Shown: in pieces, positions 1 to 64,000 of the stretch | Position numbering within the stretch: the stretch's first letter is position 1 | Layout of the letters: each line of letters opens with the position of its first letter | Origin: an uncultured Nitrospiraceae bacterium | Lineage (GTDB): Bacteria; Hydrogenedentota; Hydrogenedentia; Hydrogenedentales; SLHB01 | NCBI GenBank assembly: GCA_964402555.1 | Contig: CAYOCT010000001.1 | Coordinates: 204,049-268,048 of the forward strand | Direction: 5' to 3' | Length of the DNA stretch: 64,000 nucleotides | Position numbers and translations under genes: made by a program | Notes under the pieces: generated by a model | Database searches by the model: none | What the model saw: the letters and a program-made list of their open reading frames with translations, nothing else | Told to the model about the DNA's origin: nothing

Positions 1-194
1 CCGCATGCCGGCGTGCGTTGCGTCTCAACACCTTGAGCTACAAGAGCGTCGAGTCGATCCTTGCCCGCGGCCTCGAGAACCAACCCTTGCCCGAATCCGC
101 CGCAGCGGCGCCGCCCATCGCGCACAAGAACCTGCGCGGACCTCAGTATTACCAACCCTCCAACGAGACGAAAGGAGAACCTGTACTGTGTTGA
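1..194 (+). CDS. istA: IS21-family transposase IstA, C-terminal fragment (5' end outside window)
   Basis: Frame-3 translation ...HKNLRGPQYYQPSNETKGEPVLC* reaches a stop at 192-194, 11 nt before the istB ATG. This is the typical IstA C-terminus. Confidence 0.55.
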   Translation, partial: ACRRALRLNTLSYKSVESILARGLENQPLPESAAAAPPIAHKNLRGPQYYQPSNETKGEPVLC

Positions 195-205
195 CGAACC
201 CCACC

Positions 206-943
206 ATGGAACGACTGGCCGAACTCAAGCTCACCGGGATGCTCAAAAGCTACCAGGAGCAATGCGAATCGACCCAGGCCGACGCGTTGACCTTCGACGA
301 ACGTTTCGGCCTGCTCGTCGATCGCGAACACGCCGAACGCTACAACCGAAGCCTCGCCGCCCGGCTACGCAAAGCCAAGTTGCGGTTCCCGGCCGCCCTC
401 GAGGACGTGGACTACCGCCAGCCCCGAGGCCTCGACAAGCGCCTGCTGTTGGCGCTCGCCTCGGGCGACTGGATACGCCGCCACCACAACTGCATCCTCA
501 CCGGACCCACCGGCGCAGGCAAGACCTACCTCGCCTGTGCGCTGGGCCATCAGGTCTGCCGCGAGGGATACACCGTGCGCTACCACCGCATCCCACGGCT
601 CTTCCAGGAACTCGCGCTCGCCAAAGGCGACGGACGCTACCCCAAACTCATGCGGGCGCTGGCCAAGGTCGACCTGCTGATCCTCGACGACTGGACGACG
701 GCGCTCCTGACGGACGAACAACGAAGAGACCTCTTCGAGATTACCGAGAACCGCTACGGCCGCTGCTCCACGCTCATCGCCGCCCAACTACCGCTCAACC
801 ACTGGCACGAACTCATCGGCGATCCCACCCTCGCCGACGCCATTCTTGACAGACTCGTGCATAACGCCCACACCATCGAACTGAAAGGAGATTCCATGCG
901 AAAGAAAAAGAACAGCTTGAACCCGACCCCAGACGCCGACTAA
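206..943 (+). CDS. istB: IS21-family helper ATPase IstB
   Basis: Walker A LTGPTGAGKTYLACALG and Walker B LLILDDW. ATG at 206 (MERLAELK...) lies inside the longer ORF 5..943. Confidence 0.85.
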   Translation: MERLAELKLTGMLKSYQEQCESTQADALTFDERFGLLVDREHAERYNRSLAARLRKAKLRFPAALEDVDYRQPRGLDKRLLLALASGDWIRRHHNCILTGPTGAGKTYLACALGHQVCREGYTVRYHRIPRLFQELALAKGDGRYPKLMRALAKVDLLILDDWTTALLTDEQRRDLFEITENRYGRCSTLIAAQLPLNHWHELIGDPTLADAILDRLVHNAHTIELKGDSMRKKKNSLNPTPDAD

Positions 944-1007
944 AGTTGAAACACCCGCGTCGCTTCGCTCCGACTCAACCGACCGAACGCGATGCCCCGG
1001 AATAAGG

Positions 1008-1094
1008 GATCACCTTCCTTCGGATGACGTGATCGCCTTCCTTCGGACCGGCTGATCCGCTTCCTGCGGATTACCCGATCACTTTCGCCGGAAT
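1008..1094 (+). repeat. Four direct repeats GATC(A/G)CCTTCCTTCGGA at the IS21 terminus
   Basis: Repeats at 1008-1025, 1031-1048, 1054-1072 and 1077-1094. Confidence 0.6.
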
Positions 1095-1095
1095 C

Positions 1096-2169
1096 CGCAA
1101 AAGCCTCGAGGCTGAAGTCCGCACGCTTGTCGACGCGATTGCGCCAGATTTGAAGAACAGCGTTGTACCCGAAGCAATTGAGGAATTGCAACGGCGGTCC
1201 GGAAACGACAAGGAGGCCGTAACGCAGCAGCGTGAAAATAGCAAACAACAGATAGAAGCCAAGAAACGACTGGATGGCGCTCACTCGACGCTGGCGGAAG
1301 CGAATCGCGTTCTGGCGCGACTGTGCCAAGACGCCGGGTGCGCCGAACCCGAACAACTGGACCAGATCGAACAGAAATCCACGGAACGGCGCCGGCTGAT
1401 GGCGGAGATCGAGCAACTGGAAGAAGCCCTGCAGGAGATCGCGAAAGGAATGCCATTGGAGAAGCTGGCTGAGGAAGCATCGGGCGTGGACGGCGATGCC
1501 CTTCCTGCGCTGATTAGCTCCGCTAATGAGAGGATCGAATCGTTGCGCGAAACAAAGGACCAAGAGAACCGGAACATTGGCCAGGTCACCGAGAAGATTG
1601 CGGCGTTGCAGGGCCGCTCGGGGGCGGCGCAGGCGGCCGAGACAGCCCAGGAATATCTCGCGCTGATCGAAGAGAAGTCCCGGCAATACATCAAGCTGAA
1701 ACTGGCATCAATAGTTTTGCGCGCCGAGGTCAAGAAGTACCAGACCATCAACCAAGGCCCGCTGATGGCCCGTGCGGGTGAGCTCTTTGCCCGCTTGACA
1801 CTCGGTTCGTTTACGAGTCTCAGTGTCGGCTACAGCGAAAAAGACGAACCCTACCTATTGGGGGTTCGGCCGTCTGAAGACACTGTACCAGTAGAAGGCA
1901 TGAGCGACGGGACGCGAGACCAGTTATACTTATCTTTGCGCCTTGCGACTCTGGAAAAGTTTCTGGACAACAGTGAGCCTATGCCGTTTATTGTAGACGA
2001 TATCTTGATTCGTTTTGACGACGAACGAGCAAAAGCAACCTTGGACGTTCTGGCGGAATTGGCGAAGAAAACTCAGGTGTTGTTCTTCACGCACCACGCT
2101 CGCCTGTTTGAGTTTGCCCAATCCCCGGGAATGGCGGGGAAGGTGCGTGCGTTGGCGCTGCAAAACTAG
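1096..2169 (+). pseudogene. YhaN/SbcC-like AAA ATPase, C-terminal half only, truncated by the IS21 insertion
   Basis: Coiled coil followed by the signature SDGTRDQLYLSLRLA and D-loop FIVDDILIRFDD. No N-terminal Walker A. The reading frame is open back to the IS end. Confidence 0.6.
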
Positions 2170-2205
2170 ATTGAAGGCCCCCAAAAAGTTATCAGTAAAC
2201 GCGCC

Positions 2206-3090
2206 CTACCATTGGCCGTCGGCAAATGCTTGTTCTATCCTGGTGTCACGTCGAAAGTCCTTGAGAAAGAGTTCCTCGACGTAATCTATAGGGATGTGAA
2301 TGCCCATGTATCCCTCGACGCCCTTCTTGAATCCTACGTTTAGGCCAAGCGTCGGATCGATGACTTCTCCGGTTTCGTCGACAAGCCAGGCGTGAGCCTC
2401 GACGATGTCCAAGACTGAGACGAAGCCCTCGTGATACTGAAGAGCCGGAATAAGCTTTGCGATTCGCTGACAGTTTTCAAAGCACAGTTGGCTTTCGCAA
2501 TCGTAGAATCTTGCGAACTCTCTGGATAAGCCCCATTTGACCGTTCTGAACTCACGGGCCACGTCAAGAAAGTGATCGCAAAGACGAATATTCTCACGCT
2601 CGTCCTGAATCTTCTCCATAAGTAGAACGTAGTGCCTGATGCTCTGCAAGGGTTCATGAGGCATGGCTTGTGGAGCCAAGGCGCTCGCGAACCTGCTTCT
2701 CGGCACATAGACAAAGCTCTGCGGAGGCTTGAAGCCGCGCGACACTCTAGCCAGGCGCAAGGGAACCTCCAACGGAGTCACTTCACCAAGAACCAGGGCT
2801 ATGCCCCGCGCGTTGCCGTCGAAATAGTCCATGAACTGGGCACGTTTGATGCCGGCTTTTTTGTGGTATCGTTTCCAGATAGTTTCAGGCGATGCCTCAT
2901 GTGTGTCCAAGACTTGGCAAAGAGCCACGATCTTACGTATTGGCGAGGTCGCGTAGAGGGCGATCATCTTGACAGGGCGTGTCATGCGCGTCTTTCGAAA
3001 TTCCACTCGTTTTTCGCCCCGCAGGATGGCGTTCGCAAATTCCGGATGTATCGATAGCAGGGCTATATCTTTAGTTTCGTTCGAAGCCAT
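2206..3090 (-). CDS. ASCH (PUA-like) domain fused to a transglutaminase-like cysteine protease domain
   Basis: ASCH motif GxKxxExR present as RGEKRVEFR. C-terminal Cys...His...Asp pattern CFENC ... EAHAWLVDETGEVIDPT resembles the transglutaminase core. Confidence 0.55.
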   Translation of the reverse strand: MASNETKDIALLSIHPEFANAILRGEKRVEFRKTRMTRPVKMIALYATSPIRKIVALCQVLDTHEASPETIWKRYHKKAGIKRAQFMDYFDGNARGIALVLGEVTPLEVPLRLARVSRGFKPPQSFVYVPRSRFASALAPQAMPHEPLQSIRHYVLLMEKIQDERENIRLCDHFLDVAREFRTVKWGLSREFARFYDCESQLCFENCQRIAKLIPALQYHEGFVSVLDIVEAHAWLVDETGEVIDPTLGLNVGFKKGVEGYMGIHIPIDYVEELFLKDFRRDTRIEQAFADGQW

Positions 3091-4532
3091 TCTGCGCCTT
3101 TCTTGCTTATCGCCATGATGGATTGTGGCGGCTTCACGAACACGGCATTGTCTTGGGCCTCTTTCGTGCTGATCGGTGGCTGCAGCACTAAGGCCTGTCT
3201 GAACAAGATGACCAGAACATCCTTCTTAGAGAGTTCTTGGATATCGGCCAGACTATAGACGGTTCGCTTGGCCACAAGTCGAGTGATCTCTTCCCAAGAT
3301 TTTGAGACAACGGCACGTTCCACGACGCCAATTGCGATGAGACCTTGGTGCTGCTGGGACCGATAGAACACAATGACGCTGCCCGGCTCAATTGTCCGAA
3401 TCGAAGAATGGCAGAGGTACGCCTTGCGAATCGCGCTGCCGAATGGGTGCTCTCCATGGAAAAGATCACCTTGTACAGCGGACTCGGGGAAGAGTAGTCG
3501 CGCGAACCCCGGCTGAATGGGAACAAGAAAAGTTCGCCCCTCAGCCATCTCAAGATAGTGTGGGCCGTATCTTACGTGACGCTGAAGCCCATCAAGTTGA
3601 CCAGTCTCCGCAGCAACAACCTGCATAGGCTTCGCGAGAATCAGTTCGCCCAACTCTGTCTTAGAAGGCACGTCTTGAAATCCGCATTCTCGAAGAAGAT
3701 CCAATAGCTCGTCATGCTTTCGGAAGACGGTAACAAAGAGCCAATCGAACCAATTGCCACAGGAGTATTCGAAGACTGTTTTCAAGAGCAGTTCGCCGTA
3801 CTTCAATCCCTGAAAACGCTCTGCCACCTTGAACGAACACACTTTCAAGACCTTACCCGTCAAGGGCGCAGGTGGCTCGCTCTCGTGCTTGATAATGCAG
3901 AAAGCAGCAATTCCCTCCGAATCACCGGGCACGAACCAAGCCTGACGCTGCTGCCGCTTGCACTTCACGAGCCACTTGTCGAAATCCGCGTAATCCTGTC
4001 GGAAGGTCTCAAAGATAGTATCGTTGGCATCGAGAGCGTGAACAAGTGTAGCCTCCACGACGGGCGGCGGACTGGACGGCTTGGCCGCGAGGTCCTCAAT
4101 CACCTGGATGCTATCGAGCAGGCTGAGGGTACGGTCGGACAATCCAAGCCGCTTTGCTTTTCGTTGCAACCCCACGTCTTGCGTGACCAACCAATCGACG
4201 GCGTCAGCACGAAGGGCCGCCAGCATCAGATTGTCAATGTAATCGTTGCTGCCAGCTAACGCCTTTCCAACGATGCGTTCCACCTCGTCAGGGATAGCTG
4301 GCGGGTGCGGTAATTCGGCGTACTTCTTAAGCAACTGCACGCGAAGTGTGCGACGGTCTCCGTCCTTGTCTTTTGAAAGATCGACGAGGGAGGCCGGGTG
4401 CACGCATATCTGGTGTGCGTTTTCCGAAATAAGGCGAACGAAACGGACCGCGGGCTCTGTTGTCGCCTCAACATCGGCAGGCGATGTCGGTTCAAGCGGA
4501 ATCAGGATATTTGTGTCAACGAGGAATTTCAC
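3063..4532 (-). CDS. PIN-domain protein with a C-terminal alpha/beta domain of unknown function
   Basis: N-terminus MKFLVDTNILIP (PIN-like). GTG start preceded by AAGGTGG. Overlaps both neighbours. Confidence 0.5.
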   Translation of the reverse strand: MKFLVDTNILIPLEPTSPADVEATTEPAVRFVRLISENAHQICVHPASLVDLSKDKDGDRRTLRVQLLKKYAELPHPPAIPDEVERIVGKALAGSNDYIDNLMLAALRADAVDWLVTQDVGLQRKAKRLGLSDRTLSLLDSIQVIEDLAAKPSSPPPVVEATLVHALDANDTIFETFRQDYADFDKWLVKCKRQQRQAWFVPGDSEGIAAFCIIKHESEPPAPLTGKVLKVCSFKVAERFQGLKYGELLLKTVFEYSCGNWFDWLFVTVFRKHDELLDLLRECGFQDVPSKTELGELILAKPMQVVAAETGQLDGLQRHVRYGPHYLEMAEGRTFLVPIQPGFARLLFPESAVQGDLFHGEHPFGSAIRKAYLCHSSIRTIEPGSVIVFYRSQQHQGLIAIGVVERAVVSKSWEEITRLVAKRTVYSLADIQELSKKDVLVILFRQALVLQPPISTKEAQDNAVFVKPPQSIMAISKKGAEWLRTKLKI

Positions 4533-5151
4533 ACGCCACCTTGAACTTGCTGATGTCGATCACCCGCGCACCAAGAGCGATGAGATGAGAGTTGGAGGTG
4601 GATTCCATAGTGTAGAGCGTCTTGCGGGCCGCCAGGATTTCGCGGCACAGGGATTCGACTTCGCCGCCAAGTGAGGCGTGAGGAACGAGAACTTCATTGG
4701 CGATGGCTGCTATGAATGCATTGCGTTGACGGGCCGTATCTTTGGTCACTCGTCGCACGTTGGAGTCGAAAGGCGACAACAACAGTAAGCGGCCATCCGC
4801 AATTGGCGCGCGCCATTCGGTCGGAACGCGCATATCTTGGATGGATCGGGCGGGACACACGATCACGGCTTGTTTCCCGCGGAGCAGTAGGTCGAGGCAT
4901 TCCTTTTCCATGGGTGAGTGGAAGCCGCCGATCACCGTCACGCCGGCGTCACGCAGCGCGCGGGCGGTGTCGTAGGTCTTCAGGACGAGGTCTCCGGGGC
5001 ATTTCACGGAACAAAGCAGTCCCAGCATCTTCCCCTGAAGGATGGCGATGTTGCCAAGAGCATCAATGAATTCAGGGGCAGCCAAGCCCGCAGAACCCTT
5101 CAACGCGTGCGGGTAATGGGAATCGCCTTTCAGGATTCGCCGAGTCTCCAT
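4516..5151 (-). CDS. DprA/Smf-like SLOG-superfamily Rossmann-fold protein (short form)
   Basis: VIGGFHSPMEKE, AVIVCPARS and LLLLSPF segments resemble the DprA/LOG-type Rossmann core. Confidence 0.45.
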   Translation of the reverse strand: METRRILKGDSHYPHALKGSAGLAAPEFIDALGNIAILQGKMLGLLCSVKCPGDLVLKTYDTARALRDAGVTVIGGFHSPMEKECLDLLLRGKQAVIVCPARSIQDMRVPTEWRAPIADGRLLLLSPFDSNVRRVTKDTARQRNAFIAAIANEVLVPHASLGGEVESLCREILAARKTLYTMESTSNSHLIALGARVIDISKFKVACEIPR

Positions 5152-5307
5152 GATTCCTGCCTATCCGGAATGTGTCATCGTCATGTCGCGCCACCAGTTC
5201 GCGAAGACGGCAGATCAGATCCTGTGGGTGGCACATTATCGAGCGGCCTGATATCGAGCAGGCTGGCAATGAGGCTGCTCGATAATGCATCGAGGCTGCT
5301 CGATATC

Positions 5308-6954
5308 TTAAGTGGTTCGCACATAACGTCTTCCGCGTTTAGAACCTTCTGCTTTCAGCCACCCGGACTCAATGAGTCGTTGGGCTATCCGGTTCGCGCT
5401 AAACGGCGAGACGCTGAGAATCTCGCGAATATCCTGGTTCGTTACAAACCCTTTGTCAGCAAGAATAGGCACCAAAGCCACGTATTCAGGCGGTTTTTCC
5501 GCTGGCCCTCTCGACCCCGGAGATGCTACGAGCTCGTAAACACGGCCGCCTTTCTTGGGCAGTTTGACGACGCCTTTGCGGATAAGGTCTTTGATCTCGC
5601 GCGATGCCGTGTAGAGGTCCGCGCCCACCAAACCTTGGTAGTCGCGGCTGGTGAACGCATTCGAATGTTCTCTCGCATAGGCCAGGATACGTTTCTGATT
5701 GCCGTTCAGGTCCAGATGCCTGAGCTCCCCGAGCCACCGCAGCGTGTCCTGCCGGTACGCCACTGTGTTCCGGAGCGTGACAGTGAATATGGCGCCCGCT
5801 TCGAGCCGGATCTCCGGCGGATAGAGCCCCTCACGTTCCATCGCCTCGAAAATACGGGGGATTCCCTCGCCCTGTTCGCGCATATAGCCGAAGTCGGTCA
5901 ACACGCGAACAATCCGGGGATTCCGCGACGCGTGAATCCGTTCCCGTTTCAGCAGACGGTCCAGCGTGACAGGCTCAACCAGTTCCCCTGGACTCCGGAT
6001 CTCCAGCCGGTCGTCGAACATCCAGACCTCGATGCCCAGGCCCTCGTACCGGTAATCCCGGTGTGCCACGGCATTGACGATGGCTTCCTGCCAGGCAAAT
6101 GACGGGTACTCCAGCCGTTCCTCGAAGAAGAGGTCCACCAAACGTTGGCGTTCCCGCACGTGCGGCCGAATGGTCTCGTATGCCTTCTCGATGAGAAGCG
6201 CCAGCGGCGCCTCAATCCGTTCGCGCTTGACGATGTTGAGTTCGGCGCCCACCCGGCGCTCGGCCCCTTCGTACTTCACGAAGTCGATGCCACACCGTGG
6301 GTGCCACCGTCCGGGGTCCTTGCCAAAGAGCAGCAGCGCCGCAAACGTCAATGCCGTCTTACCGTTGCGCCCTTCCGTGAGGCGATATCGCGAAAGGAGG
6401 TCTTGTGGCGAAGCCTGAACCCCCAGACGTTCCGCCAACCTGTTCACGAGCGTCAGGTCGAGATCGCCAAGCGTCGCTTCAGAGACGAACCGCGTTTCGG
6501 TCACGCGCCGGCGTTTCCCTTCCTTCATCGCTTCGATGTCGCGAGCCGGAAACGGAACGTTCTCATCGTCAACGCGCAGCAGATACCGGCCGTCCGTCAG
6601 TTGATGGACATCCATACTCCAGTCCACCTCGAACACCAGCACCGGTTTGCCTTCCAGCTTACCTTCGTGGACCCGAGGGCGAAGCGACGGACGAACGTGC
6701 GTCTTGGGGGCCGATTTCAAGACCTTAAGCCGGTCTTCGGGGAAATCCGCGCCGGACACCGTGCCGTCATCTTCGACGCCGACAACCAGTGCCCCGCCAT
6801 CCGCGTTGGCCATGGCCGTCAAAGTCTCCGCTATGTCCCGCGCCACATCGCGGGCGGCCCGGCGTTTCGGCCTATGGCCTGACCGGTCAAGACAGCTCTT
6901 CCGTTCAAAAAACTGGCCTTCCGTCTGATGAACAATCCAACCAAGCTCGTTCAA
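5308..6954 (-). CDS. Schlafen-like AlbA_2 (divergent AAA) plus HATPase_c_4 putative regulator with C-terminal wHTH
   Basis: N-terminus MNELGWIVHQTEGQFFERKS. C-terminus RILAYAREHS...KKGGRVYELV is typical of this family. Confidence 0.7.
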   Translation of the reverse strand: MNELGWIVHQTEGQFFERKSCLDRSGHRPKRRAARDVARDIAETLTAMANADGGALVVGVEDDGTVSGADFPEDRLKVLKSAPKTHVRPSLRPRVHEGKLEGKPVLVFEVDWSMDVHQLTDGRYLLRVDDENVPFPARDIEAMKEGKRRRVTETRFVSEATLGDLDLTLVNRLAERLGVQASPQDLLSRYRLTEGRNGKTALTFAALLLFGKDPGRWHPRCGIDFVKYEGAERRVGAELNIVKRERIEAPLALLIEKAYETIRPHVRERQRLVDLFFEERLEYPSFAWQEAIVNAVAHRDYRYEGLGIEVWMFDDRLEIRSPGELVEPVTLDRLLKRERIHASRNPRIVRVLTDFGYMREQGEGIPRIFEAMEREGLYPPEIRLEAGAIFTVTLRNTVAYRQDTLRWLGELRHLDLNGNQKRILAYAREHSNAFTSRDYQGLVGADLYTASREIKDLIRKGVVKLPKKGGRVYELVASPGSRGPAEKPPEYVALVPILADKGFVTNQDIREILSVSPFSANRIAQRLIESGWLKAEGSKRGRRYVRTT

Positions 6955-6979
6955 AGCGATCTATCTCCCGCTGGTGGTT

Positions 6980-8044
6980 TCACTTTCCTTCCCTTAATAC
7001 CTTCTCGTATTGACCAGGTTTCTTCATCTCTGCAATGAGGAACTTTTTCCATGATTCCGTGTAGACGTAGTCTCGATGGGCTTCATCGTATTGACAGAAC
7101 TGCGTATTCGTTGCTCGAGGATCGCCATTTCCCGTTCGGGGACGAACCTTATAGAATTGACAGGCGCGGACGTGGTGATAACTGGCGTTGAACTTCACGC
7201 TGACGCCCCCAACCTGTTGCACGATCGGTTCGACGGCCCTGCAGATGTCACCCGGCCTCAGACCTCCCGGATTAACTACCTGTGTGACAGATGGCTTAAT
7301 GAAGGCAACCAGTTTTTCGTACTTCGCCATCTCCTGCGGATTCGACGGGTCATATTTCACGAATTCCACGGCAATGTCGGCCTGCCCGGGATTGTTGGCC
7401 AGTTTCGGGATCAAGAAGACTTTGTAACTGTACCTCATGTCGTTGAGGATTTCCGTCCCGAGACCGGATCGAAACCGCGTGACGTACTGAGCCACGTTCT
7501 CTGAAAGCGAGCCGTGAAGTCGCGCAATCGCCTTTGCTTGGCCGTCTTCCCGCAAGTGCGAGAATTGAAGGGCTAGAGCGGGCGCTTCGTGAAGCATGTA
7601 TTTCGCCCCGAACTCGCGAAAGAGGGTGTCCTCGAAGTTGAAAAGAAGAGCCTGGCATTCCCCAAATATGCCCTGATCGAGCGCGGGCATCGATCGATGC
7701 TCAATCTTGTTCCTCAAACCAACGAAGAACTGGAGGTTCGCGCGTTCCGGCGGGTGGTTACTTGCGAAATACTGATCGATGCACTCGCCTAGTTCCCACG
7801 CCTTGTAGTCCCCGTCAATCTTCTTGTATCGACTAGGATGCAGTGGATCTTTGTAAAAAGGTTTGACCTTTCGAGCGAAGAAGATGGCGTGGAAGAGGCT
7901 GGTCCAGGCAATACACATAAGCACAATGAAGCCGCCGGACCTGAACTTCGTGGCTGGCTTGTTGTACACCTCCACTGCAAGCACCGCCGATTCGCGCGCT
8001 TTTTCCACGTGTTCCTTGACGACTGCCGGTAAACCTTTGGGCAT
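6980..8044 (-). CDS. Hypothetical protein (possibly DUF3644-like N-terminus)
   Basis: 354-aa ORF with uniform coding signal. No firm motif. Confidence 0.45.
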   Translation of the reverse strand: MPKGLPAVVKEHVEKARESAVLAVEVYNKPATKFRSGGFIVLMCIAWTSLFHAIFFARKVKPFYKDPLHPSRYKKIDGDYKAWELGECIDQYFASNHPPERANLQFFVGLRNKIEHRSMPALDQGIFGECQALLFNFEDTLFREFGAKYMLHEAPALALQFSHLREDGQAKAIARLHGSLSENVAQYVTRFRSGLGTEILNDMRYSYKVFLIPKLANNPGQADIAVEFVKYDPSNPQEMAKYEKLVAFIKPSVTQVVNPGGLRPGDICRAVEPIVQQVGGVSVKFNASYHHVRACQFYKVRPRTGNGDPRATNTQFCQYDEAHRDYVYTESWKKFLIAEMKKPGQYEKVLREGK

Positions 8045-8290
8045 GCCTTACGCTCCCGCACCCGGGCTATTACCATTGGAAAAGACTTTCCGAAGATAGA
8101 TGTTCGCAGAAACAAAGGTCCGAGGATCGCGTTTCATCCTCCGTATCCGTGTCGTTTTTGCGGCCGTCATTAACGTAGCCTCTTGTCCCATCAGGTGCTT
8201 GATGTTGTAGTTGATGATACGGTCCAGTTCTTTGTCCGTAAAATCATTGTGTTCGACAAAAATGTAGTCGATTCTATCGAGCCCAAAAAC

Positions 8291-10258
8291 TCAATACCTT
8301 CTTGTTCCCCTTTCGTGCAAATTAATACTGGAAACCAAATTCCCGGTAAACCCCCAGCTTCTTCCCAGTTCCGCAACCGCTAAAGTCCATTCCTCGTCGG
8401 CGGGTAGCTCCTCATCGCGCCAAGTGAGGCTATAGAAGACTCCTGCGCATATTTCTGCGATCAGTTCCCTGAATTCTTCTTCGGAAAAGTTCCTGATTTT
8501 GTCGCGGTTGATCCAAATTTTATGTCCGCTTTCTTCAATCGCAGCAGTCTGGAACTCCCCAGGCGGCAAAAAGTCTATCTGTCGGAATCCCTCCGGAAGG
8601 ACAGGCGGCACAAAACCTACGTATTGATAATCAGACAGTATCATTCTGGGGCCACGACTCCCCCAATAATACAAAAGCCCTCGGAGCACATCGTCTTTCA
8701 AAGACGCAATTGTAGAACAGATCCACCCCAAGTAAGTCTTGTCCTGGTCACTATGGATGTTACCATAGAACCGGAGCATGAACTTATCGCCATAATTAAT
8801 CGAAATCTCCGTGTCCATGCAGCGCTCGCTGCTGTATTGCGTCCCTTCTCCTGCGGCTTCCGGCTCTAGCTCGAAATCTGGCCGCGCGGCATCGTCGTAC
8901 ATGCCAAGATATGGCTTGAGATATCGTTCACCGTAGACTTCGTTCAGCAGCATGGCGTGTTCCGGACTTGTGCTGCTCTCGATCTCGTCCAAATGTCCGA
9001 GGAAATCGTCCTTGTTCCGAAGAGAATAGATGCGCGTTCCATAATCACTGAGGACATCACGCATGAGGCTGTCGCTCAGTATTCCATGGCTTTCCTTGTC
9101 CAAAAACATCGCGTCGCAATACGGCAGGAATGTTTCAATGAAGCGGACGTCGTTGTGAAGACCTCTGGTCGGCAGACGCCTCTGGCCGGCGTGTGCGGCC
9201 CTGTTCGCGACAGTGGCCCAGATCATGGAACCGATTTTCACAAAGGGGAGCGAGGCAAAATGCTCAGACTGGAGAAACTCCCAGGCCTTCGGGAGCCACT
9301 CGTCCTCGCCAAGTCCCTTCTTCATCAAAGCGTCGCGGAACCGCATCATCACGCCGGCCTCATGTGTAGGCAGAAAAGCTGCGGCGGCACTCAGACTAAC
9401 TTGTTGAGTGCTGATTATCTCCGCTTGTGCCTTGGCCATCTCGCTGAATTGCCGAAATAGGCCTCGGAGATAGTTCTTGCCGGCGCCACCTGTTTCTTCA
9501 CGTACCCAAAAATCGAACGACTTATCCTGATCGCGCTGCCACTGCTCGAATACGGTTCGAAGCTCTTCGGCAACAGCGTCACGTGCCTCGCGCAGTTCCT
9601 TGATAGCGTCTGGAGACCATCGAAAACTCGATGAGACATTGAAGTGGTCTGTCCACCCCGTGCGATCCCCATGCAGAAAATCATCCCTGCCAAATCTGCT
9701 CTTCTGAGGTCCATGCCCAGCCAGCCAGTGTTCGAACGCCTCCGTAATGAGCCAACTGTGAATCGTCTCCGTGTCAAACCACGTTACGCCATAGCTAAGC
9801 AGCTCGTATGTCCCCTTCAGCGCATTGTATAAACTGCTGGTAGCCGACTCCGAATCGTGGAGATCAGAACTAGGGCACACCAGTAACTGCTTTTTCCCCA
9901 ACAGGTCAAGGCGCGCGAATACCTCTCTGAAGAAGGCCTCATTAGGATTTCGTCCGTGCTGCTTTGTCGCAGAATTCAGCGCGAACATCATGTTGCTTAT
10001 CACGAATTGGTCGAGGTACAGGACCTTCTTGTCAAGCTTCGGCAAACGGGTTGGCTCGTACCACTCCGGATGGGTCGGGTAAAGGCAATTTCGACACCGT
10101 CGGGAGTACTGGTGACCGGCAATGCAAATTACCCCAAAGACATCCTCGCCGCACTTCGGACACCGGATATAAGGAGGATTTACAAAATCGTTCGGCCGAA
10201 TGGTTACATATGCGGCGTCATCTGACGGTCCGCCTGTTACTTCTTCCGGGGGTGTCAT
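8291..10258 (-). CDS. Hypothetical 655-aa protein with N-terminal Zn-ribbon
   Basis: CPKCGEDV...C...CRNC cluster. Start overlaps the methyltransferase stop by 4 bp. Confidence 0.55.
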   Translation of the reverse strand: MTPPEEVTGGPSDDAAYVTIRPNDFVNPPYIRCPKCGEDVFGVICIAGHQYSRRCRNCLYPTHPEWYEPTRLPKLDKKVLYLDQFVISNMMFALNSATKQHGRNPNEAFFREVFARLDLLGKKQLLVCPSSDLHDSESATSSLYNALKGTYELLSYGVTWFDTETIHSWLITEAFEHWLAGHGPQKSRFGRDDFLHGDRTGWTDHFNVSSSFRWSPDAIKELREARDAVAEELRTVFEQWQRDQDKSFDFWVREETGGAGKNYLRGLFRQFSEMAKAQAEIISTQQVSLSAAAAFLPTHEAGVMMRFRDALMKKGLGEDEWLPKAWEFLQSEHFASLPFVKIGSMIWATVANRAAHAGQRRLPTRGLHNDVRFIETFLPYCDAMFLDKESHGILSDSLMRDVLSDYGTRIYSLRNKDDFLGHLDEIESSTSPEHAMLLNEVYGERYLKPYLGMYDDAARPDFELEPEAAGEGTQYSSERCMDTEISINYGDKFMLRFYGNIHSDQDKTYLGWICSTIASLKDDVLRGLLYYWGSRGPRMILSDYQYVGFVPPVLPEGFRQIDFLPPGEFQTAAIEESGHKIWINRDKIRNFSEEEFRELIAEICAGVFYSLTWRDEELPADEEWTLAVAELGRSWGFTGNLVSSINLHERGTRRY

Positions 10259-13200
10259 CCGCCTTCCCCCTCAGCGTCATCATCGTCAGCTGTATCCTGG
10301 CCCAGCCGAAATTTGATGTCGAAGTTGATGATGAAATCCACTTCCTCATCATTGAAGCCAAAGTGGTCGGCCAAGATGACATCTATCTTGTCGATATCTG
10401 ACTTAGACAAGCGCGGGTAGAATTCGTCGTATTCTACGACACCTGTTCTTTGGTAAGGAATCCGTCTCCGCGCTCGGTTCTTACGGAGACTCTTCATCAG
10501 ATTTTGTCCGGCCGCGCGCAACGGCCCCCCGTACGACTTCGCCAAGGCAGGCAAGTCTAGAGGAAAATCGAGGATAATTTCCCTGCCGCAGTGATATACG
10601 TCTGAGTACGTCACAAACCACTGATAGAACAAGCTGCTGTTGAGGATGGCAACCAACGCGGCCTGTTGTGCCTCAGCGGCAGCGCCAAAGATCTTGTAGT
10701 CTTCGGAACGTTTGATGCCGTCCCTTTCGCTGGAGAAATAAGGCACAAAATCCATCGCCTTAACAAAATGGGCTACTATTCTGTGACTGTACACTTCATG
10801 ATGTGACCTCTCGCTCACAAACAGGCCGAGAGACCTTTTCTCAGAACACAGCTTCGAGAGGAGCGAGAGATGAGTATCCGAATAAATCTTCGGTCTAAGA
10901 CTGACTCGGGTAAGGTGACTGCCGGATTGTGTGTACTGAATTAATGGAAAGAGCGAATCACGACCATCGGCGTACCAACGCTGGAAACGTGTGCTGAATT
11001 CAGTTGGCGAAAGCAAGTTCTTTGCTTGCAGCAAAATCGCCAGGCGGAATTTTACGCCGTTGAACAAAATAGACGGATGAGCGTCGCCTGAGTAAAAGCT
11101 TGCATGCGTCAGCAAGTGGCTGTTCACCCAAGTATCCCGTAGTGGTCGCATGCGTTCGGTAGCCACACAGCTTACCGGGACAATCATTCCAAACTTGCCG
11201 CGAGCGGATAACAATGCATACGACCGCTCGCAGATCACAGTGTAGACATTTCCACATGAAAGAGTTGCGTAACTGGCCGGAATCGGCCGGTAACCTTGAA
11301 CTTTGCTCCATTCTACATAGGGTGGATTGCCAATGATAACGTCAAAACCGCCGCCGTTCATGATGCTGTAGAACTCGATGAACCAGTGAAAGGGATGATA
11401 TGAATTCACCCACTTGCGGAACTCGGTTTCATAGGCCTTCTTCGGCCTGACGCTTTCGACTCCAATTCCATATTCTTCCGCAAGATAACGATTCAGTTCG
11501 TTCTCGAGATCTTGAAGGCGCCTCTGAAGCTCCAGCTTGTGTTCCGTGGGTACCGATGTATCACCTTCGGTCTGACGCTTTCGGAATGCATCAAAAGTTT
11601 GTTGCAAGTCAGCTGCCTTAACAGTAATTGTCTCCATCTTGTCGTCAAAGTCGAACTTGCTCTTGACGGTCTTTTCGACTTCGAGGTAGGTGGCATAGCC
11701 AATGAGCGTGTTTCCGGAGCGGATGTTGAAATCTATGTCCGGCAGGGGCTCAATGCCAAGGTTTTCTCGTACGGGATCTGGATTGACTTGTGCGGCGAGC
11801 TTGAGGAAAAGGCGGAGCTTACAGATTTCGACGGCCTCGTCCATGATATCGACACCGTAGAGGTTGTTGATCACTATGGACTTGAGGACGAAATAGCGTC
11901 GGTTAGGGTGTTTGTCCATTTCGTCCAGCACCTCGCGGAAATCGCTGAGCTTCTTCGGGCTGTGCTTCCGTTCGGAGTGCTCAAGGTCTTCGAGTAATCC
12001 CTGCATGCCGTCGAGGCAGGCGTTGTAGAGCGGTTCGAGGATGTTGAGCGCGGCGAAGAGGAAGGCGCCTGACCCGCATGTGGGGTCGAGAATCGAGATG
12101 CGTGCAAGCGCCTTCCAGAACGCGCGGACGAGTTCCGGTCCTTCGCTGTTGACTATGGCGTCATCGGCAAACTGCTCGATGTCGAGGTTCAGGGTAACGA
12201 AGTCGTTGATTGCCTGGATTCCGCCAGCGGCCAGCTTCTCTCGCAACTCGAGACACCGTTTCCGTCGTTCGGCATACTCACGCCAGGTTTCCGTAGGCAA
12301 CGCGAGATCTTCGCCATCAGGACCGGGGACGCTGGCTTGTCCCAGGTTGTACTGCCTGTTGAACATCCGTTTCTTCGGGTCGGCCATCCCCTCGCGAACG
12401 AACTCGGGCAACGTGGAATCCGGAATAATCGTTCCATCAGCGTTGACGACGCCAGAACGCACGGCCGGATAGATGTAGCGGTCGGCGTCATCACGAAGCA
12501 AGCGCCAGATGCCACCGTCCGGCCTAAATGCGATGGGACATTCCTTCTGTGCGGCGTCGAACAGATACGGGATGATGGTATTGCGACCGATATAGCCGGT
12601 GATGTCCTCCTTCGTGTAATAGGCGCCCATCTGCTTCTGGTTGATGTACTTCTCGAAGATGTAGCCGAGAACGTCCGGATTGATTTCGTTGTCGGCACGC
12701 AACGGGCGTTCGTCGAGGTGCCAGGTGTAGCTGTCGAAGAAGTCGAAGATGGCCACGAATGCTTCATCGGGGATGTCGATGCCGCTATACTGCCGCTCAA
12801 GCTCGTGCACATCGAACAGGCCACCGTTCAGGTAAGGCACTCTGCCCAAGAGCGCTTCAAGGTCGCGCGCGCGGTCTTTGGCCGGCTTGCCAAGTCCTTC
12901 GTGGAACAGACGCAGCAGGAAGAAACGATAGAATGAAAGGAATTTGCCCTTGCCTCGGCGTTCCTGGACCATCTTGAGGCGGTTGCGGAGGTAATCGGGA
13001 TCGCCGTCGAGGAATCCACGCTTCTGGATGAAGTAGACAAACATCATCCGGTTGAGCATGAGCGAGGCGTACCAGTCACGATCCGTCCGCTCGTCAATGC
13101 CTTGGATGAATTTGAGGAAAGTCTGGTGCTCTTTCTTGAAGCGGTCATAGAAGCGTTTCGTGACGCGCTCGACATCCAGCGCCGAACGTGTACGCGCCGT

Positions 13201-13653
13201 CACGTCGGTGATGGTGAGGCGCTCTTCTTCCTCAAGCTCGAATGCCAGCCCTTGAAGTTTCTCGACGAGCGCCTGCCCGGTCTGATCCGCACGATACGTA
13301 TGTTCGCGGCACGCGGCTCCTTTGCCTGCCTGGCGCTTGACCCATTGCCAGATCTGGATCGTCTGCTTTGCATCGGTGAAGACGATCAGGTGCTCGTGGG
13401 CGGACTTGCGAGCCTGTTGTTCAATCTTGCGGCGAAGGGGATACGGTGGCGCCGCACCGTCCATGCTGGGACTACACACGTAGACGACCATGCCGCATTT
13501 CTCGGCGAGCGGTTTCAGAACGTAATCGGCGCCGGCAACGGAAACAACAAGAGGCTGCGCCGCATAGCAGTTCCAACCAAGTTCCTCAATCAATAGCCCG
13601 GTGAGGTCAAACTCTCTGAGGCGTTTGCGGACGTTCTCGACACTCACAGGCAT
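10255..13653 (-). CDS. N6-adenine DNA methyltransferase, Eco57I/PglX/type IIG-like, 1132 aa
   Basis: Motif I ILDPTCGSGAFL, motif IV VIIGNPPYV, and the conserved YLNGGLFD segment. Confidence 0.8.
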   Translation of the reverse strand: MPVSVENVRKRLREFDLTGLLIEELGWNCYAAQPLVVSVAGADYVLKPLAEKCGMVVYVCSPSMDGAAPPYPLRRKIEQQARKSAHEHLIVFTDAKQTIQIWQWVKRQAGKGAACREHTYRADQTGQALVEKLQGLAFELEEEERLTITDVTARTRSALDVERVTKRFYDRFKKEHQTFLKFIQGIDERTDRDWYASLMLNRMMFVYFIQKRGFLDGDPDYLRNRLKMVQERRGKGKFLSFYRFFLLRLFHEGLGKPAKDRARDLEALLGRVPYLNGGLFDVHELERQYSGIDIPDEAFVAIFDFFDSYTWHLDERPLRADNEINPDVLGYIFEKYINQKQMGAYYTKEDITGYIGRNTIIPYLFDAAQKECPIAFRPDGGIWRLLRDDADRYIYPAVRSGVVNADGTIIPDSTLPEFVREGMADPKKRMFNRQYNLGQASVPGPDGEDLALPTETWREYAERRKRCLELREKLAAGGIQAINDFVTLNLDIEQFADDAIVNSEGPELVRAFWKALARISILDPTCGSGAFLFAALNILEPLYNACLDGMQGLLEDLEHSERKHSPKKLSDFREVLDEMDKHPNRRYFVLKSIVINNLYGVDIMDEAVEICKLRLFLKLAAQVNPDPVRENLGIEPLPDIDFNIRSGNTLIGYATYLEVEKTVKSKFDFDDKMETITVKAADLQQTFDAFRKRQTEGDTSVPTEHKLELQRRLQDLENELNRYLAEEYGIGVESVRPKKAYETEFRKWVNSYHPFHWFIEFYSIMNGGGFDVIIGNPPYVEWSKVQGYRPIPASYATLSCGNVYTVICERSYALLSARGKFGMIVPVSCVATERMRPLRDTWVNSHLLTHASFYSGDAHPSILFNGVKFRLAILLQAKNLLSPTEFSTRFQRWYADGRDSLFPLIQYTQSGSHLTRVSLRPKIYSDTHLSLLSKLCSEKRSLGLFVSERSHHEVYSHRIVAHFVKAMDFVPYFSSERDGIKRSEDYKIFGAAAEAQQAALVAILNSSLFYQWFVTYSDVYHCGREIILDFPLDLPALAKSYGGPLRAAGQNLMKSLRKNRARRRIPYQRTGVVEYDEFYPRLSKSDIDKIDVILADHFGFNDEEVDFIINFDIKFRLGQDTADDDDAEGEGG

Positions 13654-16600
13654 GCATCATCTCCCTTGAACAGCCCCATGGAACAAATGATCCGCGGTTC
13701 GTGCGTTTGCGCTTCTTCCTCAACAAGGCACAGACGGCCTTCTTCGCGCAAAACCATGACCAATTCGGCCAGCTTCTGGTCGTCAATACCGAGTCGCAGT
13801 TGACGATTCAGGGCATCGGTTGCCACCTGACGGAGCGGGTATCGATAGATCTCATCAATGACGCGGTAAAGTTCGGGCGTCTCGAAAAGCGTTCCCTTGA
13901 TCTCCTCGGCATGCCGTTTGAGCCGTTCGTAAGTTCTAAACCGCGCGCCGCTGGGCCGGCCCAATTGCCCGCCGACCTGGCGTTCTTCCGTAGCGATATG
14001 CTGGATTGCTTCCCGCACGAGGGGGTGATGCCTGGGATTACGCGGAATAGCCGGAGTTTCGAGAGGGCATTCGGCGATTCGGAGGATTTCAAACTGGGAT
14101 TCTGTGATGCTGGCGCCGCCTGTGTCCACGTAAGCGAGGGCGTCGTTGTCTTCCGCCGTACGGGCATAGACGAGCACGCCTTCCGGCTTGCGTTCGGTCG
14201 GGGCGTGCGCGCGAGTTGAATAGGCCACGTCCGGCAGTTCGGGCACGATCTTTTCCAGTTCCGGATTGGAGTCAATGGCGTTCTTCCAGATCTGGTATGC
14301 GTATGACGCCAAGTCGACTTCCGCGTCATCCTCGCCGTCAAGGATACCGGCCTTTTCGGTAAACAGGTCGCGGACGCTCTGCTCGTTGTTATCGTCCTCG
14401 AAGAACGACTCATCCGTACCGACCACTTCGGCATTTTCGCGAAGTCTGCTGCGAACCCTGGAACGCAAGCGAATGATGCGCTCGACTCCCTCCGCGGGAA
14501 GGAATGAGTAACAGAGTATGTCCTCCGCTTTCTGACCGATACGGTCCACGCGGCCGGCGCGCTGGATCAGGCGAATGATAGCCCACGGTAGATCAAAGTT
14601 AACGACTATGGCGCAATCTTGCAGGTTTTGGCCTTCGCTCAAGATATCCGTGGCAACCAGCACGCGCAATTCCTGGGCCGGCGATATCCGGTCTCGCTTG
14701 TTGTTGCTGACCGGACTGAACCGCCACGCCAGTTCGGTTGGGTTCGCGGAATCGGAGGTTGCGCCCGCCACACCGTCTATACCCCTCGCCTTAAGCTGAG
14801 TCTCAAGATAGCGGACCGTATCCGCGAACTGTGTGAAGATTAGGACCTTCTCCATGGCATGTCGTTCGGCAAGCAGATCGACCAACGCCTGCAATTTGGC
14901 ATCGCGCTCTCGGTCCCATTCTCCTGTCCGGGCCAGCAGTTTGAGTAAGGCTTCCGCGTCCGCGCGCAGATGCTTGGCGAGTGCTTCAGTGAACAAGCCA
15001 GGCCTAATCCATTTGAAAGACTTGCGATGCTCTGTTTCGTAATCAACGTATACTTCTGCCGCACGACGCCGGAAATCAGCTTCATTGCGAAGCGTCGTCC
15101 CTGGGACAGAAGCGATAGGCTGGTCGTCGTTGTTGTCGGCGTCATCGGCAAACAGGTCGCTCGTGGCTTCTTCGGCATCCTCGTCAGTCATCCGAGTATC
15201 AAGCATTTCGGAAGTCTGTGAACCCAACGGCAGAGGCAGGCCGTTCTCGATGGCATGCAGGTAAACAAAATTACGCAGAATGTGCCGCTCGACGGACTGA
15301 ACGAAAGCCATGCCGCAGCTTTCAAGGCGTTTGAACAGGTTCGTGCGGCAGAATCCCATGAGCCGTTTCCCGGCGCGAGACAAGTCTTGCAGCACTCGCG
15401 CCTCGGCCTGGGTGGGCGGTTGCTCAGGAGTCGGCACTTCATAGTTGCCCAAGCCATAACGGGGCAAGTACAGTCCGTTGATGATATCCACAACGGGCTT
15501 GGCGTAAAGCTGGGCGTACTGATCGTTCTTGTCTTTGTCGTTGATTGTAAACTTCACCGTCCTTGGGAGACGTTCCGGGAAATATGAGCGCGTGCCGTCC
15601 TCAAACGTCAGATAACACCTGCCATTATCCGCGTCGACGGTAGCGTAATTGTCCTTGATGAAGCTGCGGGTCCGGCGCACGAGGTAGAGGCGCATCAAAT
15701 CGCGCCAGTCGTCGGCATGCTCGCTCTTCTCGAACGCGGAAAGCGACCTGACCGAACACTGATGCCGCCGGATGAATTCGGTCTCGCTGATTTGACGCAA
15801 TAACGCTTCCGGCCGGATTCCGATGTCACGATCTTCTTCAACGAACAGGCGCAGCTGGCTGGAGAGATCGAGGTAGGTCTTGTTGTACGGCGTGGCGGTC
15901 AGCAGGATGCACTTGCTGTCGTTCGCGCGGATGTAGTCCTGGATGACGCGGTAGCGGCGGCCTTCACGATTGCGCAGGTTGTGGCTCTCGTCCAAGATGA
16001 TGAGACGATAACGCCGGAGGTCAGGCAATTGTCTGATGACGCGGCTAATCGAGAGCACGCGTCCGCGAAGGCGATACTGTTCCCGGTAGTCTTCCCACAT
16101 GGAGACGAGATTCTTGGGACAGATGATTAGGGTTTCGAGATCGTGGTCATCCTCGAAGATGCGCGCAAGTGCGGTGGCCATGAGCGTCTTGCCGAGACCG
16201 ACGACGTCACCCACGAGCACGCCGTTTCGGCGCAGCAGATGATGCGCGGCGATCTTCACGGCAGCGACCTGGTAGTCGAAAAGCTTGTTGCCGAAATCCT
16301 TCGGAATGCGGAACTCAGACAGGCCGGAACGCGCCTCCCGCGACAGGTGATAGGCGATCTTGATGTAGATTTGATAAGGCGGAATCGGTTCCTCGCGAGC
16401 CCAGCTTTCGTCGATAATCGCGACCAACTCATTCGAGACGTCGATGCAGAAGCGGTCGTTCCAGCGATCCTCAAACCACTTCGCGAGTTTCTGGCACGCG
16501 TCGAGGTCCATGACGTCGATGTTGAGCTCGCCCTGATTCACGAGGCCGGCGAGCGTCAAGTTGCTGCTGCCCAGATATCCCACGATGGGGTTGATCGGGT

Positions 16601-17048
16601 CGGGACGGAAGAGCAGGTAAAGCTTGGCGTGAAGCGGATGCCGCAGGAAGAGCTTCACCACGACCTTCTTGGCGCGGATTTGCGCCACGAGGCGGCGAAG
16701 CGCTTCCTCATCTTCATTGGTGGGTGTGCCAAACGTAAGTTGCTGGCGAAATTCCTGCGCAAGCTGCTTCTTGAGGCGTGCCGCGGTAGCGTTGTCTATT
16801 TCGGCGCCGCCGTCGACGACGCTCATTGCTTCGCGTAACTGGTCTTGCGGTAAACGCTGCATTCCCACGAGAAGCCGGCAGCATTGCCCCGCATCGCTTC
16901 CTGCCCATTTCTCGACCTGGGTGTGAAGCTGCTTCCATCCGCGCAGATTGAAATAGCCGACGCAAAAGTCGGCCCGGTCGGAACGCGCGAGGGTTTCCTG
17001 CAGTGCCTTGGATAGATTGGCCTCGATGTTGTCGAAAACTCTAGGCAT
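13644..17048 (-). CDS. PLD-family nuclease domain fused to an SNF2-family helicase, 1134 aa
   Basis: HxK PLD motif HPLHAKLYLL. Helicase motifs GLGKT and DESHNLRN plus a C-terminal helicase block (NFDLPW). Overlaps the methyltransferase start by 10 nt. Confidence 0.8.
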   Translation of the reverse strand: MPRVFDNIEANLSKALQETLARSDRADFCVGYFNLRGWKQLHTQVEKWAGSDAGQCCRLLVGMQRLPQDQLREAMSVVDGGAEIDNATAARLKKQLAQEFRQQLTFGTPTNEDEEALRRLVAQIRAKKVVVKLFLRHPLHAKLYLLFRPDPINPIVGYLGSSNLTLAGLVNQGELNIDVMDLDACQKLAKWFEDRWNDRFCIDVSNELVAIIDESWAREEPIPPYQIYIKIAYHLSREARSGLSEFRIPKDFGNKLFDYQVAAVKIAAHHLLRRNGVLVGDVVGLGKTLMATALARIFEDDHDLETLIICPKNLVSMWEDYREQYRLRGRVLSISRVIRQLPDLRRYRLIILDESHNLRNREGRRYRVIQDYIRANDSKCILLTATPYNKTYLDLSSQLRLFVEEDRDIGIRPEALLRQISETEFIRRHQCSVRSLSAFEKSEHADDWRDLMRLYLVRRTRSFIKDNYATVDADNGRCYLTFEDGTRSYFPERLPRTVKFTINDKDKNDQYAQLYAKPVVDIINGLYLPRYGLGNYEVPTPEQPPTQAEARVLQDLSRAGKRLMGFCRTNLFKRLESCGMAFVQSVERHILRNFVYLHAIENGLPLPLGSQTSEMLDTRMTDEDAEEATSDLFADDADNNDDQPIASVPGTTLRNEADFRRRAAEVYVDYETEHRKSFKWIRPGLFTEALAKHLRADAEALLKLLARTGEWDRERDAKLQALVDLLAERHAMEKVLIFTQFADTVRYLETQLKARGIDGVAGATSDSANPTELAWRFSPVSNNKRDRISPAQELRVLVATDILSEGQNLQDCAIVVNFDLPWAIIRLIQRAGRVDRIGQKAEDILCYSFLPAEGVERIIRLRSRVRSRLRENAEVVGTDESFFEDDNNEQSVRDLFTEKAGILDGEDDAEVDLASYAYQIWKNAIDSNPELEKIVPELPDVAYSTRAHAPTERKPEGVLVYARTAEDNDALAYVDTGGASITESQFEILRIAECPLETPAIPRNPRHHPLVREAIQHIATEERQVGGQLGRPSGARFRTYERLKRHAEEIKGTLFETPELYRVIDEIYRYPLRQVATDALNRQLRLGIDDQKLAELVMVLREEGRLCLVEEEAQTHEPRIICSMGLFKGDDACL

Positions 17049-17103
17049 TATGACTGGTTCCCTTCAGCTGCCACTCTCATTAATGTCTTCTATCCCCGCG
17101 ATT

Positions 17104-17286
17104 TCAGTCCCGTTTTCCTTCTTTCAACCACGTGTCAAGGGCATCTCGGTGAAACCGCCAGTGCTTGCCGACCTTCTGACACGGAATCCGGCCTTCCTGG
17201 GCCAGCCTGTACAAGGACGATTTCGGTATCCTCAAGTACCGGCAGACTTCTTCGATCGTCATGACTTCTGGCTCTTTGCGAACCAT
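17104..17286 (-). CDS. Small HTH DNA-binding protein (AlpA/excisionase/MerR-like)
   Basis: TIEEVCRYLRIPKSSLYRLAQEGRIPCQKVGKHWRF. Sits 55 bp upstream of the PLD-SNF2 gene. Confidence 0.65.
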   Translation of the reverse strand: MVRKEPEVMTIEEVCRYLRIPKSSLYRLAQEGRIPCQKVGKHWRFHRDALDTWLKEGKRD

Positions 17287-17890
17287 AGGCTCCTTTTCCT
17301 AGTTTCAGGTACCGGAAGTTATTCTGCTAGTTTCTACTCGTTATTGTCAACGAAGCATGGCTTCAAATTTAGGTTCTGCCCAAGTTGATTCAGGCTATAA
17401 GTCTGAGCCAACGACCTTTGGACTACCACCCCGACGGTCGCGGGCAAGAAGGTCGCCGCGCCGCAATTAGTTACGTTGTCCGAATGGACAGGTTGATACC
17501 AAATTGCTACTTGCCGGGCTGGAGTACGAAATCATCGAGGCAAGGCTTCGGCAGCCTCGGGGTCACATTCAGGTGCCCAAGATGCCCGCCATCCTCTTCC
17601 CCGACTGACAGGCCTGGTTCTCCAGCGGCTGACCCGTCGGAATTGGGTCTTCGGCAAAACGTGCCATTGGTTCGCGAGGATGGCGCATTAGGTCCTGTGG
17701 ATGGCACATTCCCGCCGGCCGAACAGTGACACTGACTCAACCCAAGAAGAGGCGCAGTTTCCCGTAGATCTTGCGTTTCCGCTGCCCGTTATTCGAAGGG
17801 CGCACAAGTGAGCGCACGTATTTCTCTTGATCTCGCGGATTTGCGTGCGCGCCGCTAATTCCGCTCACAAAATACGAGCGCGCACGTATT

Positions 17891-18265
17891 TTACGAGCGC
17901 TGCTCATGAACAGTTCCTTTGCCTTTCCCTTTCGGGGAGATCTTGTCTTCCTGAGCCAACCGTTTCAAGAGACGGGTCGCCTGAAACAGACTGATTCTGC
18001 ACAGGTCTGTCACGTCGGCGCGCTTGATGGAACCGTGCTTGGCAAGATAGGCCAAGACCATTCGCTCCTGTTGGATGACATCGAATCCGGCCTGCCGGAC
18101 GTAGGCTGTCCATCTTTGACTCCGCTTTCAAGACTCTCAGCCGGTATTCGAAATAGTCCGCGTCGGAGACTTTGCCGTCATCTTCGATGGCTGTTTGCGA
18201 ATCATGCGGTCTTCGTTGAATCAAGTGGCGCAGAACCTTGTCGTCTCCCCGCCGTTTCAATCTGA
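17891..18265 (-). pseudogene. Frameshifted remnant of a Schlafen-like regulator C-terminus (wHTH)
   Basis: Minus-strand frame gives ...QQERMVLAYLAKHGSIKRADVTDLCRISLFQATRLLKRLAQEDKISPKGKGKGTVHEQRS*, homologous to the C-terminus of the 5308..6954 product. The upstream part is in another frame. Confidence 0.5.
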
Positions 18266-18344
18266 AACCCCCAGGCCCTTCTTGCCGCTTTGTGTATGGA
18301 ACGAAGCCAGGACATTCCTTGGCATCAACGACTGGAGGAAGCAA

Positions 18345-19286
18345 ATGGCCCGTCGTCTGGACAAACACGAGATCGAATTGTTGCGTCAACTTGCAGACTT
18401 TAGGATGCTGACGCTCACGCAGACCAGCGTTCTGAGTTCCAAAAGCCACCGCACGGCGCGGCGCAGAATGAAAGAACTGGTAGACCATGGCTCTGCCGAA
18501 CTTCTGCCCGTATCAATCTCGCAGCGGCGTGGTCGTCCGGAGGGCGTCTTCGGCGTCAGCCAAGAAGGCCTTGCCGCGCTCCGCTCTGAGAACGTTTTGC
18601 CAAAGGCAGCCGAGTTCAGTCAGGTTGGCGGCAAAGCGCTCATCGGCCAGCATGGCCATCAGCTTCTTCTGAATTGGTGCCGGATTCATCTCGATCATCT
18701 AACCAGGACTCTTCCACGGCTCGACTGTGCCTTTCTCTCGTCGAAGTCACCGTTTGATCTGGATCGCGACTCGGGCGGTCCGGTCGTTCGGGATTTCGTG
18801 CCTGTGTCAGAAGGGAGCGAGCCGGACGAGAAATGTCATTTTATCCCTGACGGCGTCTTCATCCTCACCGACTCCGAGATAGCCAAGTCATTTCTCTTTT
18901 TCTTGGAGGTGGACTTGGGTTCGGAGCCCCTCGATAGTTCAGAATCGGGACGGGCCGCCATCGTCCGGAAGATTCAGACGTACCAGTCGTACTTCGAGTG
19001 CGAACGGTACAAACGATACGAAGAAACCTGGCAAGTCAAGCTCAATGGGTTTCGTATGCTCTTCGTGACGTCCACTTCCAGTCGGATGACGTCGCTATGC
19101 CGAGTGATTCAGTCCATGCCTCCGCCTCCGTCTGATTTCATCTGGGCGACCTGCCAAGACAGCCTGTTCGCGGAAGGAATTTCCGGAAACATCTGGGCTC
19201 GTGGCGGCAAGCATGATCTCGCCCGACAATCCATCCTGGGCGGCTTAGCCATGAAGGCCCCGATCCCGGAACTCGCGGTCTCGTAG
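18345..19286 (+). CDS. Replication-relaxation family protein
   Basis: MARRLDKHEIELLRQLADFRMLTLTQ N-terminus. RBS GGAGGAAG precedes the ATG at 18345. Confidence 0.7.
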   Translation: MARRLDKHEIELLRQLADFRMLTLTQTSVLSSKSHRTARRRMKELVDHGSAELLPVSISQRRGRPEGVFGVSQEGLAALRSENVLPKAAEFSQVGGKALIGQHGHQLLLNWCRIHLDHLTRTLPRLDCAFLSSKSPFDLDRDSGGPVVRDFVPVSEGSEPDEKCHFIPDGVFILTDSEIAKSFLFFLEVDLGSEPLDSSESGRAAIVRKIQTYQSYFECERYKRYEETWQVKLNGFRMLFVTSTSSRMTSLCRVIQSMPPPPSDFIWATCQDSLFAEGISGNIWARGGKHDLARQSILGGLAMKAPIPELAVS

Positions 19287-19462
19287 GTTTGCAGCCAAAG
19301 CCATCCATGTCCCCCGTTTCCTTCGGTCTCAGCGAATCTCGGCTCCCTTCCCCTGAGACGTCAGGCTGCGCCCGCCCTCACGACTTCCATACTCAGGAGG
19401 CGGGGCCTCAGAGCTTGTTGCCACTCCGCAAATACATGTTGCGGGGCAGCCGGTGACAAAAC

Positions 19463-19570
19463 AACAGGGCCTGAAATGGCCGGAAACCGCGCCCTTTTCT
19501 GGCCAAACACCCCCTAAAATGGCCTAAAATGGGTGTTCGTTTTGGCCAAATCTGTCCTTTTCTGGCCAAG
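19463..19570. repeat. Iteron-like direct repeats (CTTTTCTGGCCAA x2, GTTTTGGCCAA x1, AAATGGCC x2); putative origin region
   Basis: Repeats sit about 200 bp downstream of the replication-relaxation gene in non-coding DNA. Confidence 0.45.
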
Positions 19571-19994
19571 TGCCATACGAGCTAAAAGCCTAGCTTCTCA
19601 TGACTTACGACGGTGGCCAAAACGAGACTAAGAAGAGAGACATAGGGTTTTGAGTTCTTTGATTCCTGGTGGGCTGCGGTGGGGCGATATGGCGTGTTTC
19701 CAGTGTTTGTTGTGAGGCTGAGCATCTCCTTGTTTGAAGAAGTCCGTTGGTCGGGGGGGAGTCGGTTGGTGGGATCGGTACAGGTCGGATTGTTTCTCTG
19801 GTCGTTGCGGGGATGGACGAGAGGCAGATCTATTCGGTCTGTTTTTGTGCGGGCGTACGGGATCTGATCACGTGGAGTTCAGTCGGCTCTTGACGGCCCG
19901 TCTTTCGTCAGTTCTTTCTGAGAGCTTCTTGTTGTTCCGTGGGGCGTGCATCTTTGACTTGGTTCTCGATCTGGTTGATCGCGAGGATGGTCAG

Positions 19995-20501
19995 CTACCG
20001 GTATGAAGGGCGAGGTGAATGACGATAGCGAGAGGTGGACGGGCTTCGGATGCCGTATTGAGGTCTGGATTGAACGGGGTCGTATTCTCTGTTTCGGATT
20101 CTGAGCGGGTAATGATTGGGCGGTAGCGGCAGACGTTTGAAGAGGTTATCGGGCCAGTCTTGAATAAGGTCCCAGGGATAGAGCGAAATAACGTGCAGGT
20201 TGTTGGCGGCATAGGCAGCTTTCTTGATGGCAGTTCGGATGTCATAGTCTTGGTTGCCAACGCGGCCGTAGTACTCGATATGAAGGTTGAATTCGGGAAG
20301 GTAGAAGTCGGGGCGGAGGGTTCGGTCTTTGCCATTGTCGTTGACGGTGACCCTTGGTTCGTAGATGAATGGGATGCCGTAGTCGTCGAGCGTGCCCGCT
20401 ATGTGACGTTCGCCCCGTGACCTGAAGCGGTCCGAGGTTTGGTTTTCAGTCCTAGTCCTTTCCTCAAGTGCGGCCTGCATTCCTCTTCTGGGCGTTCTCA
20501 A
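19995..20501 (-). CDS. DUF559/Vsr-like PD-(D/E)xK endonuclease-fold protein with a low-complexity tail
   Basis: YGIPFIYEPRV...RPDFYLPEFNLHIEYYG matches the DUF559 core pattern. Confidence 0.45.
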   Translation of the reverse strand: MRTPRRGMQAALEERTRTENQTSDRFRSRGERHIAGTLDDYGIPFIYEPRVTVNDNGKDRTLRPDFYLPEFNLHIEYYGRVGNQDYDIRTAIKKAAYAANNLHVISLYPWDLIQDWPDNLFKRLPLPPNHYPLRIRNREYDPVQSRPQYGIRSPSTSRYRHSPRPSYR

Positions 20502-20708
20502 GCACCGGTTCTATAAAAAACCTTCGGTGGATGTTCATGCAAACCAGTTAAGATTGCCCGCGCCGTCATGAGCGTCTTGGGGTTCCCCACCCACCCGCCC
20601 AGCTCAGGGGCTCGACCTTCGGCGAGCCCCTGTCTTCCCGCCCACCCAACCCCAAAGGGTGTGGACGTGCTTCGCGCGTCCTGACCGATAGGACGTGGCG
20701 GCGCCCCC

Positions 20709-20773
20709 CCGAAGACTTGCCGGTTATCATAATCCGAACCCACTGTCCAGTGTTCCGTGTCGGAAAACTGATG
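20709..20773 (+). repeat. Conserved two-hairpin structured element, copy 1 (5' part diverged)
   Basis: GAAGACTTGCCGG...GTAATCCGAACCCACTGTCC followed by hairpin CAGTGTTCCG-TGT-CGGAAAACTG and then GATG. Confidence 0.55.
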
Positions 20774-21169
20774 TTTGACTTGGCCAGAGGGAAGAAGCAG
20801 AACGAAGGTCGCCTCTTTTACCCGCATTCATTCCTTCGCAAGTTCGCAATCATCGAGGCTTGGGCATGCGTCAAGCCGCGAGCTTGCACCACGTCTTTCG
20901 AGTGTCATTCCAAGGCGAGACCCGGTTCTCTGTCGGACGGATGCACCGATGCACGATACATATCCGCGTTCTGTAAATGAGTCACGGTGTTCATCGGCGG
21001 CGTGTTTTTTTCCTGCTTCCAGCCGCCAGTTGCCTTTCTTATGAAGCCAGCCTTAAGGGCTTTGGCCGGCCCTTTGTGCCCTGTTACGTTCGTCTTTCAT
21101 TTTCCTCATTTTCTACCTCCGGTGATTTGTTCCAGCAGGGGTGTGAACAAATCACGGAGGTAAACGAAA

Positions 21170-21451
21170 ATGAAAAGTCAATTAGTGAACGTACAGGGTA
21201 AAGGGCCTATAGCCAAAGCTAAGGCTGGCAAGTTTCAAGTCAGCATCTGGCACTGGAAGAAAATCATACCGCCGCCCGATGAAATGAAAGACCTTTTCGC
21301 AGAACGCGAATTCGATATATATCGTGCGTGCATCCGGTTCAGTCAGTGGAACCGGGTGACTCGCTCATGGAATGAACAATCAATTTGGTGCAGCATCGAC
21401 GACTTGCGCAGCCTTGTTCAAACCATCGATGAACTTAACGCGCAGGAATGA
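21170..21451 (+). CDS. Small hypothetical protein, 93 aa
   Basis: Strong RBS GGAGGTAAACGAAAATG. Distant resemblance to the 27461..27736 product. Confidence 0.5.
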   Translation: MKSQLVNVQGKGPIAKAKAGKFQVSIWHWKKIIPPPDEMKDLFAEREFDIYRACIRFSQWNRVTRSWNEQSIWCSIDDLRSLVQTIDELNAQE

Positions 21452-21516
21452 ACGCGGGAGGGCAACCTTCCGCTTCTTCCTCTCTGGCTTTTTTGTGGTC
21501 TATGCGACACGGGAGC

Positions 21517-21596
21517 GGGTGTCGGATTACCCGAAGACTTGCCGGTCCTCGTAATCCGAACCCACTGTCCGGTTTTCCGTGCCGGAAAACCGATGA
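21517..21596 (+). repeat. Conserved two-hairpin structured element, copy 2
   Basis: GGGTGTCGGATTACCCGAAGACTTGCCGGTCCTCGTAATCCGAACCCACTGTCC, then a perfect 10-bp hairpin CGGTTTTCCG-TGC-CGGAAAACCG, then GATG. Confidence 0.6.
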
Positions 21597-21849
21597 GGGC
21601 GCCTATAGGGTCTGGCGACCTTGTGATAATCGCGCAGGGAATACCAACCCCTGCCTACCGCGGAAATCGCGATTTCCACCCCGGCGCGGAATCCGCTCTT
21701 CCCGCGCTCGGTCTCGCGCAACAGGGCCGATGTATGGGGCAAGGCGGCGCAGAGATATCGCAGAGATATCGTAGATTCTTCTTGGGCTAGATTGTCCTGT
21801 TCTCAACCTACAGGCTTCACCTCAACGATTTTCATTCCCCGTCATGAGA

Positions 21850-22221
21850 ATGAAAATCGTTCAACGAGGTGAAACCATGAGAACAGAACTAAACCCAAGA
21901 AGAATCCGCGTTCAGGTTGAACGCGCCGCAGCACAGAAAGACATCGACCCAGAAGAACTCTGGCTCGACCAAGATATCGCGCCGGAAGAGCTTATACGGC
22001 TAGACCCGCTCGACATCACCTATGAGATTGTCGCGCAGGCAGAAAAGCCTGAGAGTACAGACCCGCTCTTTCTGGGAATTTCCGGCAGGGAGTTAAGTCT
22101 CAGGCAGGAAGAGCAGGAACTCAAGCAGATGAGGCATGAGCTTCAGGCTTCCCATGGCCAGTCCGAAGAGACCGCGCTCATGAACTGGTTTACTCGTGTG
22201 CGGAAAGCAGGCTCATCATGA
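21850..22221 (+). CDS. Small acidic hypothetical protein (paralog A, MKIVQRGE...)
   Basis: Paralogous to 23371..23706. The ATG lies inside the right arm of a 20-bp inverted repeat. Confidence 0.55.
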   Translation: MKIVQRGETMRTELNPRRIRVQVERAAAQKDIDPEELWLDQDIAPEELIRLDPLDITYEIVAQAEKPESTDPLFLGISGRELSLRQEEQELKQMRHELQASHGQSEETALMNWFTRVRKAGSS

Positions 22222-22234
22222 GCCTGCTTTCTTA
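22205..22234 (+). terminator. Rho-independent terminator-like hairpin overlapping the paralog A stop
   Basis: GCAGGCTCAT-CATGAGCCTGC palindrome followed by TTTCTT. Confidence 0.5.
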
Positions 22235-22240
22235 CATCGC

Positions 22241-22309
22241 AGAGCGGGCGTGAGATTCTGTGGGAATCTCAGCCCACTGTCCGGTTCTCTTGACAGAGAA
22301 CCGATGCAA
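22241..22309 (+). repeat. Conserved two-hairpin structured element, copy 3
   Basis: AGCGGGCGT, then hairpin GAGATTC-TGTGGG-GAATCTC, then GCCCACTGTCC, then hairpin CGGTTCTC-TTGACA-GAGAACCG, then GATG. Confidence 0.6.
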
Positions 22310-22391
22310 TTCACCGACTTGCGTGCGGTTCCTTGTGGCGCCGCGATTCTCTGTCCTTTCAAATGAACAGAGAATCGCGGAGGTGTTGCAA

Positions 22392-22877
22392 ATGAGTCTC
22401 GTCAAGTTAGAAGAACTTCATTGGGGCAGTCTATCGCTCAAAGTTCTGCGTTCTGGGGTCGATGGCAGTCTTTTCGTTGCTCTGGACCCTATTGGAAAAG
22501 GGGAAAGCATTCGTGGCCCTTTCCTTTCAGAGCAAGACCTCAGCCGGGTAGTGTCTTTGGTAAGGCGCCACGGAAACTCTTCGCCTGAACCCGAGTTTCC
22601 GCTGGAGAGAGTGCCGCACTCCTCTCCGTCCTGTGATGCGCGCGCAGCAGAGACCGAAATCAAAGAGGCCGTCCGAAGAGCACAAGACCCGAGTGTGTCC
22701 ACGAAAGGCATAATCACGGTGCTTCCAACCATGCCTCCGTGGAGGTATCGTCACACATGCCCTGTCTGCGGGTGCCACGTCCAATCGCGGCTTTGTCTCG
22801 GAAGCACAGAGTTGAAGCTCTGCGCAGGATGCGAGCATGTCGAAAGCGTGTGTGTCAACGCGACTCGTGAGGGATGA
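22392..22877 (+). CDS. Hypothetical protein with C-terminal CxxC...CxxC zinc finger
   Basis: RBS GGAGG before the ATG at 22392. C-terminus HTCPVCGCHVQSRLCLGSTELKLCAGCEH. Confidence 0.5.
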   Translation: MSLVKLEELHWGSLSLKVLRSGVDGSLFVALDPIGKGESIRGPFLSEQDLSRVVSLVRRHGNSSPEPEFPLERVPHSSPSCDARAAETEIKEAVRRAQDPSVSTKGIITVLPTMPPWRYRHTCPVCGCHVQSRLCLGSTELKLCAGCEHVESVCVNATREG

Positions 22878-23077
22878 ACATGCCGCTCAAGACCGAGTGT
22901 GATTCAAATGGGAGGACGCGTCTCCGTTGGACCTGTCCGCTGTGCATTTACGAACTCAGGTTCCATGCGCACGATGCAGGCGAAGTGGCTTTCTTTGTCG
23001 TGCGGCACCTCTCTGGCGTGCATGCGTTGGCGCATTCAGATATGCGGTTGTTGGAACCGGAACTGGGTCTTGACTGA
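22874..23077 (+). CDS. Small Cys-containing hypothetical protein, 67 aa
   Basis: 4-bp overlap with the upstream gene. Contains CPLC. Confidence 0.35.
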   Translation: MNMPLKTECDSNGRTRLRWTCPLCIYELRFHAHDAGEVAFFVVRHLSGVHALAHSDMRLLEPELGLD

Positions 23078-23370
23078 CGCGCCCAATTGGCGTTGTGCTT
23101 GGCTGACGGGGTACGGCAAGCCGACCCGAAATGAATTTCAGGCCCGTGTGTTCAGCTTGTGTTGTTGAGTGTCGTTCTTCAGGGAACCTGTTTTGCGGCG
23201 TTATACCACGGAACGCGAACCTCTATTGGTTCTGTTCCTCTTCAGTGTTGTTCACCTCAACGATTTTCAAGGCGTTCGCGGGAAAACCGGCTTCATTGTG
23301 ATTTCCCCTTTGAGGACCGGTCAGGTATTCCCTGAAATCACATGACCGGATTTCCCCGCGCCACCTCACC

Positions 23371-23706
23371 ATGAAAATCGTTCAACGAGGTGAACAAACA
23401 ATGCAAACAGAACCGAACCATGAATTCAGCCGCGTTCAGGAAGGACGCGCCGCGAATACCAGACTAGACACCGAAGAGCTTTGGCTCAATTCGGATATGG
23501 TGCCCGAGAAATACATCGAATTGGCCGAACACCCGGAGCTTGCCGACCCCGTGCTTGCCGGCCTTCCTTCACGCGAAATGAGCTTGCAGGAAGAGTCGCT
23601 GTTCTTGGAGCAAGTGAAGGCCGAGCTTCGCGCCAAGCACAATGCAAATCCAATTCAGCCTGCCGACCGACGGGGCGGCGCGTTTTCAGAAGAAGGCTCT
23701 AATTGA
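23371..23706 (+). CDS. Small acidic hypothetical protein (paralog B, MKIVQRGE...)
   Basis: Paralogous to 21850..22221. The ATG lies inside the right arm of an inverted repeat (left arm 23250-23269). Confidence 0.55.
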   Translation: MKIVQRGEQTMQTEPNHEFSRVQEGRAANTRLDTEELWLNSDMVPEKYIELAEHPELADPVLAGLPSREMSLQEESLFLEQVKAELRAKHNANPIQPADRRGGAFSEEGSN

Positions 23707-23720
23707 GCCTTCTTTCTTTT
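23692..23720 (+). terminator. Rho-independent terminator-like hairpin after paralog B
   Basis: GAAGGCTC-TAATT-GAGCCTTC followed by TTTCTTTT. Confidence 0.5.
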
Positions 23721-23727
23721 GGACCCA

Positions 23728-23812
23728 GAAGCGGGTGTCGGATTGCCCGAAGACTTGCCGGTCTTCGTAATCCAAACCCACTGTCCGGTTCTCTTGACAG
23801 AGAACCGATGGT
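23728..23812 (+). repeat. Conserved two-hairpin structured element, copy 4
   Basis: GAAGCGGGTGTCGGATTGCCCGAAGAC-TTGCCG-GTCTTCGTAATCCAAACCCACTGTCC, then CGGTTCTC-TTGACA-GAGAACCG, then GATG. Confidence 0.6.
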
Positions 23813-23918
23813 GGGGTTGTCAGTCTCTTCTTGAGCGAACCGCCTTCAGCCAACAGCGGGCGCCAGGGGTTCCGGGAATCTTCCAAGGATTGGGAAGATT
23901 CCCGGAGGTGTTTACAAG

Positions 23919-24224
23919 ATGGTTTGTGGAGATTCGTGTGCGGACGGCGAATTAGATGACCTTCTACATCAGCTTCCGGAGCCGAAGCAAGCTGACTATG
24001 GATTGTGTCCTCATTGCGACAGCACAAAAGGGCGATGGTGGGGATTTAGCGTCCGAAAGGACGGGACATTCATACGCCGTCGAATGTGTCGTTGGTGCAA
24101 GAGAACCTATACGGGGGCATGGTATCGTAACGTCCACAGAAGTGTTAACCTGAATGAAGCAAAGAGAATCATGCGCTCTAAGAAAGACTTCACGGCTTTC
24201 GAGGACGACCTTGTATTCCAATGA
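23919..24224 (+). CDS. Small Zn-ribbon protein, 101 aa
   Basis: RBS GGAGG. CPHC...CRWC cysteine pairs. Confidence 0.5.
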   Translation: MVCGDSCADGELDDLLHQLPEPKQADYGLCPHCDSTKGRWWGFSVRKDGTFIRRRMCRWCKRTYTGAWYRNVHRSVNLNEAKRIMRSKKDFTAFEDDLVFQ

Positions 24225-24493
24225 ACGCGCGCTTCTGCTCAGGCTGGCGGTGAGACATGAGCTTCCAGTCATCGCACAAAGACGACTATGGACTGTTTCG
24301 GACGGAATGGGGATTGTCGATGTGAGAGCATTAGGAGGCTTGCTGTCGGAACGGCGCGGAATAGCGACTCCGAATCTCCTTGCGATTCGGAGGTTCAATT
24401 GAGTCGCCGCTAAAGCGGCGACGCTCAGAGACTTCCTTACCTTCCCGGGCCGTTGCTCTTATGTCTTCATCGCAGGACACGAAACAGTCTTGG

Positions 24494-26593
24494 CTATATT
24501 TCTGCGGTTGACTTGAAAGACAGACGTGCAACCGCAAGACTAGGAAGTGACTTCCCCAAGGCTAAGACCTTTGGACTGTTTGTCACGACCCAAATATGCT
24601 CGTAGCCGGCCGCCAATGTCTTTTCGAGATTCTTACGCGCATCGCTCTTCCCGGTCTCGACAAGCACGGCCAGCATCCTGCCGTTCAAGGTCGCGTGCAC
24701 GTCCACGATCAGATCGTCGGCTACGCGAAATTCCTTGTGGACTTCCCATGCTTCAGACTCCAGTCTCTGGGCTGCCCGGTCTACCCAATATCTATGCTCG
24801 ATGCCGCCATGCGTGGGCTGGAGAAGCGGACCGAGACCATGGGATCGGCATAACGCCGTACCGGATGGTGTGAGGTCGAAGAGCTTCATGGTCGAAGTGC
24901 CGGTAAAGACCGTGACGGGAGCGAGCGCCCCTCTTTCTTCCAAAGCCCTGAGTGCAGCCGCGCCTTTTCGCCTGCTGGCCCGGAGCCGCTGCACTCGCTG
25001 GACCACTCCCTGGAACGGGTGTTGAAGGATGTCCTCTAACATCTCCACCTCGAGCGGAGTCAGTGCGGTAATGCCTATCTGCAGTTCTTTTCTATTAGGG
25101 GTGGTGGTCGGGGAAACATGTTCCGATCTCGTTGAGAATGTTTGAGTGGAGGGTGATCTCTCAGGGTTTATCTGGTTCTCTTCCGCGTGCGGAATCCCGC
25201 CCAATGGTCTGCCCTCCGTCCCGGCGGCATGGAATCGCGCGGTATCGGCGAAATAGGTCGTCTTTGCCATGTGTCGGCGGATATCTTCGTCTGTAACCTT
25301 CCCTTTGGCGATAGGCCGGTGCTTCAGCCTGATGTGAATAGGATCTGGCCACCGGGGGACGCGCACGATGGCCTCGCCCACCGGCAGCCTGCCCAACTCA
25401 TCCTTGGCCTCGTCTTTGAGGAGCATGGCCTGTGCGGTGCTGGATACGTCCCGCTGGTGCTTGGTATGGAAGGCCAAGGTCGTGGCTTGGTTTCCAAACA
25501 CAGCCACCGGAACGACGGATGCGTTTTGCGTGGCGAGGATCACCGATTCACCAAGTTCCCTGACTTCGCGCAAAGCTACATGTATGACGGGTTCACTGCC
25601 GTCTCCAACACCGGGCGGAGCACGCAGGAGGTGATGCGCTTCTTCAATCAGAATGGCGTGTTTCAAGGACTCCCTGTCCACATTGTTGTTCATGCGGTAC
25701 TGAATGATCCAGAGCAGAAGTACTTCTGAAATAAGGGTTTGTTCCGCTTGATTTAGCAGGTCCAGCTCCAGAACAACCGACTCTGTTAGGAGGTCCATGA
25801 GTGACGTGGAGTCTGCCTGGCAGAAAACCTCGGCCGCATTACCAGTGCTGATACTTTTGATCGCCCTCTGAGCGCTGTCCATCCACATGCCCTTTCGGCC
25901 TCTGGCCGGCTGCTCTTCAAGCAGTCGCGCCACGTCGCGGAACGTCGGCCACCTGTTCTCCGCAGCCGTCTTCCTGTATGCGTCGTCGAGTGCCGTGACG
26001 AGAAGACTCTCGCTTCCAGCCCCTTGGCAAAATGCGTGACTCAAAGCTCCTATGACCTTTTTGGCCCAGACCTCGGCGGACGTACCGGGCGGAGGCGTCA
26101 AGGGATTCATCTTGAACGGGGACGTTCGGCTGTCACCCACTGTGAACACGAGAACTCGCGACTTGTAGTCCTGCAGCAGACCGCGAAAGGTGCGCTTGAA
26201 ATCACAGAGCAGGAACGGAATAGAGGCTTTCATCAAGCCGTCGAGAATCAGGGCGATGCCGTTGGACTTGCCACAGCCACTTGAACCATAGATTCCGACG
26301 TGACGAATCAGCTCTTCGTCCCTCAATCCGAACAGAAAAGAATCCTTGCCGGCATATCGAATATGTCCCAGGTCGATATCGCCCAGAGCCCTTTCCGGCG
26401 GAGGCGGTGGAAACAATCCCACAGCCCCTCCGGAAGGAACGTCCCTCAGGGTCAGCGCGGCGTACGCCTCGAACATGCACTCTATGTCGCGCCTTTCTTT
26501 GGCGTCGCTAATCAGGTAGGAGCGCCAAAGACGATTCGTGCGTTCCTCTCCGATGACCGGCGCCAGCATTCTCAGAATGTCTCGCGCGGTCAT
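24494..26593 (-). CDS. FtsK/HerA-superfamily P-loop ATPase (DUF87-like) with C-terminal wHTH and nuclease-like region
   Basis: Walker A GIYGSSGCGKS. Walker B ILIEEAHHL (DEAH-type). ATGA overlap with the upstream gene. Confidence 0.7.
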   Translation of the reverse strand: MTARDILRMLAPVIGEERTNRLWRSYLISDAKERRDIECMFEAYAALTLRDVPSGGAVGLFPPPPPERALGDIDLGHIRYAGKDSFLFGLRDEELIRHVGIYGSSGCGKSNGIALILDGLMKASIPFLLCDFKRTFRGLLQDYKSRVLVFTVGDSRTSPFKMNPLTPPPGTSAEVWAKKVIGALSHAFCQGAGSESLLVTALDDAYRKTAAENRWPTFRDVARLLEEQPARGRKGMWMDSAQRAIKSISTGNAAEVFCQADSTSLMDLLTESVVLELDLLNQAEQTLISEVLLLWIIQYRMNNNVDRESLKHAILIEEAHHLLRAPPGVGDGSEPVIHVALREVRELGESVILATQNASVVPVAVFGNQATTLAFHTKHQRDVSSTAQAMLLKDEAKDELGRLPVGEAIVRVPRWPDPIHIRLKHRPIAKGKVTDEDIRRHMAKTTYFADTARFHAAGTEGRPLGGIPHAEENQINPERSPSTQTFSTRSEHVSPTTTPNRKELQIGITALTPLEVEMLEDILQHPFQGVVQRVQRLRASRRKGAAALRALEERGALAPVTVFTGTSTMKLFDLTPSGTALCRSHGLGPLLQPTHGGIEHRYWVDRAAQRLESEAWEVHKEFRVADDLIVDVHATLNGRMLAVLVETGKSDARKNLEKTLAAGYEHIWVVTNSPKVLALGKSLPSLAVARLSFKSTAEI

Positions 26594-27084
26594 TCTCCAA
26601 TCACCCGCTGCCTTCGTTTCTCCTCTTCCCGCTCACGCCATAGTTCCCTGCGTTCTTTGTTGAGATTCGCGGTGTCCTTCCAAGCAGAGCCCGTCTCCTT
26701 TCGTTTCTCCGCTTCCAACGTGGCAATGGCCTTCTCGATGCCAGTGCGCCGCTTGGGGTCCCCGATGGTGAACGTCGAAGACCCGTTCGGGGCGACCTGG
26801 TACAGCAACTCCTTTTGTTGGCAGAGTTCCTTGTCGATGGCATTCAGCATGCCGTCTCGTAGACTCTCTCGACCCTCGATCTCCTGAGTGATCTGTTCGA
26901 TGCTCGCCTCAACAATCCGAAGCTTACCGGCCAACAGCATCTCCAGCGGATCAAGGCGGCCATGGGGATCAAAGGAAAGGGCTATAGGGTCTTTGCGGTC
27001 CGAAGAGCTTGTCTTCAAGCCGCTTTCGTTCCCACCAGAGCACAACCTCTGGCAATGGGGCACGTAATAGGGCGTCAATTGCAT
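26590..27084 (-). CDS. Coiled-coil protein translationally coupled to the HerA-like ATPase (5' extent uncertain)
   Basis: Stop overlaps the HerA ATG (ATGA). C-terminus ERRELWREREEEKRRQRVIGE. The 5' part conflicts with ORF 26969..27292. Confidence 0.45.
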   Translation of the reverse strand: MQLTPYYVPHCQRLCSGGNESGLKTSSSDRKDPIALSFDPHGRLDPLEMLLAGKLRIVEASIEQITQEIEGRESLRDGMLNAIDKELCQQKELLYQVAPNGSSTFTIGDPKRRTGIEKAIATLEAEKRKETGSAWKDTANLNKERRELWREREEEKRRQRVIGE

Positions 27085-27460
27085 GATAAGCAGCGACCTC
27101 CGCCTTTCGGGCTGTCCAGCATGAGTATGAATGGGGCTCCGACCTCTGGCTTATGGCTCCTCCTTCGTAGGCAATGTATTTGAGCGTGAAGTACAGATCG
27201 TATTCCCCGCCTGTTGTGAACCTTGTTGTCGATTGAATGGAAATCACCTCGTTTGCCGTTTCGGGCTTCTTTACCACTGGGAAGTAGAGCAACTATTTAA
27301 GCTTTTCCCTTTGTCCGGAGAAATCGCGACAAGTTGAAGTCGCACGTTCGGATCATTTCTCCCCGTTGCTGGGCATCGGGAGAAATGAAACCGTCAAGCG
27401 AGCGCATGACAGCGAAAAGCTTAAGAAGGCGATCTCCCGAGACAAAAAAACAAGGAGGTA

Positions 27461-27736
27461 ATGAATATGGAAAAGAACAACAAACCAGAAAAGCACTTCA
27501 AATTCGGAGGCATCCGCGTCAGCGTGTGGTGCGACATGCGGAAAGGACCGGGCGGTCAGTCGTTTGAAAGCCGCTCCGTCACCATGGACCGTTCTTTCAA
27601 GGACGCCAGCGGCAATTGGCAGCATACCCAGTCCCTGAAAGAGAACGATATTCCGAAGGCAGTGGCAGCTCTCCAGAAGGCATTTGAGTTTATGACGCAG
27701 AAGAAAGGCGACGGGGAAGATGACGGCGGAGAATAA
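27461..27736 (+). CDS. Small hypothetical protein, 91 aa
   Basis: RBS AAGGAGGTAATGAATATG. Confidence 0.5.
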   Translation: MNMEKNNKPEKHFKFGGIRVSVWCDMRKGPGGQSFESRSVTMDRSFKDASGNWQHTQSLKENDIPKAVAALQKAFEFMTQKKGDGEDDGGE

Positions 27737-27752
27737 GCGCCACGCAGTGATC

Positions 27753-27783
27753 GCCGGGGCGCTGCCCCGGCACCCCCTTTTTC
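27753..27783 (+). terminator. Rho-independent terminator
   Basis: GCCGGGGC-GCT-GCCCCGGC stem followed by CCCCCTTTTTT. Confidence 0.55.
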
Positions 27784-27846
27784 TACTATCGAGTGGCGAC
27801 GAAAGCGAAAGCCTTATAAAGCCGGGGCCATTCTCATCGGTTCAAC

Positions 27847-28074
27847 ATGAATATCGAAAACGAAATCAAGAAGTTGCTGAAGGCCAAGAAGCGAGTGGAG
27901 CAAAAGCTCAAGGAACTGGACGCCAAAGTGGACCACCTCATATTCCTGCACAAGGAAAGCAGGCAGTGCCTCGCCCGCAAGTGTCCGCTTGAGGAATCCG
28001 AGGACGGGCTGACCGAGTTTTGGTACAGACCCGCTCCTGTGCGCCACGAGATCGCACGCAATGAGGAGAACTGA
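27847..28074 (+). CDS. Small coiled-coil hypothetical protein, 75 aa
   Basis: MNIENEIKKLLKAKKRVEQKLKELDAKVD... Confidence 0.4.
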   Translation: MNIENEIKKLLKAKKRVEQKLKELDAKVDHLIFLHKESRQCLARKCPLEESEDGLTEFWYRPAPVRHEIARNEEN

Positions 28075-28110
28075 GCCACAGATGCCCAATGATGCCCAAC
28101 GTAGACCACG

Positions 28111-28446
28111 CTAGTCGTTGCGCTGACCGAATCGGTCCAAGTTCTCCGCATTCGCGTCGATCAAGTTGCGGATAATCGCCGATTTGGAGGCCCGCCATTG
28201 TCCGTTCCGCCGTAGCTTGAGCACGGCGTTGTCCAACAACGAAAGGTGGCGTGGATAGAAGCCGACTGGAACGAACTTTGGACCTGGGTTGTTTGAAGCA
28301 TTACTCGTGCTCTTGTTCTTGGCATTGCCCGACATGCTTTTCTGGCGCGGCCCAGAGGCATTACCCACGTCGACAACATCATTGGTTTTTTGCTCCACAG
28401 GCTTGGCTGCCTCGGTGCTGAAAATGTCCAGATTCAGCTTTGGCAT
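28111..28446 (-). CDS. ParG-like (ribbon-helix-helix) partition protein candidate
   Basis: Immediately downstream of and overlapping parA. C-terminus KSAIIRNLIDANAENL. Confidence 0.45.
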   Translation of the reverse strand: MPKLNLDIFSTEAAKPVEQKTNDVVDVGNASGPRQKSMSGNAKNKSTSNASNNPGPKFVPVGFYPRHLSLLDNAVLKLRRNGQWRASKSAIIRNLIDANAENLDRFGQRND

Positions 28447-29225
28447 AGCGTCATCACCTCTCGCGCGAGCTCCATGTACTGCCTTGTGGCACGGGCTTCG
28501 AGAGCGTAAATCACGAGCGGCTTGCCATGACTGGGCGCCTCCTCCGCTTTCACATCACGGGAAATAACGGTGTCGAAGACGTGCACCTGTTTCAAGCTCT
28601 TCAGGCACTGGAGCGCTTCCACGTTGGCTTTTGAAAGAATGTAATACTTTGTTGCGAGAACACCAAGGACGGTCATGGTGGGATTGAGTTTGGACTGGAC
28701 CAGAGTCAGCACGTCGAGGACATAGCGTAGCCCTCTCAGGGCCAGGAATTGGGTCTCGCATGGGATCAAAACGCGGTCGGCTGCGGCGAGGCCGTTCAGT
28801 GCGAGGAGTCCCAGGCTCGGAGCGCAGTCGATAAGGATGTAGTCGAACGACGGCGCCACAGTGCGGAGATGCTCTCTCAGGACGAGTTCTCGATTGGTTC
28901 GTGAGGCCAGCTTAAACTCCGCTTCGGACAAGTTCAGGGCTGCTGGCGCGAGAATCAGATTGGGCACGACAGTGTCCATGAGAACATCGGATAAAGTGCA
29001 TGGGCTTGCGCTGTCAGGCGCAAGAACGCAGCGGATCGTTGGTTGGGCTTCATCCAGTTCCCTGCCCAATAGCGCCCGTGTGGCGTTCGCCTGAGGATCC
29101 ATATCGACGACAAGACAGCGCTTTCCGTAGCGATACGCCAAGCTCGCGGCTAGGTTGACGGCCGTAGTCGTCTTGCCGACGCCGCCTTTGTGATTGAAGA
29201 TTACGATGGTGTGGCATCCGGTCAT
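28434..29225 (-). CDS. parA: ParA/Soj-family partition ATPase
   Basis: Deviant Walker A NHKGGVGKTTTAVNLAASLA. Start chosen at MTGCHTIVIF. Confidence 0.85.
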   Translation of the reverse strand: MTGCHTIVIFNHKGGVGKTTTAVNLAASLAYRYGKRCLVVDMDPQANATRALLGRELDEAQPTIRCVLAPDSASPCTLSDVLMDTVVPNLILAPAALNLSEAEFKLASRTNRELVLREHLRTVAPSFDYILIDCAPSLGLLALNGLAAADRVLIPCETQFLALRGLRYVLDVLTLVQSKLNPTMTVLGVLATKYYILSKANVEALQCLKSLKQVHVFDTVISRDVKAEEAPSHGKPLVIYALEARATRQYMELAREVMTLCQS

Positions 29226-29728
29226 ATTGTCGTACGGCCGCGCTGTCGAACGACCGTTGATGGCCGAAAGATGCTTCAGCATATAAACGTTTCGCTTTTC
29301 AGAACATCGTGGCCCGAACACGCAGCGCGGAAGCGAAAACCTTATAAATGCTGCGTGCATGAAAACATCCATGACTGAACTCCCCGAACAATTCGTGCAG
29401 GAATACAGACGCACCGCTCGTCGGCTGGAGGTTCGACCCCAGCATCTTCTGCTGCTTCACAATGAAGGTTTGTACGTGTTGGAGCGGTGGCGGACCGAGC
29501 GCCATTTCGTGGACCACTTTCGGGGAATCAGAGACTGAACGGCACCGACGCGGCTTCAGGGTATCAAGGGACACGCACCTCAACTTCTCACCAAGGCTCT
29601 CGATAGATTTGCTGCAAATAGGTTTCGAGTGAGCCTTATCGGATTTCCATTTCCGCCGCTGAAACGAACTGCTATCGGCTGCCGCTTCTTGGGTAAGAGT
29701 CCCAACAATGAAAGGAGAGTTACTGTCA

Positions 29729-30129
29729 TGAAGAACGATGCAAGCGGTTTCTTGGAGTGGTTCGAGAAGGAGCGGGAGGAGATCATGGATCGCATTTTCA
29801 AGGTACTCGAGGAAAACCCGTACGAGGAACTTGGATGTGGACTCGTGATGGAATTGCACCAGCAGGCGCTGACAGCGGCCGCCCAGCAGGTAATGGACGC
29901 TCGTGCGGCACAGAAAGGCTACAGGGCCGCGATTGTGCCCTTTTCCAGCTACGAGCAGTATCGCTACGCGCTTTCGCGCGAGGAACTCATGGACGACCCT
30001 GAGCCCCCGACTCCCAAGAAACGGCGAGGGCCGGGAAGGAAGCGCAAGGAAACCCAGAAGGCCGATGGTACGCCGCAACTATTCTCGACAGATGAAAGTG
30101 AGGGAGCTACGCCGCAGGCTGCCGAATAG
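29729..30129 (+). CDS. Hypothetical protein
   Basis: RBS AAAGGAGAG before the ATG at 29729. Confidence 0.45.
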
Positions 30130-30339
30130 CAGAAGCGCCCCCACAGGTATCGGTTGACATCGCTGGCGCCGCGTTCGGAATGCTCGAGCGCGGCGCCCGC
30201 GAAACCGAAAGGTATTTATAGCCAACGCCATTTCCTCTTCTGTAGGGGCGCGATTCCCGGCTCATCAGCAAAACCAATCGAGAGACCGTTTGCGTATAGG
30301 GGCCCGGGACTTGTGTCCCGTTTCCTCTTCACGCTCTCG

Positions 30340-31089
30340 ATGATATCCTGCAATCCGCTTATTCAAGGCATCGTCCACGTCCAGGACCGGGTGTCGATGT
30401 ATACAAGACATGCACGCGACTTCTACTTCGAACTCCTGCTGACGACACACCTTTGCCCTACGTGCGGCGAGAAGATGCGAGTTATGGTCCCAGGCCAATG
30501 GCGGTGCAGGTGCAGCGTGGCTTTGGATCCCACTATCGAGTTCCAGCGCAGCGTCTGTTGTGATGCGCGACTGCGAAGGAAGCGATGCCATTACGCCTGC
30601 ACGCGCTGTGGCGCACAGGTGGCATCCAAGTTTCTGTTTCAGGAGCGGCTCTTTGATGGTCAGTACTTTTGTGAGAAGATGTCTGAATCCAGGCAACGAA
30701 AACGTCGCCGGAGGGAGGCCATGAAGCGCCTTCTGGCGGCGTCTCGTTCCTTGGACGTAACGATCACGGAATTTCCTACCGACTCAGATCTCGATTCTTT
30801 TTCCCAAGTTCTGGATGCCTTTGTAGGCCACGAGCAAATGCTGGAGGCCGACGCGTTTCTTGGGCGGGACTGTTTTCAGATGGAAGCATATCGATCAATG
30901 GTCCTGGCGAGCCTGCAGGGGAGAACGGTCCGATTCGATACTCTGCCTCCTGTCTGTCCCGACAAGCGCCTTGACCGTATCAGGCGTTTCATCACGCTGC
31001 TCTTCATGGAACAGGCCCGCGAGGTCTGGCTTGAACAACGCGAGCGAGAGATACTGGTGATGCCCTATGAAACTTACGTCGAAGGATAA
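30340..31089 (+). CDS. Cys-rich (Zn-ribbon-like) hypothetical protein; start uncertain
   Basis: CPTCGEKMRV...CRC...CTRCG. Confidence 0.4.
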   Translation: MISCNPLIQGIVHVQDRVSMYTRHARDFYFELLLTTHLCPTCGEKMRVMVPGQWRCRCSVALDPTIEFQRSVCCDARLRRKRCHYACTRCGAQVASKFLFQERLFDGQYFCEKMSESRQRKRRRREAMKRLLAASRSLDVTITEFPTDSDLDSFSQVLDAFVGHEQMLEADAFLGRDCFQMEAYRSMVLASLQGRTVRFDTLPPVCPDKRLDRIRRFITLLFMEQAREVWLEQREREILVMPYETYVEG

Positions 31090-31456
31090 GACGTTCCTCT
31101 GCAACCTGCGCGGACTTCTCGAAGAAAGGCAGTTGCGTATCGAACTGAAGGACGACGGTCTCAAGCATTTCGTTCTTCGCCAGAATTATGGCGACCGAAT
31201 TGAATGCGTATTCGGGATGACCCGACAGGGCGTCAGGTGGCGCTTTCAGCGGCTCTTCAATGAAGTCTATGTGGAGGCCTACGAGCGCGTCTGGTGGATA
31301 GAGGCCAACTTCGGCACGGAACTTAGGCACCATGCGATAGCCATGGCCAAGGAGCGGATCGAGCTTCGCAAGCAAGCTCAGAAAGTGGGCGCTCTTTGCC
31401 TTTCTCGACGGGAAACAGGTCAAAAGGGCGCTGAGTCAGCTGGCCCCGGATTGTAA
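31067..31456 (+). CDS. Hypothetical protein
   Basis: Overlaps the upstream gene by 23 nt. Confidence 0.4.
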   Translation: MKLTSKDKTFLCNLRGLLEERQLRIELKDDGLKHFVLRQNYGDRIECVFGMTRQGVRWRFQRLFNEVYVEAYERVWWIEANFGTELRHHAIAMAKERIELRKQAQKVGALCLSRRETGQKGAESAGPGL

Positions 31457-31700
31457 AGGCTTTTCCACTCCTACGATGGCGCCTTTGTCGCCCGTCGGAG
31501 GCCACGAAAAGAGCCGGAAAACCCGGCCGTTTGCCTCTTGAGGGTGGCCGCCTGCGCACAAACCGCACGGATTCGCACGGTTATTGCGGGACGCTTCGTG
31601 GCCAGCATGCACAAACGGGCAAGCCGCGACTCTTTAACATGACCGCGATCATGCCACTCCTTCCCAGTTGCCCATTCTTGGAGCAGAAAGCAGGGTCAAA

Positions 31701-32117
31701 ATGACACCAAACACCAAAATCGACCTAAACAGCAACAAGCTCGCTCGTATGGAAGGGCTGGACGACCTCGCGCGCGTTTTGTTTCCGGGCAATAGGAATC
31801 AGCAACGCGTTTTCCTCGCTATCTTCGTCGAACTCAAATGGGCGCCTGGGCAATTTGTCTCTGCCCTGGAGTCCGTCGCAGACAGACATGGTATAAGCCG
31901 CCGCACACTCGAGACTGTGCGCGCGAAGATGCGACGATTGGGCATCATTGAACACGTTAGCAGGTTCAACAAGAGACACGGGTATCGGGAAGGTTGGGTC
32001 TTCTCACGACGATTGGAACGCACTCTTGTGAATTTCAGCGAAGCGGTGGCGAGGTTGCGGCAACCTGGCGCGCCGCAACAGGAGCGAAAAGACAGGGGCG
32101 TTCACAACTATCTGTAA
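31701..32117 (+). CDS. Hypothetical wHTH-like protein
   Basis: ATG chosen at MTPNTKIDL. Confidence 0.4.
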   Translation: MTPNTKIDLNSNKLARMEGLDDLARVLFPGNRNQQRVFLAIFVELKWAPGQFVSALESVADRHGISRRTLETVRAKMRRLGIIEHVSRFNKRHGYREGWVFSRRLERTLVNFSEAVARLRQPGAPQQERKDRGVHNYL

Positions 32118-32201
32118 GTAGTCCCACTTTGCAGTGACACGAAAAGTTTAAGTTCTGTCTCCGGTTTACGCGTCCAGTAGGTTGTACTTGAGGTGAGGAA
32201 G

Positions 32202-33290
32202 ATGGACGTTCAGGCGTATCTCGAGGGGCGGAAGGAGCAGATCAAGAAAGAGGCTGGAAAGGTCAAGGATTTCTCGGTGTTCGATTTCAGCTACATCCCG
32301 TCCCAGCCGGTCATGCGCGAGGAGGCGAAGGTCCTCATTGATGCCGTACTGCGGTATGACCATACGGGCATACCCAAGAACCTGGCGCTGTTCGGCAGCC
32401 GGGGGTCTGGAAAAACGCTCATGGTCCGTTACCTCGCCAAGGAGCTTCATTCTGAAGGTGGCGTGAAGATTCTCTACGCCAATGTCCGGAACCACAACAC
32501 AAGTTTCAAAATACTCGAGTGTTTACTGCATGCGCAGGCCAAGGGCGCATCGTTCGCCGACCTCTTCTCTGCCTTCCGCGCGAGGTATGCTGGCAGGACC
32601 GTCGTGGTCCTTGATGAGATCGACCTCATAGGGCCGCGCGATAAGAACATGGAGATTCTTTACCGCCTATCCCGTAGCCGCAACAACTATATGGCGGTCC
32701 TTCTTTCAAACAGTCCGCGACTGATGCAGAAACTCGACGCGTCCACGCGCAGCACGCTTCAACCGGAGATCGTGCATTTCAAGGACTATGATGCGGAGCA
32801 GATGTTTGCGATCCTGGTTGATCGGGCAAACGACGGGCTTGTTCGCTTTGATGAGGAGACGCTTCGAAAGATTGCGGCGCTCGCGGTCCGCAACACCAAC
32901 TCGGATGTCCGCGTTGCCATCAAGACGCTCTTTTACGCCGCCACCGAAACCGGACTGTCCGTCGAGCATGCATTCGAACGCGCCACGCAGGACGTGGTCG
33001 TGGACGTCATCCATGACTTAAACGACAAATCGCTTCTGATTCTTGAGAGCTTGCGGAGAACAAAGAATGGGTTCGTCAAAGATGCCTACCAGACGTATAA
33101 GGACCTGAGCGCAGCCATTGGCGAACCGCCGTTTTCATACATGCATTTCTACAACAATCTGAGCCACCTGCAATCCTGCGGGCTCATCCTGCTGATGTCC
33201 ACCAAAGTCAATAGAACGTACACAAATCAGATCCGTCTTCTTTTTGACCCGGCGATCGCTGCCGAGACGTTCAAGCAGCGGTTTCGATGA
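32202..33290 (+). CDS. Orc1/Cdc6-type AAA+ ATPase with C-terminal winged helix
   Basis: VFDFSYIPSQPVMREEAKVLIDAVL...NLALFGSRGSGKT and Walker B VVVLDEIDL. RBS AGGTGAGG. Confidence 0.75.
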   Translation: MDVQAYLEGRKEQIKKEAGKVKDFSVFDFSYIPSQPVMREEAKVLIDAVLRYDHTGIPKNLALFGSRGSGKTLMVRYLAKELHSEGGVKILYANVRNHNTSFKILECLLHAQAKGASFADLFSAFRARYAGRTVVVLDEIDLIGPRDKNMEILYRLSRSRNNYMAVLLSNSPRLMQKLDASTRSTLQPEIVHFKDYDAEQMFAILVDRANDGLVRFDEETLRKIAALAVRNTNSDVRVAIKTLFYAATETGLSVEHAFERATQDVVVDVIHDLNDKSLLILESLRRTKNGFVKDAYQTYKDLSAAIGEPPFSYMHFYNNLSHLQSCGLILLMSTKVNRTYTNQIRLLFDPAIAAETFKQRFR

Positions 33291-33516
33291 ACAGGCCGAG
33301 CAACTCTGCGCGGAGGTAGGGGGGTGGGTTTACGCGTCAACGCGGGTCCCCCATACCTCGGTACTCTCTGTGTAGATGAACTCGATTCTTGCCCCTACCG
33401 CGGACATGAAAGCCCCGCTTCTTTATAGACTTTTCCGAGCACTGGCGAGTGAAAACGGAGGCAACACGCCATACAGGTTATGCGTCTGTTTGCGTGTAAA
33501 ACGCGCCCCCCCGTAT

Positions 33517-36600
<3,084 letters not shown>

Positions 36601-36601
36601 G

Positions 36602-38011
36602 CTATCGGGCCTTCACAGGAAAACGTTTTCCAGATTCCGTCACGTAAACAAGTTGTGAATTACCGCCCAACGTAGCGGACACTTCCGCAGTTCTGAACCG
36701 CTCGCCATCCGTTGTAAGGCCCGTATCGCGGAAGGATAGGCTCTGCGGTTGGCCGTTGTCACTCTTCGCGGGATTCACCGCCGTGACGGCCTTAGCCGTT
36801 ATCGTTCCGCCGCCTCGTGGAATGTCAACCGAAACAGTTGCCGTACTTGAGGCCAATGTTCCGGCATTCTGTGCCGTGGCGCTGAGCGACGCCCCGCTAT
36901 AGGGTTTGATTTCAACCGTAATGAGGGTGTTGATCGGCACGTTCTCAGCACAGACGACGACCGGCATCGGGCTTACCAGTTCTCCGGGCAGAAGCACATC
37001 TGGCGAGGTCGCGGAGCCAGAGGGATTCGTGGGAACCGATATTCCCGCCACCTGCGTGATTGAAAGGCGCGGCGTTACGCCTGACGGCAGGAAAAGGATA
37101 CTCTGCATTCCGCGAGTTGTCACTCCCGCGCATCCACCGGTAAAGTTGTCGGCCAGTGCCTCGAGCCTAATGCGGCCTTGGCCTGCGTCACTTGGCCAGT
37201 AAGGGTATGGTGGCCAGCAGCGCCCTCCGCTTGTGTTGAGATAGCCAGCACCACTGAGTGACGAAGCGACCAGACGTATTGCCCCCCCGCTGCCAGCGCC
37301 ACCCCCGCAACCCGCATCTCGGTTTGTCGTTCCACCAACAGCACTAATGCTACCCGATATAGAGATGTTATTGGATGCAACGATGAGGATCGCCCCCCCT
37401 CCGCCAGTTCCGCCCGCAGCGTACGGATGTCCGGCCTCGAACAAGAACCTACCCCCGCCCCCGCCGGAGCCGCCGACAAGGGGAAGTAGGAATACGTTTC
37501 CGTAAGTGTCCCCCGGAGGATATTGACCGCCCATTGCCGTGCCAGCCGTACCGAATGACGCGTTTCCACCGCCCAAGAGATCAGCGGTGACTTTTCCGCC
37601 TCCGGGACCTTGACCTGCTTCAGGCATCTCCGCCCCCGGACCCAGAGGTCCTCTGCCACCCGCATATCCACCTGGTCCGCCTGCAGTTGGGTTTCTGTCC
37701 GTATTCGTCTGGCCATCAATTGACACTGTACCGGAAATCACGCATGAATCCTGGATGAGCCATACTACAGGCGTGTTAGCACCATTTGGCTTAAAGGAAA
37801 CTGTGATTCCTTGCGGAATGTTGACGGAAGCATACTGATATATCCCGTCCGGGTGGTCGGCCATGTCGATTACCAGGTTCGCAGTCGGGTTAAGAACCCC
37901 GTCATGGCCGTCGCTGCCGCTATTGAACGCAGCATAGCCGCTCGAAACGGCAAGCAGAACGGACACAAACGCCAAGAGAGCGGATCTCGATGTGCTTCGA
38001 ACGCCCGACAT
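36602..38011 (-). CDS. Secreted glycine-rich (beta-helix-like) protein
   Basis: RBS TAGGAGG before MSGVRSTS. Hydrophobic signal. GGxGG-rich repeats. Confidence 0.55.
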   Translation of the reverse strand: MSGVRSTSRSALLAFVSVLLAVSSGYAAFNSGSDGHDGVLNPTANLVIDMADHPDGIYQYASVNIPQGITVSFKPNGANTPVVWLIQDSCVISGTVSIDGQTNTDRNPTAGGPGGYAGGRGPLGPGAEMPEAGQGPGGGKVTADLLGGGNASFGTAGTAMGGQYPPGDTYGNVFLLPLVGGSGGGGGRFLFEAGHPYAAGGTGGGGAILIVASNNISISGSISAVGGTTNRDAGCGGGAGSGGAIRLVASSLSGAGYLNTSGGRCWPPYPYWPSDAGQGRIRLEALADNFTGGCAGVTTRGMQSILFLPSGVTPRLSITQVAGISVPTNPSGSATSPDVLLPGELVSPMPVVVCAENVPINTLITVEIKPYSGASLSATAQNAGTLASSTATVSVDIPRGGGTITAKAVTAVNPAKSDNGQPQSLSFRDTGLTTDGERFRTAEVSATLGGNSQLVYVTESGKRFPVKAR

Positions 38012-38045
38012 TGGATTCCTCCTAACGCGGGGCATGTTCGCCCCG

Positions 38046-38711
38046 TCAGTCAACTTGTACGACGTGTTTTCCTTGTCTTCGCTTATGACCGTGAATCGCG
38101 GTGAAAAGAGCGACGTATGCTCCACCCCCAAGGACCAACACGGCCAAGTACCGCATCTCCTTGCCAAGAAGCATGACTGCGAGTGCTGAGAACATGGCAA
38201 ACAAGGCAGCATTCATGAGCCAACGCCCGGCTAGGATAAAGCCACTCTTGGGATAGAAGAAGCCCCAGTGCTTGATAACTTGGTGCGAAGCTGAATGGAA
38301 GCAGATCATCGCGAACGTGAAACCAAAGAGGGCGATCGTCATGAGCCAGATGGTGCGCTGGGCCGTGGGGGACAGGGGACCATCTCGAGAAAGAAACTGA
38401 AGCAAGGACGCAAAGAGGAAACCGTCAAAGATCGCAATCATCGCGACGGACGCTTGATAGATATTGAACGACTCGGCCACGTGATCTCGAAGGTCTTGCT
38501 TCGGATTTGACTCCTCTCGCGCACTTTTTCGCACAATAGCAACTCCCGCCATTTCGTTACCAGCATAGTTTCCTGCGCGCGGGAAATCAAGGATATGCGA
38601 GACACGGAAATGGGCGCAGTTCTGCGCATATGAGTAAGGCGTTCCGGACCATCCCGGCTCAGCTCTGGACACCTTTTCCAGGGCCGCCGTCACGTGCTTG
38701 CAGAACATCAA
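38046..38711 (-). CDS. Multi-pass membrane protein, hypothetical
   Basis: Several hydrophobic segments (LMTIALFGFTFAMICF, LFAMFSALAVMLLG). Confidence 0.5.
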   Translation of the reverse strand: MMFCKHVTAALEKVSRAEPGWSGTPYSYAQNCAHFRVSHILDFPRAGNYAGNEMAGVAIVRKSAREESNPKQDLRDHVAESFNIYQASVAMIAIFDGFLFASLLQFLSRDGPLSPTAQRTIWLMTIALFGFTFAMICFHSASHQVIKHWGFFYPKSGFILAGRWLMNAALFAMFSALAVMLLGKEMRYLAVLVLGGGAYVALFTAIHGHKRRQGKHVVQVD

Positions 38712-39119
38712 AGGGATGTACGTGCTGGCCCGGGACCGATCCCTGAGTGTCCCGTTTATCTTGCGCCTGAGTGTTCGTATGACCTTACAGTCAGCTCGGA
38801 CCGAAAGATTTATATCCCAGCGTTCATTACCGGCCTGTAACTACACAATTCGCGGCTCTGAAGTATCGGCAAAGCAGCGCATTCGCGCTCATGCCGGTGT
38901 TTCACCGCGACCAACCCATCAGGGCTACCGCAGCACAGGCACCCGCAAGGGAAGTCCGGCTGACGCCCACAACCTTCATCGAAAGGAGATGAGCATGAAC
39001 CATCGAGACCCTGAGCGGTCTCCGACGGATGATTCCGTCGACAACCCAAATTTGGAGAGCGATAGCTCTCACTGTTTCTGAATGCATAACAACTCAGATC
39101 AAAGAAAGGAACCAACGCT

Positions 39120-39590
39120 ATGGTTATTCGAACGCAATGCAAGAAATGCGGCGTGACCATCAAGCTGGACTTCGGCAACCTGACCAAGGAAGAAGCTTTG
39201 GCGGTTGCCGAAAAGATGGACTGCGCGCCGCGCGAGTGTCCGGGGATGCATGTGGAGCTTGGAGGCTGGAAAACCCTCTATGATCTCGACAATGCCATTC
39301 ATCGGGCCTATGACCTGGGCGAGGGCGAAGAGCCTGAGCCGGTCATCACAGACAAGGAGTACGTGGACAAGCTGCTTGCCGAGGGCAGGGACGTCATTGA
39401 CGGCGGACTCAACACAGTTCCGGAACTGAACCTGCCGCGCCTTCACGATCTTCCCGGTCTGGACCACATGGGGTTCGGCGATTTCAAGAACGCCACCCAC
39501 CTGTTTCTCCGTTGCGACAGCCCGCGGGGCACGCGTTTCTACAATCGTGTCGAGACTGCGGACGTGCAAGCTGTCGGCAATCCCGCCTGA
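39120..39590 (+). CDS. Hypothetical protein
   Basis: 156-aa ORF. Confidence 0.4.
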   Translation: MVIRTQCKKCGVTIKLDFGNLTKEEALAVAEKMDCAPRECPGMHVELGGWKTLYDLDNAIHRAYDLGEGEEPEPVITDKEYVDKLLAEGRDVIDGGLNTVPELNLPRLHDLPGLDHMGFGDFKNATHLFLRCDSPRGTRFYNRVETADVQAVGNPA

Positions 39591-39781
39591 TCTCTTCCCG
39601 CCTCAGTTTTCACAATCACTCGCATTTGCCAAGAACTGAGATTCAATCGTCAACCTCCATACGATCGTCTCTTCGCACGCCCGTTCGGGGATACGAACGG
39701 ACGACCGTGTGGCACAACCCGTATCGGCCCGACAGGACAACCATGGCCTGTCGGGCCTTTCAACAAAGGAGGTGTTTAAGA

Positions 39782-40633
39782 ATGAAACTTTTCGGACATG
39801 CACAAGAAGTGGGTCAACGTATTGTGGAAGCTTTCAGACAACCGGACCGGCTGCCTGTGGCGCTCGCGCCAATCTTCATCCGCCGCAAGGACGACGTTCC
39901 CTGCCGGAAATGGTCCTGGCACAACCAGCTCATTGCTGCGTTGTGCGGCACCACCGACGCGCGGGGCTTTCGCCAATGGGATGACGTCAAGCGGAAAGTC
40001 AAGAAGGGCTGCAAAGCCATCTGGATTCTGGCTCCTTGCGTCAAGAACATCAAGGAAAAGAACGCCAGAGGTGAGGAAGTCGAGCGGCGTGTGCTGTTCG
40101 GATTCCGTGGCATCCCCGTGTTCGCGGTCGAGGACACGGAAGGCGTGGCTTTGCCAGCGTCGGATGACCGGTATGATTCCTGGGTTCGGGAGCTTCCATT
40201 ACTGGAAGTTGCCAAGGCCTGGGACATCACTGTCGGCACGTACACCGGCAGCGAAACGACGCCGCTCGGGTATTTCCAATACGGATTCGGAAACCAAGCG
40301 GTCATGCTCGGCGTAGAAAACCTCAGCACCTGGGCGCACGAGATGGTCCATGCCGCCGACCACCGCTTGGCCGAAGGCACGCAAAGCGGCCGCGCCTACA
40401 AAGAGATCGTCGCGGAACTCGGCGGCGCCGTGCTCCTCGAGTGTCTCGGTATGAGTAACGATGCCGATCTCGGCGGGGCGTACAGCTACATCCAGCGGTA
40501 TGCCGAGGAAACGGGCAAGGACGTGGTTCGAGCCTGCATCGAATTGCTGGACCGCGTCTGCAATTGCGTAAAGTTGATCCTGGATACCGCGGAAACGCTG
40601 CAACAACAGCAAGAGGTCGTTGTTGCCGCCTGA
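39782..40633 (+). CDS. ardC: ArdC-like antirestriction protein (N-terminal ssDNA-binding domain plus zincin HExxH domain)
   Basis: RBS AAGGAGG. Motif WAHEMVHAADHRL. Confidence 0.7.
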   Translation: MKLFGHAQEVGQRIVEAFRQPDRLPVALAPIFIRRKDDVPCRKWSWHNQLIAALCGTTDARGFRQWDDVKRKVKKGCKAIWILAPCVKNIKEKNARGEEVERRVLFGFRGIPVFAVEDTEGVALPASDDRYDSWVRELPLLEVAKAWDITVGTYTGSETTPLGYFQYGFGNQAVMLGVENLSTWAHEMVHAADHRLAEGTQSGRAYKEIVAELGGAVLLECLGMSNDADLGGAYSYIQRYAEETGKDVVRACIELLDRVCNCVKLILDTAETLQQQQEVVVAA

Positions 40634-40709
40634 TCTATTCACACCAACCAAGGCCCGGCAGGAACCCAATGCCCTGCCGGGCCGAATATTTTCAGGAGGT
40701 GAACCAATC

Positions 40710-41075
40710 ATGAACATCCGACCCATCACGCGCGAGGAAGCGAGAATCCGCGTTCTCGCCGAACCTGATCATGTTCCCGTGGAAGGCAACGCCTCTGGTT
40801 CCGGTGATGACGATTTCGACCGGGAAGTCGAGCACAACATCCTGTGTCGACTTCAGCAGGGTGACGTTTGGGCATGGGCGGCCGTTACGGTCGTCGTAGC
40901 TTGGTGCCATTTCGAGGGCAGAGCCCATCTTGGCTGCTGCTCCTACGCGGACGAGGATGACTTCAGACAGCCCGATGGCTACTTCGACGACATGGTCAAC
41001 GAAGCCTTGGAGGAACTCAACAAGAGCATTTCCGAGGCGTATCAGCGAATCAAAGAACGGGAAATGGCGGCGTAG
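40710..41075 (+). CDS. Hypothetical protein
   Basis: RBS CAGGAGGTG. Confidence 0.45.
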   Translation: MNIRPITREEARIRVLAEPDHVPVEGNASGSGDDDFDREVEHNILCRLQQGDVWAWAAVTVVVAWCHFEGRAHLGCCSYADEDDFRQPDGYFDDMVNEALEELNKSISEAYQRIKEREMAA

Positions 41076-41158
41076 CCCTTTCCCAGATAGAACATGAACC
41101 GGCCCGGTGATGACTCACATGCCCCACCGGGCCACAACTGTTTATGGAGGAACCAACT

Positions 41159-41461
41159 ATGAGCACGAAACAAGACATGCGGTTTTCGTTGGGCCAGATC
41201 GTGGCCACGCCCGGCGCACTCGAAGCGCTGCAGCGGAACAACGTCACCGGTTTCGACTTCTTGCGCAGGCATGCCTCAGGAGACTGGGGCATTGTTTGCG
41301 AGGAAGACAAACAAGCCAACGAACAGGCGCTCACAACCGGCGCCCGGCTGATGAGCGCGTACTTCCTGCCGGATGAGACCAAGCTGTGGATCATCACGGA
41401 AGCGGCCGACGAAGCGGGGAAGCGTGTCGCAACCACGATGCTGCTGCCGGACGAGTATTGA
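41159..41461 (+). CDS. Hypothetical protein
   Basis: RBS TGGAGGA. Confidence 0.45.
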   Translation: MSTKQDMRFSLGQIVATPGALEALQRNNVTGFDFLRRHASGDWGIVCEEDKQANEQALTTGARLMSAYFLPDETKLWIITEAADEAGKRVATTMLLPDEY

Positions 41462-41496
41462 AGCCGCTGATGCGCAACCGCCGGAGGATAACCCAA

Positions 41497-41736
41497 ATGG
41501 CAAAGATGTATCCGAAACAAGCCGTGGACATTGTTCAAAAGCTCCTCGGCCAGCGTGCCAAGAAACCAGGTCAAGACCCTTTGGGGCTGTTATCCCCGAA
41601 GCAAGTCCAGGCCATCACGTTCCTGGCCGACTTCGTCGATGAGGTCCGGCAGGCCAGGGATCTCGTCAGCGTCATAGAGCGCCTGTTTGACGAGGGCGTC
41701 ATCTATGAAGAAGACGAGGCGACAAACACGGGATAG
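41497..41736 (+). CDS. Hypothetical protein
   Basis: 79-aa ORF. Confidence 0.4.
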   Translation: MAKMYPKQAVDIVQKLLGQRAKKPGQDPLGLLSPKQVQAITFLADFVDEVRQARDLVSVIERLFDEGVIYEEDEATNTG

Positions 41737-41749
41737 GAGGTGATTCCCT

Positions 41750-42307
41750 ATGAAGACCGTTACGGAAACCATCACGAACATCGTCTATCAGTCTGAGTTC
41801 CTGCCAAATGTCCGTTCGATCAATCCGGCGTTCGCTCGTATCATCGCATGGGCGGACGACCATCCGGTCGTATGGCGGGTTGTGACTGAGCGCAGGAGTA
41901 AGGCCTTTGGCCTGGGTTCTTGCGAATACATTGGCTGGGCACAGAAGAGCAAAGAACCGGACGCGATTCTCGAGCGGGTCTGGCACATGCACGAGCTCGG
42001 TGAAGGTAAGAGTCCGTACCATGACCGGGACTCGATCTTCGTGTGGCGAGCCAAATTCACCCTGGAGCACTACCAGGACAAGAAGTTTACCGGCGGGTTC
42101 TTCCAGCAACACGACGCGAAGTATCCGCGGTCGTGTCTCACACTGGATTACACGCCCGAGACCTTCAGCGAGGTGCTGGACCGGTTCTGCGCCTGGATGG
42201 ACCGCGCCTACGACACCGATCACGTGACAATCAACAAAATGACTGTCCGCACATTCCCTGGAAAGGAGGCGATGCCATGCCCGACAACGCTTGCTTTGAC
42301 GAAGTGA
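41750..42307 (+). CDS. Hypothetical protein
   Basis: 185-aa ORF. Confidence 0.45.
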   Translation: MKTVTETITNIVYQSEFLPNVRSINPAFARIIAWADDHPVVWRVVTERRSKAFGLGSCEYIGWAQKSKEPDAILERVWHMHELGEGKSPYHDRDSIFVWRAKFTLEHYQDKKFTGGFFQQHDAKYPRSCLTLDYTPETFSEVLDRFCAWMDRAYDTDHVTINKMTVRTFPGKEAMPCPTTLALTK

Positions 42308-42570
42308 GGAGGTTCGCGGAGTCCGAACAGGGCCGGCAATTCCTGGAAGGAATTCGCGACCATCTCAAAGGCCGCACCATCGATGAGGTCTCGTTTATCA
42401 ACAGTGGTGAAGGCTTCACGACCATTCTCCGTCTGAGCAATGGCCAGTGCTACGCCTTCAACGACGAAGAACTGTTCCTGGAAACCCTGCGCGAGCAGTT
42501 CAGCGGCCTGTTCCGTGAAATCGCGCACAACAACACACTCGCAAGGAAAGGAGATGAACACGATGAGTAA
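42277..42570 (+). CDS. Small hypothetical protein, paralog of 42867..43157
   Basis: RBS AAAGGAGG. LEGIRDHLKGRTIDEVSF here versus LEEIRSMLKGRTITDLSF in the paralog. Confidence 0.5.
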   Translation: MPDNACFDEVRRFAESEQGRQFLEGIRDHLKGRTIDEVSFINSGEGFTTILRLSNGQCYAFNDEELFLETLREQFSGLFREIAHNNTLARKGDEHDE

Positions 42571-42862
42571 TCGAGCATCGCTGGAACGAACCCTGTTCGC
42601 CGGCAATGGCGATAACGGCGGCTGGGGCTGGCGAATTTACGACGACTACTTTCGCAGCTTCGCGGACGATCACGAAGAGACCGAGGTCCCCAAAGACCCG
42701 CTGCAACTGCTAACCAAAGCCTGCGCCGAAGCAACCCCAGAGGAGCGCCTCTTCTTTGAGGACCTGCTGACCCAAGGCAAAGGTATGCGCATCAACGAGT
42801 CCTGGCACGAATTCGAGGAAATCGAACCCGCGCTTCGAGCAGGCCTGGAAAAGGAGGAATAA
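42563..42862 (+). CDS. Hypothetical protein
   Basis: RBS AAGGAG. Confidence 0.4.
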   Translation: MSNRASLERTLFAGNGDNGGWGWRIYDDYFRSFADDHEETEVPKDPLQLLTKACAEATPEERLFFEDLLTQGKGMRINESWHEFEEIEPALRAGLEKEE

Positions 42863-42866
42863 CCCC

Positions 42867-43157
42867 ATGGGCGATATCTGCAACATGAGCGACATCGACC
42901 GTTTTCTAAGATCGCCGGAAGGACAGGCGCATCTTGAGGAGATCCGCTCGATGCTCAAGGGCCGGACAATCACGGACCTAAGCTTTTCGAACGAGGTCCA
43001 GTGTGTGGAGACGACACTGCACCTCGATGATGGCGAGACGTTCGTGATTTATCAGCCGTCATTGGATGTGGACGCGTTGCGCGAAGAGTTCGCGGACGTG
43101 ATCCAGCGCGAGTACTACGTGGACTACCCCGAGCGCAAGAAGGAGGCTGAGACATGA
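42867..43157 (+). CDS. Small hypothetical protein, paralog of 42277..42570
   Basis: See the paralog entry. Confidence 0.5.
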   Translation: MGDICNMSDIDRFLRSPEGQAHLEEIRSMLKGRTITDLSFSNEVQCVETTLHLDDGETFVIYQPSLDVDALREEFADVIQREYYVDYPERKKEAET

Positions 43158-43369
43158 GCAAGCGCTATATGGTAGGCATTCGCGAAGTGCACGTGCGGTT
43201 CTATTCCGTGAAGGCGGCGAGCGAGGACAATGCCAAGGAACTTGTCAACCAGCGGGATTCTTCCGTAGTTGATGAGAACTTTCTCGAGTACTCGCATGAG
43301 ATGGCCCAGGACACCTGGTCTGTGGAGGAAATCCCGGACAAGGACCACTCGGAGGACGCACAGCCATGA
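43154..43369 (+). CDS. Hypothetical protein
   Basis: Overlapping start and stop with its neighbours. Confidence 0.4.
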   Translation: MSKRYMVGIREVHVRFYSVKAASEDNAKELVNQRDSSVVDENFLEYSHEMAQDTWSVEEIPDKDHSEDAQP

Positions 43370-43605
43370 GTATCCGCAACACTATGCTCGAAATTGCCCG
43401 CAAGGCAATCCTGCACCGGGCGTCTCTGGACGGATACGCGCCGGACGAGTACGACCCCGCGGAAGACGGCGAAGGATACGTCGTGTCGCTGCTCATTGCG
43501 CTTCGGCACTGGTGCGAAGCGCATGACATCGACTGGCGGGCGGACATCGAACGGGCAGAAGCCTTGTTCACTGAAGACTTGGCCGAGTCTGAAGCTATTC
43601 CCTGA
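43366..43605 (+). CDS. Hypothetical protein
   Basis: 79-aa ORF. Confidence 0.4.
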   Translation: MSIRNTMLEIARKAILHRASLDGYAPDEYDPAEDGEGYVVSLLIALRHWCEAHDIDWRADIERAEALFTEDLAESEAIP

Positions 43606-43708
43606 GACGCACACTCAGTGCTACACCCTGCAAGGGGCGGAACTGTGCCTTAGCCGGCATGGGGCCGCCCCTTGTCTTTCTCTCTCAACAGAAAGGAGTC
43701 CCAATGAT

Positions 43709-44323
43709 ATGCACCCAATTACCCCTTGCGGCGCGCTGTGTATCGGTAATGGGAACCGCAAGGTCGGGCGAGCCCTAACCTTCAGCCTACCGAGCCGACT
43801 CACGTGTCCAGGCGCAAGTACATGGTGTCTGCGCCGATGTTATGCATTCCGGTACGAACGCATCCGGCCCTTGTGCTTGGATGCCTACGGCCGGAATTTG
43901 TTTCTCTCGCTGGATGCAAACCGCTTCGCGGAAACCATGCTGGCCATGCTTCCGCGCGGTCTACGTGGCGTGCGCATCCATGTAAGCGGTGATTTCTACT
44001 CGCCGACCTATGCGGACATATGGACGAGGATTTGCCAGGCGCGCCCGGACATCGTGTTCTGGTCGTACACCCGTTCATGGTCCGTGCCTGCGATTCTGCC
44101 ATCTCTCGATGCGCTTCATCGCCTGGCGAATGTCCGTCTGTTCGCATCTTGCGATGAAACCATGGCGCTGCCGCCTGCCGGTTGGCGCACCGCCTTCGTA
44201 GAAGAAGATCCGCGCGCGCATGGCGTCCATTGCCGGAAACAGCAGGGACAGGCCGAGTCGTGCTTGACGTGCGGCTATTGCCTGTTTTCCGACACCGGTC
44301 ACGTGGTCTTCAAAGTCCACTGA
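43709..44323 (+). CDS. Hypothetical Cys-rich protein
   Basis: RBS AAAGGAG. Confidence 0.4.
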   Translation: MHPITPCGALCIGNGNRKVGRALTFSLPSRLTCPGASTWCLRRCYAFRYERIRPLCLDAYGRNLFLSLDANRFAETMLAMLPRGLRGVRIHVSGDFYSPTYADIWTRICQARPDIVFWSYTRSWSVPAILPSLDALHRLANVRLFASCDETMALPPAGWRTAFVEEDPRAHGVHCRKQQGQAESCLTCGYCLFSDTGHVVFKVH

Positions 44324-44395
44324 CCCCTTTCCCGAGTCATCAACCGCAACCGTTGGAAGCCCCGCAGGGTTCAGCATGACCTGCGGGGCTTCCGC

Positions 44396-44896
44396 ATGAA
44401 TGGAGATACAACCATGAACCAAGACTCGAATACGTACACGATCCCCGTGTACAGACTGCAACTCGTCCAGGAAGGACAAACGACGACCATGCCTGTGATC
44501 GGCCCGGCTGAACTGGCTTTCCATCTCAAGGAAATCGCCACAGCCGACCGTGAGCATATGGTCGTCATTTTCCTGGACACCAAGAACCGGCCCATCGGCC
44601 GGCAAGTCGTCAGCATCGGCACCCTGAATGCCACACTCGTTCATCCCAGGGAGGTTTTCAAGGCCGCACTGATTGCGGGCGGCAGCGGCACCAATTCAGT
44701 GATCTTGACGCATAATCACCCGAGCGGCGACCTAACACCTTCGCGTGAAGATGATGACGTTACCCGCAAGATCGCCCGGGCTGGCGCCCTACTCTGCATC
44801 CCGTTGCTCGATCACGTCATCCTTAGCCCGGACGGCGGATTCTACTCATACAAGAACGACCGTCCGGCCTGCCTCGATGGAGGTGGCTCGCTATGA
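44396..44896 (+). CDS. radC: RadC-like JAB/MPN domain protein
   Basis: JAMM motif ILTHNHPSGDLTPSREDDDVT. Confidence 0.8.
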   Translation: MNGDTTMNQDSNTYTIPVYRLQLVQEGQTTTMPVIGPAELAFHLKEIATADREHMVVIFLDTKNRPIGRQVVSIGTLNATLVHPREVFKAALIAGGSGTNSVILTHNHPSGDLTPSREDDDVTRKIARAGALLCIPLLDHVILSPDGGFYSYKNDRPACLDGGGSL

Positions 44897-46200
44897 AGAT
44901 CACGCTGGAAACCGTCCGCAGTATCCTGCGGGAATCGCTGGGACGCGAAAGTTTCGTCGCATCGTTCATCAGGTCGGTTGAAGAAACCGAGACCTGCCCG
45001 ACGGCATCAATTTCGTCCGAGGGCGTTCTCCAGTACAATCCCGCCTTCGTAACCAAGTACATCGCGTGCGACGAAGACCTGTTTTGCCTCGTCATGCACG
45101 AGATCATGCACCCCATGTTCGGCCACTTCATTTACAAGAGCGGCCCCCTGGAAGGCGTGGCGGCAGATATGGTCATTAACGCGAGCATCAGCCTGTTGTT
45201 CCAGGAAGCGTCCGCGTGTGGCAGCCTGTTCAGGAAGACCTACCAGCCCCTTGGCGTGGAAGGTCTGCTGCGGCCCTTGAGCCGGATGCACGACAGCCGG
45301 TACAGCAACCTGTACAACGTCTTCTATGGCAATAGCCACAGAGACGATAGGCTCACGACCGGCGAAGTCATCCAAGCGCTCAAAGTGCTAACCCCATCGT
45401 ACGACCCGACAACGCTTCTGCTGATCGGTTCGCACCCAACCGGCGGAGTCAAAGACACTTCCGATGGCTCCGGTCTCATTGGATTGCCCGCCGAATCCCT
45501 CTGCCGAATCGCCGAAAATCTCAAACGGGCGGCCAAGTATCCCAACAACCGGATTGCCGGCCAGGGAGAGAACCTCTACGAGTTGTTTGTGGAGGCCATC
45601 AAGACCCACCTGTCCATCCGTAAGGTGCTCTTGCAGAAGTTCGCGACCAAGCAAAAGGTCGACCGGTTCAAGCAAACCATCAACCGACCAGCGTTAGGCG
45701 TCTCGCCAATCCCGTTGCATCCATCGAAGCGGGACTTCGTTTTGCTCGCCGCGGGCATCCCGCCGTTCCACTACCACAACCACGTGCAACGCGTGACGAC
45801 AAAGAAACACGGACTCGCTGTTTACTTGGACGTGTCTGGCAGCGTCAATGAGCACCTGCCGGAGATCGTGGGTGTCTTGTCCAGCCTCAAAGCGGAACTG
45901 ACCTCGATCTTCCTGTTCAGCAATAAGGTCGTCGAGATTCCGTTCAAGACGCTGCTTGCTGGCCACGTCCAGACCACCTACGGCACAGACTTCGATTGCA
46001 TCGCTGAATCCATTGTGGAACGCGACTTGGACAAGGCCGTCATCTTCACGGACGGTTATGCGGGTCTACAGCCCGAAAAGTCCGAGCGGCTCAAACAGCG
46101 GCGCATGTGCACCTTGACGGTCCTATTTGGCGGCAAGGCGGATTGCGAAGAGTTCGTGCCGTTCGGAGACGTCGTCCAACTCGCCGACATCACGGAATAG
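44893..46200 (+). CDS. Putative zincin metallopeptidase (DUF2201-like) fused to a vWA domain
   Basis: HEIMHPMFGHF motif. vWA-like C-terminal half. ATGA overlap with radC. Confidence 0.65.
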   Translation: MKITLETVRSILRESLGRESFVASFIRSVEETETCPTASISSEGVLQYNPAFVTKYIACDEDLFCLVMHEIMHPMFGHFIYKSGPLEGVAADMVINASISLLFQEASACGSLFRKTYQPLGVEGLLRPLSRMHDSRYSNLYNVFYGNSHRDDRLTTGEVIQALKVLTPSYDPTTLLLIGSHPTGGVKDTSDGSGLIGLPAESLCRIAENLKRAAKYPNNRIAGQGENLYELFVEAIKTHLSIRKVLLQKFATKQKVDRFKQTINRPALGVSPIPLHPSKRDFVLLAAGIPPFHYHNHVQRVTTKKHGLAVYLDVSGSVNEHLPEIVGVLSSLKAELTSIFLFSNKVVEIPFKTLLAGHVQTTYGTDFDCIAESIVERDLDKAVIFTDGYAGLQPEKSERLKQRRMCTLTVLFGGKADCEEFVPFGDVVQLADITE

Positions 46201-46211
46201 GAGGAAGCCCC

Positions 46212-46382
46212 ATGCTTTACAGAGTCGTTTGGGAAATAGACATCGACGCCGACTCGTTCGAGGACGCCGCGCAGAAAGCGTTGGCCATTCAGCGCGATCC
46301 GGAGTCCATCGCGACCTGCTTCGTCATCACGGACGAAAAAGGGGATAGCCGCAGTGTGGATCTTGATGACGAGAGTCCGTAA
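46212..46382 (+). CDS. Small hypothetical protein, 56 aa
   Basis: RBS AGGAGGAAG. Confidence 0.4.
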   Translation: MLYRVVWEIDIDADSFEDAAQKALAIQRDPESIATCFVITDEKGDSRSVDLDDESP

Positions 46383-46490
46383 GACGAGCGTCTAGAGCCG
46401 TATCCACAACCATATGTGATGGGGAGATGCCTCCAGAATGGGACATCTCCCCTTCATCATTCACGAAACAACTTACAGGAGGTGAAAACC

Positions 46491-46685
46491 ATGAAAGTGT
46501 TCGTAGCCGTCGAAACGTTCCAGGGTGTCGTTCATGACGCCACGGCGTATATGACGGAGGAGTCAGCCCGGCGCGCCGAAAAGGCGTGGCTGGACCAGAT
46601 GGGCATCAAGAGCCAAGATGCCCGCGAATGCAAATCGGACGATGGTACGAGTTTCAGTGTCATGAAATGTGACCTGAAACCGTAA
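46491..46685 (+). CDS. Small hypothetical protein, 64 aa
   Basis: RBS AGGAGGTG. Confidence 0.45.
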   Translation: MKVFVAVETFQGVVHDATAYMTEESARRAEKAWLDQMGIKSQDARECKSDDGTSFSVMKCDLKP

Positions 46686-46783
46686 CCGCCGCACGATCAG
46701 GGCTCTGTGTTTCTGGGAGACGTCCCGCTGTTGGGATGTCTCCCTTTCTTCATTTCCGAAACCAAAACAAGGAGAGACAAATC

Positions 46784-48292
46784 ATGATTATGCAACAACT
46801 CGGCATTTACGGATGGAACGAAGCAGATGAGAATCTCGTTCTGGCTTCGCTTCTCACCGGCGACCCGCTCTTGCTTATCGGCAACCACGGGTGCGCCAAA
46901 ACCCATGTAGCCAACAAGGTAGCGCAGGCCCTGGGACGTAAGTTCCTGGTCTACGACGCCTCGAAGGCTATGTTCGAAGACGTGCTCGGCTACCCCAACA
47001 TCGAGCAGCTCAAGCACGGCGTCGTCGAGTACGTTCCAAGTCCGGTCACGATCTGGGACAAGGAACTCGTGCTCATCGACGAACTCAACCGCGCGGTACC
47101 GGAACTCCAGTCCAAGTGGCTGGAGATCATCCGTTCGCGCAAGATCATGGGATTTCCGACCCAGGTCAAATGGGTCTGGGCGGCCATGAATCCCATGAGC
47201 TACTCAGCCACGAACGCCCTCGACGCGGCCCTCGTTGGCCGGTTCGCGTTCTTCCTCTATCCGCCGGATGTGCTCCAGATGGATGAGGAAGACCGGATTC
47301 GTGTGGCGATGCACATCAACGGCGACGACGCGCCGAGCTTGTCCGAATGGACGGGTGGCGTGTCTGCGGGCACTGTGCCCAAGGCATGCGTGGCGGACGT
47401 CGGTGCCAAGATGCGTGATACGCTCATGGTGGCCGGTCGGCACTTCCTGCGTTTGCGCGAACAGATGTCGACGCTGGCCGAATTCCTGGCCAAGTTCGCC
47501 GACCTACTCATGCGGGAAACCAAGGGCGAGGTGGCCCTCGACGGCAGACGGCTGGGTTTCATTCACCGGAATCTGCTCGCCAACCGCGCCGTCGAATTGG
47601 CGAAAGCCGAGGTCTTTCAGGCCCAATTGCCGGGCTTCGTACAGTCGGCGCGCTACGTGGTGCAGTCCAGCATCCCGGTCGGACTTAACGACGAGGCGCT
47701 CAAACGGGAAGAGGCAGTGCACAAGATGGAGATCTGCTTCGACCTGCTTTCGAGCTACTTCGAAGAAGGCGCGGAACTGACTCGCGTGAACCTGGTCTAC
47801 GAGTTGTTCACCACGCCGGACCTGATGCGCAAGGCCGAACTGTTGCTAACGCAGCCGCTAGGCGAAATGGCGCTCTCCAAGGCGTGGACCGATCTCATGG
47901 CCGGGGAAAAGGATCTGACTCTGCTCGCCTACACAGCGTTGCAGGTCGAGGCGCGCCGACCGGGGACGATCCCGCAAGAGTTGCTTGCGTCGCTTTCCGC
48001 GAAGATCATGCCGGGAGAACTCAGCACCAAGTGTATCTCCCGGCTCGATGGCGACGCGGTCGAGTACATCGATGAAGTCGAACAACTGCTCGATCAAGGC
48101 ACGGACCTGGCGCGGCTCGTGGCTTACCACCGTGTCTCCGAACTGGTGGACACCGGCAATATCAACCCGCGCACGATCAAAGCTATCGGCGATGCGATCC
48201 TCGATGACATTCGCATCTTCGAAGCGTTGTTGGCAGGCAAGGCGTCTGACGCGACACACGCGATTCAATGCTTGGGAGGGAAGGCAGCATGA
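46784..48292 (+). CDS. MoxR-like AAA+ ATPase
   Basis: LLIGNHGCAKTHVANKVAQALG and LVLIDELNR. RBS AAGGAGAG. Confidence 0.7.
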   Translation: MIMQQLGIYGWNEADENLVLASLLTGDPLLLIGNHGCAKTHVANKVAQALGRKFLVYDASKAMFEDVLGYPNIEQLKHGVVEYVPSPVTIWDKELVLIDELNRAVPELQSKWLEIIRSRKIMGFPTQVKWVWAAMNPMSYSATNALDAALVGRFAFFLYPPDVLQMDEEDRIRVAMHINGDDAPSLSEWTGGVSAGTVPKACVADVGAKMRDTLMVAGRHFLRLREQMSTLAEFLAKFADLLMRETKGEVALDGRRLGFIHRNLLANRAVELAKAEVFQAQLPGFVQSARYVVQSSIPVGLNDEALKREEAVHKMEICFDLLSSYFEEGAELTRVNLVYELFTTPDLMRKAELLLTQPLGEMALSKAWTDLMAGEKDLTLLAYTALQVEARRPGTIPQELLASLSAKIMPGELSTKCISRLDGDAVEYIDEVEQLLDQGTDLARLVAYHRVSELVDTGNINPRTIKAIGDAILDDIRIFEALLAGKASDATHAIQCLGGKAA

Positions 48293-49668
48293 ATACTCTG
48301 CAAACCTTCAAACTCTGGCTTGAGCCGGACCGGGATATCCCGCAGTTTCGTCGTTTGCGTTGGGCAGCGGAAAGCGTGTCTGTCCAGGATGTGTTGCTGA
48401 CTGGGGTCCATCCCTGGTCGGGGCCGGACAAGCACAGCACACTGCCTGAAGCCATGCTACGAAATGTCAATGAAGAAACGGCAAGGCTCCCGGAACTGGT
48501 TCAATTCGGCTATTGTGGCGACGTGAATGTGCTCTCCGGCTACGCGTGGGACAAACCGTCGAGGTTCGATCGGGTCCTGCAGGCAATTCACGAACACGTC
48601 TACTTCGTGGATGACTTGTCGTACCTCGATCTGCTCAACATAGCCAAGGCGAGGTTGCGGAACATGTGGACGCATTCGACGGTCCGGGAAATGGCCAGAG
48701 ACGCTCACCCTGGATTCCAGGAGCTGCGGCAGTTTCTGAAAAGCAAGGACAAGCAGATCAAGCTATCCAGCTATGAGGACGTCGACCAGTATGACCTGGC
48801 CAAGGTGCTCACGCTGGACGACTTCGAGCAACGCGACAACCTTGTCATTTCGCACGCCATTCCCACGTTGAACTTCCGCAAAGCCGCGCTTCTGAGCAAG
48901 GTGACGGACGATCAAGGCCGGCTGCGCCTCGTGCCGGAAATCCGCCACGTGACCCTAACGGAAACGGCGCTGAAGCCGGACTATGTTCACACAGTCTGGC
49001 ATGTCGCGCGTGAGGGTTCGATGTGGCGCTTCCGGCCGGACATCGGCGACGCTAAGACTAAGCGGCAGCACACTCAGAAGTTTGCAGCCCAATGGCGGAC
49101 GGATGATGGGCGGTTGTGTTTCACAACCACCACGGAAAAACTCGTCGCGATGGTCGAGTGCAAAGCCGTTGAGCCGTCGTTTCCGAGCCTGAACTACAAC
49201 TCAGCGGAACATGGTCCTACAGCTTGCGCCGTCGTGGATTCCTCGCACGTCAAGGCCTTTCATATCGGGCGGTTTGCGCGCGCAGGAACCACTGGCGACC
49301 AGCTAAAGGATATCCTCCATAAATACGAGGTGTCCATGACCGGCAACAAGGATCAATTGCTCCAGAAATTGGCCAAGCTCGCAGCGACCAAATACCGGGA
49401 ACGATTGCCCGAGATGGATCGGTTCTTCGCACGGCATCGTTTTGTTCGCATGCAGAGTGCGCCGTCGAGTGTAGCCGAGTTGCCGCTCATTGAGGACCTG
49501 GCCTACCTGCGGAACCTCGTTCTGACGATGTACGCAGTCAAACATATGCGTGGCGATGCTATTCTCGAAGCCTCCCACCAGAACAACACGTACACGGACG
49601 AGGAACTGGCATTTGCCTTGGTCACCGGAAAGGTCGGCCTGCAAGGGGCCTTCCTGCGCGTCGCCTGA
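48289..49668 (+). CDS. Hypothetical 459-aa protein with SAP-like motif; third partner of the vWA-MoxR module
   Basis: ATGA overlap with the MoxR gene. GNKDQLLQKLAKLAA. Confidence 0.5.
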   Translation: MNTLQTFKLWLEPDRDIPQFRRLRWAAESVSVQDVLLTGVHPWSGPDKHSTLPEAMLRNVNEETARLPELVQFGYCGDVNVLSGYAWDKPSRFDRVLQAIHEHVYFVDDLSYLDLLNIAKARLRNMWTHSTVREMARDAHPGFQELRQFLKSKDKQIKLSSYEDVDQYDLAKVLTLDDFEQRDNLVISHAIPTLNFRKAALLSKVTDDQGRLRLVPEIRHVTLTETALKPDYVHTVWHVAREGSMWRFRPDIGDAKTKRQHTQKFAAQWRTDDGRLCFTTTTEKLVAMVECKAVEPSFPSLNYNSAEHGPTACAVVDSSHVKAFHIGRFARAGTTGDQLKDILHKYEVSMTGNKDQLLQKLAKLAATKYRERLPEMDRFFARHRFVRMQSAPSSVAELPLIEDLAYLRNLVLTMYAVKHMRGDAILEASHQNNTYTDEELAFALVTGKVGLQGAFLRVA

Positions 49669-49676
49669 CGCACGAC

Positions 49677-49716
49677 AAAGGGGACGATCCCAACCTGGGA
49701 ACCGCCCCCTTTTTTG
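49677..49716 (+). terminator. Rho-independent terminator
   Basis: GGGGACG...CGCCCCC stem followed by TTTTTT. Confidence 0.5.
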
Positions 49717-49881
49717 GACTGGGGTGTCGGGATAATGCCGACAATGGCTAAGCAGGGGGCATCCTGCATGTGCATGAGAACCGGTGAAAGCGCTTCCGGG
49801 GCTTGCCATGGGTCCCGCGAGTGGAACCGGCGGGCGAGCGAAGAATAGAATACGGCGTGAAAGCAGAGGCAACTTGCTGGT

Positions 49882-50478
49882 TTGAGTCTTAGTGTGGAAC
49901 GAGAACGAATAAATAGCCTTGACGATCTTCTTGACGCGATTCACCCGTCGCGCGCGCACGATGTCTACCGACGGAAAATAGACGAAGCTTTGCGCACTTT
50001 CCCCTTCCAGTCGTTCCAAGTTGACAATTGGGGTTCGTGTCAATCTTTTGTTGCGCGTTTCTTTGCGCGTATCAATGGAGCCATCATGGGCCCCCAGTTT
50101 GAGGAAAGCCCCGACCTCGCCATGGTTACATTTCGCAATGTTTTCCGGTCAAGATACGGCGAGCTCCCCGAGAGAGCCTTATTCGAAAGAATCATCTTCG
50201 GCCACGAGAGTGGTATGAATGGCTTTGTGCGAGAGGCGGTCGACACCGCAGTCCAGTTCTTTGCACACACACATATAGCCAACCGAGTAGACCAATACAT
50301 GGACACTCTGTCTGACGATGAGTATTCCGCAGCGGGTGATGCGTACGTGGCGAAGTGGGGCCATCTTCTTCCAAGCGAGATGATTAGTAAAGGTTCACAT
50401 CATTATCCCCCAGCCCTGCGCAATGTTCTCAAACAGCACACCGAACTGCTCCTGAGACTGCGGAGCATCCCTAAATGA
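49882..50478 (+). CDS. Hypothetical protein, tandem paralog 1 (non-ATG start TTG at 49882 or GTG at 49894)
   Basis: About 60% identical to 50519..51106 (FDEALRTFPFQSF, GMNGFVR, AKWGHLLPSE). Confidence 0.5.
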   Translation: MSLSVERERINSLDDLLDAIHPSRAHDVYRRKIDEALRTFPFQSFQVDNWGSCQSFVARFFARINGAIMGPQFEESPDLAMVTFRNVFRSRYGELPERALFERIIFGHESGMNGFVREAVDTAVQFFAHTHIANRVDQYMDTLSDDEYSAAGDAYVAKWGHLLPSEMISKGSHHYPPALRNVLKQHTELLLRLRSIPK

Positions 50479-50518
50479 ACGAGCGGTGTGACTTGTAGAC
50501 CGCATGCAAGGACTTGGC

Positions 50519-51106
50519 ATGGAACAAGAAGGAAAAAGAATCAGCAGCCTTGAAGAGCTTCTTGAGACAATCGATCCCTCGCGTACATACGACGTGTTTC
50601 GACGGCGATTCGACGAGGCCTTGCGCACTTTTCCTTTTCAGTCGTTCCGGGTCAATGACTGGGCTTCCTGCGATCTTTTTGTCGCCAGTTTATTTGCACG
50701 AATCAATACCGTCCTTTTGCAGGGGGCATCGGACAACAACCTCGATTTGGGCTTGGTTACATTTCGAAACGTTTTCCGATCGATGTATGGAGATCGCCCC
50801 GAAAGGCTGCTGTACGAGAGAATCATTCATGGTCACGACAGTGGCATGAATGGCTTTGTACGCGACGCCATCGACGCGGCCGTGGAGTTTTGTGCTGCAG
50901 TGCCCATAGCCAATCGCGTGGACGAGTACATCGACAGCCTGTCGAACGACGAGTATGATACCGCCGCTCGATATTATTTGGCTAAATGGGGACACCTTCT
51001 TCCAAGCGAGATCACGGACAGGGGCTTGCCACGTTTCGCGCCACTTCTGCGCCAGTTCCTAAAGCAGCATCCGAGATCCGTCCTGCAGATGCGAAAAATC
51101 CGTTGA
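50519..51106 (+). CDS. Hypothetical protein, tandem paralog 2
   Basis: See paralog 1. Confidence 0.55.
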   Translation: MEQEGKRISSLEELLETIDPSRTYDVFRRRFDEALRTFPFQSFRVNDWASCDLFVASLFARINTVLLQGASDNNLDLGLVTFRNVFRSMYGDRPERLLYERIIHGHDSGMNGFVRDAIDAAVEFCAAVPIANRVDEYIDSLSNDEYDTAARYYLAKWGHLLPSEITDRGLPRFAPLLRQFLKQHPRSVLQMRKIR

Positions 51107-51172
51107 TGCACGACGCCGAGACCCTGTCTGCCGGTCTTTTGGGCGCAACGATTTCGCTTCTTCTGACAACGG

Positions 51173-52024
51173 CTAAAGTGGCTGAATACTCGTATTCAGC
51201 ATCTCTACGTTCGTAAACATCTTTGGGAAAACGGAGAGAAGATATTCCTTGGGGGAACTTCCAGGAAGGCTCAACTGATGAGGAATTTCGCCGGCGGTCA
51301 GAACGGCAATGCCTGAATCACGCTGGACGAGCACAAACGCCAGTATCCAGTAATAACTTATGCGAGGAGTTGAAGAGTCCTTGCGCTCGAGAGCCCCTGT
51401 CGGCAATCCGTAAAGCTCCCTTACGTGCGATGTACCATTCTCTATGAGTGCGTCAATGGCCTTATATCCGTCCGTCCGTATAGGTGAGAAGACTTCGCAG
51501 CGTAAGGCTCTCTGTTTCTCTCTTAATACCCACGCGCCAGCGAGAGGGATAGCTTCCGCAGCCTTCTGGCCACACCAAAACGTGGAAGGAAGCAGATCGC
51601 CTGTAAGCCCGTTTATGATGAAGTCCCGGTCGTGACTTGACTCACATGCGTATTCGCCGTACTGCGTAGCCCGTTCCCATTGTTTGCCTCGCAATCTGTA
51701 GTATCGCCCCTCATTGCAGACAATTCCATGCGGGATCAGCCCTTCAAGCACACGCTCAATGCGGTCTTCGCCAATACCGAGGTACTCGTCGAGTTCGTCC
51801 AGCGTTGCCCGATCAAGAATCACCATGAGCTTCAGAACCGTGCGTTCTATCAGGCCGAGTGGCTGCGTATTCCGCTGTCGAACGGTGTGGGTCGCCTGCA
51901 AAATTGGGAAGATAACAGGAATAGCTTGCACGGGCGCCCTATGTCCGCTCTGAGGACAGTTGGCGAGAACGTTGTCCAGGGCCTTCTGCCACGGGTGGCG
52001 TTTCGAGGGCACTTCACTCGCCAT
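51173..52024 (-). CDS. wHTH (MarR-like) domain protein coupled to the SF1 helicase
   Basis: LIERTVLKLMVILDRATLDELDEYLGIGEDRIERVL. 11-nt overlap with the helicase stop. Confidence 0.55.
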   Translation of the reverse strand: MASEVPSKRHPWQKALDNVLANCPQSGHRAPVQAIPVIFPILQATHTVRQRNTQPLGLIERTVLKLMVILDRATLDELDEYLGIGEDRIERVLEGLIPHGIVCNEGRYYRLRGKQWERATQYGEYACESSHDRDFIINGLTGDLLPSTFWCGQKAAEAIPLAGAWVLREKQRALRCEVFSPIRTDGYKAIDALIENGTSHVRELYGLPTGALERKDSSTPRISYYWILAFVLVQRDSGIAVLTAGEIPHQLSLPGSSPKEYLLSVFPKMFTNVEMLNTSIQPL

Positions 52025-55000
52025 AGTTCTTTTCCCATACAGGGCAGACTTTCCCTGTATCCAACACATAATTCCTGTAGCGTCTAAGAACTTCCCGGCC
52101 CTTTTCGTGTCTGCTTAGTCTCTCATCACAGAGGGCGCTGACGTCTCCCACAAGAATCAACATGCATCGGGCCCTTGAAAAGGCAACGTTCATGCGCTTC
52201 AAGTCCAGGGCAAAATCAAGATAGGTTCCCAAGAACCCTCTACCTCTGCATTGTCCACATCTCTGTCCGCGGGCGGTCATGCCCTGTCCATGGCACCCTC
52301 GGCAGGGCTTCGGGCTGCGGGTAAAGGATACGATGATAATGTCGCATTCGCTGCCCTGGAAACTGTCGACTGAGTCTACAATCGGTCGTATTCGCTTGAA
52401 GGGGTACTTTGCATTACGCTGAAGCTGTCTCTCGATGGCGGCTTTTTGAGCCGCATACGGGGTGATTACGCCGATACTGACTTCTCGAGTGTGCTCAAAC
52501 GTTTCCGCTTTCTCAAGGATGCTGCAAACGATATTGGCCTCGAGGTCGTTGCGATAGCCTGTTCCGACCCGTTCTTCATGACGGTCCTCGCCATACTCCA
52601 TGGTCGAAATCAGGCATACAGGTTTGGTGAACTTGCCGAAGTTAATGGTACCGTGCGGGGCTTCGAGGGGGGATCTGAGATTTCCCTCATAGAACACTTC
52701 GCTGATGAACGCCCCGATGGTGCGATGCATGCGAAACTGCCGATCGAGCATCACGCCACATCCGCCGGCGAAACTTGGCCAGAGTTCCGCAAATAGACTT
52801 GAATCGAGCAAACAGAGCGGATCGTCATCGTTGGCGGCGGGACATGCCGGATGCCGTTCAGCGTCGGCAACACAATCCACATTCATGCTGCCGTTAGGCG
52901 GGAGCTGCATGTCGTCACCGATCAGGAGAAGCCTCCTGGCATGGAAGGCCGGAATGAGTGTCTCAGGCGTCGTGGCTTTTCCTGCCTCGTCGATGATGAC
53001 AAGGTCGATACTCTGAGGTCTTCCGTTATGCAGTTCCTTCCATGACGCAAGCCCGACACACGTTGCAAGAAACACCTGGACGTCATCCATCAGGAACTTA
53101 CTGATTTCTCCTGACTCACGATTCGCGATTACCTTGTCGCGCCATTCGCGTATGACCTCGTAAATGGACTGAGTACGCGCGAGCTCCGCTGCGTATTTCT
53201 CAACAAGGGCGTTCTGGTCGTCTTCCGTCCAGGATTCCAGGCTTCTGCCCTCTTCACTCAGAAGGTCGCGTAGCGGCATGAGGGGATTGAAGTATTCTTC
53301 ATCCAGGGCGCTGCGCTCCTTGCCGAACCGCTGCAGATCCCTGGAAAACTCCTCCTCAATGACGCGTTCACGCTGGGACAAATGGAGGTAGATCTGCTCA
53401 GTACTCTTCTGATGGGCAGCGGTCTCATGGGCGACAGCTTCGGCGGCAACCATCGCCTCATGTTTGCCAGAGAGAAGCGCGGCCTTTGCCTGGTCTGCCT
53501 TGTCCATGTAGGACTTGAGTTTCGTTTCTAGGGCTGTTTTTGAGGAGAGACGCTCAGAAAAGATGCCCGCAAATTGGGAGACGAGGGTAGGTATTTCTGT
53601 CAGGAACCGGCGGTTGTCAATGCGAGTCCGAAGCTGCGTTTGGCGTCGCGTGTTGGCGGCCAGAATCGCCTCTTGTGCGCTAACGCGCTTTTGGCACTCG
53701 TCCCGGCTGGTCTGTAGCGCGTTCATCCTTTGTGAATGGGCCGTATTCAACGCCAACTGATCGTTTCCGGCTTTTGCTCGAGCACTTGCCAATTGCTCAT
53801 GACGTATCCTCGTGGACTCGTCTCCTTTACGCTGGATTTGAGCAATCCGTGCTCGGTATTCCCGGAGTGCAAGAGTTACGCAGTACCAGGTGTCAACGCT
53901 GTGTTTCAGTTCTTTGCAGCGAACGCGAAGAGACTGGAACTTCTTGTCCGCGCGTTCTCCCAGTAACGAAAGCTCGCGATCGATGTCGAACGAGCATCTT
54001 TGGTCGATATCCTCGCGTCTCTCCGCCCGGGCGTAACGCAGCATACGGCACTTGTCCTCTTCCAGCCGTTCCATCACGTTCACGACGGCCTGATGCGTCT
54101 GGCTGCATACCAGGACACGGCCACCGCGCTCAACGATGTGGCGAACCACCTCGACAATGACGGAGGTCTTTCCGGTCCCGGGGGGACCTTTGACCAGAGC
54201 GACGGGGACTTCATCACTCAGCGCAAGCTGAACCGCCTCGGCCTGCTGTGGGTTTCCTGCAATGTGCGGGTCCTTGAACTCCAGGGAGGGGAGAATCCGG
54301 GGTCTTGCGGGCGGAGATACCATCGCGCGGAAGACAGGATGTTCCCAATTGATGGCATCACACCACTGGCGGACGTAGGCCTTCTGTTTTATTTCCGCGC
54401 CAGACAATCGTCTGGGCTGGGCTCGAAAGACTTCCGGGATACTTTCCTTGTCGACGGTGTTGGGGAAGCGCAATCGAAGGTACAGCGTTTTCCTGTTTTC
54501 AAAGCGGCCGCTTTTCAACTCTACCTCATTGATGTTGCGTCGTCCGCCAGGTCCTTGCTGAAGTGAGGAAATCGCAAGAGGCTCTCCTGCTTGCATTTGT
54601 TGCCCGGTGAACAACTGGAGGAGCGTTCCCTCAGGCCAGGGCATTTCCCCGCTGCTCTTCCACTCGGGTGTCGGCAGGACTTTGAAGTCATAATCGATAT
54701 ATCCCGGAGTCTCGCCAACCACGGCGGCGCGATCCCCGAGGAGCAAGGCCGGGCTCTGCTCGTCAGGCTGGATGAAATGGTCGAGGCATTCGAGAAGGCC
54801 CTTCCAGTGTTGCGCGGCCATCTTGCAGGCAACGTTGTCGAGGAGGAAACCTCTGGCTGACGACGCCTTTAGTACATCATTCAGAAACGTCTCTACGGCA
54901 ACAGGGCTCGACACGTCGCATCTTCGGAGCCAATCAAAGACGGTAACGTTTGAAGGGTCGATCTCAACGTGTCTGACGCCGTGCTCTCCGTTCTCCTTGA

Positions 55001-55886
55001 GAACAAAGGCGTTGTTGCGCAGATCGTAGTTTATGGGCTGCAGGCCCGAACCTTTACAGAGGTTGCACTTACCTGTTCCATGACAGGGCCGGCAAGGATT
55101 TAACCCTCTTCCACCGCAGGGGCGGCAGGATACGGAGCCCTTCCCACTACATGAACGACAGTCATGGTCATGGGGCCGGAAGTTACCCGATCCCCCGCAT
55201 TTGTGACACGTGAGCCTCCCGCCGCCTGAACATCTCTTACAGACAAGAATACCTGTTCCATCGCACACAGTGCAATGAGCGGATCCTCTACACTTGGAGC
55301 AGGTCGAAGCGTACCAGGATTCTGGTGGTTCAAACGGAAGCCAACGCAAGGGATGAAAGGACACTGGAAAGTCGCCGGAACGAGCGGGATGCACCGGGCA
55401 CTGAAGGAGATATGCAATGGGGACGCGTTCATTCGCCATTATTCGGTCTGCGATGAGCAATCGAGTTCCTGCTGACGGCGTTACGGTCAGCGTCAACTCT
55501 TTAATGCGGTAAAATAGAATCATACTGGCTTGGGACTTCTTGCTGAGAGGGCTGCCTTTCTTGACAGGGCTCACGTAGGCCCGAGTCCCAACGACGTTCG
55601 TGACTTCGCCAACATCGGTAGGCGTAACACCCTCTTCCCAGGAGGGACGGCAATCAAAAAGACGGGCGTCTTTCCTGTCCTCGATACCGATTGCGTAATA
55701 CCCTCCAGGGACCGGCTGGGTCACTTCGCTGCACCACATTTCGGCATCCGGGGTGTGCAGGAGTTCGCATAGAAGGGCTTCCGGATCCTGGATGTCCCGT
55801 ACTCCACGAGCGGCAAGAATGGGAACTATGTCCTGCGAGAAACGCGTTATCAGGCCCCTGGGGAGCACGATGGGCACCCCGGTCAT
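52014..55886 (-). CDS. Upf1/Dna2-like SF1 helicase (AAA_11/AAA_12) with DnaJ-type CxxCxGxG zinc-finger arrays and a coiled-coil insert
   Basis: GPPGTGKTS, DEAGKATTPE, QFRMHRTIGAFISEVFY and DSFQGSECDIIIVSF. CxxCxGxG repeated about 8 times N-terminally and again near the C-terminus. RBS GAGGAGGA before the ATG at 55886. Confidence 0.8.
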   Translation of the reverse strand: MTGVPIVLPRGLITRFSQDIVPILAARGVRDIQDPEALLCELLHTPDAEMWCSEVTQPVPGGYYAIGIEDRKDARLFDCRPSWEEGVTPTDVGEVTNVVGTRAYVSPVKKGSPLSKKSQASMILFYRIKELTLTVTPSAGTRLLIADRIMANERVPIAYLLQCPVHPARSGDFPVSFHPLRWLPFEPPESWYASTCSKCRGSAHCTVCDGTGILVCKRCSGGGRLTCHKCGGSGNFRPHDHDCRSCSGKGSVSCRPCGGRGLNPCRPCHGTGKCNLCKGSGLQPINYDLRNNAFVLKENGEHGVRHVEIDPSNVTVFDWLRRCDVSSPVAVETFLNDVLKASSARGFLLDNVACKMAAQHWKGLLECLDHFIQPDEQSPALLLGDRAAVVGETPGYIDYDFKVLPTPEWKSSGEMPWPEGTLLQLFTGQQMQAGEPLAISSLQQGPGGRRNINEVELKSGRFENRKTLYLRLRFPNTVDKESIPEVFRAQPRRLSGAEIKQKAYVRQWCDAINWEHPVFRAMVSPPARPRILPSLEFKDPHIAGNPQQAEAVQLALSDEVPVALVKGPPGTGKTSVIVEVVRHIVERGGRVLVCSQTHQAVVNVMERLEEDKCRMLRYARAERREDIDQRCSFDIDRELSLLGERADKKFQSLRVRCKELKHSVDTWYCVTLALREYRARIAQIQRKGDESTRIRHEQLASARAKAGNDQLALNTAHSQRMNALQTSRDECQKRVSAQEAILAANTRRQTQLRTRIDNRRFLTEIPTLVSQFAGIFSERLSSKTALETKLKSYMDKADQAKAALLSGKHEAMVAAEAVAHETAAHQKSTEQIYLHLSQRERVIEEEFSRDLQRFGKERSALDEEYFNPLMPLRDLLSEEGRSLESWTEDDQNALVEKYAAELARTQSIYEVIREWRDKVIANRESGEISKFLMDDVQVFLATCVGLASWKELHNGRPQSIDLVIIDEAGKATTPETLIPAFHARRLLLIGDDMQLPPNGSMNVDCVADAERHPACPAANDDDPLCLLDSSLFAELWPSFAGGCGVMLDRQFRMHRTIGAFISEVFYEGNLRSPLEAPHGTINFGKFTKPVCLISTMEYGEDRHEERVGTGYRNDLEANIVCSILEKAETFEHTREVSIGVITPYAAQKAAIERQLQRNAKYPFKRIRPIVDSVDSFQGSECDIIIVSFTRSPKPCRGCHGQGMTARGQRCGQCRGRGFLGTYLDFALDLKRMNVAFSRARCMLILVGDVSALCDERLSRHEKGREVLRRYRNYVLDTGKVCPVWEKNYGE

Positions 55887-56917
55887 GCGATCTCCTCCTC
55901 GAACGCCAGCACTCTCACCACGTGACATGGAGAAGAATTGGAGGGGTCCAATCGCTGAATTGGCCCGTACGGAAACCCGTATGGTGCAGGGGGGGCATCC
56001 CCCATGTTGGTCACGCCGAGCAGTGAGAGCGCACGTCTTGCCTCCTGTGTGATTTTCACAGTGACGCCTGCCCCGTGTCAGGCGCTTCGTTCGACGCGTG
56101 CTCGCCGTCGCTCATTTCTGAATCCCCACGCGTCCCCAAGATCGCCTTCTTGGCAATGACATATCGCACATTATCATAGGTTCTCCGGCCGGAAATCATG
56201 GCGGATTCAGACGTGAAGTGCAACATGCGCCGAGCGGACGGGCGCCCGAGTGTTCTTGAGGCGGCCGAGGCATCTTCGATGCGCCCGCTGTAGCGAATTG
56301 CCCAACGATGCTTTGCAACATAACGCCCCCGGCCAGTTCCCGCGCTGGCCTCGCCCTGCCCAAGGGACTAGACAGGTCGTAGGAACCGCGTCCGGCCTAT
56401 GCTTGTCGTGTCCGACGAGCATCACAATCACCGAGGGGCTGACAAAGTAATTTGAGTAACAGCCCGGCGGCAATCTCCACGTAAGTTCTTGCCCCGTAAC
56501 GGGCTTCTCGAAAAGGAATCGCGCCTCTCGGGCACGCTCCGCGTATTTCGCGATCATACTGGGCGCCAACGAGCATCTTGCCCCTACGATCCCACGCTCA
56601 AACCGCATTCCCGCCGCTGACGCAACGCTCTACCGGTTCGATGTGAAGAAGAGCGCGGCCACGGACAGATCGTGCTGATTTATCCTCACAAGCCGTGGTA
56701 AGATAGCCGGGTTGTTGATACGGTCGATCTGCCCTGCGAAGGGCATGGCCGGCCTTGAAGACTCATCTTCCGAGATAAACTTGATTACCGGCCAGACAGA
56801 CTTCAACTGCCTTGCCGCGTTGGGATGCGCGTTTATAAGAATGAGGTCTCAGGTGCGGCGAACGACCCTGCGGGAGGCAGAAGGCCTCTGGTATGCGGGA
56901 AGGAACGTGACACGATC

Positions 56918-58147
56918 ATGTTTAGAGAAAAGAAAGACGCCCTGGACGAGCGGCGAGGGTCGCCTTCTGAGAGAATCGACTTCAGAAGCGTATCCTTGGG
57001 CGTTCTTTGTGAACACATCGCCAAGGGAAGCGTTGCTGCCTTAGACGAATTTCTGACAAATCGGCGTGTGTTTCCGGGCCGGGCCGAACCGCCCAAAGCG
57101 CTCCTATTCGGCCCGTACGTGGAATTGATCCGACAGAAGACTCTCAAGGCAGGCTGGTGGCAATCCAAGGGAACGGAGTTTGTTGACCGTTCCGTGGAGC
57201 TTCTGATTGCGCGCTTCACCAATCTTCCGTCCAGCGAGACAGCGCCTGACAGTGCCGCACCAGAGGAGAACCAAGAGGACGCGGAAGTGGATGGCTGCAA
57301 CGTTGATCGTCGCGTCTATTTCAAAGCGTTCCTCGCGTCCCTTACGAAGCACTCTAGAGAAAACTCAGTAGCGGGTGAACTCGAACGCGAGCGGCGCGAG
57401 GCGTTTCTCATGCAGGGTTTTCTGTGGCGTCAGTTCTTCTATTGCTTACAGGAGGCCGGACGCGAAGCGAATCAGCTAATGAACCGATATGCTTGGGATT
57501 TCGGATCTGGCCGGATCATCGTGTGGTTCCCGAAATCGTTCAGTGGAAGGCCCCGCAAGCTATGGCTTGAAGAGCATGTTGGCCAGCCTGACTTGACCAA
57601 AGATGGAGAACTCGAACGCATTCAGGCGATCATCGACGAACATTTCGGACGACAAATGCAGTTTTCGATAGACGAGCACTTCGCGGATAGATTAGCGGGA
57701 AGCTTGTCGCCGCCTGACGCCGGGCTCAAAGTTGAAGACGGGGGCACGATGCGTCACCTGATTGCCCATGAAAAGGCTGCTGAAGCCAAGAAACTGCCGC
57801 CAGCGATTCGTAGTCTGGGCTACGACAGAATTGTCGAATTGGTGATAACCATTCTGGACAACATCGTCTCCGAATTGTGCTCAGACGTAGAGATCGCGCG
57901 GCGCTTCGGGCTTAGCACAGCCACATTCAGCCGCTTCGCAGGACGCCAGCGCTGGGATAAATGGCGTGAGGACCGCGAGAATCCGCCGCCACATTTGGCG
58001 GTGAACTCGGCTCGAGCTCTGAGGAAGCACCGGGACTTCATTGAAACCGCTCGTGAGATGGGGCTGATCGACGCGAAACAAGCTATAGAGGCGAAACAGA
58101 ATACTGAGGTGAAGCAAGATACTGAGGTAAAACCCGATGGCACATGA
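56918..58147 (+). CDS. Hypothetical protein with C-terminal HTH
   Basis: DVEIARRFGLSTATFSRFAG. Confidence 0.5.
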   Translation: MFREKKDALDERRGSPSERIDFRSVSLGVLCEHIAKGSVAALDEFLTNRRVFPGRAEPPKALLFGPYVELIRQKTLKAGWWQSKGTEFVDRSVELLIARFTNLPSSETAPDSAAPEENQEDAEVDGCNVDRRVYFKAFLASLTKHSRENSVAGELERERREAFLMQGFLWRQFFYCLQEAGREANQLMNRYAWDFGSGRIIVWFPKSFSGRPRKLWLEEHVGQPDLTKDGELERIQAIIDEHFGRQMQFSIDEHFADRLAGSLSPPDAGLKVEDGGTMRHLIAHEKAAEAKKLPPAIRSLGYDRIVELVITILDNIVSELCSDVEIARRFGLSTATFSRFAGRQRWDKWREDRENPPPHLAVNSARALRKHRDFIETAREMGLIDAKQAIEAKQNTEVKQDTEVKPDGT

Positions 58148-58808
58148 ACTCTATTTTCTTCCCATTCTCCTCGACGCGCTTGATTCGACGCAGTGCCGGG
58201 AGGCCCTGCGGGATGCTTTCTCTAAGATCATCTCGCTGGGTCGGGAACCGGGATATGAACTTGGCTACGCCCGGTTCAAGGAATTTATGAAGATGGTCGG
58301 CGAAGGGCCTTCGTCGGATGAGCAATCGGACTCGGACAACGCAGTGGTTCAATTCCTTATCTCATTCTGTGAACAGATGAGCCCACGTGGAGCCGTGAGC
58401 GCGGGTCTACAAACGGATCCGATCCTTTACAAACGTTGCCAGAGACTGGTGGGCGAGCTTCAACAACTGATGCCTGCCCAAATCACTTTGGAGATCGTCT
58501 TGGAAAGAGGAGATGAAGTTCTTGCCCGTCTCGATGCATGCCAAGGAGGGACACTCGGACGGGTTAGACGTATTCGCCCTGGGACCTACCGCTTGAGTCT
58601 GTCCACGGGGCGGATGCTGTGGGAGGGGATTCTAACGAGGGCGGACTTGCTGTGTGAAGGCCAGCCACTGGCAATGGCAGCCGATGAGAACGGGGCGGCC
58701 GGCGAGCCGGCACGCGAGATCGCGGTGCTGAGTGGCGAGATCGTCATGAAAGTCTATCGGGGTTTGGAGAGCGGCGTGTTGGAGATTGTGCGGATGCTAA
58801 CAGGATGA
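58137..58808 (+). CDS. Hypothetical protein
   Basis: Overlaps both neighbours. Confidence 0.45.
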   Translation: MAHELYFLPILLDALDSTQCREALRDAFSKIISLGREPGYELGYARFKEFMKMVGEGPSSDEQSDSDNAVVQFLISFCEQMSPRGAVSAGLQTDPILYKRCQRLVGELQQLMPAQITLEIVLERGDEVLARLDACQGGTLGRVRRIRPGTYRLSLSTGRMLWEGILTRADLLCEGQPLAMAADENGAAGEPAREIAVLSGEIVMKVYRGLESGVLEIVRMLTG

Positions 58809-60496
58809 TGGGCAGACCGGCGAGCGAAAACAAGATCGGACGGGTGCCGACGTTGCTTGTAGTACAGTCGGACCAACGGGCGTTTCTATGCACGGTAACG
58901 GCGGAGCACCGCGAGAATGCGGGGGAACAGCGGGTTCATTTTTCCGGCGGCGCGATAATTGCACCCGCTGTGGCCGACCACGTCGTCTCGGTAGTAGTTC
59001 CTTTGGTGGAAGGCGTGTGTCGGTTGCTGGGTGAGTCGGTTTCTCGATGGGACATTGTTTATGAGTCAATTGAGGCGGCGGCGGCGTGCGAAACACCGTT
59101 GTCTGTGTCCGGGAACTCGGGAGATCTATCGCTGTTTCTCGTCCTCTTGTCGTCGGCTCTACAGCTTCCCCTTCGCCAAGATGCAGTTGCCACGGGGCTC
59201 TTTACGTCAGCCGCGGGGGGCATTGGATCCGTAGGAAGCATTCCAGAGAAACTTCACGCGGCAATAGCCGATTCGCGCATGCGGCTTTTTCTGCACCCGC
59301 CTTTTGGCGTGGACAAATCGTTGGATGCCTTGGTTCCTGATGAGTACAGCCGGATAGAGGAAGCTGTGGCGGATGCCCGGAGGAAGGCTATACGCCTTAC
59401 ACCGGTGAAGGATGTGGCCGATCTTGTTCGCGAGGTACTTGACGAAGAAAGCATAGTGTTGTCCAGTCTTCATAAGGGCTATTTCGACCGGGGATTTGAC
59501 CGGATCTCGCCGGATACGCCGGTTACGAGCGCCGCTCGCCATCTCCTCGCAGGAAATCAAACGCGGTTCTGGCATTGTCTCGGGAACGCCCTGAGGTCTC
59601 AGGAACCGGAACGTGTTAGCCTGTTGTTGTCCGCGTATCTTCAATTCCACGAACGGAAAGAGTCTTACCCTTCGCGTGTTGGGGCCCAACTTATCCAGCG
59701 CCTTCGCACGCTTCCGCCCGTTATGCGACGTGCGTTGCCGAAACCTCTCGTGCCTTCGTCTATGTGCTTTGCCGTAGCTCGTTACGCTTTCGAAACGGAT
59801 ACGGAAGACGCCCAGGCGCTCTTGAAGGCGAACAAAGGCCAGACTTGGTTGAATGAAGGTGAGTCCGGACCTGAAGATCCGGAGGTGCCTGCCGCGAAAT
59901 TGGGTGGGGACGATGCCGATCAGACTTTGGACGCTATTCTGAATCAGTTGAGCGGGGAGAACGTCGTCAAGGCTGCCGGACGTGACATAGACAACGCGTG
60001 TGTTTCCTTCTCGACGGACAGCAGTCTCGCTTCCTCAGCAGACGCCTTCACGGAAGTAGTGACGTCGTTCTATCTCCATTTGCTCTCCGAAACCGGCGTC
60101 CTGCTGACAAGAATCAATTCCAGTGCGGCGGAAAGGGATGCTCTGCGCTTGGTGGAACAGGCATTCCATAAGCAAGGAGGTCTAGAAGGAGCACGTCGAG
60201 AGGCGGAAATAGGTGTAAACGGGGGCCTTCGAGCTGTTCTGGATGCTATGGCCGATTACTATAGGACCCAGGCGGTGGAAAACCATATCATGTTCGTTCT
60301 GGAAACGGCGTTGGACGATCGGGACCGGCCGGCCAAGGTAGCTCTCATAAGAGCATTCCTGCGCCGGTTCGAAGGGCTGCTTCCGCCGGACATTGCCCAG
60401 ACCGAGCCCGAAGACCTCGTTGGTCAATGGAAAGTCATTGCTCACGCTTACGCAAGATCGTTGGATTCATTGAAGAACCTTATCCGAAGACTTTAA
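58805..60496 (+). CDS. Lon-like (S16) protease-domain protein with a long C-terminal helical region
   Basis: SVSGNSGDLSLFLVLLSSALQLPLRQDAVATGLFTSAAGGIGSVGSIPEKLHAA aligns with the Lon proteolytic core (Ser in GNSGD, Lys in IPEK). Confidence 0.6.
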   Translation: MMGRPASENKIGRVPTLLVVQSDQRAFLCTVTAEHRENAGEQRVHFSGGAIIAPAVADHVVSVVVPLVEGVCRLLGESVSRWDIVYESIEAAAACETPLSVSGNSGDLSLFLVLLSSALQLPLRQDAVATGLFTSAAGGIGSVGSIPEKLHAAIADSRMRLFLHPPFGVDKSLDALVPDEYSRIEEAVADARRKAIRLTPVKDVADLVREVLDEESIVLSSLHKGYFDRGFDRISPDTPVTSAARHLLAGNQTRFWHCLGNALRSQEPERVSLLLSAYLQFHERKESYPSRVGAQLIQRLRTLPPVMRRALPKPLVPSSMCFAVARYAFETDTEDAQALLKANKGQTWLNEGESGPEDPEVPAAKLGGDDADQTLDAILNQLSGENVVKAAGRDIDNACVSFSTDSSLASSADAFTEVVTSFYLHLLSETGVLLTRINSSAAERDALRLVEQAFHKQGGLEGARREAEIGVNGGLRAVLDAMADYYRTQAVENHIMFVLETALDDRDRPAKVALIRAFLRRFEGLLPPDIAQTEPEDLVGQWKVIAHAYARSLDSLKNLIRRL

Positions 60497-60516
60497 CAGC
60501 AGATGGAAGGATGCCG

Positions 60517-61095
60517 ATGAGCGCCATAGACTCTCTGATAGCGGAACTGAGCGAACAGGCAATTCTCAACAATGCAAGCAGGAAGTACGACGACGCGAGG
60601 ATTCAGTATGCCCTGCCTTCGATTACCGTGCGTGATTTTGACGAGTTTACCGAGATCGTTAGCGACTACGTGCAACGCACATACAGCACCTGCATGATTC
60701 ATGGCGGCTGGATTTCCACGGCGAACGCCGCAGGCATTGGAAAGGAGATCCTCAACAATTCAGGCGGTCGTCGAGGCGCAGACGTAATGACCTACTACAT
60801 GGATTCTAAGGAAGGTATCAATGGAGGACTGCGCCAGTGCTTGGACACTCTTTGCGAAGGTATGAAGCGGCAGGCAGTGGAGCGATATACCCGCGATGTT
60901 TTCGACCGATACTTGCCACCGGATAACAGAGACCTATTAGAGCACATGGTAGTTGAATTCATCCAGCGGTACGACAAGCTTCTTCCTGGAATCGACCGGA
61001 CGCGGCCACATTGGTACGCTCGCAATCTTGAGACGCTGATCCGCGCCGTGCTGCATGCCACAGAAGATATGGCCAGCATTTACCGCCGACTCTGA
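60517..61095 (+). CDS. Hypothetical protein
   Basis: RBS GGAAGG. Confidence 0.45.
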   Translation: MSAIDSLIAELSEQAILNNASRKYDDARIQYALPSITVRDFDEFTEIVSDYVQRTYSTCMIHGGWISTANAAGIGKEILNNSGGRRGADVMTYYMDSKEGINGGLRQCLDTLCEGMKRQAVERYTRDVFDRYLPPDNRDLLEHMVVEFIQRYDKLLPGIDRTRPHWYARNLETLIRAVLHATEDMASIYRRL

Positions 61096-61492
61096 AACCC
61101 AAGAAAGAGTCAAGCGTGCTCTGAAATCCCTCGCTCTGATCTGAAAAACATCCGGCGTCTATGGGGGATGCCCAGAGTCATCGGCGCCAATAGGATGTTT
61201 CCTGGCGGATCATGGGTAAGGCGCAGAGACCGCTGCCTCAACAGCCTGCCTCAGCGAACACATTCATCCATGCCTTCCGATAGGATTCATCGCAAAATGA
61301 AAGCGGGCTGAACCGGCTCCCAATCCCGACCGCAATGACCGGCCAGTGCATGTTGCTTCTGGAACAGCATTCGCTTCTTTCAAAGGCCGTAAACGCCTTT
61401 GTCCCTTGAAACCGATTTCCCTGATCCTGCCGAGGAATCGCTTCTGAAACTTCTAATTTGTCTCCTCCGCTAATACTCAAAAGGAGGAATTT

Positions 61493-63970
61493 ATGCCGAT
61501 AGACCGTCAGATGTTGCCGCAAATCCATTCCAGCATGCTGGCCGCCAAGGCGCGAATCATCTTTGACAAGGAGAGGACGAAGGGGTGTTTACCTGAAATC
61601 TCCTCGACACCGGTTGAGCTGGAACCGCCCTTTCAGGCGCTTGTGGACCCAGAGGACCTGCTCTACGTCGCCGAACAGCCCCCCTTCACTCCAACGATGC
61701 CGCCCATCAAGGAGGACTGGATTCGGCTCAAGATATGGGTGCCCCCCGGACAGGAGTGCGACTGGCTCAGGAATGAACACGTCGTCAAGCAGTTTGTCGC
61801 CCTCAAGCACAGGATCACGTTCGAAATCACTGGAAACCGCGACGGGATTTCTCTGGCCCATCTGTGCCACAAGGAGGATGAGCCCGTAGTGCGTGCCGCA
61901 ACATGCGGTTTCTTTCCGGACTGCGAATTCTCCGTGTGCCGCGATCACCCGCTGGATCTCCTGCCGGAGGCTGCATGGCAAAGCGCTGTCTTCGATGATT
62001 TCTACACGCCGCCTCCCTACAGTCATCTGTTGACGAGGCCAAGCGAACTTAAGCTGTCGCCGCTTGAATCACTGGTGAACGCTTTGAGCATCCTTGCCCC
62101 ACCGAGCGTGGGAGTCTACCAAGTCGTCCTTCAGCCGACGCCCCACAATCACGCGTGGTCCTGCAATGTGGAACTTCTCATCGACCTCGAGTACCTGATG
62201 AAGTTGCACAGCGGCCACCCTGTACAGCAGCGTTTCACGCAGCAAGCACCGTCGGGCCAACTCAACAACATGGCCAATGACGTCGAAACCAAATCCCACC
62301 CTGACAAGCCGTTCTTCTGCGCAGCTGTGCGCGTAGGTCTCCTGGGGCACACAAATGGCGGCCCATCCAACACGCTGCGCGCACTAACCCCCTTCATGAA
62401 CCTGTTTCAGCATGGCAAACGCCCGCTCGAAACACTAACGCAGGACGATTATCTTCGACACGTCTCGTCCCGACAAACGCGCGACATGTTCAGACTTGGC
62501 GTGACATACCGGGCCGGGGCTCTGCTCAACAGCGCAGAGGTCTCCGGCCTGCTGCACGTTCCTCCTATGCAAGTACTCATACGCCGTCGTATCGATATCT
62601 CTGTTGCGAATTCCTTTCCCGCTCGTGGCGAAGCGTTACGGGGGGGCACATGCATCGGCATCGCCACGTCGGCAGAAGAAAGCACGAAGGTGTGTATACC
62701 CGACGAACGGCGTTGCTCCCATGTTTACATTCCCGGCAAACCCGGGACAGGAAAGACCTGCGCGATGATTCATGCCTGCGGCGAGGATATTGCCCATGGG
62801 CACGGTATTGCGATTATCGACCCGCATGACGATCTTTGCGCAGGGGTCATGAACCGCATTGCCGAGCGGGACCTCGACAGGGTCATCTATTTCGATCCGG
62901 GGCACCCGACACTTGTGCCGCTCTGGAATTTCCTTGCCCCGCAGAGTGGCCAACTTGCCGACCGCCAAGCAGATGATCGCCTGAGTGCCTTTACTCAGGT
63001 AACGACCGGCTGGGGGCATCGACTTGAAACGCTCATGCGTCAGGCGTTCTTCGGCCTCATCCAAACGGGCGCAGGCACCCTGCTCGATGTGTCCCGGCTC
63101 CTGTCAACTGACACCCCCGAGAGGGAGCGGATACGTCTGCGGATCTTAGAGGTCGTCGAAAACGAAAAGGCGCGGTACTTTTGGGAACACGAACTCAAGA
63201 CATACCGCAAGGAGGATTTCGCTCCCGTGCAACACAAATTGAGCAAACTCTTGCTTTATGAGACAGCGGCTTTGATGTTTTCGCAACTGGAAAATCGCTT
63301 CGATTTCCGCGAAATGATGGACACCGGCAAGATCTTCATCGCCAACCTGGCAAACGTGGGCAGCGAAGCGCGCGACATTTTGGGCAGCTTGCTGCTGTCC
63401 GTGTTCCATCTTGCCGCGCTGAGCAGAAGTAATATCCCCGACCACGCCCGCAAACCATTCCATGTCTATGTAGATGAGGCGCACCGCTTTGTAACTCCAG
63501 CCATGGAAGACATGCTGGCCGAAACGCGCAAGTATGACTGTAGCCTCACACTTGCACACCAGTACTTAAGTCAGTTCCAGGAGGCGAAGCGGGTCGATGC
63601 GCTGGGTGTTGTGGGTACGACAATTGCCTTCAATGTCGCCGCTACGGATGCGCCGCGGATCGCCAAATTCTTGGGAGGCCAAGTGTCCGCCGAGGATTTG
63701 ACCACGCTTGCACATCGGGAAGCCATCGCTCGAATCGGTAACGACGTGGTTCGGATAATGACGCCTAATCTTAGCGAGATACGTGACACATCGATGGGTG
63801 ATCGGGCAAAGCAACTTTCCTATGACAGATACTACAAACCCGTGCAAGAAGTCCGGGATGCCGTCCGTAGGAGGATCAAGACTTCGACTAAGTGCTCACC
63901 TGCCGGACCGCATCGTTCTCGCGGGGAGATCTCGATGAAGGGATATCAGTATGACGAGTTCCCTTCCTAA
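61493..63970 (+). CDS. FtsK/HerA-superfamily P-loop ATPase (TraD/VirD4- or DUF87-like)
   Basis: Walker A HVYIPGKPGTGKT. Walker B HVYVDEAHRF. Confidence 0.7.
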   Translation: MPIDRQMLPQIHSSMLAAKARIIFDKERTKGCLPEISSTPVELEPPFQALVDPEDLLYVAEQPPFTPTMPPIKEDWIRLKIWVPPGQECDWLRNEHVVKQFVALKHRITFEITGNRDGISLAHLCHKEDEPVVRAATCGFFPDCEFSVCRDHPLDLLPEAAWQSAVFDDFYTPPPYSHLLTRPSELKLSPLESLVNALSILAPPSVGVYQVVLQPTPHNHAWSCNVELLIDLEYLMKLHSGHPVQQRFTQQAPSGQLNNMANDVETKSHPDKPFFCAAVRVGLLGHTNGGPSNTLRALTPFMNLFQHGKRPLETLTQDDYLRHVSSRQTRDMFRLGVTYRAGALLNSAEVSGLLHVPPMQVLIRRRIDISVANSFPARGEALRGGTCIGIATSAEESTKVCIPDERRCSHVYIPGKPGTGKTCAMIHACGEDIAHGHGIAIIDPHDDLCAGVMNRIAERDLDRVIYFDPGHPTLVPLWNFLAPQSGQLADRQADDRLSAFTQVTTGWGHRLETLMRQAFFGLIQTGAGTLLDVSRLLSTDTPERERIRLRILEVVENEKARYFWEHELKTYRKEDFAPVQHKLSKLLLYETAALMFSQLENRFDFREMMDTGKIFIANLANVGSEARDILGSLLLSVFHLAALSRSNIPDHARKPFHVYVDEAHRFVTPAMEDMLAETRKYDCSLTLAHQYLSQFQEAKRVDALGVVGTTIAFNVAATDAPRIAKFLGGQVSAEDLTTLAHREAIARIGNDVVRIMTPNLSEIRDTSMGDRAKQLSYDRYYKPVQEVRDAVRRRIKTSTKCSPAGPHRSRGEISMKGYQYDEFPS

Positions 63971-64000
63971 AGACGAACTTGACGGAATTCTGAACGAAAC

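Follow-up and report, generated by a model that had tools for sequence, protein, structure and literature searches.

The window analyzed here, a stretch of 64,000 nucleotides from an uncultured Nitrospiraceae bacterium (locus W), contains at positions 44396-49716 a cluster of genes for a vWA-metallopeptidase, a MoxR-type AAA+ ATPase and a SAP-domain protein. The cluster raises the question of whether these genes constitute one conserved module and which role such a module might play. The initial annotation had described a single operon headed by radC and resembling the NTP-dependent conflict systems. All open reading frames of this description were recovered, as were the ATGA overlaps at 44893-44896 (radC/vWA) and 48289-48292 (MoxR/SAP protein) and the terminator at the distal end. 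The features of the region are as follows:

44355-44393, + strand: perfect 14-bp hairpin between the GP88 and RadC genes (-34.8 kcal/mol, z -5.7), with no T-run after it
44396-44896, + strand: short RadC-like JAB protein, 166 aa
44893-46200, + strand: MPTase-vWA, 435 aa, zincin metallopeptidase with C-terminal vWA domain according to profile, motif and structure matches
45097-45111, + strand: HExxH motif of the MPTase-vWA gene, with the third histidine at 45124-45126
45829-45843, + strand: MIDAS motif DxSxS of the MPTase-vWA gene
46212-46382, + strand: sm1, small acidic ORF, 56 aa (pI 4.05), variable accessory gene
46417-46456, + strand: hairpin after sm1 (-24.3 kcal/mol, z -3.4) with T-rich tail
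46488-46685, + strand: sm2, small ORF, 65 aa (pI 5.2), variable accessory gene
46715-46744, + strand: terminator-like hairpin, 40 nt 5' of the MoxR start (-28 kcal/mol, z -4.6), with T-rich tail
46784-48292, + strand: MoxR-type AAA+ ATPase, 502 aa from the likely start, according to profile matches and invariant motifs
46880-46903, + strand: Walker A motif of MoxR
47078-47083, + strand: Walker B motif of MoxR
48289-49668, + strand: SAP protein, 459 aa, third component, start overlapping the MoxR stop
about 49297-49374, + strand: SAP motif in the SAP-protein gene
49679-49715, + strand: compound hairpin followed by T6, predicted intrinsic terminator (-20.7 kcal/mol, z -4.0)

Genetic organization of the trio in related loci

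The genetic composition of the region was compared across 47 loci that represent eight or more phyla. The trio was found in uncultured bacteria, its carriers including mobile elements of Hydrogenedentota and Nitrospirota, among others. Wherever the locus is long enough, the vWA-MPTase gene is located upstream of the MoxR gene and the order vWA, MoxR, SAP protein is kept, without a single loss of one of the three genes; the synteny expected in relatives was thus present throughout. The conserved unit consists of the MPTase-vWA gene, zero to three small acidic ORFs or insertions, the MoxR gene and the SAP-protein gene. Component sizes are steady at about 430, 500 and 460 aa across 259 representative clusters, and the identities to the window proteins covary over 27 loci (Spearman 0.86 for each pair). 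Evolution is fastest in the SAP protein, with identities of 28-83% to the window protein as compared with 51-89% for MoxR. The genes for MPTase-vWA, MoxR and the SAP protein are co-inherited, and the conjugative or integrative elements that carry them belong to Hydrogenedentota and seven or more further phyla.

Within the trio, MoxR and the SAP protein form the tightest pair and are predicted to be translationally coupled, as the stop codon of MoxR overlaps the start of the SAP-protein gene in nearly all loci. This overlap is kept in L055 despite a very divergent SAP-protein relative, and in L056 the SAP-protein start overlaps an upstream gene. The vWA-peptidase gene, located 5' of the conserved terminator-like hairpin, is linked more loosely: its distance to the MoxR gene varies from 15 to 5,153 bp, and the gap can contain small ORFs or, in L051, a whole DGR cassette. 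This variable spacing, the conserved hairpin and the identities of the L004 proteins to those of the window (vWA 69%, MoxR 89%, SAP protein 83%), which hint at recombination between the halves, would suit an arrangement of two units, with MoxR and the SAP protein as an independent pair and the vWA-peptidase as just another gene of the block, like RadC or the small ORFs, without physical partnership. Such an arrangement is very unlikely, however, given that MoxR ATPases are characteristically paired with a vWA partner (PMC7159879), that phages keep MoxR and MPTase-vWA adjacent, that the divergences of the three proteins are tightly correlated and that all sufficiently long loci retain the complete trio.

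The RadC-like protein (PF04002, 2e-36; phrog_10276, 2.5e-37; HNHPSGD JAB motif visible) is an optional upstream neighbour and, contrary to the initial annotation, not one of the module's conserved components. Its gene directly precedes vWA in no more than about 11 loci (W, L002-L005, L008, L010, L023, L033, L049, L050), usually with a gap of -4 or +2 bp (34 bp in L033). In the other loci this place is taken by GP88 (about 11 loci), ArdC or unrelated genes. An ArdC gene separates RadC from vWA in L036. The two tiny ORFs are real genes and are conserved as proteins in related loci, sm1 in 15 and sm2 in 19 of them. A weak match to phrog_20551 was obtained for sm1, and sm2 is sometimes duplicated (L006-L008 and L011 each have two copies).

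The hairpin 5' of MoxR keeps its place in about 22 of 40 loci, with compensatory changes in 10 of 12 pairs, and has the base GGGGAGATG/CATCTCCCC in common with the hairpin at 46417-46456. It belongs to no Rfam family, and an Rfam scan of positions 38000-57000 detected nothing relevant. This conserved terminator-like structure, about 40 nt 5' of MoxR, casts doubt on a single operon without interruption; the variable gap likewise speaks against one plain operon. The terminator at 49679-49715 closes the conserved block.

Domain composition of the three proteins

The assignment of the first protein as an HExxH peptidase with a vWA domain was upheld by invariant motifs, family profile matches and structural matches of the vWA domain, with the window protein itself scoring under the curated Pfam cut-offs (DUF2201, 22.5 versus 26.4 bits; DUF2201_N, 15.8 versus 23.2 bits). 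Among 16 family members, DUF2201_N was matched by 15 (best 8.4e-8), VWA_CoxE by 14 and DUF2201 by 9, and phrog_1314 covers the window protein over its full length (5e-21). The family alignment revealed the invariant peptidase residues H69-E70-x-x-H73...H78 and the invariant MIDAS residues D313-x-S315-x-S317, T365/D366 and D387. The family comprises 550 homologues, and a length of about 430 aa and the N-terminal position of the peptidase are constant among at least 120 listed ones. In the AF2 model, a three-stranded sheet is followed by the HExxH helix, and the modelled C-terminal domain (pLDDT 63-88) confirmed the predicted vWA fold by Foldseek matches to the CMG2 vWA domain (5e-5), integrin alphaM (3e-4) and NorD (6.6e-3), with a probability of 1.00 each. 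Neither alignment nor model contained an extra domain C-terminal to the vWA domain.

The MoxR-type ATPase exceeds the curated cut-offs of both AAA_5 (6.6e-12; 46 bits, cut-off 22) and AAA_3 (1e-9; 38.9 bits, cut-off 27), and its sequence matches in the PDB include midasin AAA modules and the MoxR structure 2R44. Walker A (G33-x-H-G-x-x-K39-T40), Walker B (D99-E100), sensor-1 (N136) and the arginine in G152-R153-F154 are invariant in 16 sequences, and the initial assignment is confirmed. As the homologues measure 494-502 aa, the true start is probably located at 46784 and not at 46736. The C-terminal region of about 320 aa is conserved and has no domain assignment.

The SAP assignment held at the level of the family: the window protein reached 13.1 bits, under the cut-off of 23.9, and the profile matches 27 of 28 family members (best 7.7e-7) as well as divergent relatives at 3e-7 and 1e-6. 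Residues 334-370, approximately, of the AF2 model (pLDDT 90) superpose on the SAP domain of Tho1 (37 residues, rmsd 1.0 Å, probability 0.85). Outside the SAP motif, fold relatives of the model were looked for and none was detectable. When the window protein and 28 members were scanned against Pfam, SAP was the only domain returned, with no VMAP, iSTAND, FtsH or beta-propeller signature, apart from one weak EAD4 match in 1 of 28 proteins (E=0.18). The family has no relative in IMG/VR.

Mobile-element setting and comparison with known systems

The + strand carries every gene between 39782 and 51106, and the trio always represents the distal end of a co-directional block of ArdC-like, small acidic protein and GP88 genes. 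The relevant features of the window are as follows:

39782-44323, + strand: co-directional upstream block with ArdC-like gene, conserved small acidic ORFs and GP88
39782-40633, + strand: ArdC-like gene (phrog_7245 'anti-restriction', 5e-12)
43709-44323, + strand: GP88 (PF17338, 1.3e-28)
18195-19286: Replic_Relax homologue
61493-63970: TrwB-like coupling protein

The upstream block is syntenic in L002, L005, L007-L009, L011-L013, L026, L027, L051 and L053, and the ArdC-like gene, GP88 and the same small ORFs precede the trio in the closer lineages. Pfam gave no match for the ArdC-like protein of the window itself, and the L001 homologue bears the PF08401 ArdcN domain. The suggested conjugative or plasmid backbone was corroborated by Replic_Relax, DUF87, ParA and the TrwB-like coupling protein in the window. 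Elements bearing the trio also encode relaxase, HerA/FtsK-like and coupling-protein genes, and Replic_Relax, a HerA/FtsK-like ATPase and integrases flank it in distant loci; no relative of the trio was detected among the plasmids of PLSDB. The genes 3' of the terminator are not conserved and differ locus by locus (CRISPR-Cas, Mokosh-like, PIN, secreted propeller proteins), which indicates that the trio is part of the conserved block and not variable cargo. Two traits of leading-region anti-defence islands, uniform gene orientation and a known anti-defence gene, are present here (Samuel et al. 2024, PMC11541004); RadC, MoxR and vWA proteins are unmentioned in that study. That the trio lies in a leading region and is expressed early in the recipient is assumed.

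The MoxR-vWA ternary conflict systems comprise four classes, defined by VMAP, iSTAND, FtsH and beta-propeller components, and follow the general mechanism that a peptide is captured by the vWA domain and the bound protein is remodelled by MoxR (Kaur, Burroughs, Iyer & Aravind 2020, PMC7159879). The trio resembles these systems in that a MoxR AAA+/vWA core is encoded together with a conserved, faster-evolving third protein, and an ATP-driven switch acting on the vWA-bound partner is the presumed common logic. By reasonable analogy, the trio may therefore work like a ternary system. Its third protein, however, is a SAP protein without VMAP-C, iSTAND, FtsH or propeller signature; its vWA domain is C-terminal to a constant zincin peptidase, whereas the published vWA domains are N-terminal to variable effectors; effector-associated domains are missing, bar the weak EAD4 match; and it resides on mobile elements, tied to the ArdC block. 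Given the absent third-component signatures and the vWA layout, the trio does not fall into any of the four published classes, and the membership proposed by the initial annotation was not borne out. PADLOC-DB 2.0 gave no match for RadC, vWA-MPTase, sm1, sm2 or the SAP protein, and MoxR matched IetA and mad8 only at E>0.01.

A role of the trio in defence or exclusion on behalf of the element, with the SAP protein sensing invading DNA, MoxR-vWA setting an ATP-dependent threshold and the metallopeptidase as effector or activator, would agree with the logic of a MoxR-vWA core plus a distinct third protein (PMC7159879), with the fastest divergence of this third protein, with the defence systems next door (Mokosh-like in the window, CRISPR-Cas and DruA in relatives) and with precomputed weak bpMoxR (PF20030) matches on a minority of MoxR homologues. 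This role is nevertheless unlikely: the window MoxR stays under the bpMoxR cut-off (20.8 versus 27 bits), PADLOC families and ternary signatures are not matched, the constant component sizes leave no variable effector domains, and the trio is fixed in the ArdC/GP88 block rather than roaming among islands.

The two-domain MPTase-vWA architecture (phrog_1314) adjoining a MoxR-type ATPase is also found in group 2.2 jumbo phages and rV5-like phages, where the pair was proposed to act in virion assembly and processing (Iyer et al. 2021, PMC7824862). The phage pair, exemplified by gp126/gp127 of Cronobacter phage CR9 (phrog_1297/phrog_1314), is only distantly related (identity at most 29%), consists of two genes in opposite order without a SAP partner, and its proposed virion-assembly role cannot apply to the trio. 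The combination of an AAA_5/AAA_3 ATPase, complete in its catalytic motifs, with a vWA partner that bears a MIDAS site is likewise shared with NorQ/NorD, CbbQ/CbbO, RavA/ViaA and CoxD/CoxE; those pairs, however, adjoin the gene of a metabolic client enzyme and lack both a peptidase and a SAP partner, and the conserved C-terminal region sets the trio MoxR apart from the characterised chaperone pairs.

Such precedents would allow for a chaperone-protease that assembles or processes the element's own machinery (relaxosome, replication or transfer apparatus) in the manner of NorQD, CbbQO, RavA-ViaA or the phage pair, with SAP binding the element's origin. MoxR-vWA pairs that have been characterised serve the maturation of specific complexes (PMC7159879), the structural matches include the vWA domain of NorD, the trio is linked to the element backbone, and a second, CobS/CobT-like MoxR-vWA pair adjoins it in L001 and L029. 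Against these points, the trio is located among ArdC-like and small acidic genes, away from the transfer ATPases (HerA-like gene at about 18 kb, coupling protein at about 12 kb), no client gene is consistently adjacent, and fast divergence is unexpected for a housekeeping adaptor, so that a chaperone-protease function has a low probability.

Proposed role of the trio in element establishment

Judged from its sequences, the trio is a new variation on known MoxR-vWA machines. We tentatively favour the interpretation that it represents a DNA-tethered AAA+/protease module that aids establishment of the element or counters host defence, because of synteny, co-inheritance, intact catalytic sites, fold support, linkage to the backbone, the ArdC and MoxR-vWA precedents and the blank PADLOC result. 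ArdC of R388/pSa combines an ssDNA-binding ArdC-N domain with a metalloprotease and acts in the recipient against HsdRMS (PMC7213743). Like ArdC, whose putative relative heads the block, the trio joins a nucleic-acid-binding module to a zincin protease on a conjugative element, a likeness at the level of domain types. ArdC is described as a single polypeptide without ATPase or vWA domain, whereas the trio splits SAP, ATPase and protease over three proteins.

In the proposed mechanism, the SAP protein would tether a MoxR hexamer to DNA, either to the element's own incoming DNA or to DNA-bound host factors. The MIDAS site of the vWA domain would take up a peptide of the target protein, ATP hydrolysis by MoxR would remodel the bound target, and the fused metallopeptidase would cut it. 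The trio would thereby achieve in trans and at the expense of ATP what ArdC, its neighbour, accomplishes within one polypeptide. The establishment reading is weakened by several points: a fast-evolving SAP protein would look the same as a defence sensor, the module adjoins defence systems, the ArdC-like call rests on the PHROG match and the L001 homologue, SAP motifs can bind RNA or act as protein modules, self-processing might be the only task of the peptidase, and the internal hairpin could mean separate expression of vWA-peptidase and MoxR-SAP.

In eukaryotes, the DNA-dependent metalloproteases SPRTN and Wss1 work with the AAA+ unfoldase p97/Cdc48. The trio shares with them the combination of DNA tethering, zinc protease and AAA+ ATPase as an analogy only, since folds, ATPase clade and organization differ and no homology is claimed. 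It is conceivable, albeit distinctly unlikely, that the trio defines a new class of counter-defence machine, in which a SAP-anchored MoxR hexamer on incoming DNA and the vWA-metallopeptidase unfold and cleave DNA-bound host proteins or the covalently attached relaxase. The host targets named for such a machine are restriction or other defence complexes. If this proposal were true, the trio would be a bacterial, ATP-driven functional analogue of the pairs of DNA-dependent protease and AAA+ unfoldase, and the fold of the 459-aa SAP protein would stand for a family not seen before.

Gene organisation and predicted activities of the trio

The module encodes a zinc metallopeptidase-vWA protein (vWA-MPTase), a MoxR-type AAA+ ATPase and a protein with a SAP motif, in this order, and is preceded in the window by a radC gene.

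Genes of the module region in the window
44396-44896, + strand, RadC (PF04002, 2e-36, HMM scan)
44893-46200, + strand, vWA-MPTase of 435 aa (weak DUF2201, DUF2201_N and VWA_CoxE matches)
46212-46382, + strand, small ORF sm1, 56 aa (ORF listing)
46488-46685, + strand, small ORF sm2, 65 aa (ORF listing)
46736-48292, + strand, ORF of the MoxR-type ATPase (AAA_5/AAA_3, HMM scan)
48268-49668, + strand, 466-aa ORF of the SAP protein (weak SAP match)
49679-49715, terminator, compound hairpin followed by T6

The initial annotation had described these genes as a tightly overlapping operon ending in a terminator. The ORF listing, the HMM scans and folding against shuffled sequence confirmed this description at the gene level, since the ORFs are present, the ATGA overlaps at RadC/vWA-MPTase and MoxR/SAP protein were verified and the terminal hairpin (-20.7 kcal/mol, z -4.0) is far more stable than shuffled sequence. 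Two start positions required revision. The MoxR gene most likely starts at 46784, as judged from the length of its homologues (494-502 aa), which begin at the equivalent of this position; the start at 46736 was rejected and falls within a hairpin. The SAP protein begins at 48289 instead of 48268 and comprises 459 aa.

The vWA-MPTase of the window scores below the curated Pfam thresholds. Searching PDB sequences with a profile built from its alignment gave no match, and NCBIfam lacks models for all three core proteins. The metallopeptidase and vWA assignments nevertheless hold by way of the relatives, of which 15 of 16 match DUF2201_N (best 8.4e-8), 14 of 16 VWA_CoxE and 9 of 16 DUF2201. Moreover, the zincin motif H69-E-x-x-H73...H78 and the full MIDAS motif (D313-x-S-x-S, T365/D366 and D387) are invariant in the alignment, and phrog_1314 covers the protein end to end (5e-21). 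In the AF2 model (mean pLDDT 67), both domains reach values of 63-94 and appear to be separated by a disordered linker (183-306); the HExxH helix is predicted to follow a three-stranded sheet, and the modelled C-terminal domain resembles the solved vWA domains of CMG2 (5e-5), integrin alphaM and NorD.

The MoxR protein shows invariant Walker A, Walker B, sensor 1 and GRF arginine positions, and its C-terminal part (about 320 aa) is strongly conserved and devoid of a domain match. The SAP-like motif noted in the last protein was borne out by 27 of 28 relatives that match Pfam SAP (best 7.7e-7) and by the AF2 model (pLDDT 90), in which residues of about 334-370 superpose on the SAP domain of Tho1. 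Beyond this motif, the model yielded no significant fold match in PDB (Foldseek) or BFVD, and the sequence no significant profile match among PDB sequences. An HMM search of 1.84 billion representative proteins assigned 259 clusters to the SAP-protein family, almost all of a nearly constant 455-480 aa and otherwise fragments, and none with an informative extra domain. On the sequence evidence, the predicted catalytic and binding motifs of the trio are all intact.

Conservation of the trio and the hairpin upstream of the MoxR gene

Species-representative genomes were scanned with a vWA-MPTase profile, which yielded 47 loci from Hydrogenedentota, Nitrospirota, Ignavibacteria, Thermodesulfobacteriota, Zixibacteria, Verrucomicrobiota, Cloacimonadota, Elusimicrobia and others. 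The synteny on which the initial annotation depended was retained, as the order vWA-MPTase, MoxR and SAP protein was found in every locus with enough sequence to judge. Mean identities to the window proteins are 54% for the vWA-MPTase, 68% for MoxR and 41% for the SAP protein, and they co-vary across 27 loci (Spearman 0.86 for each pair). The MoxR stop and the start of the SAP-protein gene overlap in nearly all loci, most commonly by 4 bp, and sequence comparison indicates that both genes are translationally coupled. Such an overlap also occurs at least in locus L055, where a very divergent SAP-protein relative lies directly 3' of the MoxR gene, and in locus L056 a SAP-protein relative overlaps a preceding gene without assignment. 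In L001/L037 (11459-13064) the MoxR gene is split into two calls of 134 and 324 aa, possibly due to a frameshift or an assembly error.

The interval between the vWA-MPTase and MoxR genes is variable (15 to 5,153 bp) and contains zero to three small ORFs, with sm1 present in 15 loci and sm2 in 19. In locus L051 a complete diversity-generating retroelement (DGR) cassette comprising a reverse transcriptase, bAvd and an FGE-sulfatase-type target (11812-14853) is located between vWA-MPTase/sm1 and MoxR, the module being otherwise intact. A division of the trio into two independent units, which might be read from this interval, is improbable alongside the constant gene order and the correlated identities.

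Within the window, the interval contains a GC-rich hairpin with a 13-bp stem and a T-rich tail (46715-46744; -28 kcal/mol, z -4.6), located 40 nt in front of the MoxR start, and a related hairpin after sm1 (46417-46456). A GGGGAGA...TCTCCCC base with a TTTT tail occurs at the same site, 35-55 nt upstream of MoxR, in about 22 of 40 loci, including L001, L007, L008, L011, L015, L016, L018, L020, L023, L026, L029, L030, L032, L034, L038, L040, L049 and L053. The inner stem covaries between loci, and according to RNAalifold 10 of 12 pairs are maintained by two-sided changes among 21 sequences that were picked for having the hairpin. Rfam contains no family for this element. Its appearance suggests a conserved partial terminator or a structure affecting RNA stability, through which expression of MoxR and the SAP protein would be adjusted with respect to the genes in front of them. 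Due to this conserved terminator-like structure, a simple uninterrupted operon, as initially proposed, is doubtful. Masking of a ribosome-binding site by the 3' arm was considered and dismissed, as other loci do not preserve the complementarity that the window shows. Additionally, a perfect 14-bp hairpin without a T-run is located between GP88 and radC (44355-44393; -34.8 kcal/mol, z -5.7), and similar GC-rich hairpins are present at 39726-39757 and 40652-40683 of the same block.

Mobile-element setting

The trio ends a co-directional block (39782-49668) that starts with an ArdC-like gene, followed by small acidic ORFs (pI 4-5) and GP88. The ArdC-like protein matches phrog_7245 'anti-restriction' (5e-12) and its homologue in locus L001 contains ArdcN; Pfam returned no match for the copy of the window. 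Among nine ORFs scanned between the ArdC-like gene and GP88, Pfam detected solely a weak DpnD/PcfM-like match, a family named after a conjugative-plasmid protein; the small ORFs next to this one (pI 4.1-4.6) are kept across loci and lack a Pfam family.

Further features of the window
5-943, IS21 IstB gene
5308-17048, - strand, defence-island-like run resembling DISARM or BREX: Schlafen AlbA_2/HATPase_c_4, DUF3644, a 655-aa protein without assignment, an Eco57I/MmeI-type methyltransferase (1132 aa) and a PLD plus SNF2 helicase protein (1134 aa)
18195-19286, Replic_Relax
24494-26593, - strand, DUF87 ATPase
33517-36600, - strand, 1027-aa protein with BACON, reprolysin-like metallopeptidase and TrAA12-like matches, divergent from the ArdC block
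43154-43369, 71-aa acidic ORF with the DpnD/PcfM-like match (E=0.0099)
49882-51106, tandem paralogs of 198 and 200 aa directly after the terminator
51173-55928, - strand, Mokosh-like pair

The conjugative or plasmid backbone suggested at first was corroborated by Replic_Relax, DUF87, ParA and a TrwB-like coupling protein in the window, which also encodes a Cdc6/ORC-like ATPase, and by synteny of the ArdC-like/small-ORF/GP88 block in the closer loci. More distant loci contain Replic_Relax, HerA/FtsK-like ATPases and integrases nearby; some also have an additional MoxR-vWA pair of the CobS/CobT type (AAA_5 plus CbbQ_C; CobT plus CobT_C), which adjoins the trio in L001 (5447-8466) and L029 (14585-17625). 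In several genomes, two to four copies are present on different contigs, as expected for mobile-element families. Only about 11 loci have RadC immediately upstream of the trio; a similar number (about 11) have GP88 at that position, and the remaining loci ArdC or unrelated genes. Accordingly, RadC is part of the neighbourhood and lies outside the module.

The genes past the terminator differ in every locus and include, in the window, the tandem paralogs and the Mokosh-like pair and, in other loci, CRISPR-Cas, PIN or secreted propeller proteins, so that the module is tied to the conserved block of the element and is not shuffled like cargo. The paralogs have no counterparts in the related loci, the 198-aa protein no Pfam or PADLOC match and the 200-aa protein no Pfam match. 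The 1304-aa protein of the Mokosh-like pair matches MkoA (2.6e-98) and carries N-terminal CxxCxGxG zinc-finger repeats; the match of its 298-aa partner to MkoB (1.7e-5) is confined to the N-terminal wHTH part, the nuclease part seemingly missing.

Relation to known MoxR-vWA systems and possible role

MoxR-vWA pairs are widespread, and the mechanism is known for few of them. Four classes of MoxR-vWA ternary systems, defined by VMAP, iSTAND, FtsH and beta-propeller components, with variable effectors fused C-terminally to vWA, were described by Kaur et al. 2020 (PMC7159879). The trio shares a similar ternary logic; however, Pfam scans detected none of the class-defining features and PADLOC assigned no defence family to its genes, so that its membership of these systems is not supported and the term 'conflict system' applies by analogy only. 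A MoxR gene paired with an N-terminal-metallopeptidase-vWA gene is known from group 2.2 jumbo phages (Iyer et al. 2021, PMC7824862). In the INPHARED phages, the vWA-MPTase search retrieved only Cronobacter phage CR9 (29% identity over the vWA domain), which differs from the trio by a two-gene pair in reversed order without a SAP partner. IMG/VR contained no relative detectable with the SAP-protein profile; with the vWA profile, the relatives found there do not exceed 29% identity. At the protein level, PLSDB yielded no relative for the vWA-MPTase or for the SAP protein, the single match of a plasmid DNA-level search being 123 bp in radC. The literature searched included no paper that names MoxR together with a SAP domain.

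The three genes are co-inherited and linked to a mobile-element backbone beside an ArdC-like gene. ArdC is described as a protein with ssDNA-binding and metalloprotease activities that acts in the recipient (PMC7213743). From this precedent and the general MoxR-vWA model, we tentatively propose that the trio may form a DNA-tethered ATPase/protease module that aids establishment of the element or counters DNA-targeting defences. The SAP protein would tether the MoxR ring to DNA, a target peptide would be captured at the MIDAS site of vWA and remodelled through ATP hydrolysis, and the fused zincin would then cut the target, in support of establishment or counter-defence. A defence or exclusion system, with which the ternary logic could be compared and for which PADLOC provided no family, appears unlikely, and the same low probability was given to a chaperone-protease serving the machinery of the element itself, a role that the conserved-block location would accommodate.

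These data indicate a real, well-conserved and apparently undescribed MoxR-vWA variant of uncultured organisms, the function of which is predicted. The initial annotation identified the genes correctly, including RadC, which is excluded here, and lacked the internal hairpin. New are the third component and the context, the parts themselves being familiar. The trio represents a clean, strictly syntenic version that pairs four predicted activities, namely ATPase, MIDAS peptide capture, zinc protease and DNA binding, and it resides on transferable elements of many poorly studied phyla, in the region in which such elements carry their anti-restriction genes. The SAP protein, with its confident model and lack of a fold match, lends itself to structural and biochemical study under either reading. 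If the trio acts in defence, it would add a fifth class to the MoxR-vWA ternary systems. If it acts in establishment, as we propose, ATP-dependent proteolysis would join the anti-defence repertoire of conjugative elements and the DUF2201-type peptidase-vWA proteins would gain an assigned role.

What the first reader, a model, noticed from the sequence alone, without database searches (positions are those of the whole stretch)
51173..55886. Upf1-like SF1 helicase decorated with DnaJ-type CxxCxGxG zinc-finger arrays, coupled to a wHTH protein
The 1290-aa protein has the full set of SF1B/Upf1-like motifs. In front of the motor it carries about 8 tandem CxxCxGxG repeats (CTVCDGTG, CKRCSGGG, CHKCGGSG, CRSCSGKG, CRPCGGRG, CRPCHGTG, CNLCKGSG) of the DnaJ zinc-finger type. 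A second pair (CRGCHGQG...CGQCRGRG) is inserted near the C-terminus. A roughly 300-aa coiled-coil or low-complexity insert sits between helicase subdomains. The gene overlaps a wHTH protein gene. Upf1-like helicases recur in prokaryotic defence and in plasmid control. The DnaJ-type Zn-finger fusion is not something I recognise.
Basis: partly seen in the sequence, partly recalled or inferred. Interest (0 to 1): 0.7.

Follow-up and report, generated by a model that had tools for sequence, protein, structure and literature searches.

The report
Mokosh-like helicase with zinc-ladder arm
This gene pair is a rare, undescribed relative of the Mokosh anti-phage helicase–nuclease system, in which the helicase carries a zinc-stapled hairpin of DnaJ-type fingers, but this copy has lost its nuclease.

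Summary
A 1290-aa Upf1-like SF1 helicase (52014-55886, minus strand) carries 8 CxxC motifs at aa 196-281 and 2 more between helicase motifs V and VI. Shuffles of the protein expect 0.007 strict motifs; 9 are present.

The protein is not an orphan. About 40 clusters at 50% identity share the whole architecture at 27-38% identity. The known genome carriers are Verrucomicrobia and Planctomycetota.

The helicase core is closest to Mokosh type I MkoA, but the kinase domain is replaced by a new N-terminal domain plus the zinc array. Spacing between successive CxxC motifs is palindromic in 28 of 33 members, and the motif count is even. This fits a DnaJ-style nested hairpin with 3-7 zinc sites, 4 here.

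The "wHTH partner" is only the first ~280 residues of a ~800-aa MkoB-like protein. In 14 of 16 related loci that protein ends in a tandem-HKD PLD nuclease, fused or on the next gene. The window holds no matching PLD, so the effector is missing.

The only other PLD-less locus shares with the window a six-gene neighbour cluster with Lon-like and TraD/HerA-like proteins. This is unexplained.

Verdict: a new variant of a known kind, and a degenerate copy.

The parts
52014..55886 (-). Gene for the 1290-aa MkoA-like Upf1-family SF1 helicase (intact)
   Evidence: ORF list; RBS and start codon; Pfam AAA_11/AAA_12; PADLOC MkoA 2.6e-98; PDB Upf1 2.4e-28; full-length homologues at 27-38% identity
55317..55886 (-). 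N-terminal alpha/beta domain (aa 1-190), family-specific, with no Pfam match. It takes the place of the Ser/Thr kinase domain of canonical type I MkoA.
55044..55301 (-). Zinc ladder: 8 CxxC motifs (7 strict CxxCxGxG), aa 196-281, with spacing 9-11-11-16-11-11-9. Predicted to be a nested hairpin holding 4 Zn.
54252..55019 (-). Region between the array and RecA1 (aa 290-545): beta elements, a 40-residue helix, a beta-barrel and helices. Interpreted as the stalk plus 1B barrel of Upf1-like helicases.
54075..54251 (-). First part of RecA1, with the Q motif, Walker A (GPPGTGKT) and motif Ia (CSQTHQAV)
   Evidence: Read from the sequence; invariant columns
53067..54074 (-). Helix-rich insert of about 335 aa between motifs Ia and II. 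Its length varies across the family.
   Evidence: AAA_11 hit split over 453 residues. Composition and heptad test. Canonical MkoA has a shorter insert at the same place. Members range from 867 to 1679 aa.
52017..53066 (-). Rest of RecA1 (motifs II DEAG and III) and RecA2 (motifs IV-VI)
52236..52304 (-). Single zinc knuckle, CRGCHGQG-x7-CGQCRGRG, inserted between motifs V and VI
   Evidence: A 26-residue gap falls exactly here in the alignment to Nostoc MkoA. Present in most family members and absent in one clade, P0041/46/66/67/68/72.
51173..52024 (-). Truncated MkoB-like adaptor gene (283 aa; alternative ATG at 52069 gives 298 aa). It holds only the N-domain and lacks both the middle domain and the PLD nuclease.
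   Evidence: 33% identity, E 2e-40, to residues 11-281 of the 821-aa PLD protein of L001. Same result against 11 other loci. PADLOC MkoB 1.7e-5, model positions 4-206 of 610. hhalign to Nostoc MkoB: 84% probability, 8e-6. No HKD motif. No homologue of the family's PLD domain (tblastn with the L001 partner) anywhere in the window; the only Pfam PLD hit in the window is in an unrelated SNF2 helicase at 13644-17048.
51698..51847 (-). Putative winged-helix segment of the adaptor
   Evidence: Pfam TrmB 1e-3, 19 bits, below the cutoff. Family profile against a MarR structure 0.065. Helix-helix-helix-strand-strand pattern in a low-confidence model.
56052..56081 (-). Sigma-70-like promoter match about 165 nt upstream of the helicase start (consensus match only)
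56825..63970 (+). Genes A, B, C, D and F of a six-gene cluster shared with the only other PLD-less family locus. Whether it is linked to the helicase is unresolved.
   Evidence: BLASTP to L174: 27-37% identity, E 1e-22 to 1e-67. C has a weak Lon-protease-like match and F a TraD-like match. F hits PADLOC mad8 at 1e-8.
49882..51106 (+). Two tandem copies of gene E of that cluster (57% identical to each other), abutting the truncated 3' end of the adaptor gene

Best explanation
The locus is a degenerate copy of a rare, so far unnamed subtype of the Mokosh type I helicase-nuclease defence system. In complete systems (14 of 16 loci examined) three functions are encoded in a row, with overlapping or adjacent genes. 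The first is an MkoA-like Upf1-family helicase whose kinase domain is replaced by a new N-terminal domain plus a DnaJ-type zinc ladder. The second is an MkoB-like adaptor with an N-domain (possibly a winged helix) and a middle domain. The third is a tandem-HKD PLD nuclease, either fused to the adaptor or on the next gene. By analogy with Mokosh, the ATP-driven helicase would recognise or translocate on phage RNA or replication intermediates and, through the adaptor, position or license the PLD nuclease. This step is an inference. The zinc ladder is predicted to be a rigid antiparallel hairpin in which motif i pairs with motif n+1-i, as in DnaJ where motif 1 pairs with 4 and 2 with 3. That gives 4 Zn here and 3-7 in relatives. 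It most likely serves as a protein-recognition or regulatory arm, because DnaJ, BSD2 and anti-TRAP zinc modules bind proteins; this too is an inference. In this window the helicase is intact, but the adaptor stops after its N-domain and neither its own PLD domain nor a PLD gene follows it. The pair should therefore be unable to act as a nuclease-based defence. It is either a recent remnant or has been re-used.
For: Helicase identity. Closest relatives outside the family are STK-helicase MkoA proteins next to PLD genes. The family exists and keeps the whole architecture. Adaptor plus PLD follow the helicase in L001-L004, L007-L009, L087-L089, L167, L168, L171, L173 and L176. Two intact HKD motifs are present in 10 of the 11 complete PLD proteins checked; L007 has one strict and one degenerate motif, and L087 is cut by the contig end. 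The window partner aligns only to the first ~280 residues of these proteins, and tblastn with the L001 partner found no PLD remnant in the window. Adaptor N-domain is homologous to the MkoB N-domain. DnaJ-type fingers. Palindromic spacing and even motif counts. The window is a defence island. Mokosh requires both the ATPase and the PLD sites (Millman et al., bioRxiv 10.1101/2022.05.11.491447).
Against: No experiment exists for any member. The PADLOC MkoB model is weak on the window partner and silent at 1e-3 on the full-length L001 partner, so the relationship to MkoB is distant. The helicase ORF shows no decay, which is unexpected for a dead system. The truncated adaptor still has an intact, translationally coupled ORF that ends near a domain boundary. 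A second PLD-less locus shares a neighbouring six-gene cluster with the window, which hints at an alternative partnership. The pairing topology of the ladder is inferred from spacing and DnaJ analogy, not read from coordinates.
Confidence: 0.7

Rival explanations
1. The zinc-ladder helicase is a transferable sensor or motor module, and in this genome it works with the neighbouring six-gene cluster A-F (HTH-like A, Lon-like C and D, TraD/HerA-like ATPase F) instead of a PLD nuclease.
For: The only two PLD-less loci, the window and L172/L174, both carry A-F within about 5 kb, at 27-37% identity. None of the 14 PLD-containing loci does within the available flanks. The two helicases are not sisters in an NJ tree, and the sister of P0048 has a PLD, so the association arose or was kept twice. 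F hits PADLOC mad8 and HerA-type models.
Against: There are only two loci. Gene order and strand relative to the helicase differ between them: divergent in the window, 4 kb downstream in L174. Gene E lies on the other side of the helicase in the window. Several comparison loci have short flanks. A-F has no known function. Defence islands and ICE-like elements often bring unrelated genes together.
Confidence: 0.15
2. One reading: a self-sufficient two-gene module of a helicase and a small wHTH regulator, working without a nuclease.
For: Both ORFs are intact and overlap by 11 nt. The partner retains the whole conserved N-domain, with weak wHTH signals. Its end is close to a domain boundary.
Against: In 14 of 16 relatives the same N-domain is followed by a middle domain and a PLD. 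No other locus has a short partner. The nearest relative, P0033, has the full 821-aa partner.
Confidence: 0.1
3. The truncation is an assembly or binning artefact, and the real genome has a complete adaptor-PLD gene.
For: The source is a single NCBI contig with one copy on record, probably from a metagenome-derived assembly. The break falls between convergent genes.
Against: The ORF ends with a normal stop, and there is no N run or repeat at the junction. Flanking genes are coherent and match L174.
Confidence: 0.05

Closest known systems
Mokosh type I (MkoA + MkoB; Millman et al. 2022). The example examined here is Nostoc plasmid pNPM2, locus L170.
   Same: Both have a Upf1-like SF1 helicase followed on the same strand by a PLD-family nuclease gene. 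The helicase core is 32% identical over aa 872-1248. PADLOC MkoA scores 2.6e-98. The partner N-domain is homologous to the MkoB N-domain. Both sit in defence islands.
   Different: There is no Ser/Thr kinase domain; a new N-domain plus a zinc ladder takes its place. An extra zinc knuckle sits between motifs V and VI. The insert in RecA1 is longer. The partner has an extra middle domain and tandem HKD motifs, and is sometimes split into two genes. In this window the PLD is missing altogether.
DnaJ/Hsp40 cysteine-rich domain and its stand-alone relatives (BSD2, anti-TRAP)
   Same: They share the CxxCxGxG motif. The family profile matches DnaJ CR at 2.4e-7. The model fold matches BSD2. The nested pairing implied by palindromic spacing matches the 1+4 / 2+3 pairing of DnaJ.
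   Different: There are 6-14 motifs (3-7 predicted Zn) instead of 4 (2 Zn). There is no J domain, G/F region or substrate-binding C-terminal domains. The array is embedded in a helicase. Pfam scores are below the gathering cutoffs.
Eukaryotic Upf1-like helicases with zinc modules (Upf1 CH domain, ZNFX1, HELZ2, MOV10/MOV10L1)
   Same: They combine an SF1B Upf1-type core with cysteine-rich zinc modules outside the motor. ZNFX1 and MOV10L1 are listed as MkoA relatives with immune roles (bioRxiv 10.1101/2022.12.12.520048). The structural hits include ZNFX1, Sen1 and Ighmbp2.
   Different: The zinc modules are of unrelated types (CH, NFX1, CCCH). No homology outside the helicase core was shown here. 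Any regulatory analogy is speculation.

Membership tests
Mokosh type I | Upf1-like (COG1112) SF1 helicase protein (MkoA) | tested here: met
   PADLOC MkoA PDLC03920 at 2.6e-98 and PDLC03921 at 3e-85; Pfam AAA_11/AAA_12; Upf1 structures at 2.4e-28
Mokosh type I | Adjacent gene with a PLD-family nuclease domain (MkoB) | tested here: not met
   The partner has no Pfam PLD hit and no HKD motif. tblastn with the L001 PLD partner finds nothing in the window beyond the N-domain. The feature is met in 14 of 16 related loci.
Mokosh type I | Ser/Thr kinase domain in the helicase protein | tested here: not met
   No kinase family among the Pfam hits at E up to 0.1. BLASTP to Nostoc MkoA aligns only the helicase core.
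Mokosh type I | Partner shares the MkoB N-terminal domain | tested here: met
   PADLOC MkoB 1.7e-5, positions 4-206 of 610. hhalign of the adaptor profile against Nostoc MkoB: probability 84%, E 8e-6. The relationship is distant.
Mokosh type I | Anti-phage protection that depends on the ATPase and PLD active sites | not testable with these tools
   Requires phage challenge of cloned systems.
Mokosh type II (MkoC) | Helicase and PLD nuclease in one polypeptide | tested here: not met
   The MkoC hit covers only helicase segments, and the protein has no PLD domain.
DnaJ cysteine-rich zinc-finger domain (PF00684) | Repeated CxxCxGxG motifs | tested here: met
   7 strict plus 1 relaxed motif at the N-terminus and 2 at the C-terminus, against 0.007 expected
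DnaJ cysteine-rich zinc-finger domain (PF00684) | Significant sequence or structure similarity to the domain | tested here: met
   [not shown]
DnaJ cysteine-rich zinc-finger domain (PF00684) | Nested pairing of motifs into zinc centres (outer with outer, inner with inner) | tested here: inconclusive
   Even motif counts and palindromic spacing in 28 of 33 members (shuffle P 0.002-0.07 each) fit this pairing. Model coordinates could not be inspected and zinc binding is untested.
DnaJ/Hsp40 co-chaperones | J domain with an HPD motif | tested here: not met
   No DnaJ (J-domain) hit in Pfam or NCBIfam. The only hit is a 0.061 match to the zinc segment of TIGR02349.
Upf1-like SF1B helicases | Seven SF1 motifs, plus an accessory stalk and 1B barrel ahead of RecA1 and an insertion within RecA1 | tested here: met
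   [not shown]
Winged helix-turn-helix regulators (TrmB/MarR type) | Significant match to a wHTH family in the partner | tested here: inconclusive
   TrmB 1e-3, 19 bits against a cutoff of 25.6, in 1 of 11 members. MarR structure 0.065 and GntR 0.71 with the profile. The single-sequence AF2 model is poor, pLDDT 35.

The most novel reading that the evidence does not exclude
The zinc ladder is a new kind of variable-length, zinc-stapled hairpin sensor arm on an immune helicase. The helicase-ladder unit may also be a portable module that has at least twice left its PLD nuclease and joined an uncharacterised six-gene Lon-like / TraD-HerA-like cluster (A-F), which would define a new multi-gene defence or element-control system.
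Probability: 0.2. Interest if true: 0.7.

Novelty: new variant of a known kind. Interest (0 to 1): 0.45.

Why it matters
Mokosh is widespread, but its mechanism is unresolved, and type I could not even be purified in a recent survey (bioRxiv 10.1101/2025.07.10.664194). This subtype swaps the kinase for a regular, expandable zinc ladder and sometimes splits the adaptor from the nuclease. That gives natural domain-swap and split variants for asking which part senses infection and how the nuclease is licensed. The ladder extends the two-zinc DnaJ cysteine-rich fold to 3-7 predicted rungs while keeping mirror-symmetric spacing. I found no description of such an extension, and it can be tested directly by zinc stoichiometry and structure determination. 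For this particular window the practical message is more modest: the copy lacks its effector and should not be annotated as a working defence system.

Tried and rejected
- All three word-indexed protein searches returned only the query itself plus generic helicases, even when given the family alignment. The family appeared only in the exhaustive HMMER search.
- A single-sequence AF2 model of the partner was unusable, pLDDT 35.
- The exact-protein look-up of P0001 found no indexed contig, and cluster look-ups gave no names or accessions. The source organism of the window remains unknown.
- Viral contigs hold no family member and no homologue of cluster gene C. The phage and plasmid collections hold only core-helicase or zinc-segment matches.
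- The afdb50 fold library was unavailable. The BFVD search gave only small DnaJ-CR phage proteins.
- Rfam and PHROGs found nothing in or around the locus.
- A crude heptad test did not support 'coiled coil' for the insert.
- An apparent in-frame extension of homology past the partner's stop codon is too weak to count as a pseudogene remnant.
- I considered and rejected a housekeeping Upf1/Ighmbp2/Dna2-type role. The distribution is sporadic, the gene sits in a defence island, it is partnered with a PLD in relatives, and its closest outgroup is MkoA.
Full report

The minus strand carries an ORF at 52014..55928. The second ATG, at 55886, is preceded by GGAGGAG and coincides with the first residue of every homologue. 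The product is therefore 1290 aa, which is also the NCBI call (P0001).

In 1290-aa numbering, eight CxxC motifs start at residues 196, 205, 216, 227, 243, 254, 265 and 274. Seven are strict CxxCxGxG. Two more start at 1195 and 1210. Shuffles of the protein expect 0.007 strict motifs against the 9 observed.

Pfam gives AAA_11 (5.6e-35) and AAA_12 (5.4e-39). The best solved relatives are Upf1/Nam7 (2.4e-28), Ighmbp2, SETX/Sen1 and Dna2. All SF1 motifs can be read in the sequence and are invariant in the family alignment.

The AAA_11 match is stretched over 453 residues. This reflects a ~335-aa insert (aa 605-940) between motifs Ia and II. The insert is poor in Pro and Gly (3.5%) and rich in A, E, L, K, R and Q (55%). 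A crude heptad test did not single it out, so 'helical insert' is justified and 'coiled coil' is not.

The downstream ORF (51173..52024 as called by NCBI, 283 aa, P0032) overlaps the helicase stop codon by 11 nt.

**2. The protein is not a one-off.**

Word-indexed searches found only the query itself. The exhaustive HMMER scan of 1.84 billion cluster representatives found about 40 clusters that align over essentially the full length at 31-38% identity (P0033-P0078).

These homologues keep the same layout: an N-terminal domain of about 190 aa, a CxxC array, a middle region, a helicase with a variable insert, and usually the C-terminal CxxC pair. The N-terminal arrays hold 6, 8, 10, 12 or 14 CxxC motifs in nearly all intact members. 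A few members have lost the array (P0061-63, P0065). One clade lacks the C-terminal pair (P0041/46/66/67/68/72).

Species-representative genomes yielded two Verrucomicrobia MAGs and one Roseimaritima (Planctomycetota) MAG. No member was found in the phage, plasmid or IMG/VR collections.

**3. What the cysteine repeats are.**

The single sequence scores below the Pfam cutoffs for DnaJ_CXXCXGXG and BSD2_CRD. The family profile, however, hits the solved E. coli DnaJ cysteine-rich domain (1exk) at 2.4e-7, BSD2 at 1.4e-5, DNAJA3 at 1.5e-5 and anti-TRAP at 0.013.

The distances between successive CxxC motifs form a palindrome with the longest gap at the centre. In the window they are 9-11-11-16-11-11-9. 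In P0054 they are 11-11-9-11-13-20-13-11-9-11-11. This holds within one residue in 28 of 33 members. For 15 distinct spacing patterns, a random order reaches that symmetry with P 0.002-0.07 each.

Together with the even motif counts, this is what a nested antiparallel hairpin predicts. Motif i and motif n+1-i would share one zinc, as motifs 1+4 and 2+3 do in DnaJ (established knowledge of 1exk). The hairpin would be extended by adding symmetric pairs. I therefore call it a zinc ladder with 4 predicted rungs here and 3-7 in relatives. The pairing is inferred; I could not inspect coordinates, and zinc binding is untested.

**4. The rest of the helicase.**

Against a canonical type I MkoA from Nostoc plasmid pNPM2, the alignment shows a 26-residue gap exactly at the C-terminal CxxC pair. 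The pair is therefore a family-specific insertion in RecA2 between motifs V and VI.

**5. Which system it belongs to.**

PADLOC models place the helicase with Mokosh MkoA (2.6e-98 and 3e-85). In the plasmid collection the best matches are proteins annotated 'serine/threonine-protein kinase', which are STK-helicase MkoA proteins. They match only over aa ~870-1250. The Nostoc example sits beside a PLD gene and a CBASS operon.

Mokosh is defined by a COG1112/Upf1-like helicase plus a PLD nuclease. Type I adds a kinase domain to the helicase. Both the ATPase and the PLD sites are needed for defence (bioRxiv 10.1101/2022.05.11.491447).

**6. What the partner really is.**

I examined sixteen family loci, counting the window. 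In fourteen of them the helicase gene is followed immediately, usually with an overlap, by one of two arrangements:

- One protein of ~750-820 aa: L001, L003, L004, L008, L088, L089, L167, L171, L173, L176.
- Two proteins of ~455-495 aa and ~375-390 aa: L002, L007, L009, L168; also L087, where the second gene is cut by the contig end.

In both arrangements the C-terminal part is a tandem PLDc_2 domain. Two intact HxKx4D motifs are present in 10 of the 11 complete PLD proteins I checked. L007 has one strict and one degenerate motif, and L087 is cut by the contig end.

The window's partner aligns to the first ~280 residues of these proteins and then stops: 33% identity and E 2e-40 to L001, and similar results for the rest. 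It lacks the middle domain and the PLD. tblastn with the L001 partner's PLD region finds no homologue anywhere in the 64 kb. The only Pfam PLD hit in the window belongs to an unrelated SNF2 helicase at 13644-17048.

The retained N-domain is distantly homologous to the N-domain of canonical MkoB (PADLOC 1.7e-5; hhalign 84% probability and 8e-6). Its winged-helix character is only weakly supported.

The window's nearest relative, P0033, has the full-length partner, so the loss is lineage-specific.

**7. An unexplained association.**

The only other locus without a PLD (P0048, L172/L174) has no adaptor remnant at all. It shares six neighbouring genes with the window at 27-37% identity:

| Gene | Window | L174 | Notes |
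|---|---|---|---|
| A | 56825-58147 | 18042-19139 | |
| B | 58137-58808 | 19136-19840 | |
| C | 58805-60496 | 19833-21485 | Weak Lon-protease-like N-terminus |
| D | 60427-61095 | 21498-22073 | Related to the C-terminal part of C |
| E | 49882-50478 and 50504-51106 | 22042-22638 | Two tandem copies in the window, on the far side of the helicase pair |
| F | 61493-63970 | 22738 onward | TraD/HerA-like; PADLOC mad8 1e-8 |

None of the 14 PLD-containing loci shows these genes in the available flanks. The two helicases are not sisters, and the sister of P0048 has a PLD. With two loci and uneven flanks, this is a lead and not a result.

**8. Mechanism.**

Shown here:

- The domain composition of the helicase.
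- Its homology to MkoA and DnaJ-CR, and the partner's homology to MkoB.
- The conserved helicase-adaptor-PLD gene order.
- The intact catalytic motifs in relatives.
- The absence of the effector in this window.

Inferred:

- The helicase senses or tracks foreign RNA or replication intermediates and licenses the PLD nuclease through the adaptor, by analogy to Mokosh and other nuclease-NTPase systems.
- The ladder is a protein-binding or regulatory arm, by analogy to DnaJ, BSD2 and anti-TRAP, and loosely to the Upf1 CH domain.
- The window copy is inactive as a nuclease system.

**9. Verdict.**

The locus is a new variant of a known kind, Mokosh type I, represented here by a copy that has lost its nuclease. 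Interest is moderate. The zinc ladder and the natural fused, split and lost-effector variants are useful handles on an unresolved system, but nothing suggests a categorically new principle unless the A-F association proves functional.

Noticed in passing
window 56825-63970 (+) and 49882-51106 (+); L174 18042-23711: A six-gene cluster A-F with no known function is shared, at 27-37% identity, between the window and the only other PLD-less family locus. C is Lon-protease-like, D is related to the C-terminus of C, and F is a TraD/HerA-like ATPase (DUF8128 in L174). In the window, gene E is duplicated in tandem and lies on the other side of the helicase pair.
   Followed up: partly
window 8291-17048 (-): Three overlapping or adjacent genes: a 1134-aa PLD + SNF2 helicase (13644-17048), a 1132-aa Eco57I/MmeI-type methyltransferase (10255-13653) and a 655-aa protein with no Pfam match (8291-10258). 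This looks like a DISARM-like or type ISP-like restriction module.
   Followed up: no
window 3063-8044 (-): Further defence-type genes: a Schlafen AlbA_2 + HATPase_c_4 + wHTH protein (5308-6954), a DUF3644 protein (6980-8044) and a weak PIN_3 match (3063-4532).
   Followed up: no
window 44893-49668 (+): A DUF2201 VWA-like protein (44893-46200), a MoxR-type AAA_5 ATPase (46736-48292) and an overlapping 466-aa protein with no family match. L174 also has VWA and AAA_5/DUF87 genes just upstream of its helicase, but no sequence similarity to the window's genes was detected.
   Followed up: partly
window 24494-26593 (-) and 33517-36600 (-): A HerA-like DUF87 ATPase (699 aa), and a 1027-aa protein with BACON, TrAA12-like and weak metallopeptidase M12 matches.
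   Followed up: no
[not shown]
   Followed up: partly
L171 3989-6010: In a family member that has lost the N-terminal zinc array (P0062), an RtcR-like sigma-54 activator gene overlaps the helicase start, while the PLD partner is retained.
   Followed up: no
L007 11718-14315, L008 3364-9955, L089 76-4449, L167 1562-4096, L168 14014-16614: A large gene (~865-1450 aa) with faint TPR matches recurs next to the helicase-PLD pair in 5 loci. A 688-aa gene recurs in L004, L007 and L168. Neither has a homologue in window 38000-64000, the only part searched.
   Followed up: partly
L176 10001-13618 (P0060): This helicase loses family similarity within the C-terminal zinc-knuckle region and ends about 85 residues short, which suggests a frameshift. 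The PLD gene follows after a 175-nt gap.
   Followed up: no
phage records LR745206.1, LR756502.1, LR756504.1 (630-640 kb uncultured phages): tblastn matches of 34-38% identity to the zinc-ladder segment alone (aa 194-286). Jumbo phages therefore encode multi-repeat DnaJ-CR-like arrays.
   Followed up: no
window 55929-56824: The ~900-nt gap between the divergent helicase gene and gene A has no Rfam match. It has only one weak promoter-like site, and a 133-aa minus-strand ORF (56207-56608) with no PHROGs match; it was not scanned against Pfam.
   Followed up: partly

Follow-up and report, generated by a model that had tools for sequence, protein, structure and literature searches.

A predicted stand-alone Lon-type protease at the core of an unnamed conflict-type gene cluster

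We analysed a 64,000-nt stretch of DNA from an uncultured Nitrospiraceae bacterium (CAYOCT010000001.1:204049-268048), hereafter called the window; all coordinates are counted from its first letter. At its centre of interest are four open reading frames (ORFs) on the plus strand, all found where the initial annotation had placed them:

g1, 56918..58147, plus strand: 409 aa, predicted transcription factor with a C-terminal helix-turn-helix-like motif, FGLSxATFSRFAG (from the ORF and orthologue alignments)
g2, 58137..58808, plus strand: 223 aa, candidate protease substrate or tether (from the ORF and a 35-sequence alignment)
g3, 58805..60496, plus strand: 563 aa, predicted stand-alone Lon-type Ser-Lys protease followed by two helical domains
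g4, 60517..61095, plus strand: 192 aa, free-standing copy of the C-terminal helical domain of g3

The genes were said to overlap one another throughout; this is true of two of the three junctions, g1/g2 (11 nt) and g2/g3 (4 nt, ATGA), but not of g3/g4, where a 20-nt spacer containing GGAAGG precedes a g4 start at 60517. Comparable junctions, with overlaps or spacers shorter than 25 nt, are found in related loci, and together with the two overlaps they bear out a tight operon. The longest ORFs of g1 and g4 start at 56825 and 60427, respectively. The exact products of 58137-58808, 58805-60496, and 60517-61095 are present in the protein collection, which holds no exact entry for a g1 product starting at 56918; this start is fitting because g1 homologues align from about position 56981.

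The N-terminal part of g3 had been described as a Lon proteolytic core, with the catalytic Ser in GNSGD and the catalytic Lys in IPEK. Profile, fold, and dyad agree on this assignment, and the active-site codons were checked in the DNA:

g3 Lon (S16) proteolytic domain, 58826..59440, plus strand: residues 8-212, from the family profile, Foldseek, and residue conservation
g3 Ser105 codon, 59117-59119, plus strand: the Ser of GNSGD
g3 Thr130-Gly131 codons, 59192-59197, plus strand: the Thr-Gly of the Lon active site
g3 Lys149 codon, 59249-59251, plus strand: the Lys of IPEK

A profile of 91 g3-family sequences finds solved Lon protease domains in the PDB (E 2.4e-10, residues 8-211), and the sequence matches pair Ser105 and Lys149 with the Ser-Lys dyad of these domains. 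The AlphaFold2 model of g3 (pLDDT 90.5) likewise matches PDB Lon domains in Foldseek, with E-values of 1e-9 to 1e-6 and TM-scores of 0.70-0.78 normalised to the Lon domain. The best matches include archaeal LonB protease domains (1xhk, 1z0e, and 3k1j are the best by sequence and structure); as had been anticipated, aligning g3 with LonB places the catalytic Ser and Lys at homologous positions. The expected recognition by the Pfam Lon_C profile failed for the window protein, which has no Pfam match even at E<=1, but succeeded for its family, where 47 of 85 members match at E<=0.1 (best E 1.8e-7). Against the NCBIfam LonB model, g3 reaches E 7e-5 over residues 8-214, its 21.6 bits lying far below the cut-off of 516.6. 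Given that these scores are sub-threshold while 47 of 85 family members match Lon_C and the family profile matches the PDB domains, we regard g3 as a distant branch of the Lon superfamily that lies outside the curated family. The branch is large: 685 cluster representatives match at E<=1e-3, 294 of them even at E<=1e-30, and nearly all of the 150 best members listed have a length of about 560 aa.

Loss of the dyad among homologues had been named beforehand as the result that would speak against a Lon protease. Instead, Gly103, Ser105, and Lys149 are invariant across the 91 family sequences; among 151 diverged representatives, the residues at the dyad columns are Ser in 146/146 and Lys in 148/149, and the Thr130 column holds 140 Thr and 9 Ser. 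These counts bear on the idea that g3 has the shape of Lon only as a scaffold without catalytic activity, in the manner of RadA or BrxL-like proteins. Although the window protein does fall below every curated Lon threshold, its relatives are only 25-35% identical and yet essentially invariant in Ser, Lys, and Thr-Gly; such conservation would be unexpected in a dead enzyme, and we consider a dead scaffold highly improbable.

Pfam searches and a motif scan revealed no AAA domain or Walker A motif in g1-g4, and the g3 model consists of a protease domain and helical domains, confirming that g3 has no AAA module. Taken together, profiles, model, and conservation assign g3 to the Lon (S16) type of endopeptidase; with Ser105 and Lys149 as its dyad, it is predicted to act without ATP. 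It shares with archaeal LonB and bacterial LonA the fold and the G-x-S-A-D, T-G, and K active-site motifs; unlike them, it has neither an AAA+ module nor a membrane anchor, scores below the curated thresholds, and carries its protease domain at the N-terminus, where Lon has it at the C-terminus. The Lon fold also occurs in B. subtilis YlbL (PDZ-Lon) and in birnavirus VP4, both of them stand-alone, ATP-independent Ser-Lys peptidases that make specific cuts, in the case of VP4 at Ala-Ala-type sites. Compared through the literature only, they differ from g3 in partner domains and gene context: YlbL has a PDZ domain and a membrane anchor, and VP4 is part of a viral polyprotein. The initial annotation also drew an analogy to BrxL of BREX, another Lon-related protein in a defence system. 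BrxL, however, is an ATP-dependent, DNA-binding AAA+ ring; because g3 has no ATPase domain and matches no PADLOC model at E<=1, this analogy is unsupported. BREX neighbours are missing as well: there is no PglZ among the window ORFs scanned, and the one methyltransferase encoded in the window, an Eco57I-like enzyme, is 43 kb distant.

The remainder of g3 is the long helical C-terminus that had been predicted. In the models, residues 212-563 (the C-terminal ~350 residues) are all helical and form two domains; between them, residues 350-367 are a linker modelled with low confidence. The second domain is related to other proteins at the locus, including a pair of duplicated genes upstream:

g3 middle helical domain, 59444..59839, plus strand: residues 214-345, with an invariant Tyr288 in YPxxFG (models)
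g3 C-terminal helical domain, 59906..60493, plus strand: residues 368-563, about 190 aa, paralogous to g4, g4', and p210
g4' copy a, 49882..50478, plus strand: second type of paralogue, found directly after g4 in other loci
g4' copy b, 50504..51106, plus strand: tandem duplicate of copy a, 57% identical to it

BLASTP aligns the C-terminal domain with g4 at E 4e-17, and hhalign gives probabilities of 99.0% against g4' and 99.8% against p210, a protein of about 210 aa encoded downstream in related loci that is the closest paralogue of the domain (E 2.7e-30). At the level of sequence, these comparisons show that the last helical domain of g3 has three free-standing paralogues per system: g4, g4', and p210. 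Neither helical domain of g3 has a structural neighbour in the PDB or among BFVD viral models, and g4 has no PDB relative; because no relatives were found, any adaptor or sensor role for these domains is a guess.

The order g1-g2-g3-g4-g4' is nearly constant across about 50 related loci, with g1 directly upstream of g2 and g4 after g3 in nearly all of them. Downstream of this core there is usually a TraD/HerA-like ATPase (g5), p210, and an AEP primase; upstream there is often a WD40 protein and a Ser/Thr kinase-TPR protein. Three further genes of the window belong to this comparison:

g5, 61493..63970, plus strand: 825 aa, FtsK/HerA/TraD-like P-loop ATPase, after the operon in most related loci
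MoxR-type AAA ATPase, 46736-48292, plus strand: Pfam AAA_5 and AAA_3, upstream of the g4' copies here and in locus L004
MoxR partner, 48268-49668, plus strand: 466 aa, upstream of the g4' copies here and in L004

The MoxR ATPase and its partner are 79% and 57% identical to L004 genes in the same relative position, so this pair likely belongs to the system as well, though less certainly than the rest. An AEP-TOTE primase lies downstream in L004, L005, L009, L030, L049, and L051; none is visible in the window, which ends at position 64000. TPR repeats are present on the kinase of related loci, with none visible inside the window. Pfam, NCBIfam, PADLOC, and PHROGs contain no description of the system. 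On the sequence evidence, a large and as yet unnamed conflict-type cluster, carried by many environmental bacteria, has g1-g4 as its constant core. The conflict or defence setting proposed for the locus agrees with the gene content of the window, which is that of a defence island.

g5 has a Walker A motif, GKPGTGKT, at residue 415; its N-terminal ~390 aa form a soluble region, and it has no transmembrane segment. Its matches in Pfam, NCBIfam, and PADLOC (TrwB_AAD_bind, SXT_TraD, mad8, DndH, and HerA) are weak. In related loci it is always followed by p210. Given that canonical Lon has the same protease domain atop a hexameric ATPase, g3 could dock through p210, g4, and g4' onto a hexameric g5, forming a split ATP-dependent protease whose broad degradation would lead to arrest or death, as in abortive infection. 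The constant pairing of g5 with p210, to which the C-terminal domain of g3 is most closely related, and the position of g5 after most operons would fit such an assembly. But g5 falls among the DNA pumps of the FtsK/HerA/TraD class rather than the AAA+ unfoldases, several related loci have no g5, and the known ATP-independent Lon-domain proteases (CalpL, YlbL, VP4) are site-specific. We think a degradative effector of this kind very unlikely.

The same neighbourhood raises the question of whether the cluster is the backbone of an integrative element rather than a host defence. Its end is often near ribonucleotide reductase and integrase genes, which is compatible with a mobile-element function as well as with defence. 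In L005, L049, and L051-L053, which represent three separate lineages, g5 and another, VirD4-like gene lie downstream of the operon, together with genes for an AEP primase, a tyrosine recombinase, and ribonucleotide reductase; in the window, the region just upstream contains RadC, GP88, and DUF2201, genes that conjugative elements typically carry. In an integrative element, the primase would serve replication, the TraD/VirD4-like ATPases would transfer or package DNA, the integrase would be part of the same backbone, and g1-g3 would be an induction switch like the ImmR-ImmA repressor and protease, or else g3 would be a maturation protease. Several observations argue against this reading: g5 lacks a membrane anchor and resembles coupling proteins only weakly; in L007, L013, and L031, g1-g4' occur alongside WD40, kinase, and HerA-like genes, yet g5, primase, and integrase are all absent; the primase falls in Pfam AEP-TOTE, a family defined from conflict systems; and a motif scan of a viral contig collection found no member of the g3 family. 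We consider a mobile-element backbone somewhat unlikely.

On the other side of the operon lies a divergent SF1 helicase, and the initial annotation suggested that the two could share, as a regulatory region, the non-coding stretch of about 1 kb between them:

stretch without a detectable gene, 55929..56917, no strand: 989 nt upstream of g1

No gene could be detected here: its ORFs have no Pfam match, its longest frame has no homologue, and the stretch has no Rfam match and no notable repeats. Its minus-strand ORFs, however, have a gene-like GC3 of 0.66-0.71 and may include orphan genes. The divergent orientation and the 989 nt without a detectable gene would suit a single system sharing one control region, but synteny contradicts it. 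PADLOC identifies the helicase as MkoA-like (Mokosh, E 2.6e-98), and a small partner gene accompanies it; a comparable helicase is absent from the neighbourhood of the operon in every related locus, which leaves a functional link unsupported. In L004, no helicase separates g1 from the MoxR gene, its partner, and the paralogues, indicating that the Mokosh-like pair is an insertion that splits a conserved cluster. A joint helicase-operon system is thus barely tenable. The sequence of 55929-56917, which is not conserved in the related loci, is the probable site of both the operon promoter and the junction with the inserted pair.

The two genes that precede g3 are its putative partners. The C-terminal helix-turn-helix proposed for g1 is only weakly supported: the motif is conserved in alignments of 6 and 22 orthologues, but matches to helix-turn-helix families are scattered over several families and all sub-threshold, and Sigma70_r4_2 gives one weak match in one of 22 members. 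From the motif and these matches, we predict a DNA-binding role for g1. The product of g2, helical in its N-terminal half and beta-rich in its C-terminal half, has no Pfam or PDB relative and no match to MazF or DUF2080. Within L-x-M-A-A-D-T (the two Ala codons span 58677-58682), Ala181 is conserved in 33/35 and Ala182 in 35/35 aligned sequences. This conservation and one analogy make Ala181-Ala182 the most likely candidate cut site in g2.

The analogy is to CalpL-CalpT-CalpS, a SAVED-Lon protease, anti-sigma factor, and ECF-like sigma factor of type III CRISPR systems. CalpL is an ATP-independent Lon protease whose cut in its anti-sigma partner falls between two alanines of 'LAAA' (bioRxiv 10.1101/2024.05.08.593097), and g2 has its invariant Ala-Ala. 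Like CalpL, g3 is predicted to combine an ATP-independent Lon domain and a Ser-Lys dyad with a non-ATPase regulatory domain, and it is adjoined by two small partner genes, one for a putative DNA-binding protein; in both proteases the third residue before the catalytic Ser is Ser, not Asp. In contrast to CalpL, g3 has no SAVED match but two helical domains without PDB neighbours, and the system here includes three extra paralogues of the C-terminal domain. Nor is g1, at about 400 aa, a recognisable sigma factor, and there is no Cas family among the Pfam-annotated genes of the window (those scanned) or of related loci. No CalpL chain is among the 47 PDB sequences that the g3 family profile matches at E<=1.

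The protease operon is probably a proteolytic switch. By analogy to CalpL-CalpT-CalpS, it may be a site-specific one in which g3 cuts g2 at the Ala-Ala pair and so frees the helix-turn-helix protein g1; we rate this a real possibility, if rather short of an even chance. The C-terminal domain of g3 would pair with g4, g4', and p210, tethering the protease to its partners, possibly including g5, and g3 would remain inactive until triggered by an upstream sensor. Candidate sensors are the WD40, Ser/Thr kinase-TPR, and HerA-like proteins of related loci and, in the window, perhaps the MoxR pair. Once active, g3 would make one specific cut in its co-translated neighbour g2, and the freed or activated g1 would then alter transcription of neighbouring modules. 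The logic would be that of CalpL-CalpT-CalpS or ImmA-ImmR, with another sensor domain.

The cluster also recalls the TOTE and MoxR-vWA conflict systems described by the Aravind group: related loci have an AEP-TOTE primase, a TPR-bearing kinase, a WD40 propeller, and several NTPases, and the window has a MoxR ATPase. It differs in that the small conserved proteins of related loci give no OB/CSD (cold-shock) or TBP match in Pfam, and two eLife surveys of those systems make no mention of a Lon protease. A broader and unlikely proposal is that the operon is the core of a widespread, undescribed immune or mobile-element system in which a new helical domain, with four occurrences in each system, acts as a homotypic adaptor like death-fold domains, coupling the Lon-type protease to kinase/WD40 sensors and to a TraD/HerA-like ATPase accompanied by an AEP primase. 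If true, a homotypic helical adaptor would be a new wiring of a proteolytic signal in prokaryotic conflict systems. Two loci bear on the switch reading itself: in its favour, g2, g3, and g4 are fused as a single ORF in L041; against it, a kinase gene in L015 is followed directly by g3, without g1 or g2, so the protease can exist without them.

The four open reading frames that the initial annotation had assigned to an operon at 56918-61095 were all found on the plus strand with the same boundaries. They are listed here with g5, the ATPase gene that follows them:

56918-58147, plus strand: g1, 409 aa (the longest open reading frame starts at 56825)
58137-58808, plus strand: g2, 223 aa
58805-60496, plus strand: g3, 563 aa
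60517-61095, plus strand: g4, 192 aa (the longest open reading frame starts at 60427)
61493-63970: g5, 825 aa, FtsK/HerA/TraD-like ATPase

The start of g1 at 56918 is consistent with alignments of its orthologues, which begin at about 56981. The genes had been described as overlapping one another; this holds for g1/g2 (11 nt) and g2/g3 (4 nt, ATGA), but g3 and g4 are separated by a 20-nt spacer that contains GGAAGG. Records with exactly these boundaries exist in the protein collection for the products of g2, g3, and g4, all of them unnamed or 'hypothetical'. No Walker A motif or convincing membrane segment was found in g1-g4, and PADLOC and PHROGs searches returned nothing usable for them; in Pfam, NCBIfam, PADLOC, and PHROGs none of the four proteins has a name, and g1, g2, g4, and the helical parts of g3 lack a family. 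PDB profile searches with g1, g2, g4, and g5 found no relative.

The N-terminus of g3 had been proposed to be a Lon proteolytic core, with the catalytic Ser in GNSGD and the catalytic Lys in IPEK and with no AAA module. As a single sequence, g3 has no match in Pfam even at E<=1, a sub-threshold match over residues 8-214 to the archaeal LonB model of NCBIfam (E 7e-5), and marginal matches to solved Lon protease domains; in the alignments to these domains, Ser105 falls on the catalytic Ser and Lys149 on the catalytic Lys. A word-indexed protein search, whether with the single query or with a 91-sequence profile, recovered only g3 itself and one 63% relative, and an exhaustive search was needed. 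This HMMER search yielded 685 cluster representatives at E<=1e-3, of which 294 reached E<=1e-30; with few exceptions, the 150 best relatives listed are full length, about 560 aa.

The family supports the assignment at several levels. In an alignment of 91 sequences spanning 25-63% identity to the query, the only invariant columns are Gly103, Ser105, Lys149, and Tyr288, and Thr130-Gly131, the equivalent of the Lon 'TG' motif, is more than 90% conserved. Among 151 representatives, Ser occupies the Ser105 column in 146/146 and Lys the Lys149 column in 148/149. The family profile matches the LonB proteolytic domains of M. jannaschii and A. fulgidus (E 2e-10 to 2e-9; residues 8-211 for A. fulgidus), followed by mitochondrial, Thermus, E. 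coli, and Bacillus Lon. An AlphaFold2 model built from the family alignment (pLDDT 90.5, pTM 0.83) superposes its N-terminal 210 residues on Lon proteolytic domains (Foldseek E 1e-9; TM 0.70-0.78, normalized to the Lon domain). When 85 family members were scanned singly, Lon_C of Pfam was matched by 47 (best E 1.8e-7), and 25 had a further match to ChlI (PF13541), a Lon-related family. These data confirm the Lon domain and its Ser-Lys dyad at the family level, although the protein of the window itself falls below every curated threshold. It contains no AAA module, and a g3 that is catalytically dead and acts as a scaffold is highly improbable. By sequence and structure, the nearest relative of the protease domain is archaeal LonB, and g3 is not a canonical Lon; the suggested likeness to BrxL is not borne out.

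The long helical C-terminus noted from the sequence is modeled as two all-helical domains, residues 214-345 and 368-563, with a low-confidence linker between them. Modeled alone, the helical part reached a pLDDT of 90.4 and had no significant neighbor, with a best E of 0.28 against solved structures and 0.33 against predicted viral structures. Its relatives are encoded nearby: g4 is homologous to the C-terminal domain of g3 (BLASTP E 4e-17), and a second paralogue type, g4', is present in the window as tandem open reading frames that are 57% identical to each other:

49882-50478: g4', first copy
50504-51106: g4', second copy

The hhalign probability is 98.5% for g4 versus g4' and 99.0% for g4' versus g3. 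In related loci, a paralogue of about 210 aa that follows g5 (p210) matches the g3 C-terminal domain with 99.8% probability (E 2.7e-30). Because g3, g4, g4', and p210 share a homologous domain, each system carries four copies of a domain of about 190 aa, one of them on the protease.

The other two products offer candidate partners for the protease. Orthologues of g1 have in common a C-terminal motif, LGxxxLxxL...FGLSxATFSRFAG, which from its sequence looks like a helix-turn-helix (HTH); it aligns with an ArsR-type regulator without significance, and single family members give scattered weak matches to HTH_7, Sigma70_r4_2, HTH_20, and similar families. The N-terminal half of g2 is helical and its C-terminal half beta-rich, with a conserved PGxYxVxLxTGRxIW and an essentially invariant L-x-(M/L)-A-A-(D/E)-T, in which Ala181 is present in 33/35 sequences and Ala182 in 35/35.

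The closest working analogue of the operon is CalpL-CalpT-CalpS, the protease, anti-sigma factor, and ECF-like sigma factor of type III CRISPR systems. CalpL, an ATP-independent Lon protease studied experimentally, cuts CalpT in 'LAAA', between two alanines, and this cut starts the release of CalpS (bioRxiv 10.1101/2024.05.08.593097). In most of the g3 family, as in CalpL, the residue three before the catalytic Ser is Ser; in ATP-dependent Lon this position holds an auto-inhibitory Asp. In contrast, the SAVED domain and the CRISPR association that define the CalpL system both fail for the g3 system. We rate the operon as belonging with the ATP-independent Lon-type proteases of conflict systems. 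Tentatively, and at somewhat less than even chances, we read g3 as a regulated, site-specific protease: its helical domains would serve to dock it onto the paralogues, perhaps also onto g5, upon activation it would cut g2 at Ala-Ala and possibly g1 too, and cleavage would switch the putative HTH protein g1.

We labeled the open reading frames of about 50 related loci, from one Hydrogenedentota MAG and metagenome contigs, by their best match to reference proteins. A scan of species genomes found a single locus, in the Hydrogenedentota MAG, and no member of the g3 family turned up when viral contigs were scanned for its motif. Wherever the contig reaches, the order g1-g2-g3-g4-g4' is kept, with short overlaps or spacers and few exceptions. 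Only one locus (L015, 550-3877) has a Ser/Thr kinase-TPR gene followed directly by g3, without g1 or g2, and another (L018) has g4 and g4' upstream of g1. In L041, a single 732-aa chimeric frame (733-2931) joins the N-terminal 165 residues of g2, g3 minus its first ~40 residues, and a C-terminal domain of the g4 type, not the g3 type, 70% identical to the g4 of another locus; this fusion may have arisen by natural deletion between paralogous domains, or it may be a chimera of the assembly. We also rejected an apparent hypervariability of g3 at L049, where g4 and g5 are near-identical to those of the window and g3 is fragmented: locus and window are collinear, with 90% nucleotide identity, and the fragments therefore reflect a broken gene call for g3.

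Downstream of this core, most loci carry g5, p210, and an AEP primase (Pfam AEP-TOTE). The closest relatives of the window are 90-92% identical in nucleotide sequence over 57466-64000 and continue after g5 with p210 and the primase, so those of the window probably lie just past 64000. At L049, the closest relative of the window, a separate 441-aa VirD4/T4SS-DNA_transf-like gene (7360-8685) downstream of p210 is a partial duplication of g5, with 73% nucleotide identity to its ATPase part (window 62772-63842). That g3, which has no ATPase of its own, and g5 together form a degradative machine is improbable in our estimate. On the upstream side, a WD40 propeller and a Ser/Thr kinase-TPR gene are present in many loci, and before them come a HerA-like ATPase and small unknown proteins. 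In the window and L004, the place of these genes is taken by a MoxR AAA ATPase and its 466-aa partner (79% and 57% identity between the two loci, respectively), with the paralogue copies after them. These results show that the operon is conserved and tightly coupled, and that its linkage to NTPase, kinase, and primase modules is conserved as well.

In three lineages, the cluster is followed by a ribonucleotide reductase and then a tyrosine recombinase; the reductase is of class I/II type in L005 (11560-14518) and the anaerobic NrdD/NrdG in L051 (9839-14002). Such ends would place the cluster at the edge of an integrative element. The same protease switch might serve an integrative mobile element rather than host defense, which we consider unlikely, though not as improbable as the degradative machine.

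We found no description of the g1-g4 system in the literature, and surveys of MoxR-vWA and related conflict systems mention no Lon protease; there is a realistic possibility that the cluster as a whole is a new system. ATP-independent, regulated Lon-type proteases such as CalpL have been recognized only recently as signal transducers in bacterial immunity. The g3 family, with hundreds of diverged representatives in public data, joins a CalpL-type protease module to a wholly different regulatory part, two helical domains without structural relatives, one of which recurs as three separate genes. This module is part of a conserved cluster of about 12-15 genes that includes a kinase, a WD40 protein, several FtsK/HerA-like ATPases, and the AEP primase. 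If the protease does switch g1, this would be a second, CRISPR-independent case of protease-controlled transcription in conflict systems, and one that offers a concrete, easily tested candidate cleavage site.

The initial annotation had also raised a link between the operon and the divergent SF1 helicase, from which it is separated by a non-coding stretch of about 1 kb that could be a shared regulatory region:

52014-55928, minus strand: MkoA-like SF1 helicase, 1304 aa (Mokosh MkoA, PADLOC E 2.6e-98)

Beside it, a 298-aa gene weakly matches the N-terminus of MkoB, with no PLD domain found, and the Mokosh-like pair spans 51173-55928 (minus strand), between the g4' copies and g1. No such helicase lies near the operon at any related locus, and in L004 g1 is directly next to the upstream paralogue copies, without a helicase separating them. 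The best reading of the pair is therefore that of an independent defense system inserted into the cluster; we rejected the helicase as a component, and a partnership with the operon has almost no probability left. The apparent insertion of a Mokosh-like system into another defense system cautions against taking adjacency for partnership. The N-terminal ~550 aa of the translated helicase include Cys-rich, CxxC-type repeats at about residues 210-300.

The spacer itself (55929-56917, 989 nt) has no Pfam, plasmid, or Rfam match, no notable repeats, and neither similarity to other loci nor remnants of a kinase or WD40 gene. Its minus strand has three consecutive open reading frames at 56056-56806, two of them in one frame split by a single stop codon. 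They have no homologue anywhere, and a search with the longest reading frame of the spacer likewise found none, but the GC3 of the three frames (0.66-0.71) is as high as in real genes, so an orphan or decayed gene is possible; the stretch is non-coding insofar as no gene was detected in it. Long regions upstream of g1 also occur in other loci without a directly preceding kinase gene, and the 989 nt are compatible with a putative promoter or operator region.

Elsewhere in the window, the minus strand has defense-island content at 5308-17048 and 24494-26593, and further genes lie between there and the operon:

5308-6954, minus strand: AlbA_2/Schlafen-HATPase_c_4 protein
6980-8044, minus strand: DUF3644 protein
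10255-13653, minus strand: Eco57I/MmeI-like methyltransferase, 1132 aa
13644-17048, minus strand: PLD-SNF2 helicase, 1134 aa, overlapping the methyltransferase gene
24494-26593, minus strand: HerA-like ATPase, 699 aa
32193-33290: Cdc6/Orc1-like AAA protein with a C-terminal winged helix (Pfam Cdc6_C)
43394-44323: GP88-like
44396-44896: RadC/JAB
44893-46200: DUF2201, vWA-like

The HerA-like protein resembles the product of the HerA-like gene upstream of the operon in other loci. The Cdc6/Orc1-like protein, an unusual one to find in a bacterium, may be the replication protein of a mobile element. Immediately upstream of the MoxR gene are the GP88-like, RadC/JAB, and DUF2201 genes, all of a kind typical of conjugative elements; the DUF2201 protein, and not the 466-aa one, could be the partner of MoxR.
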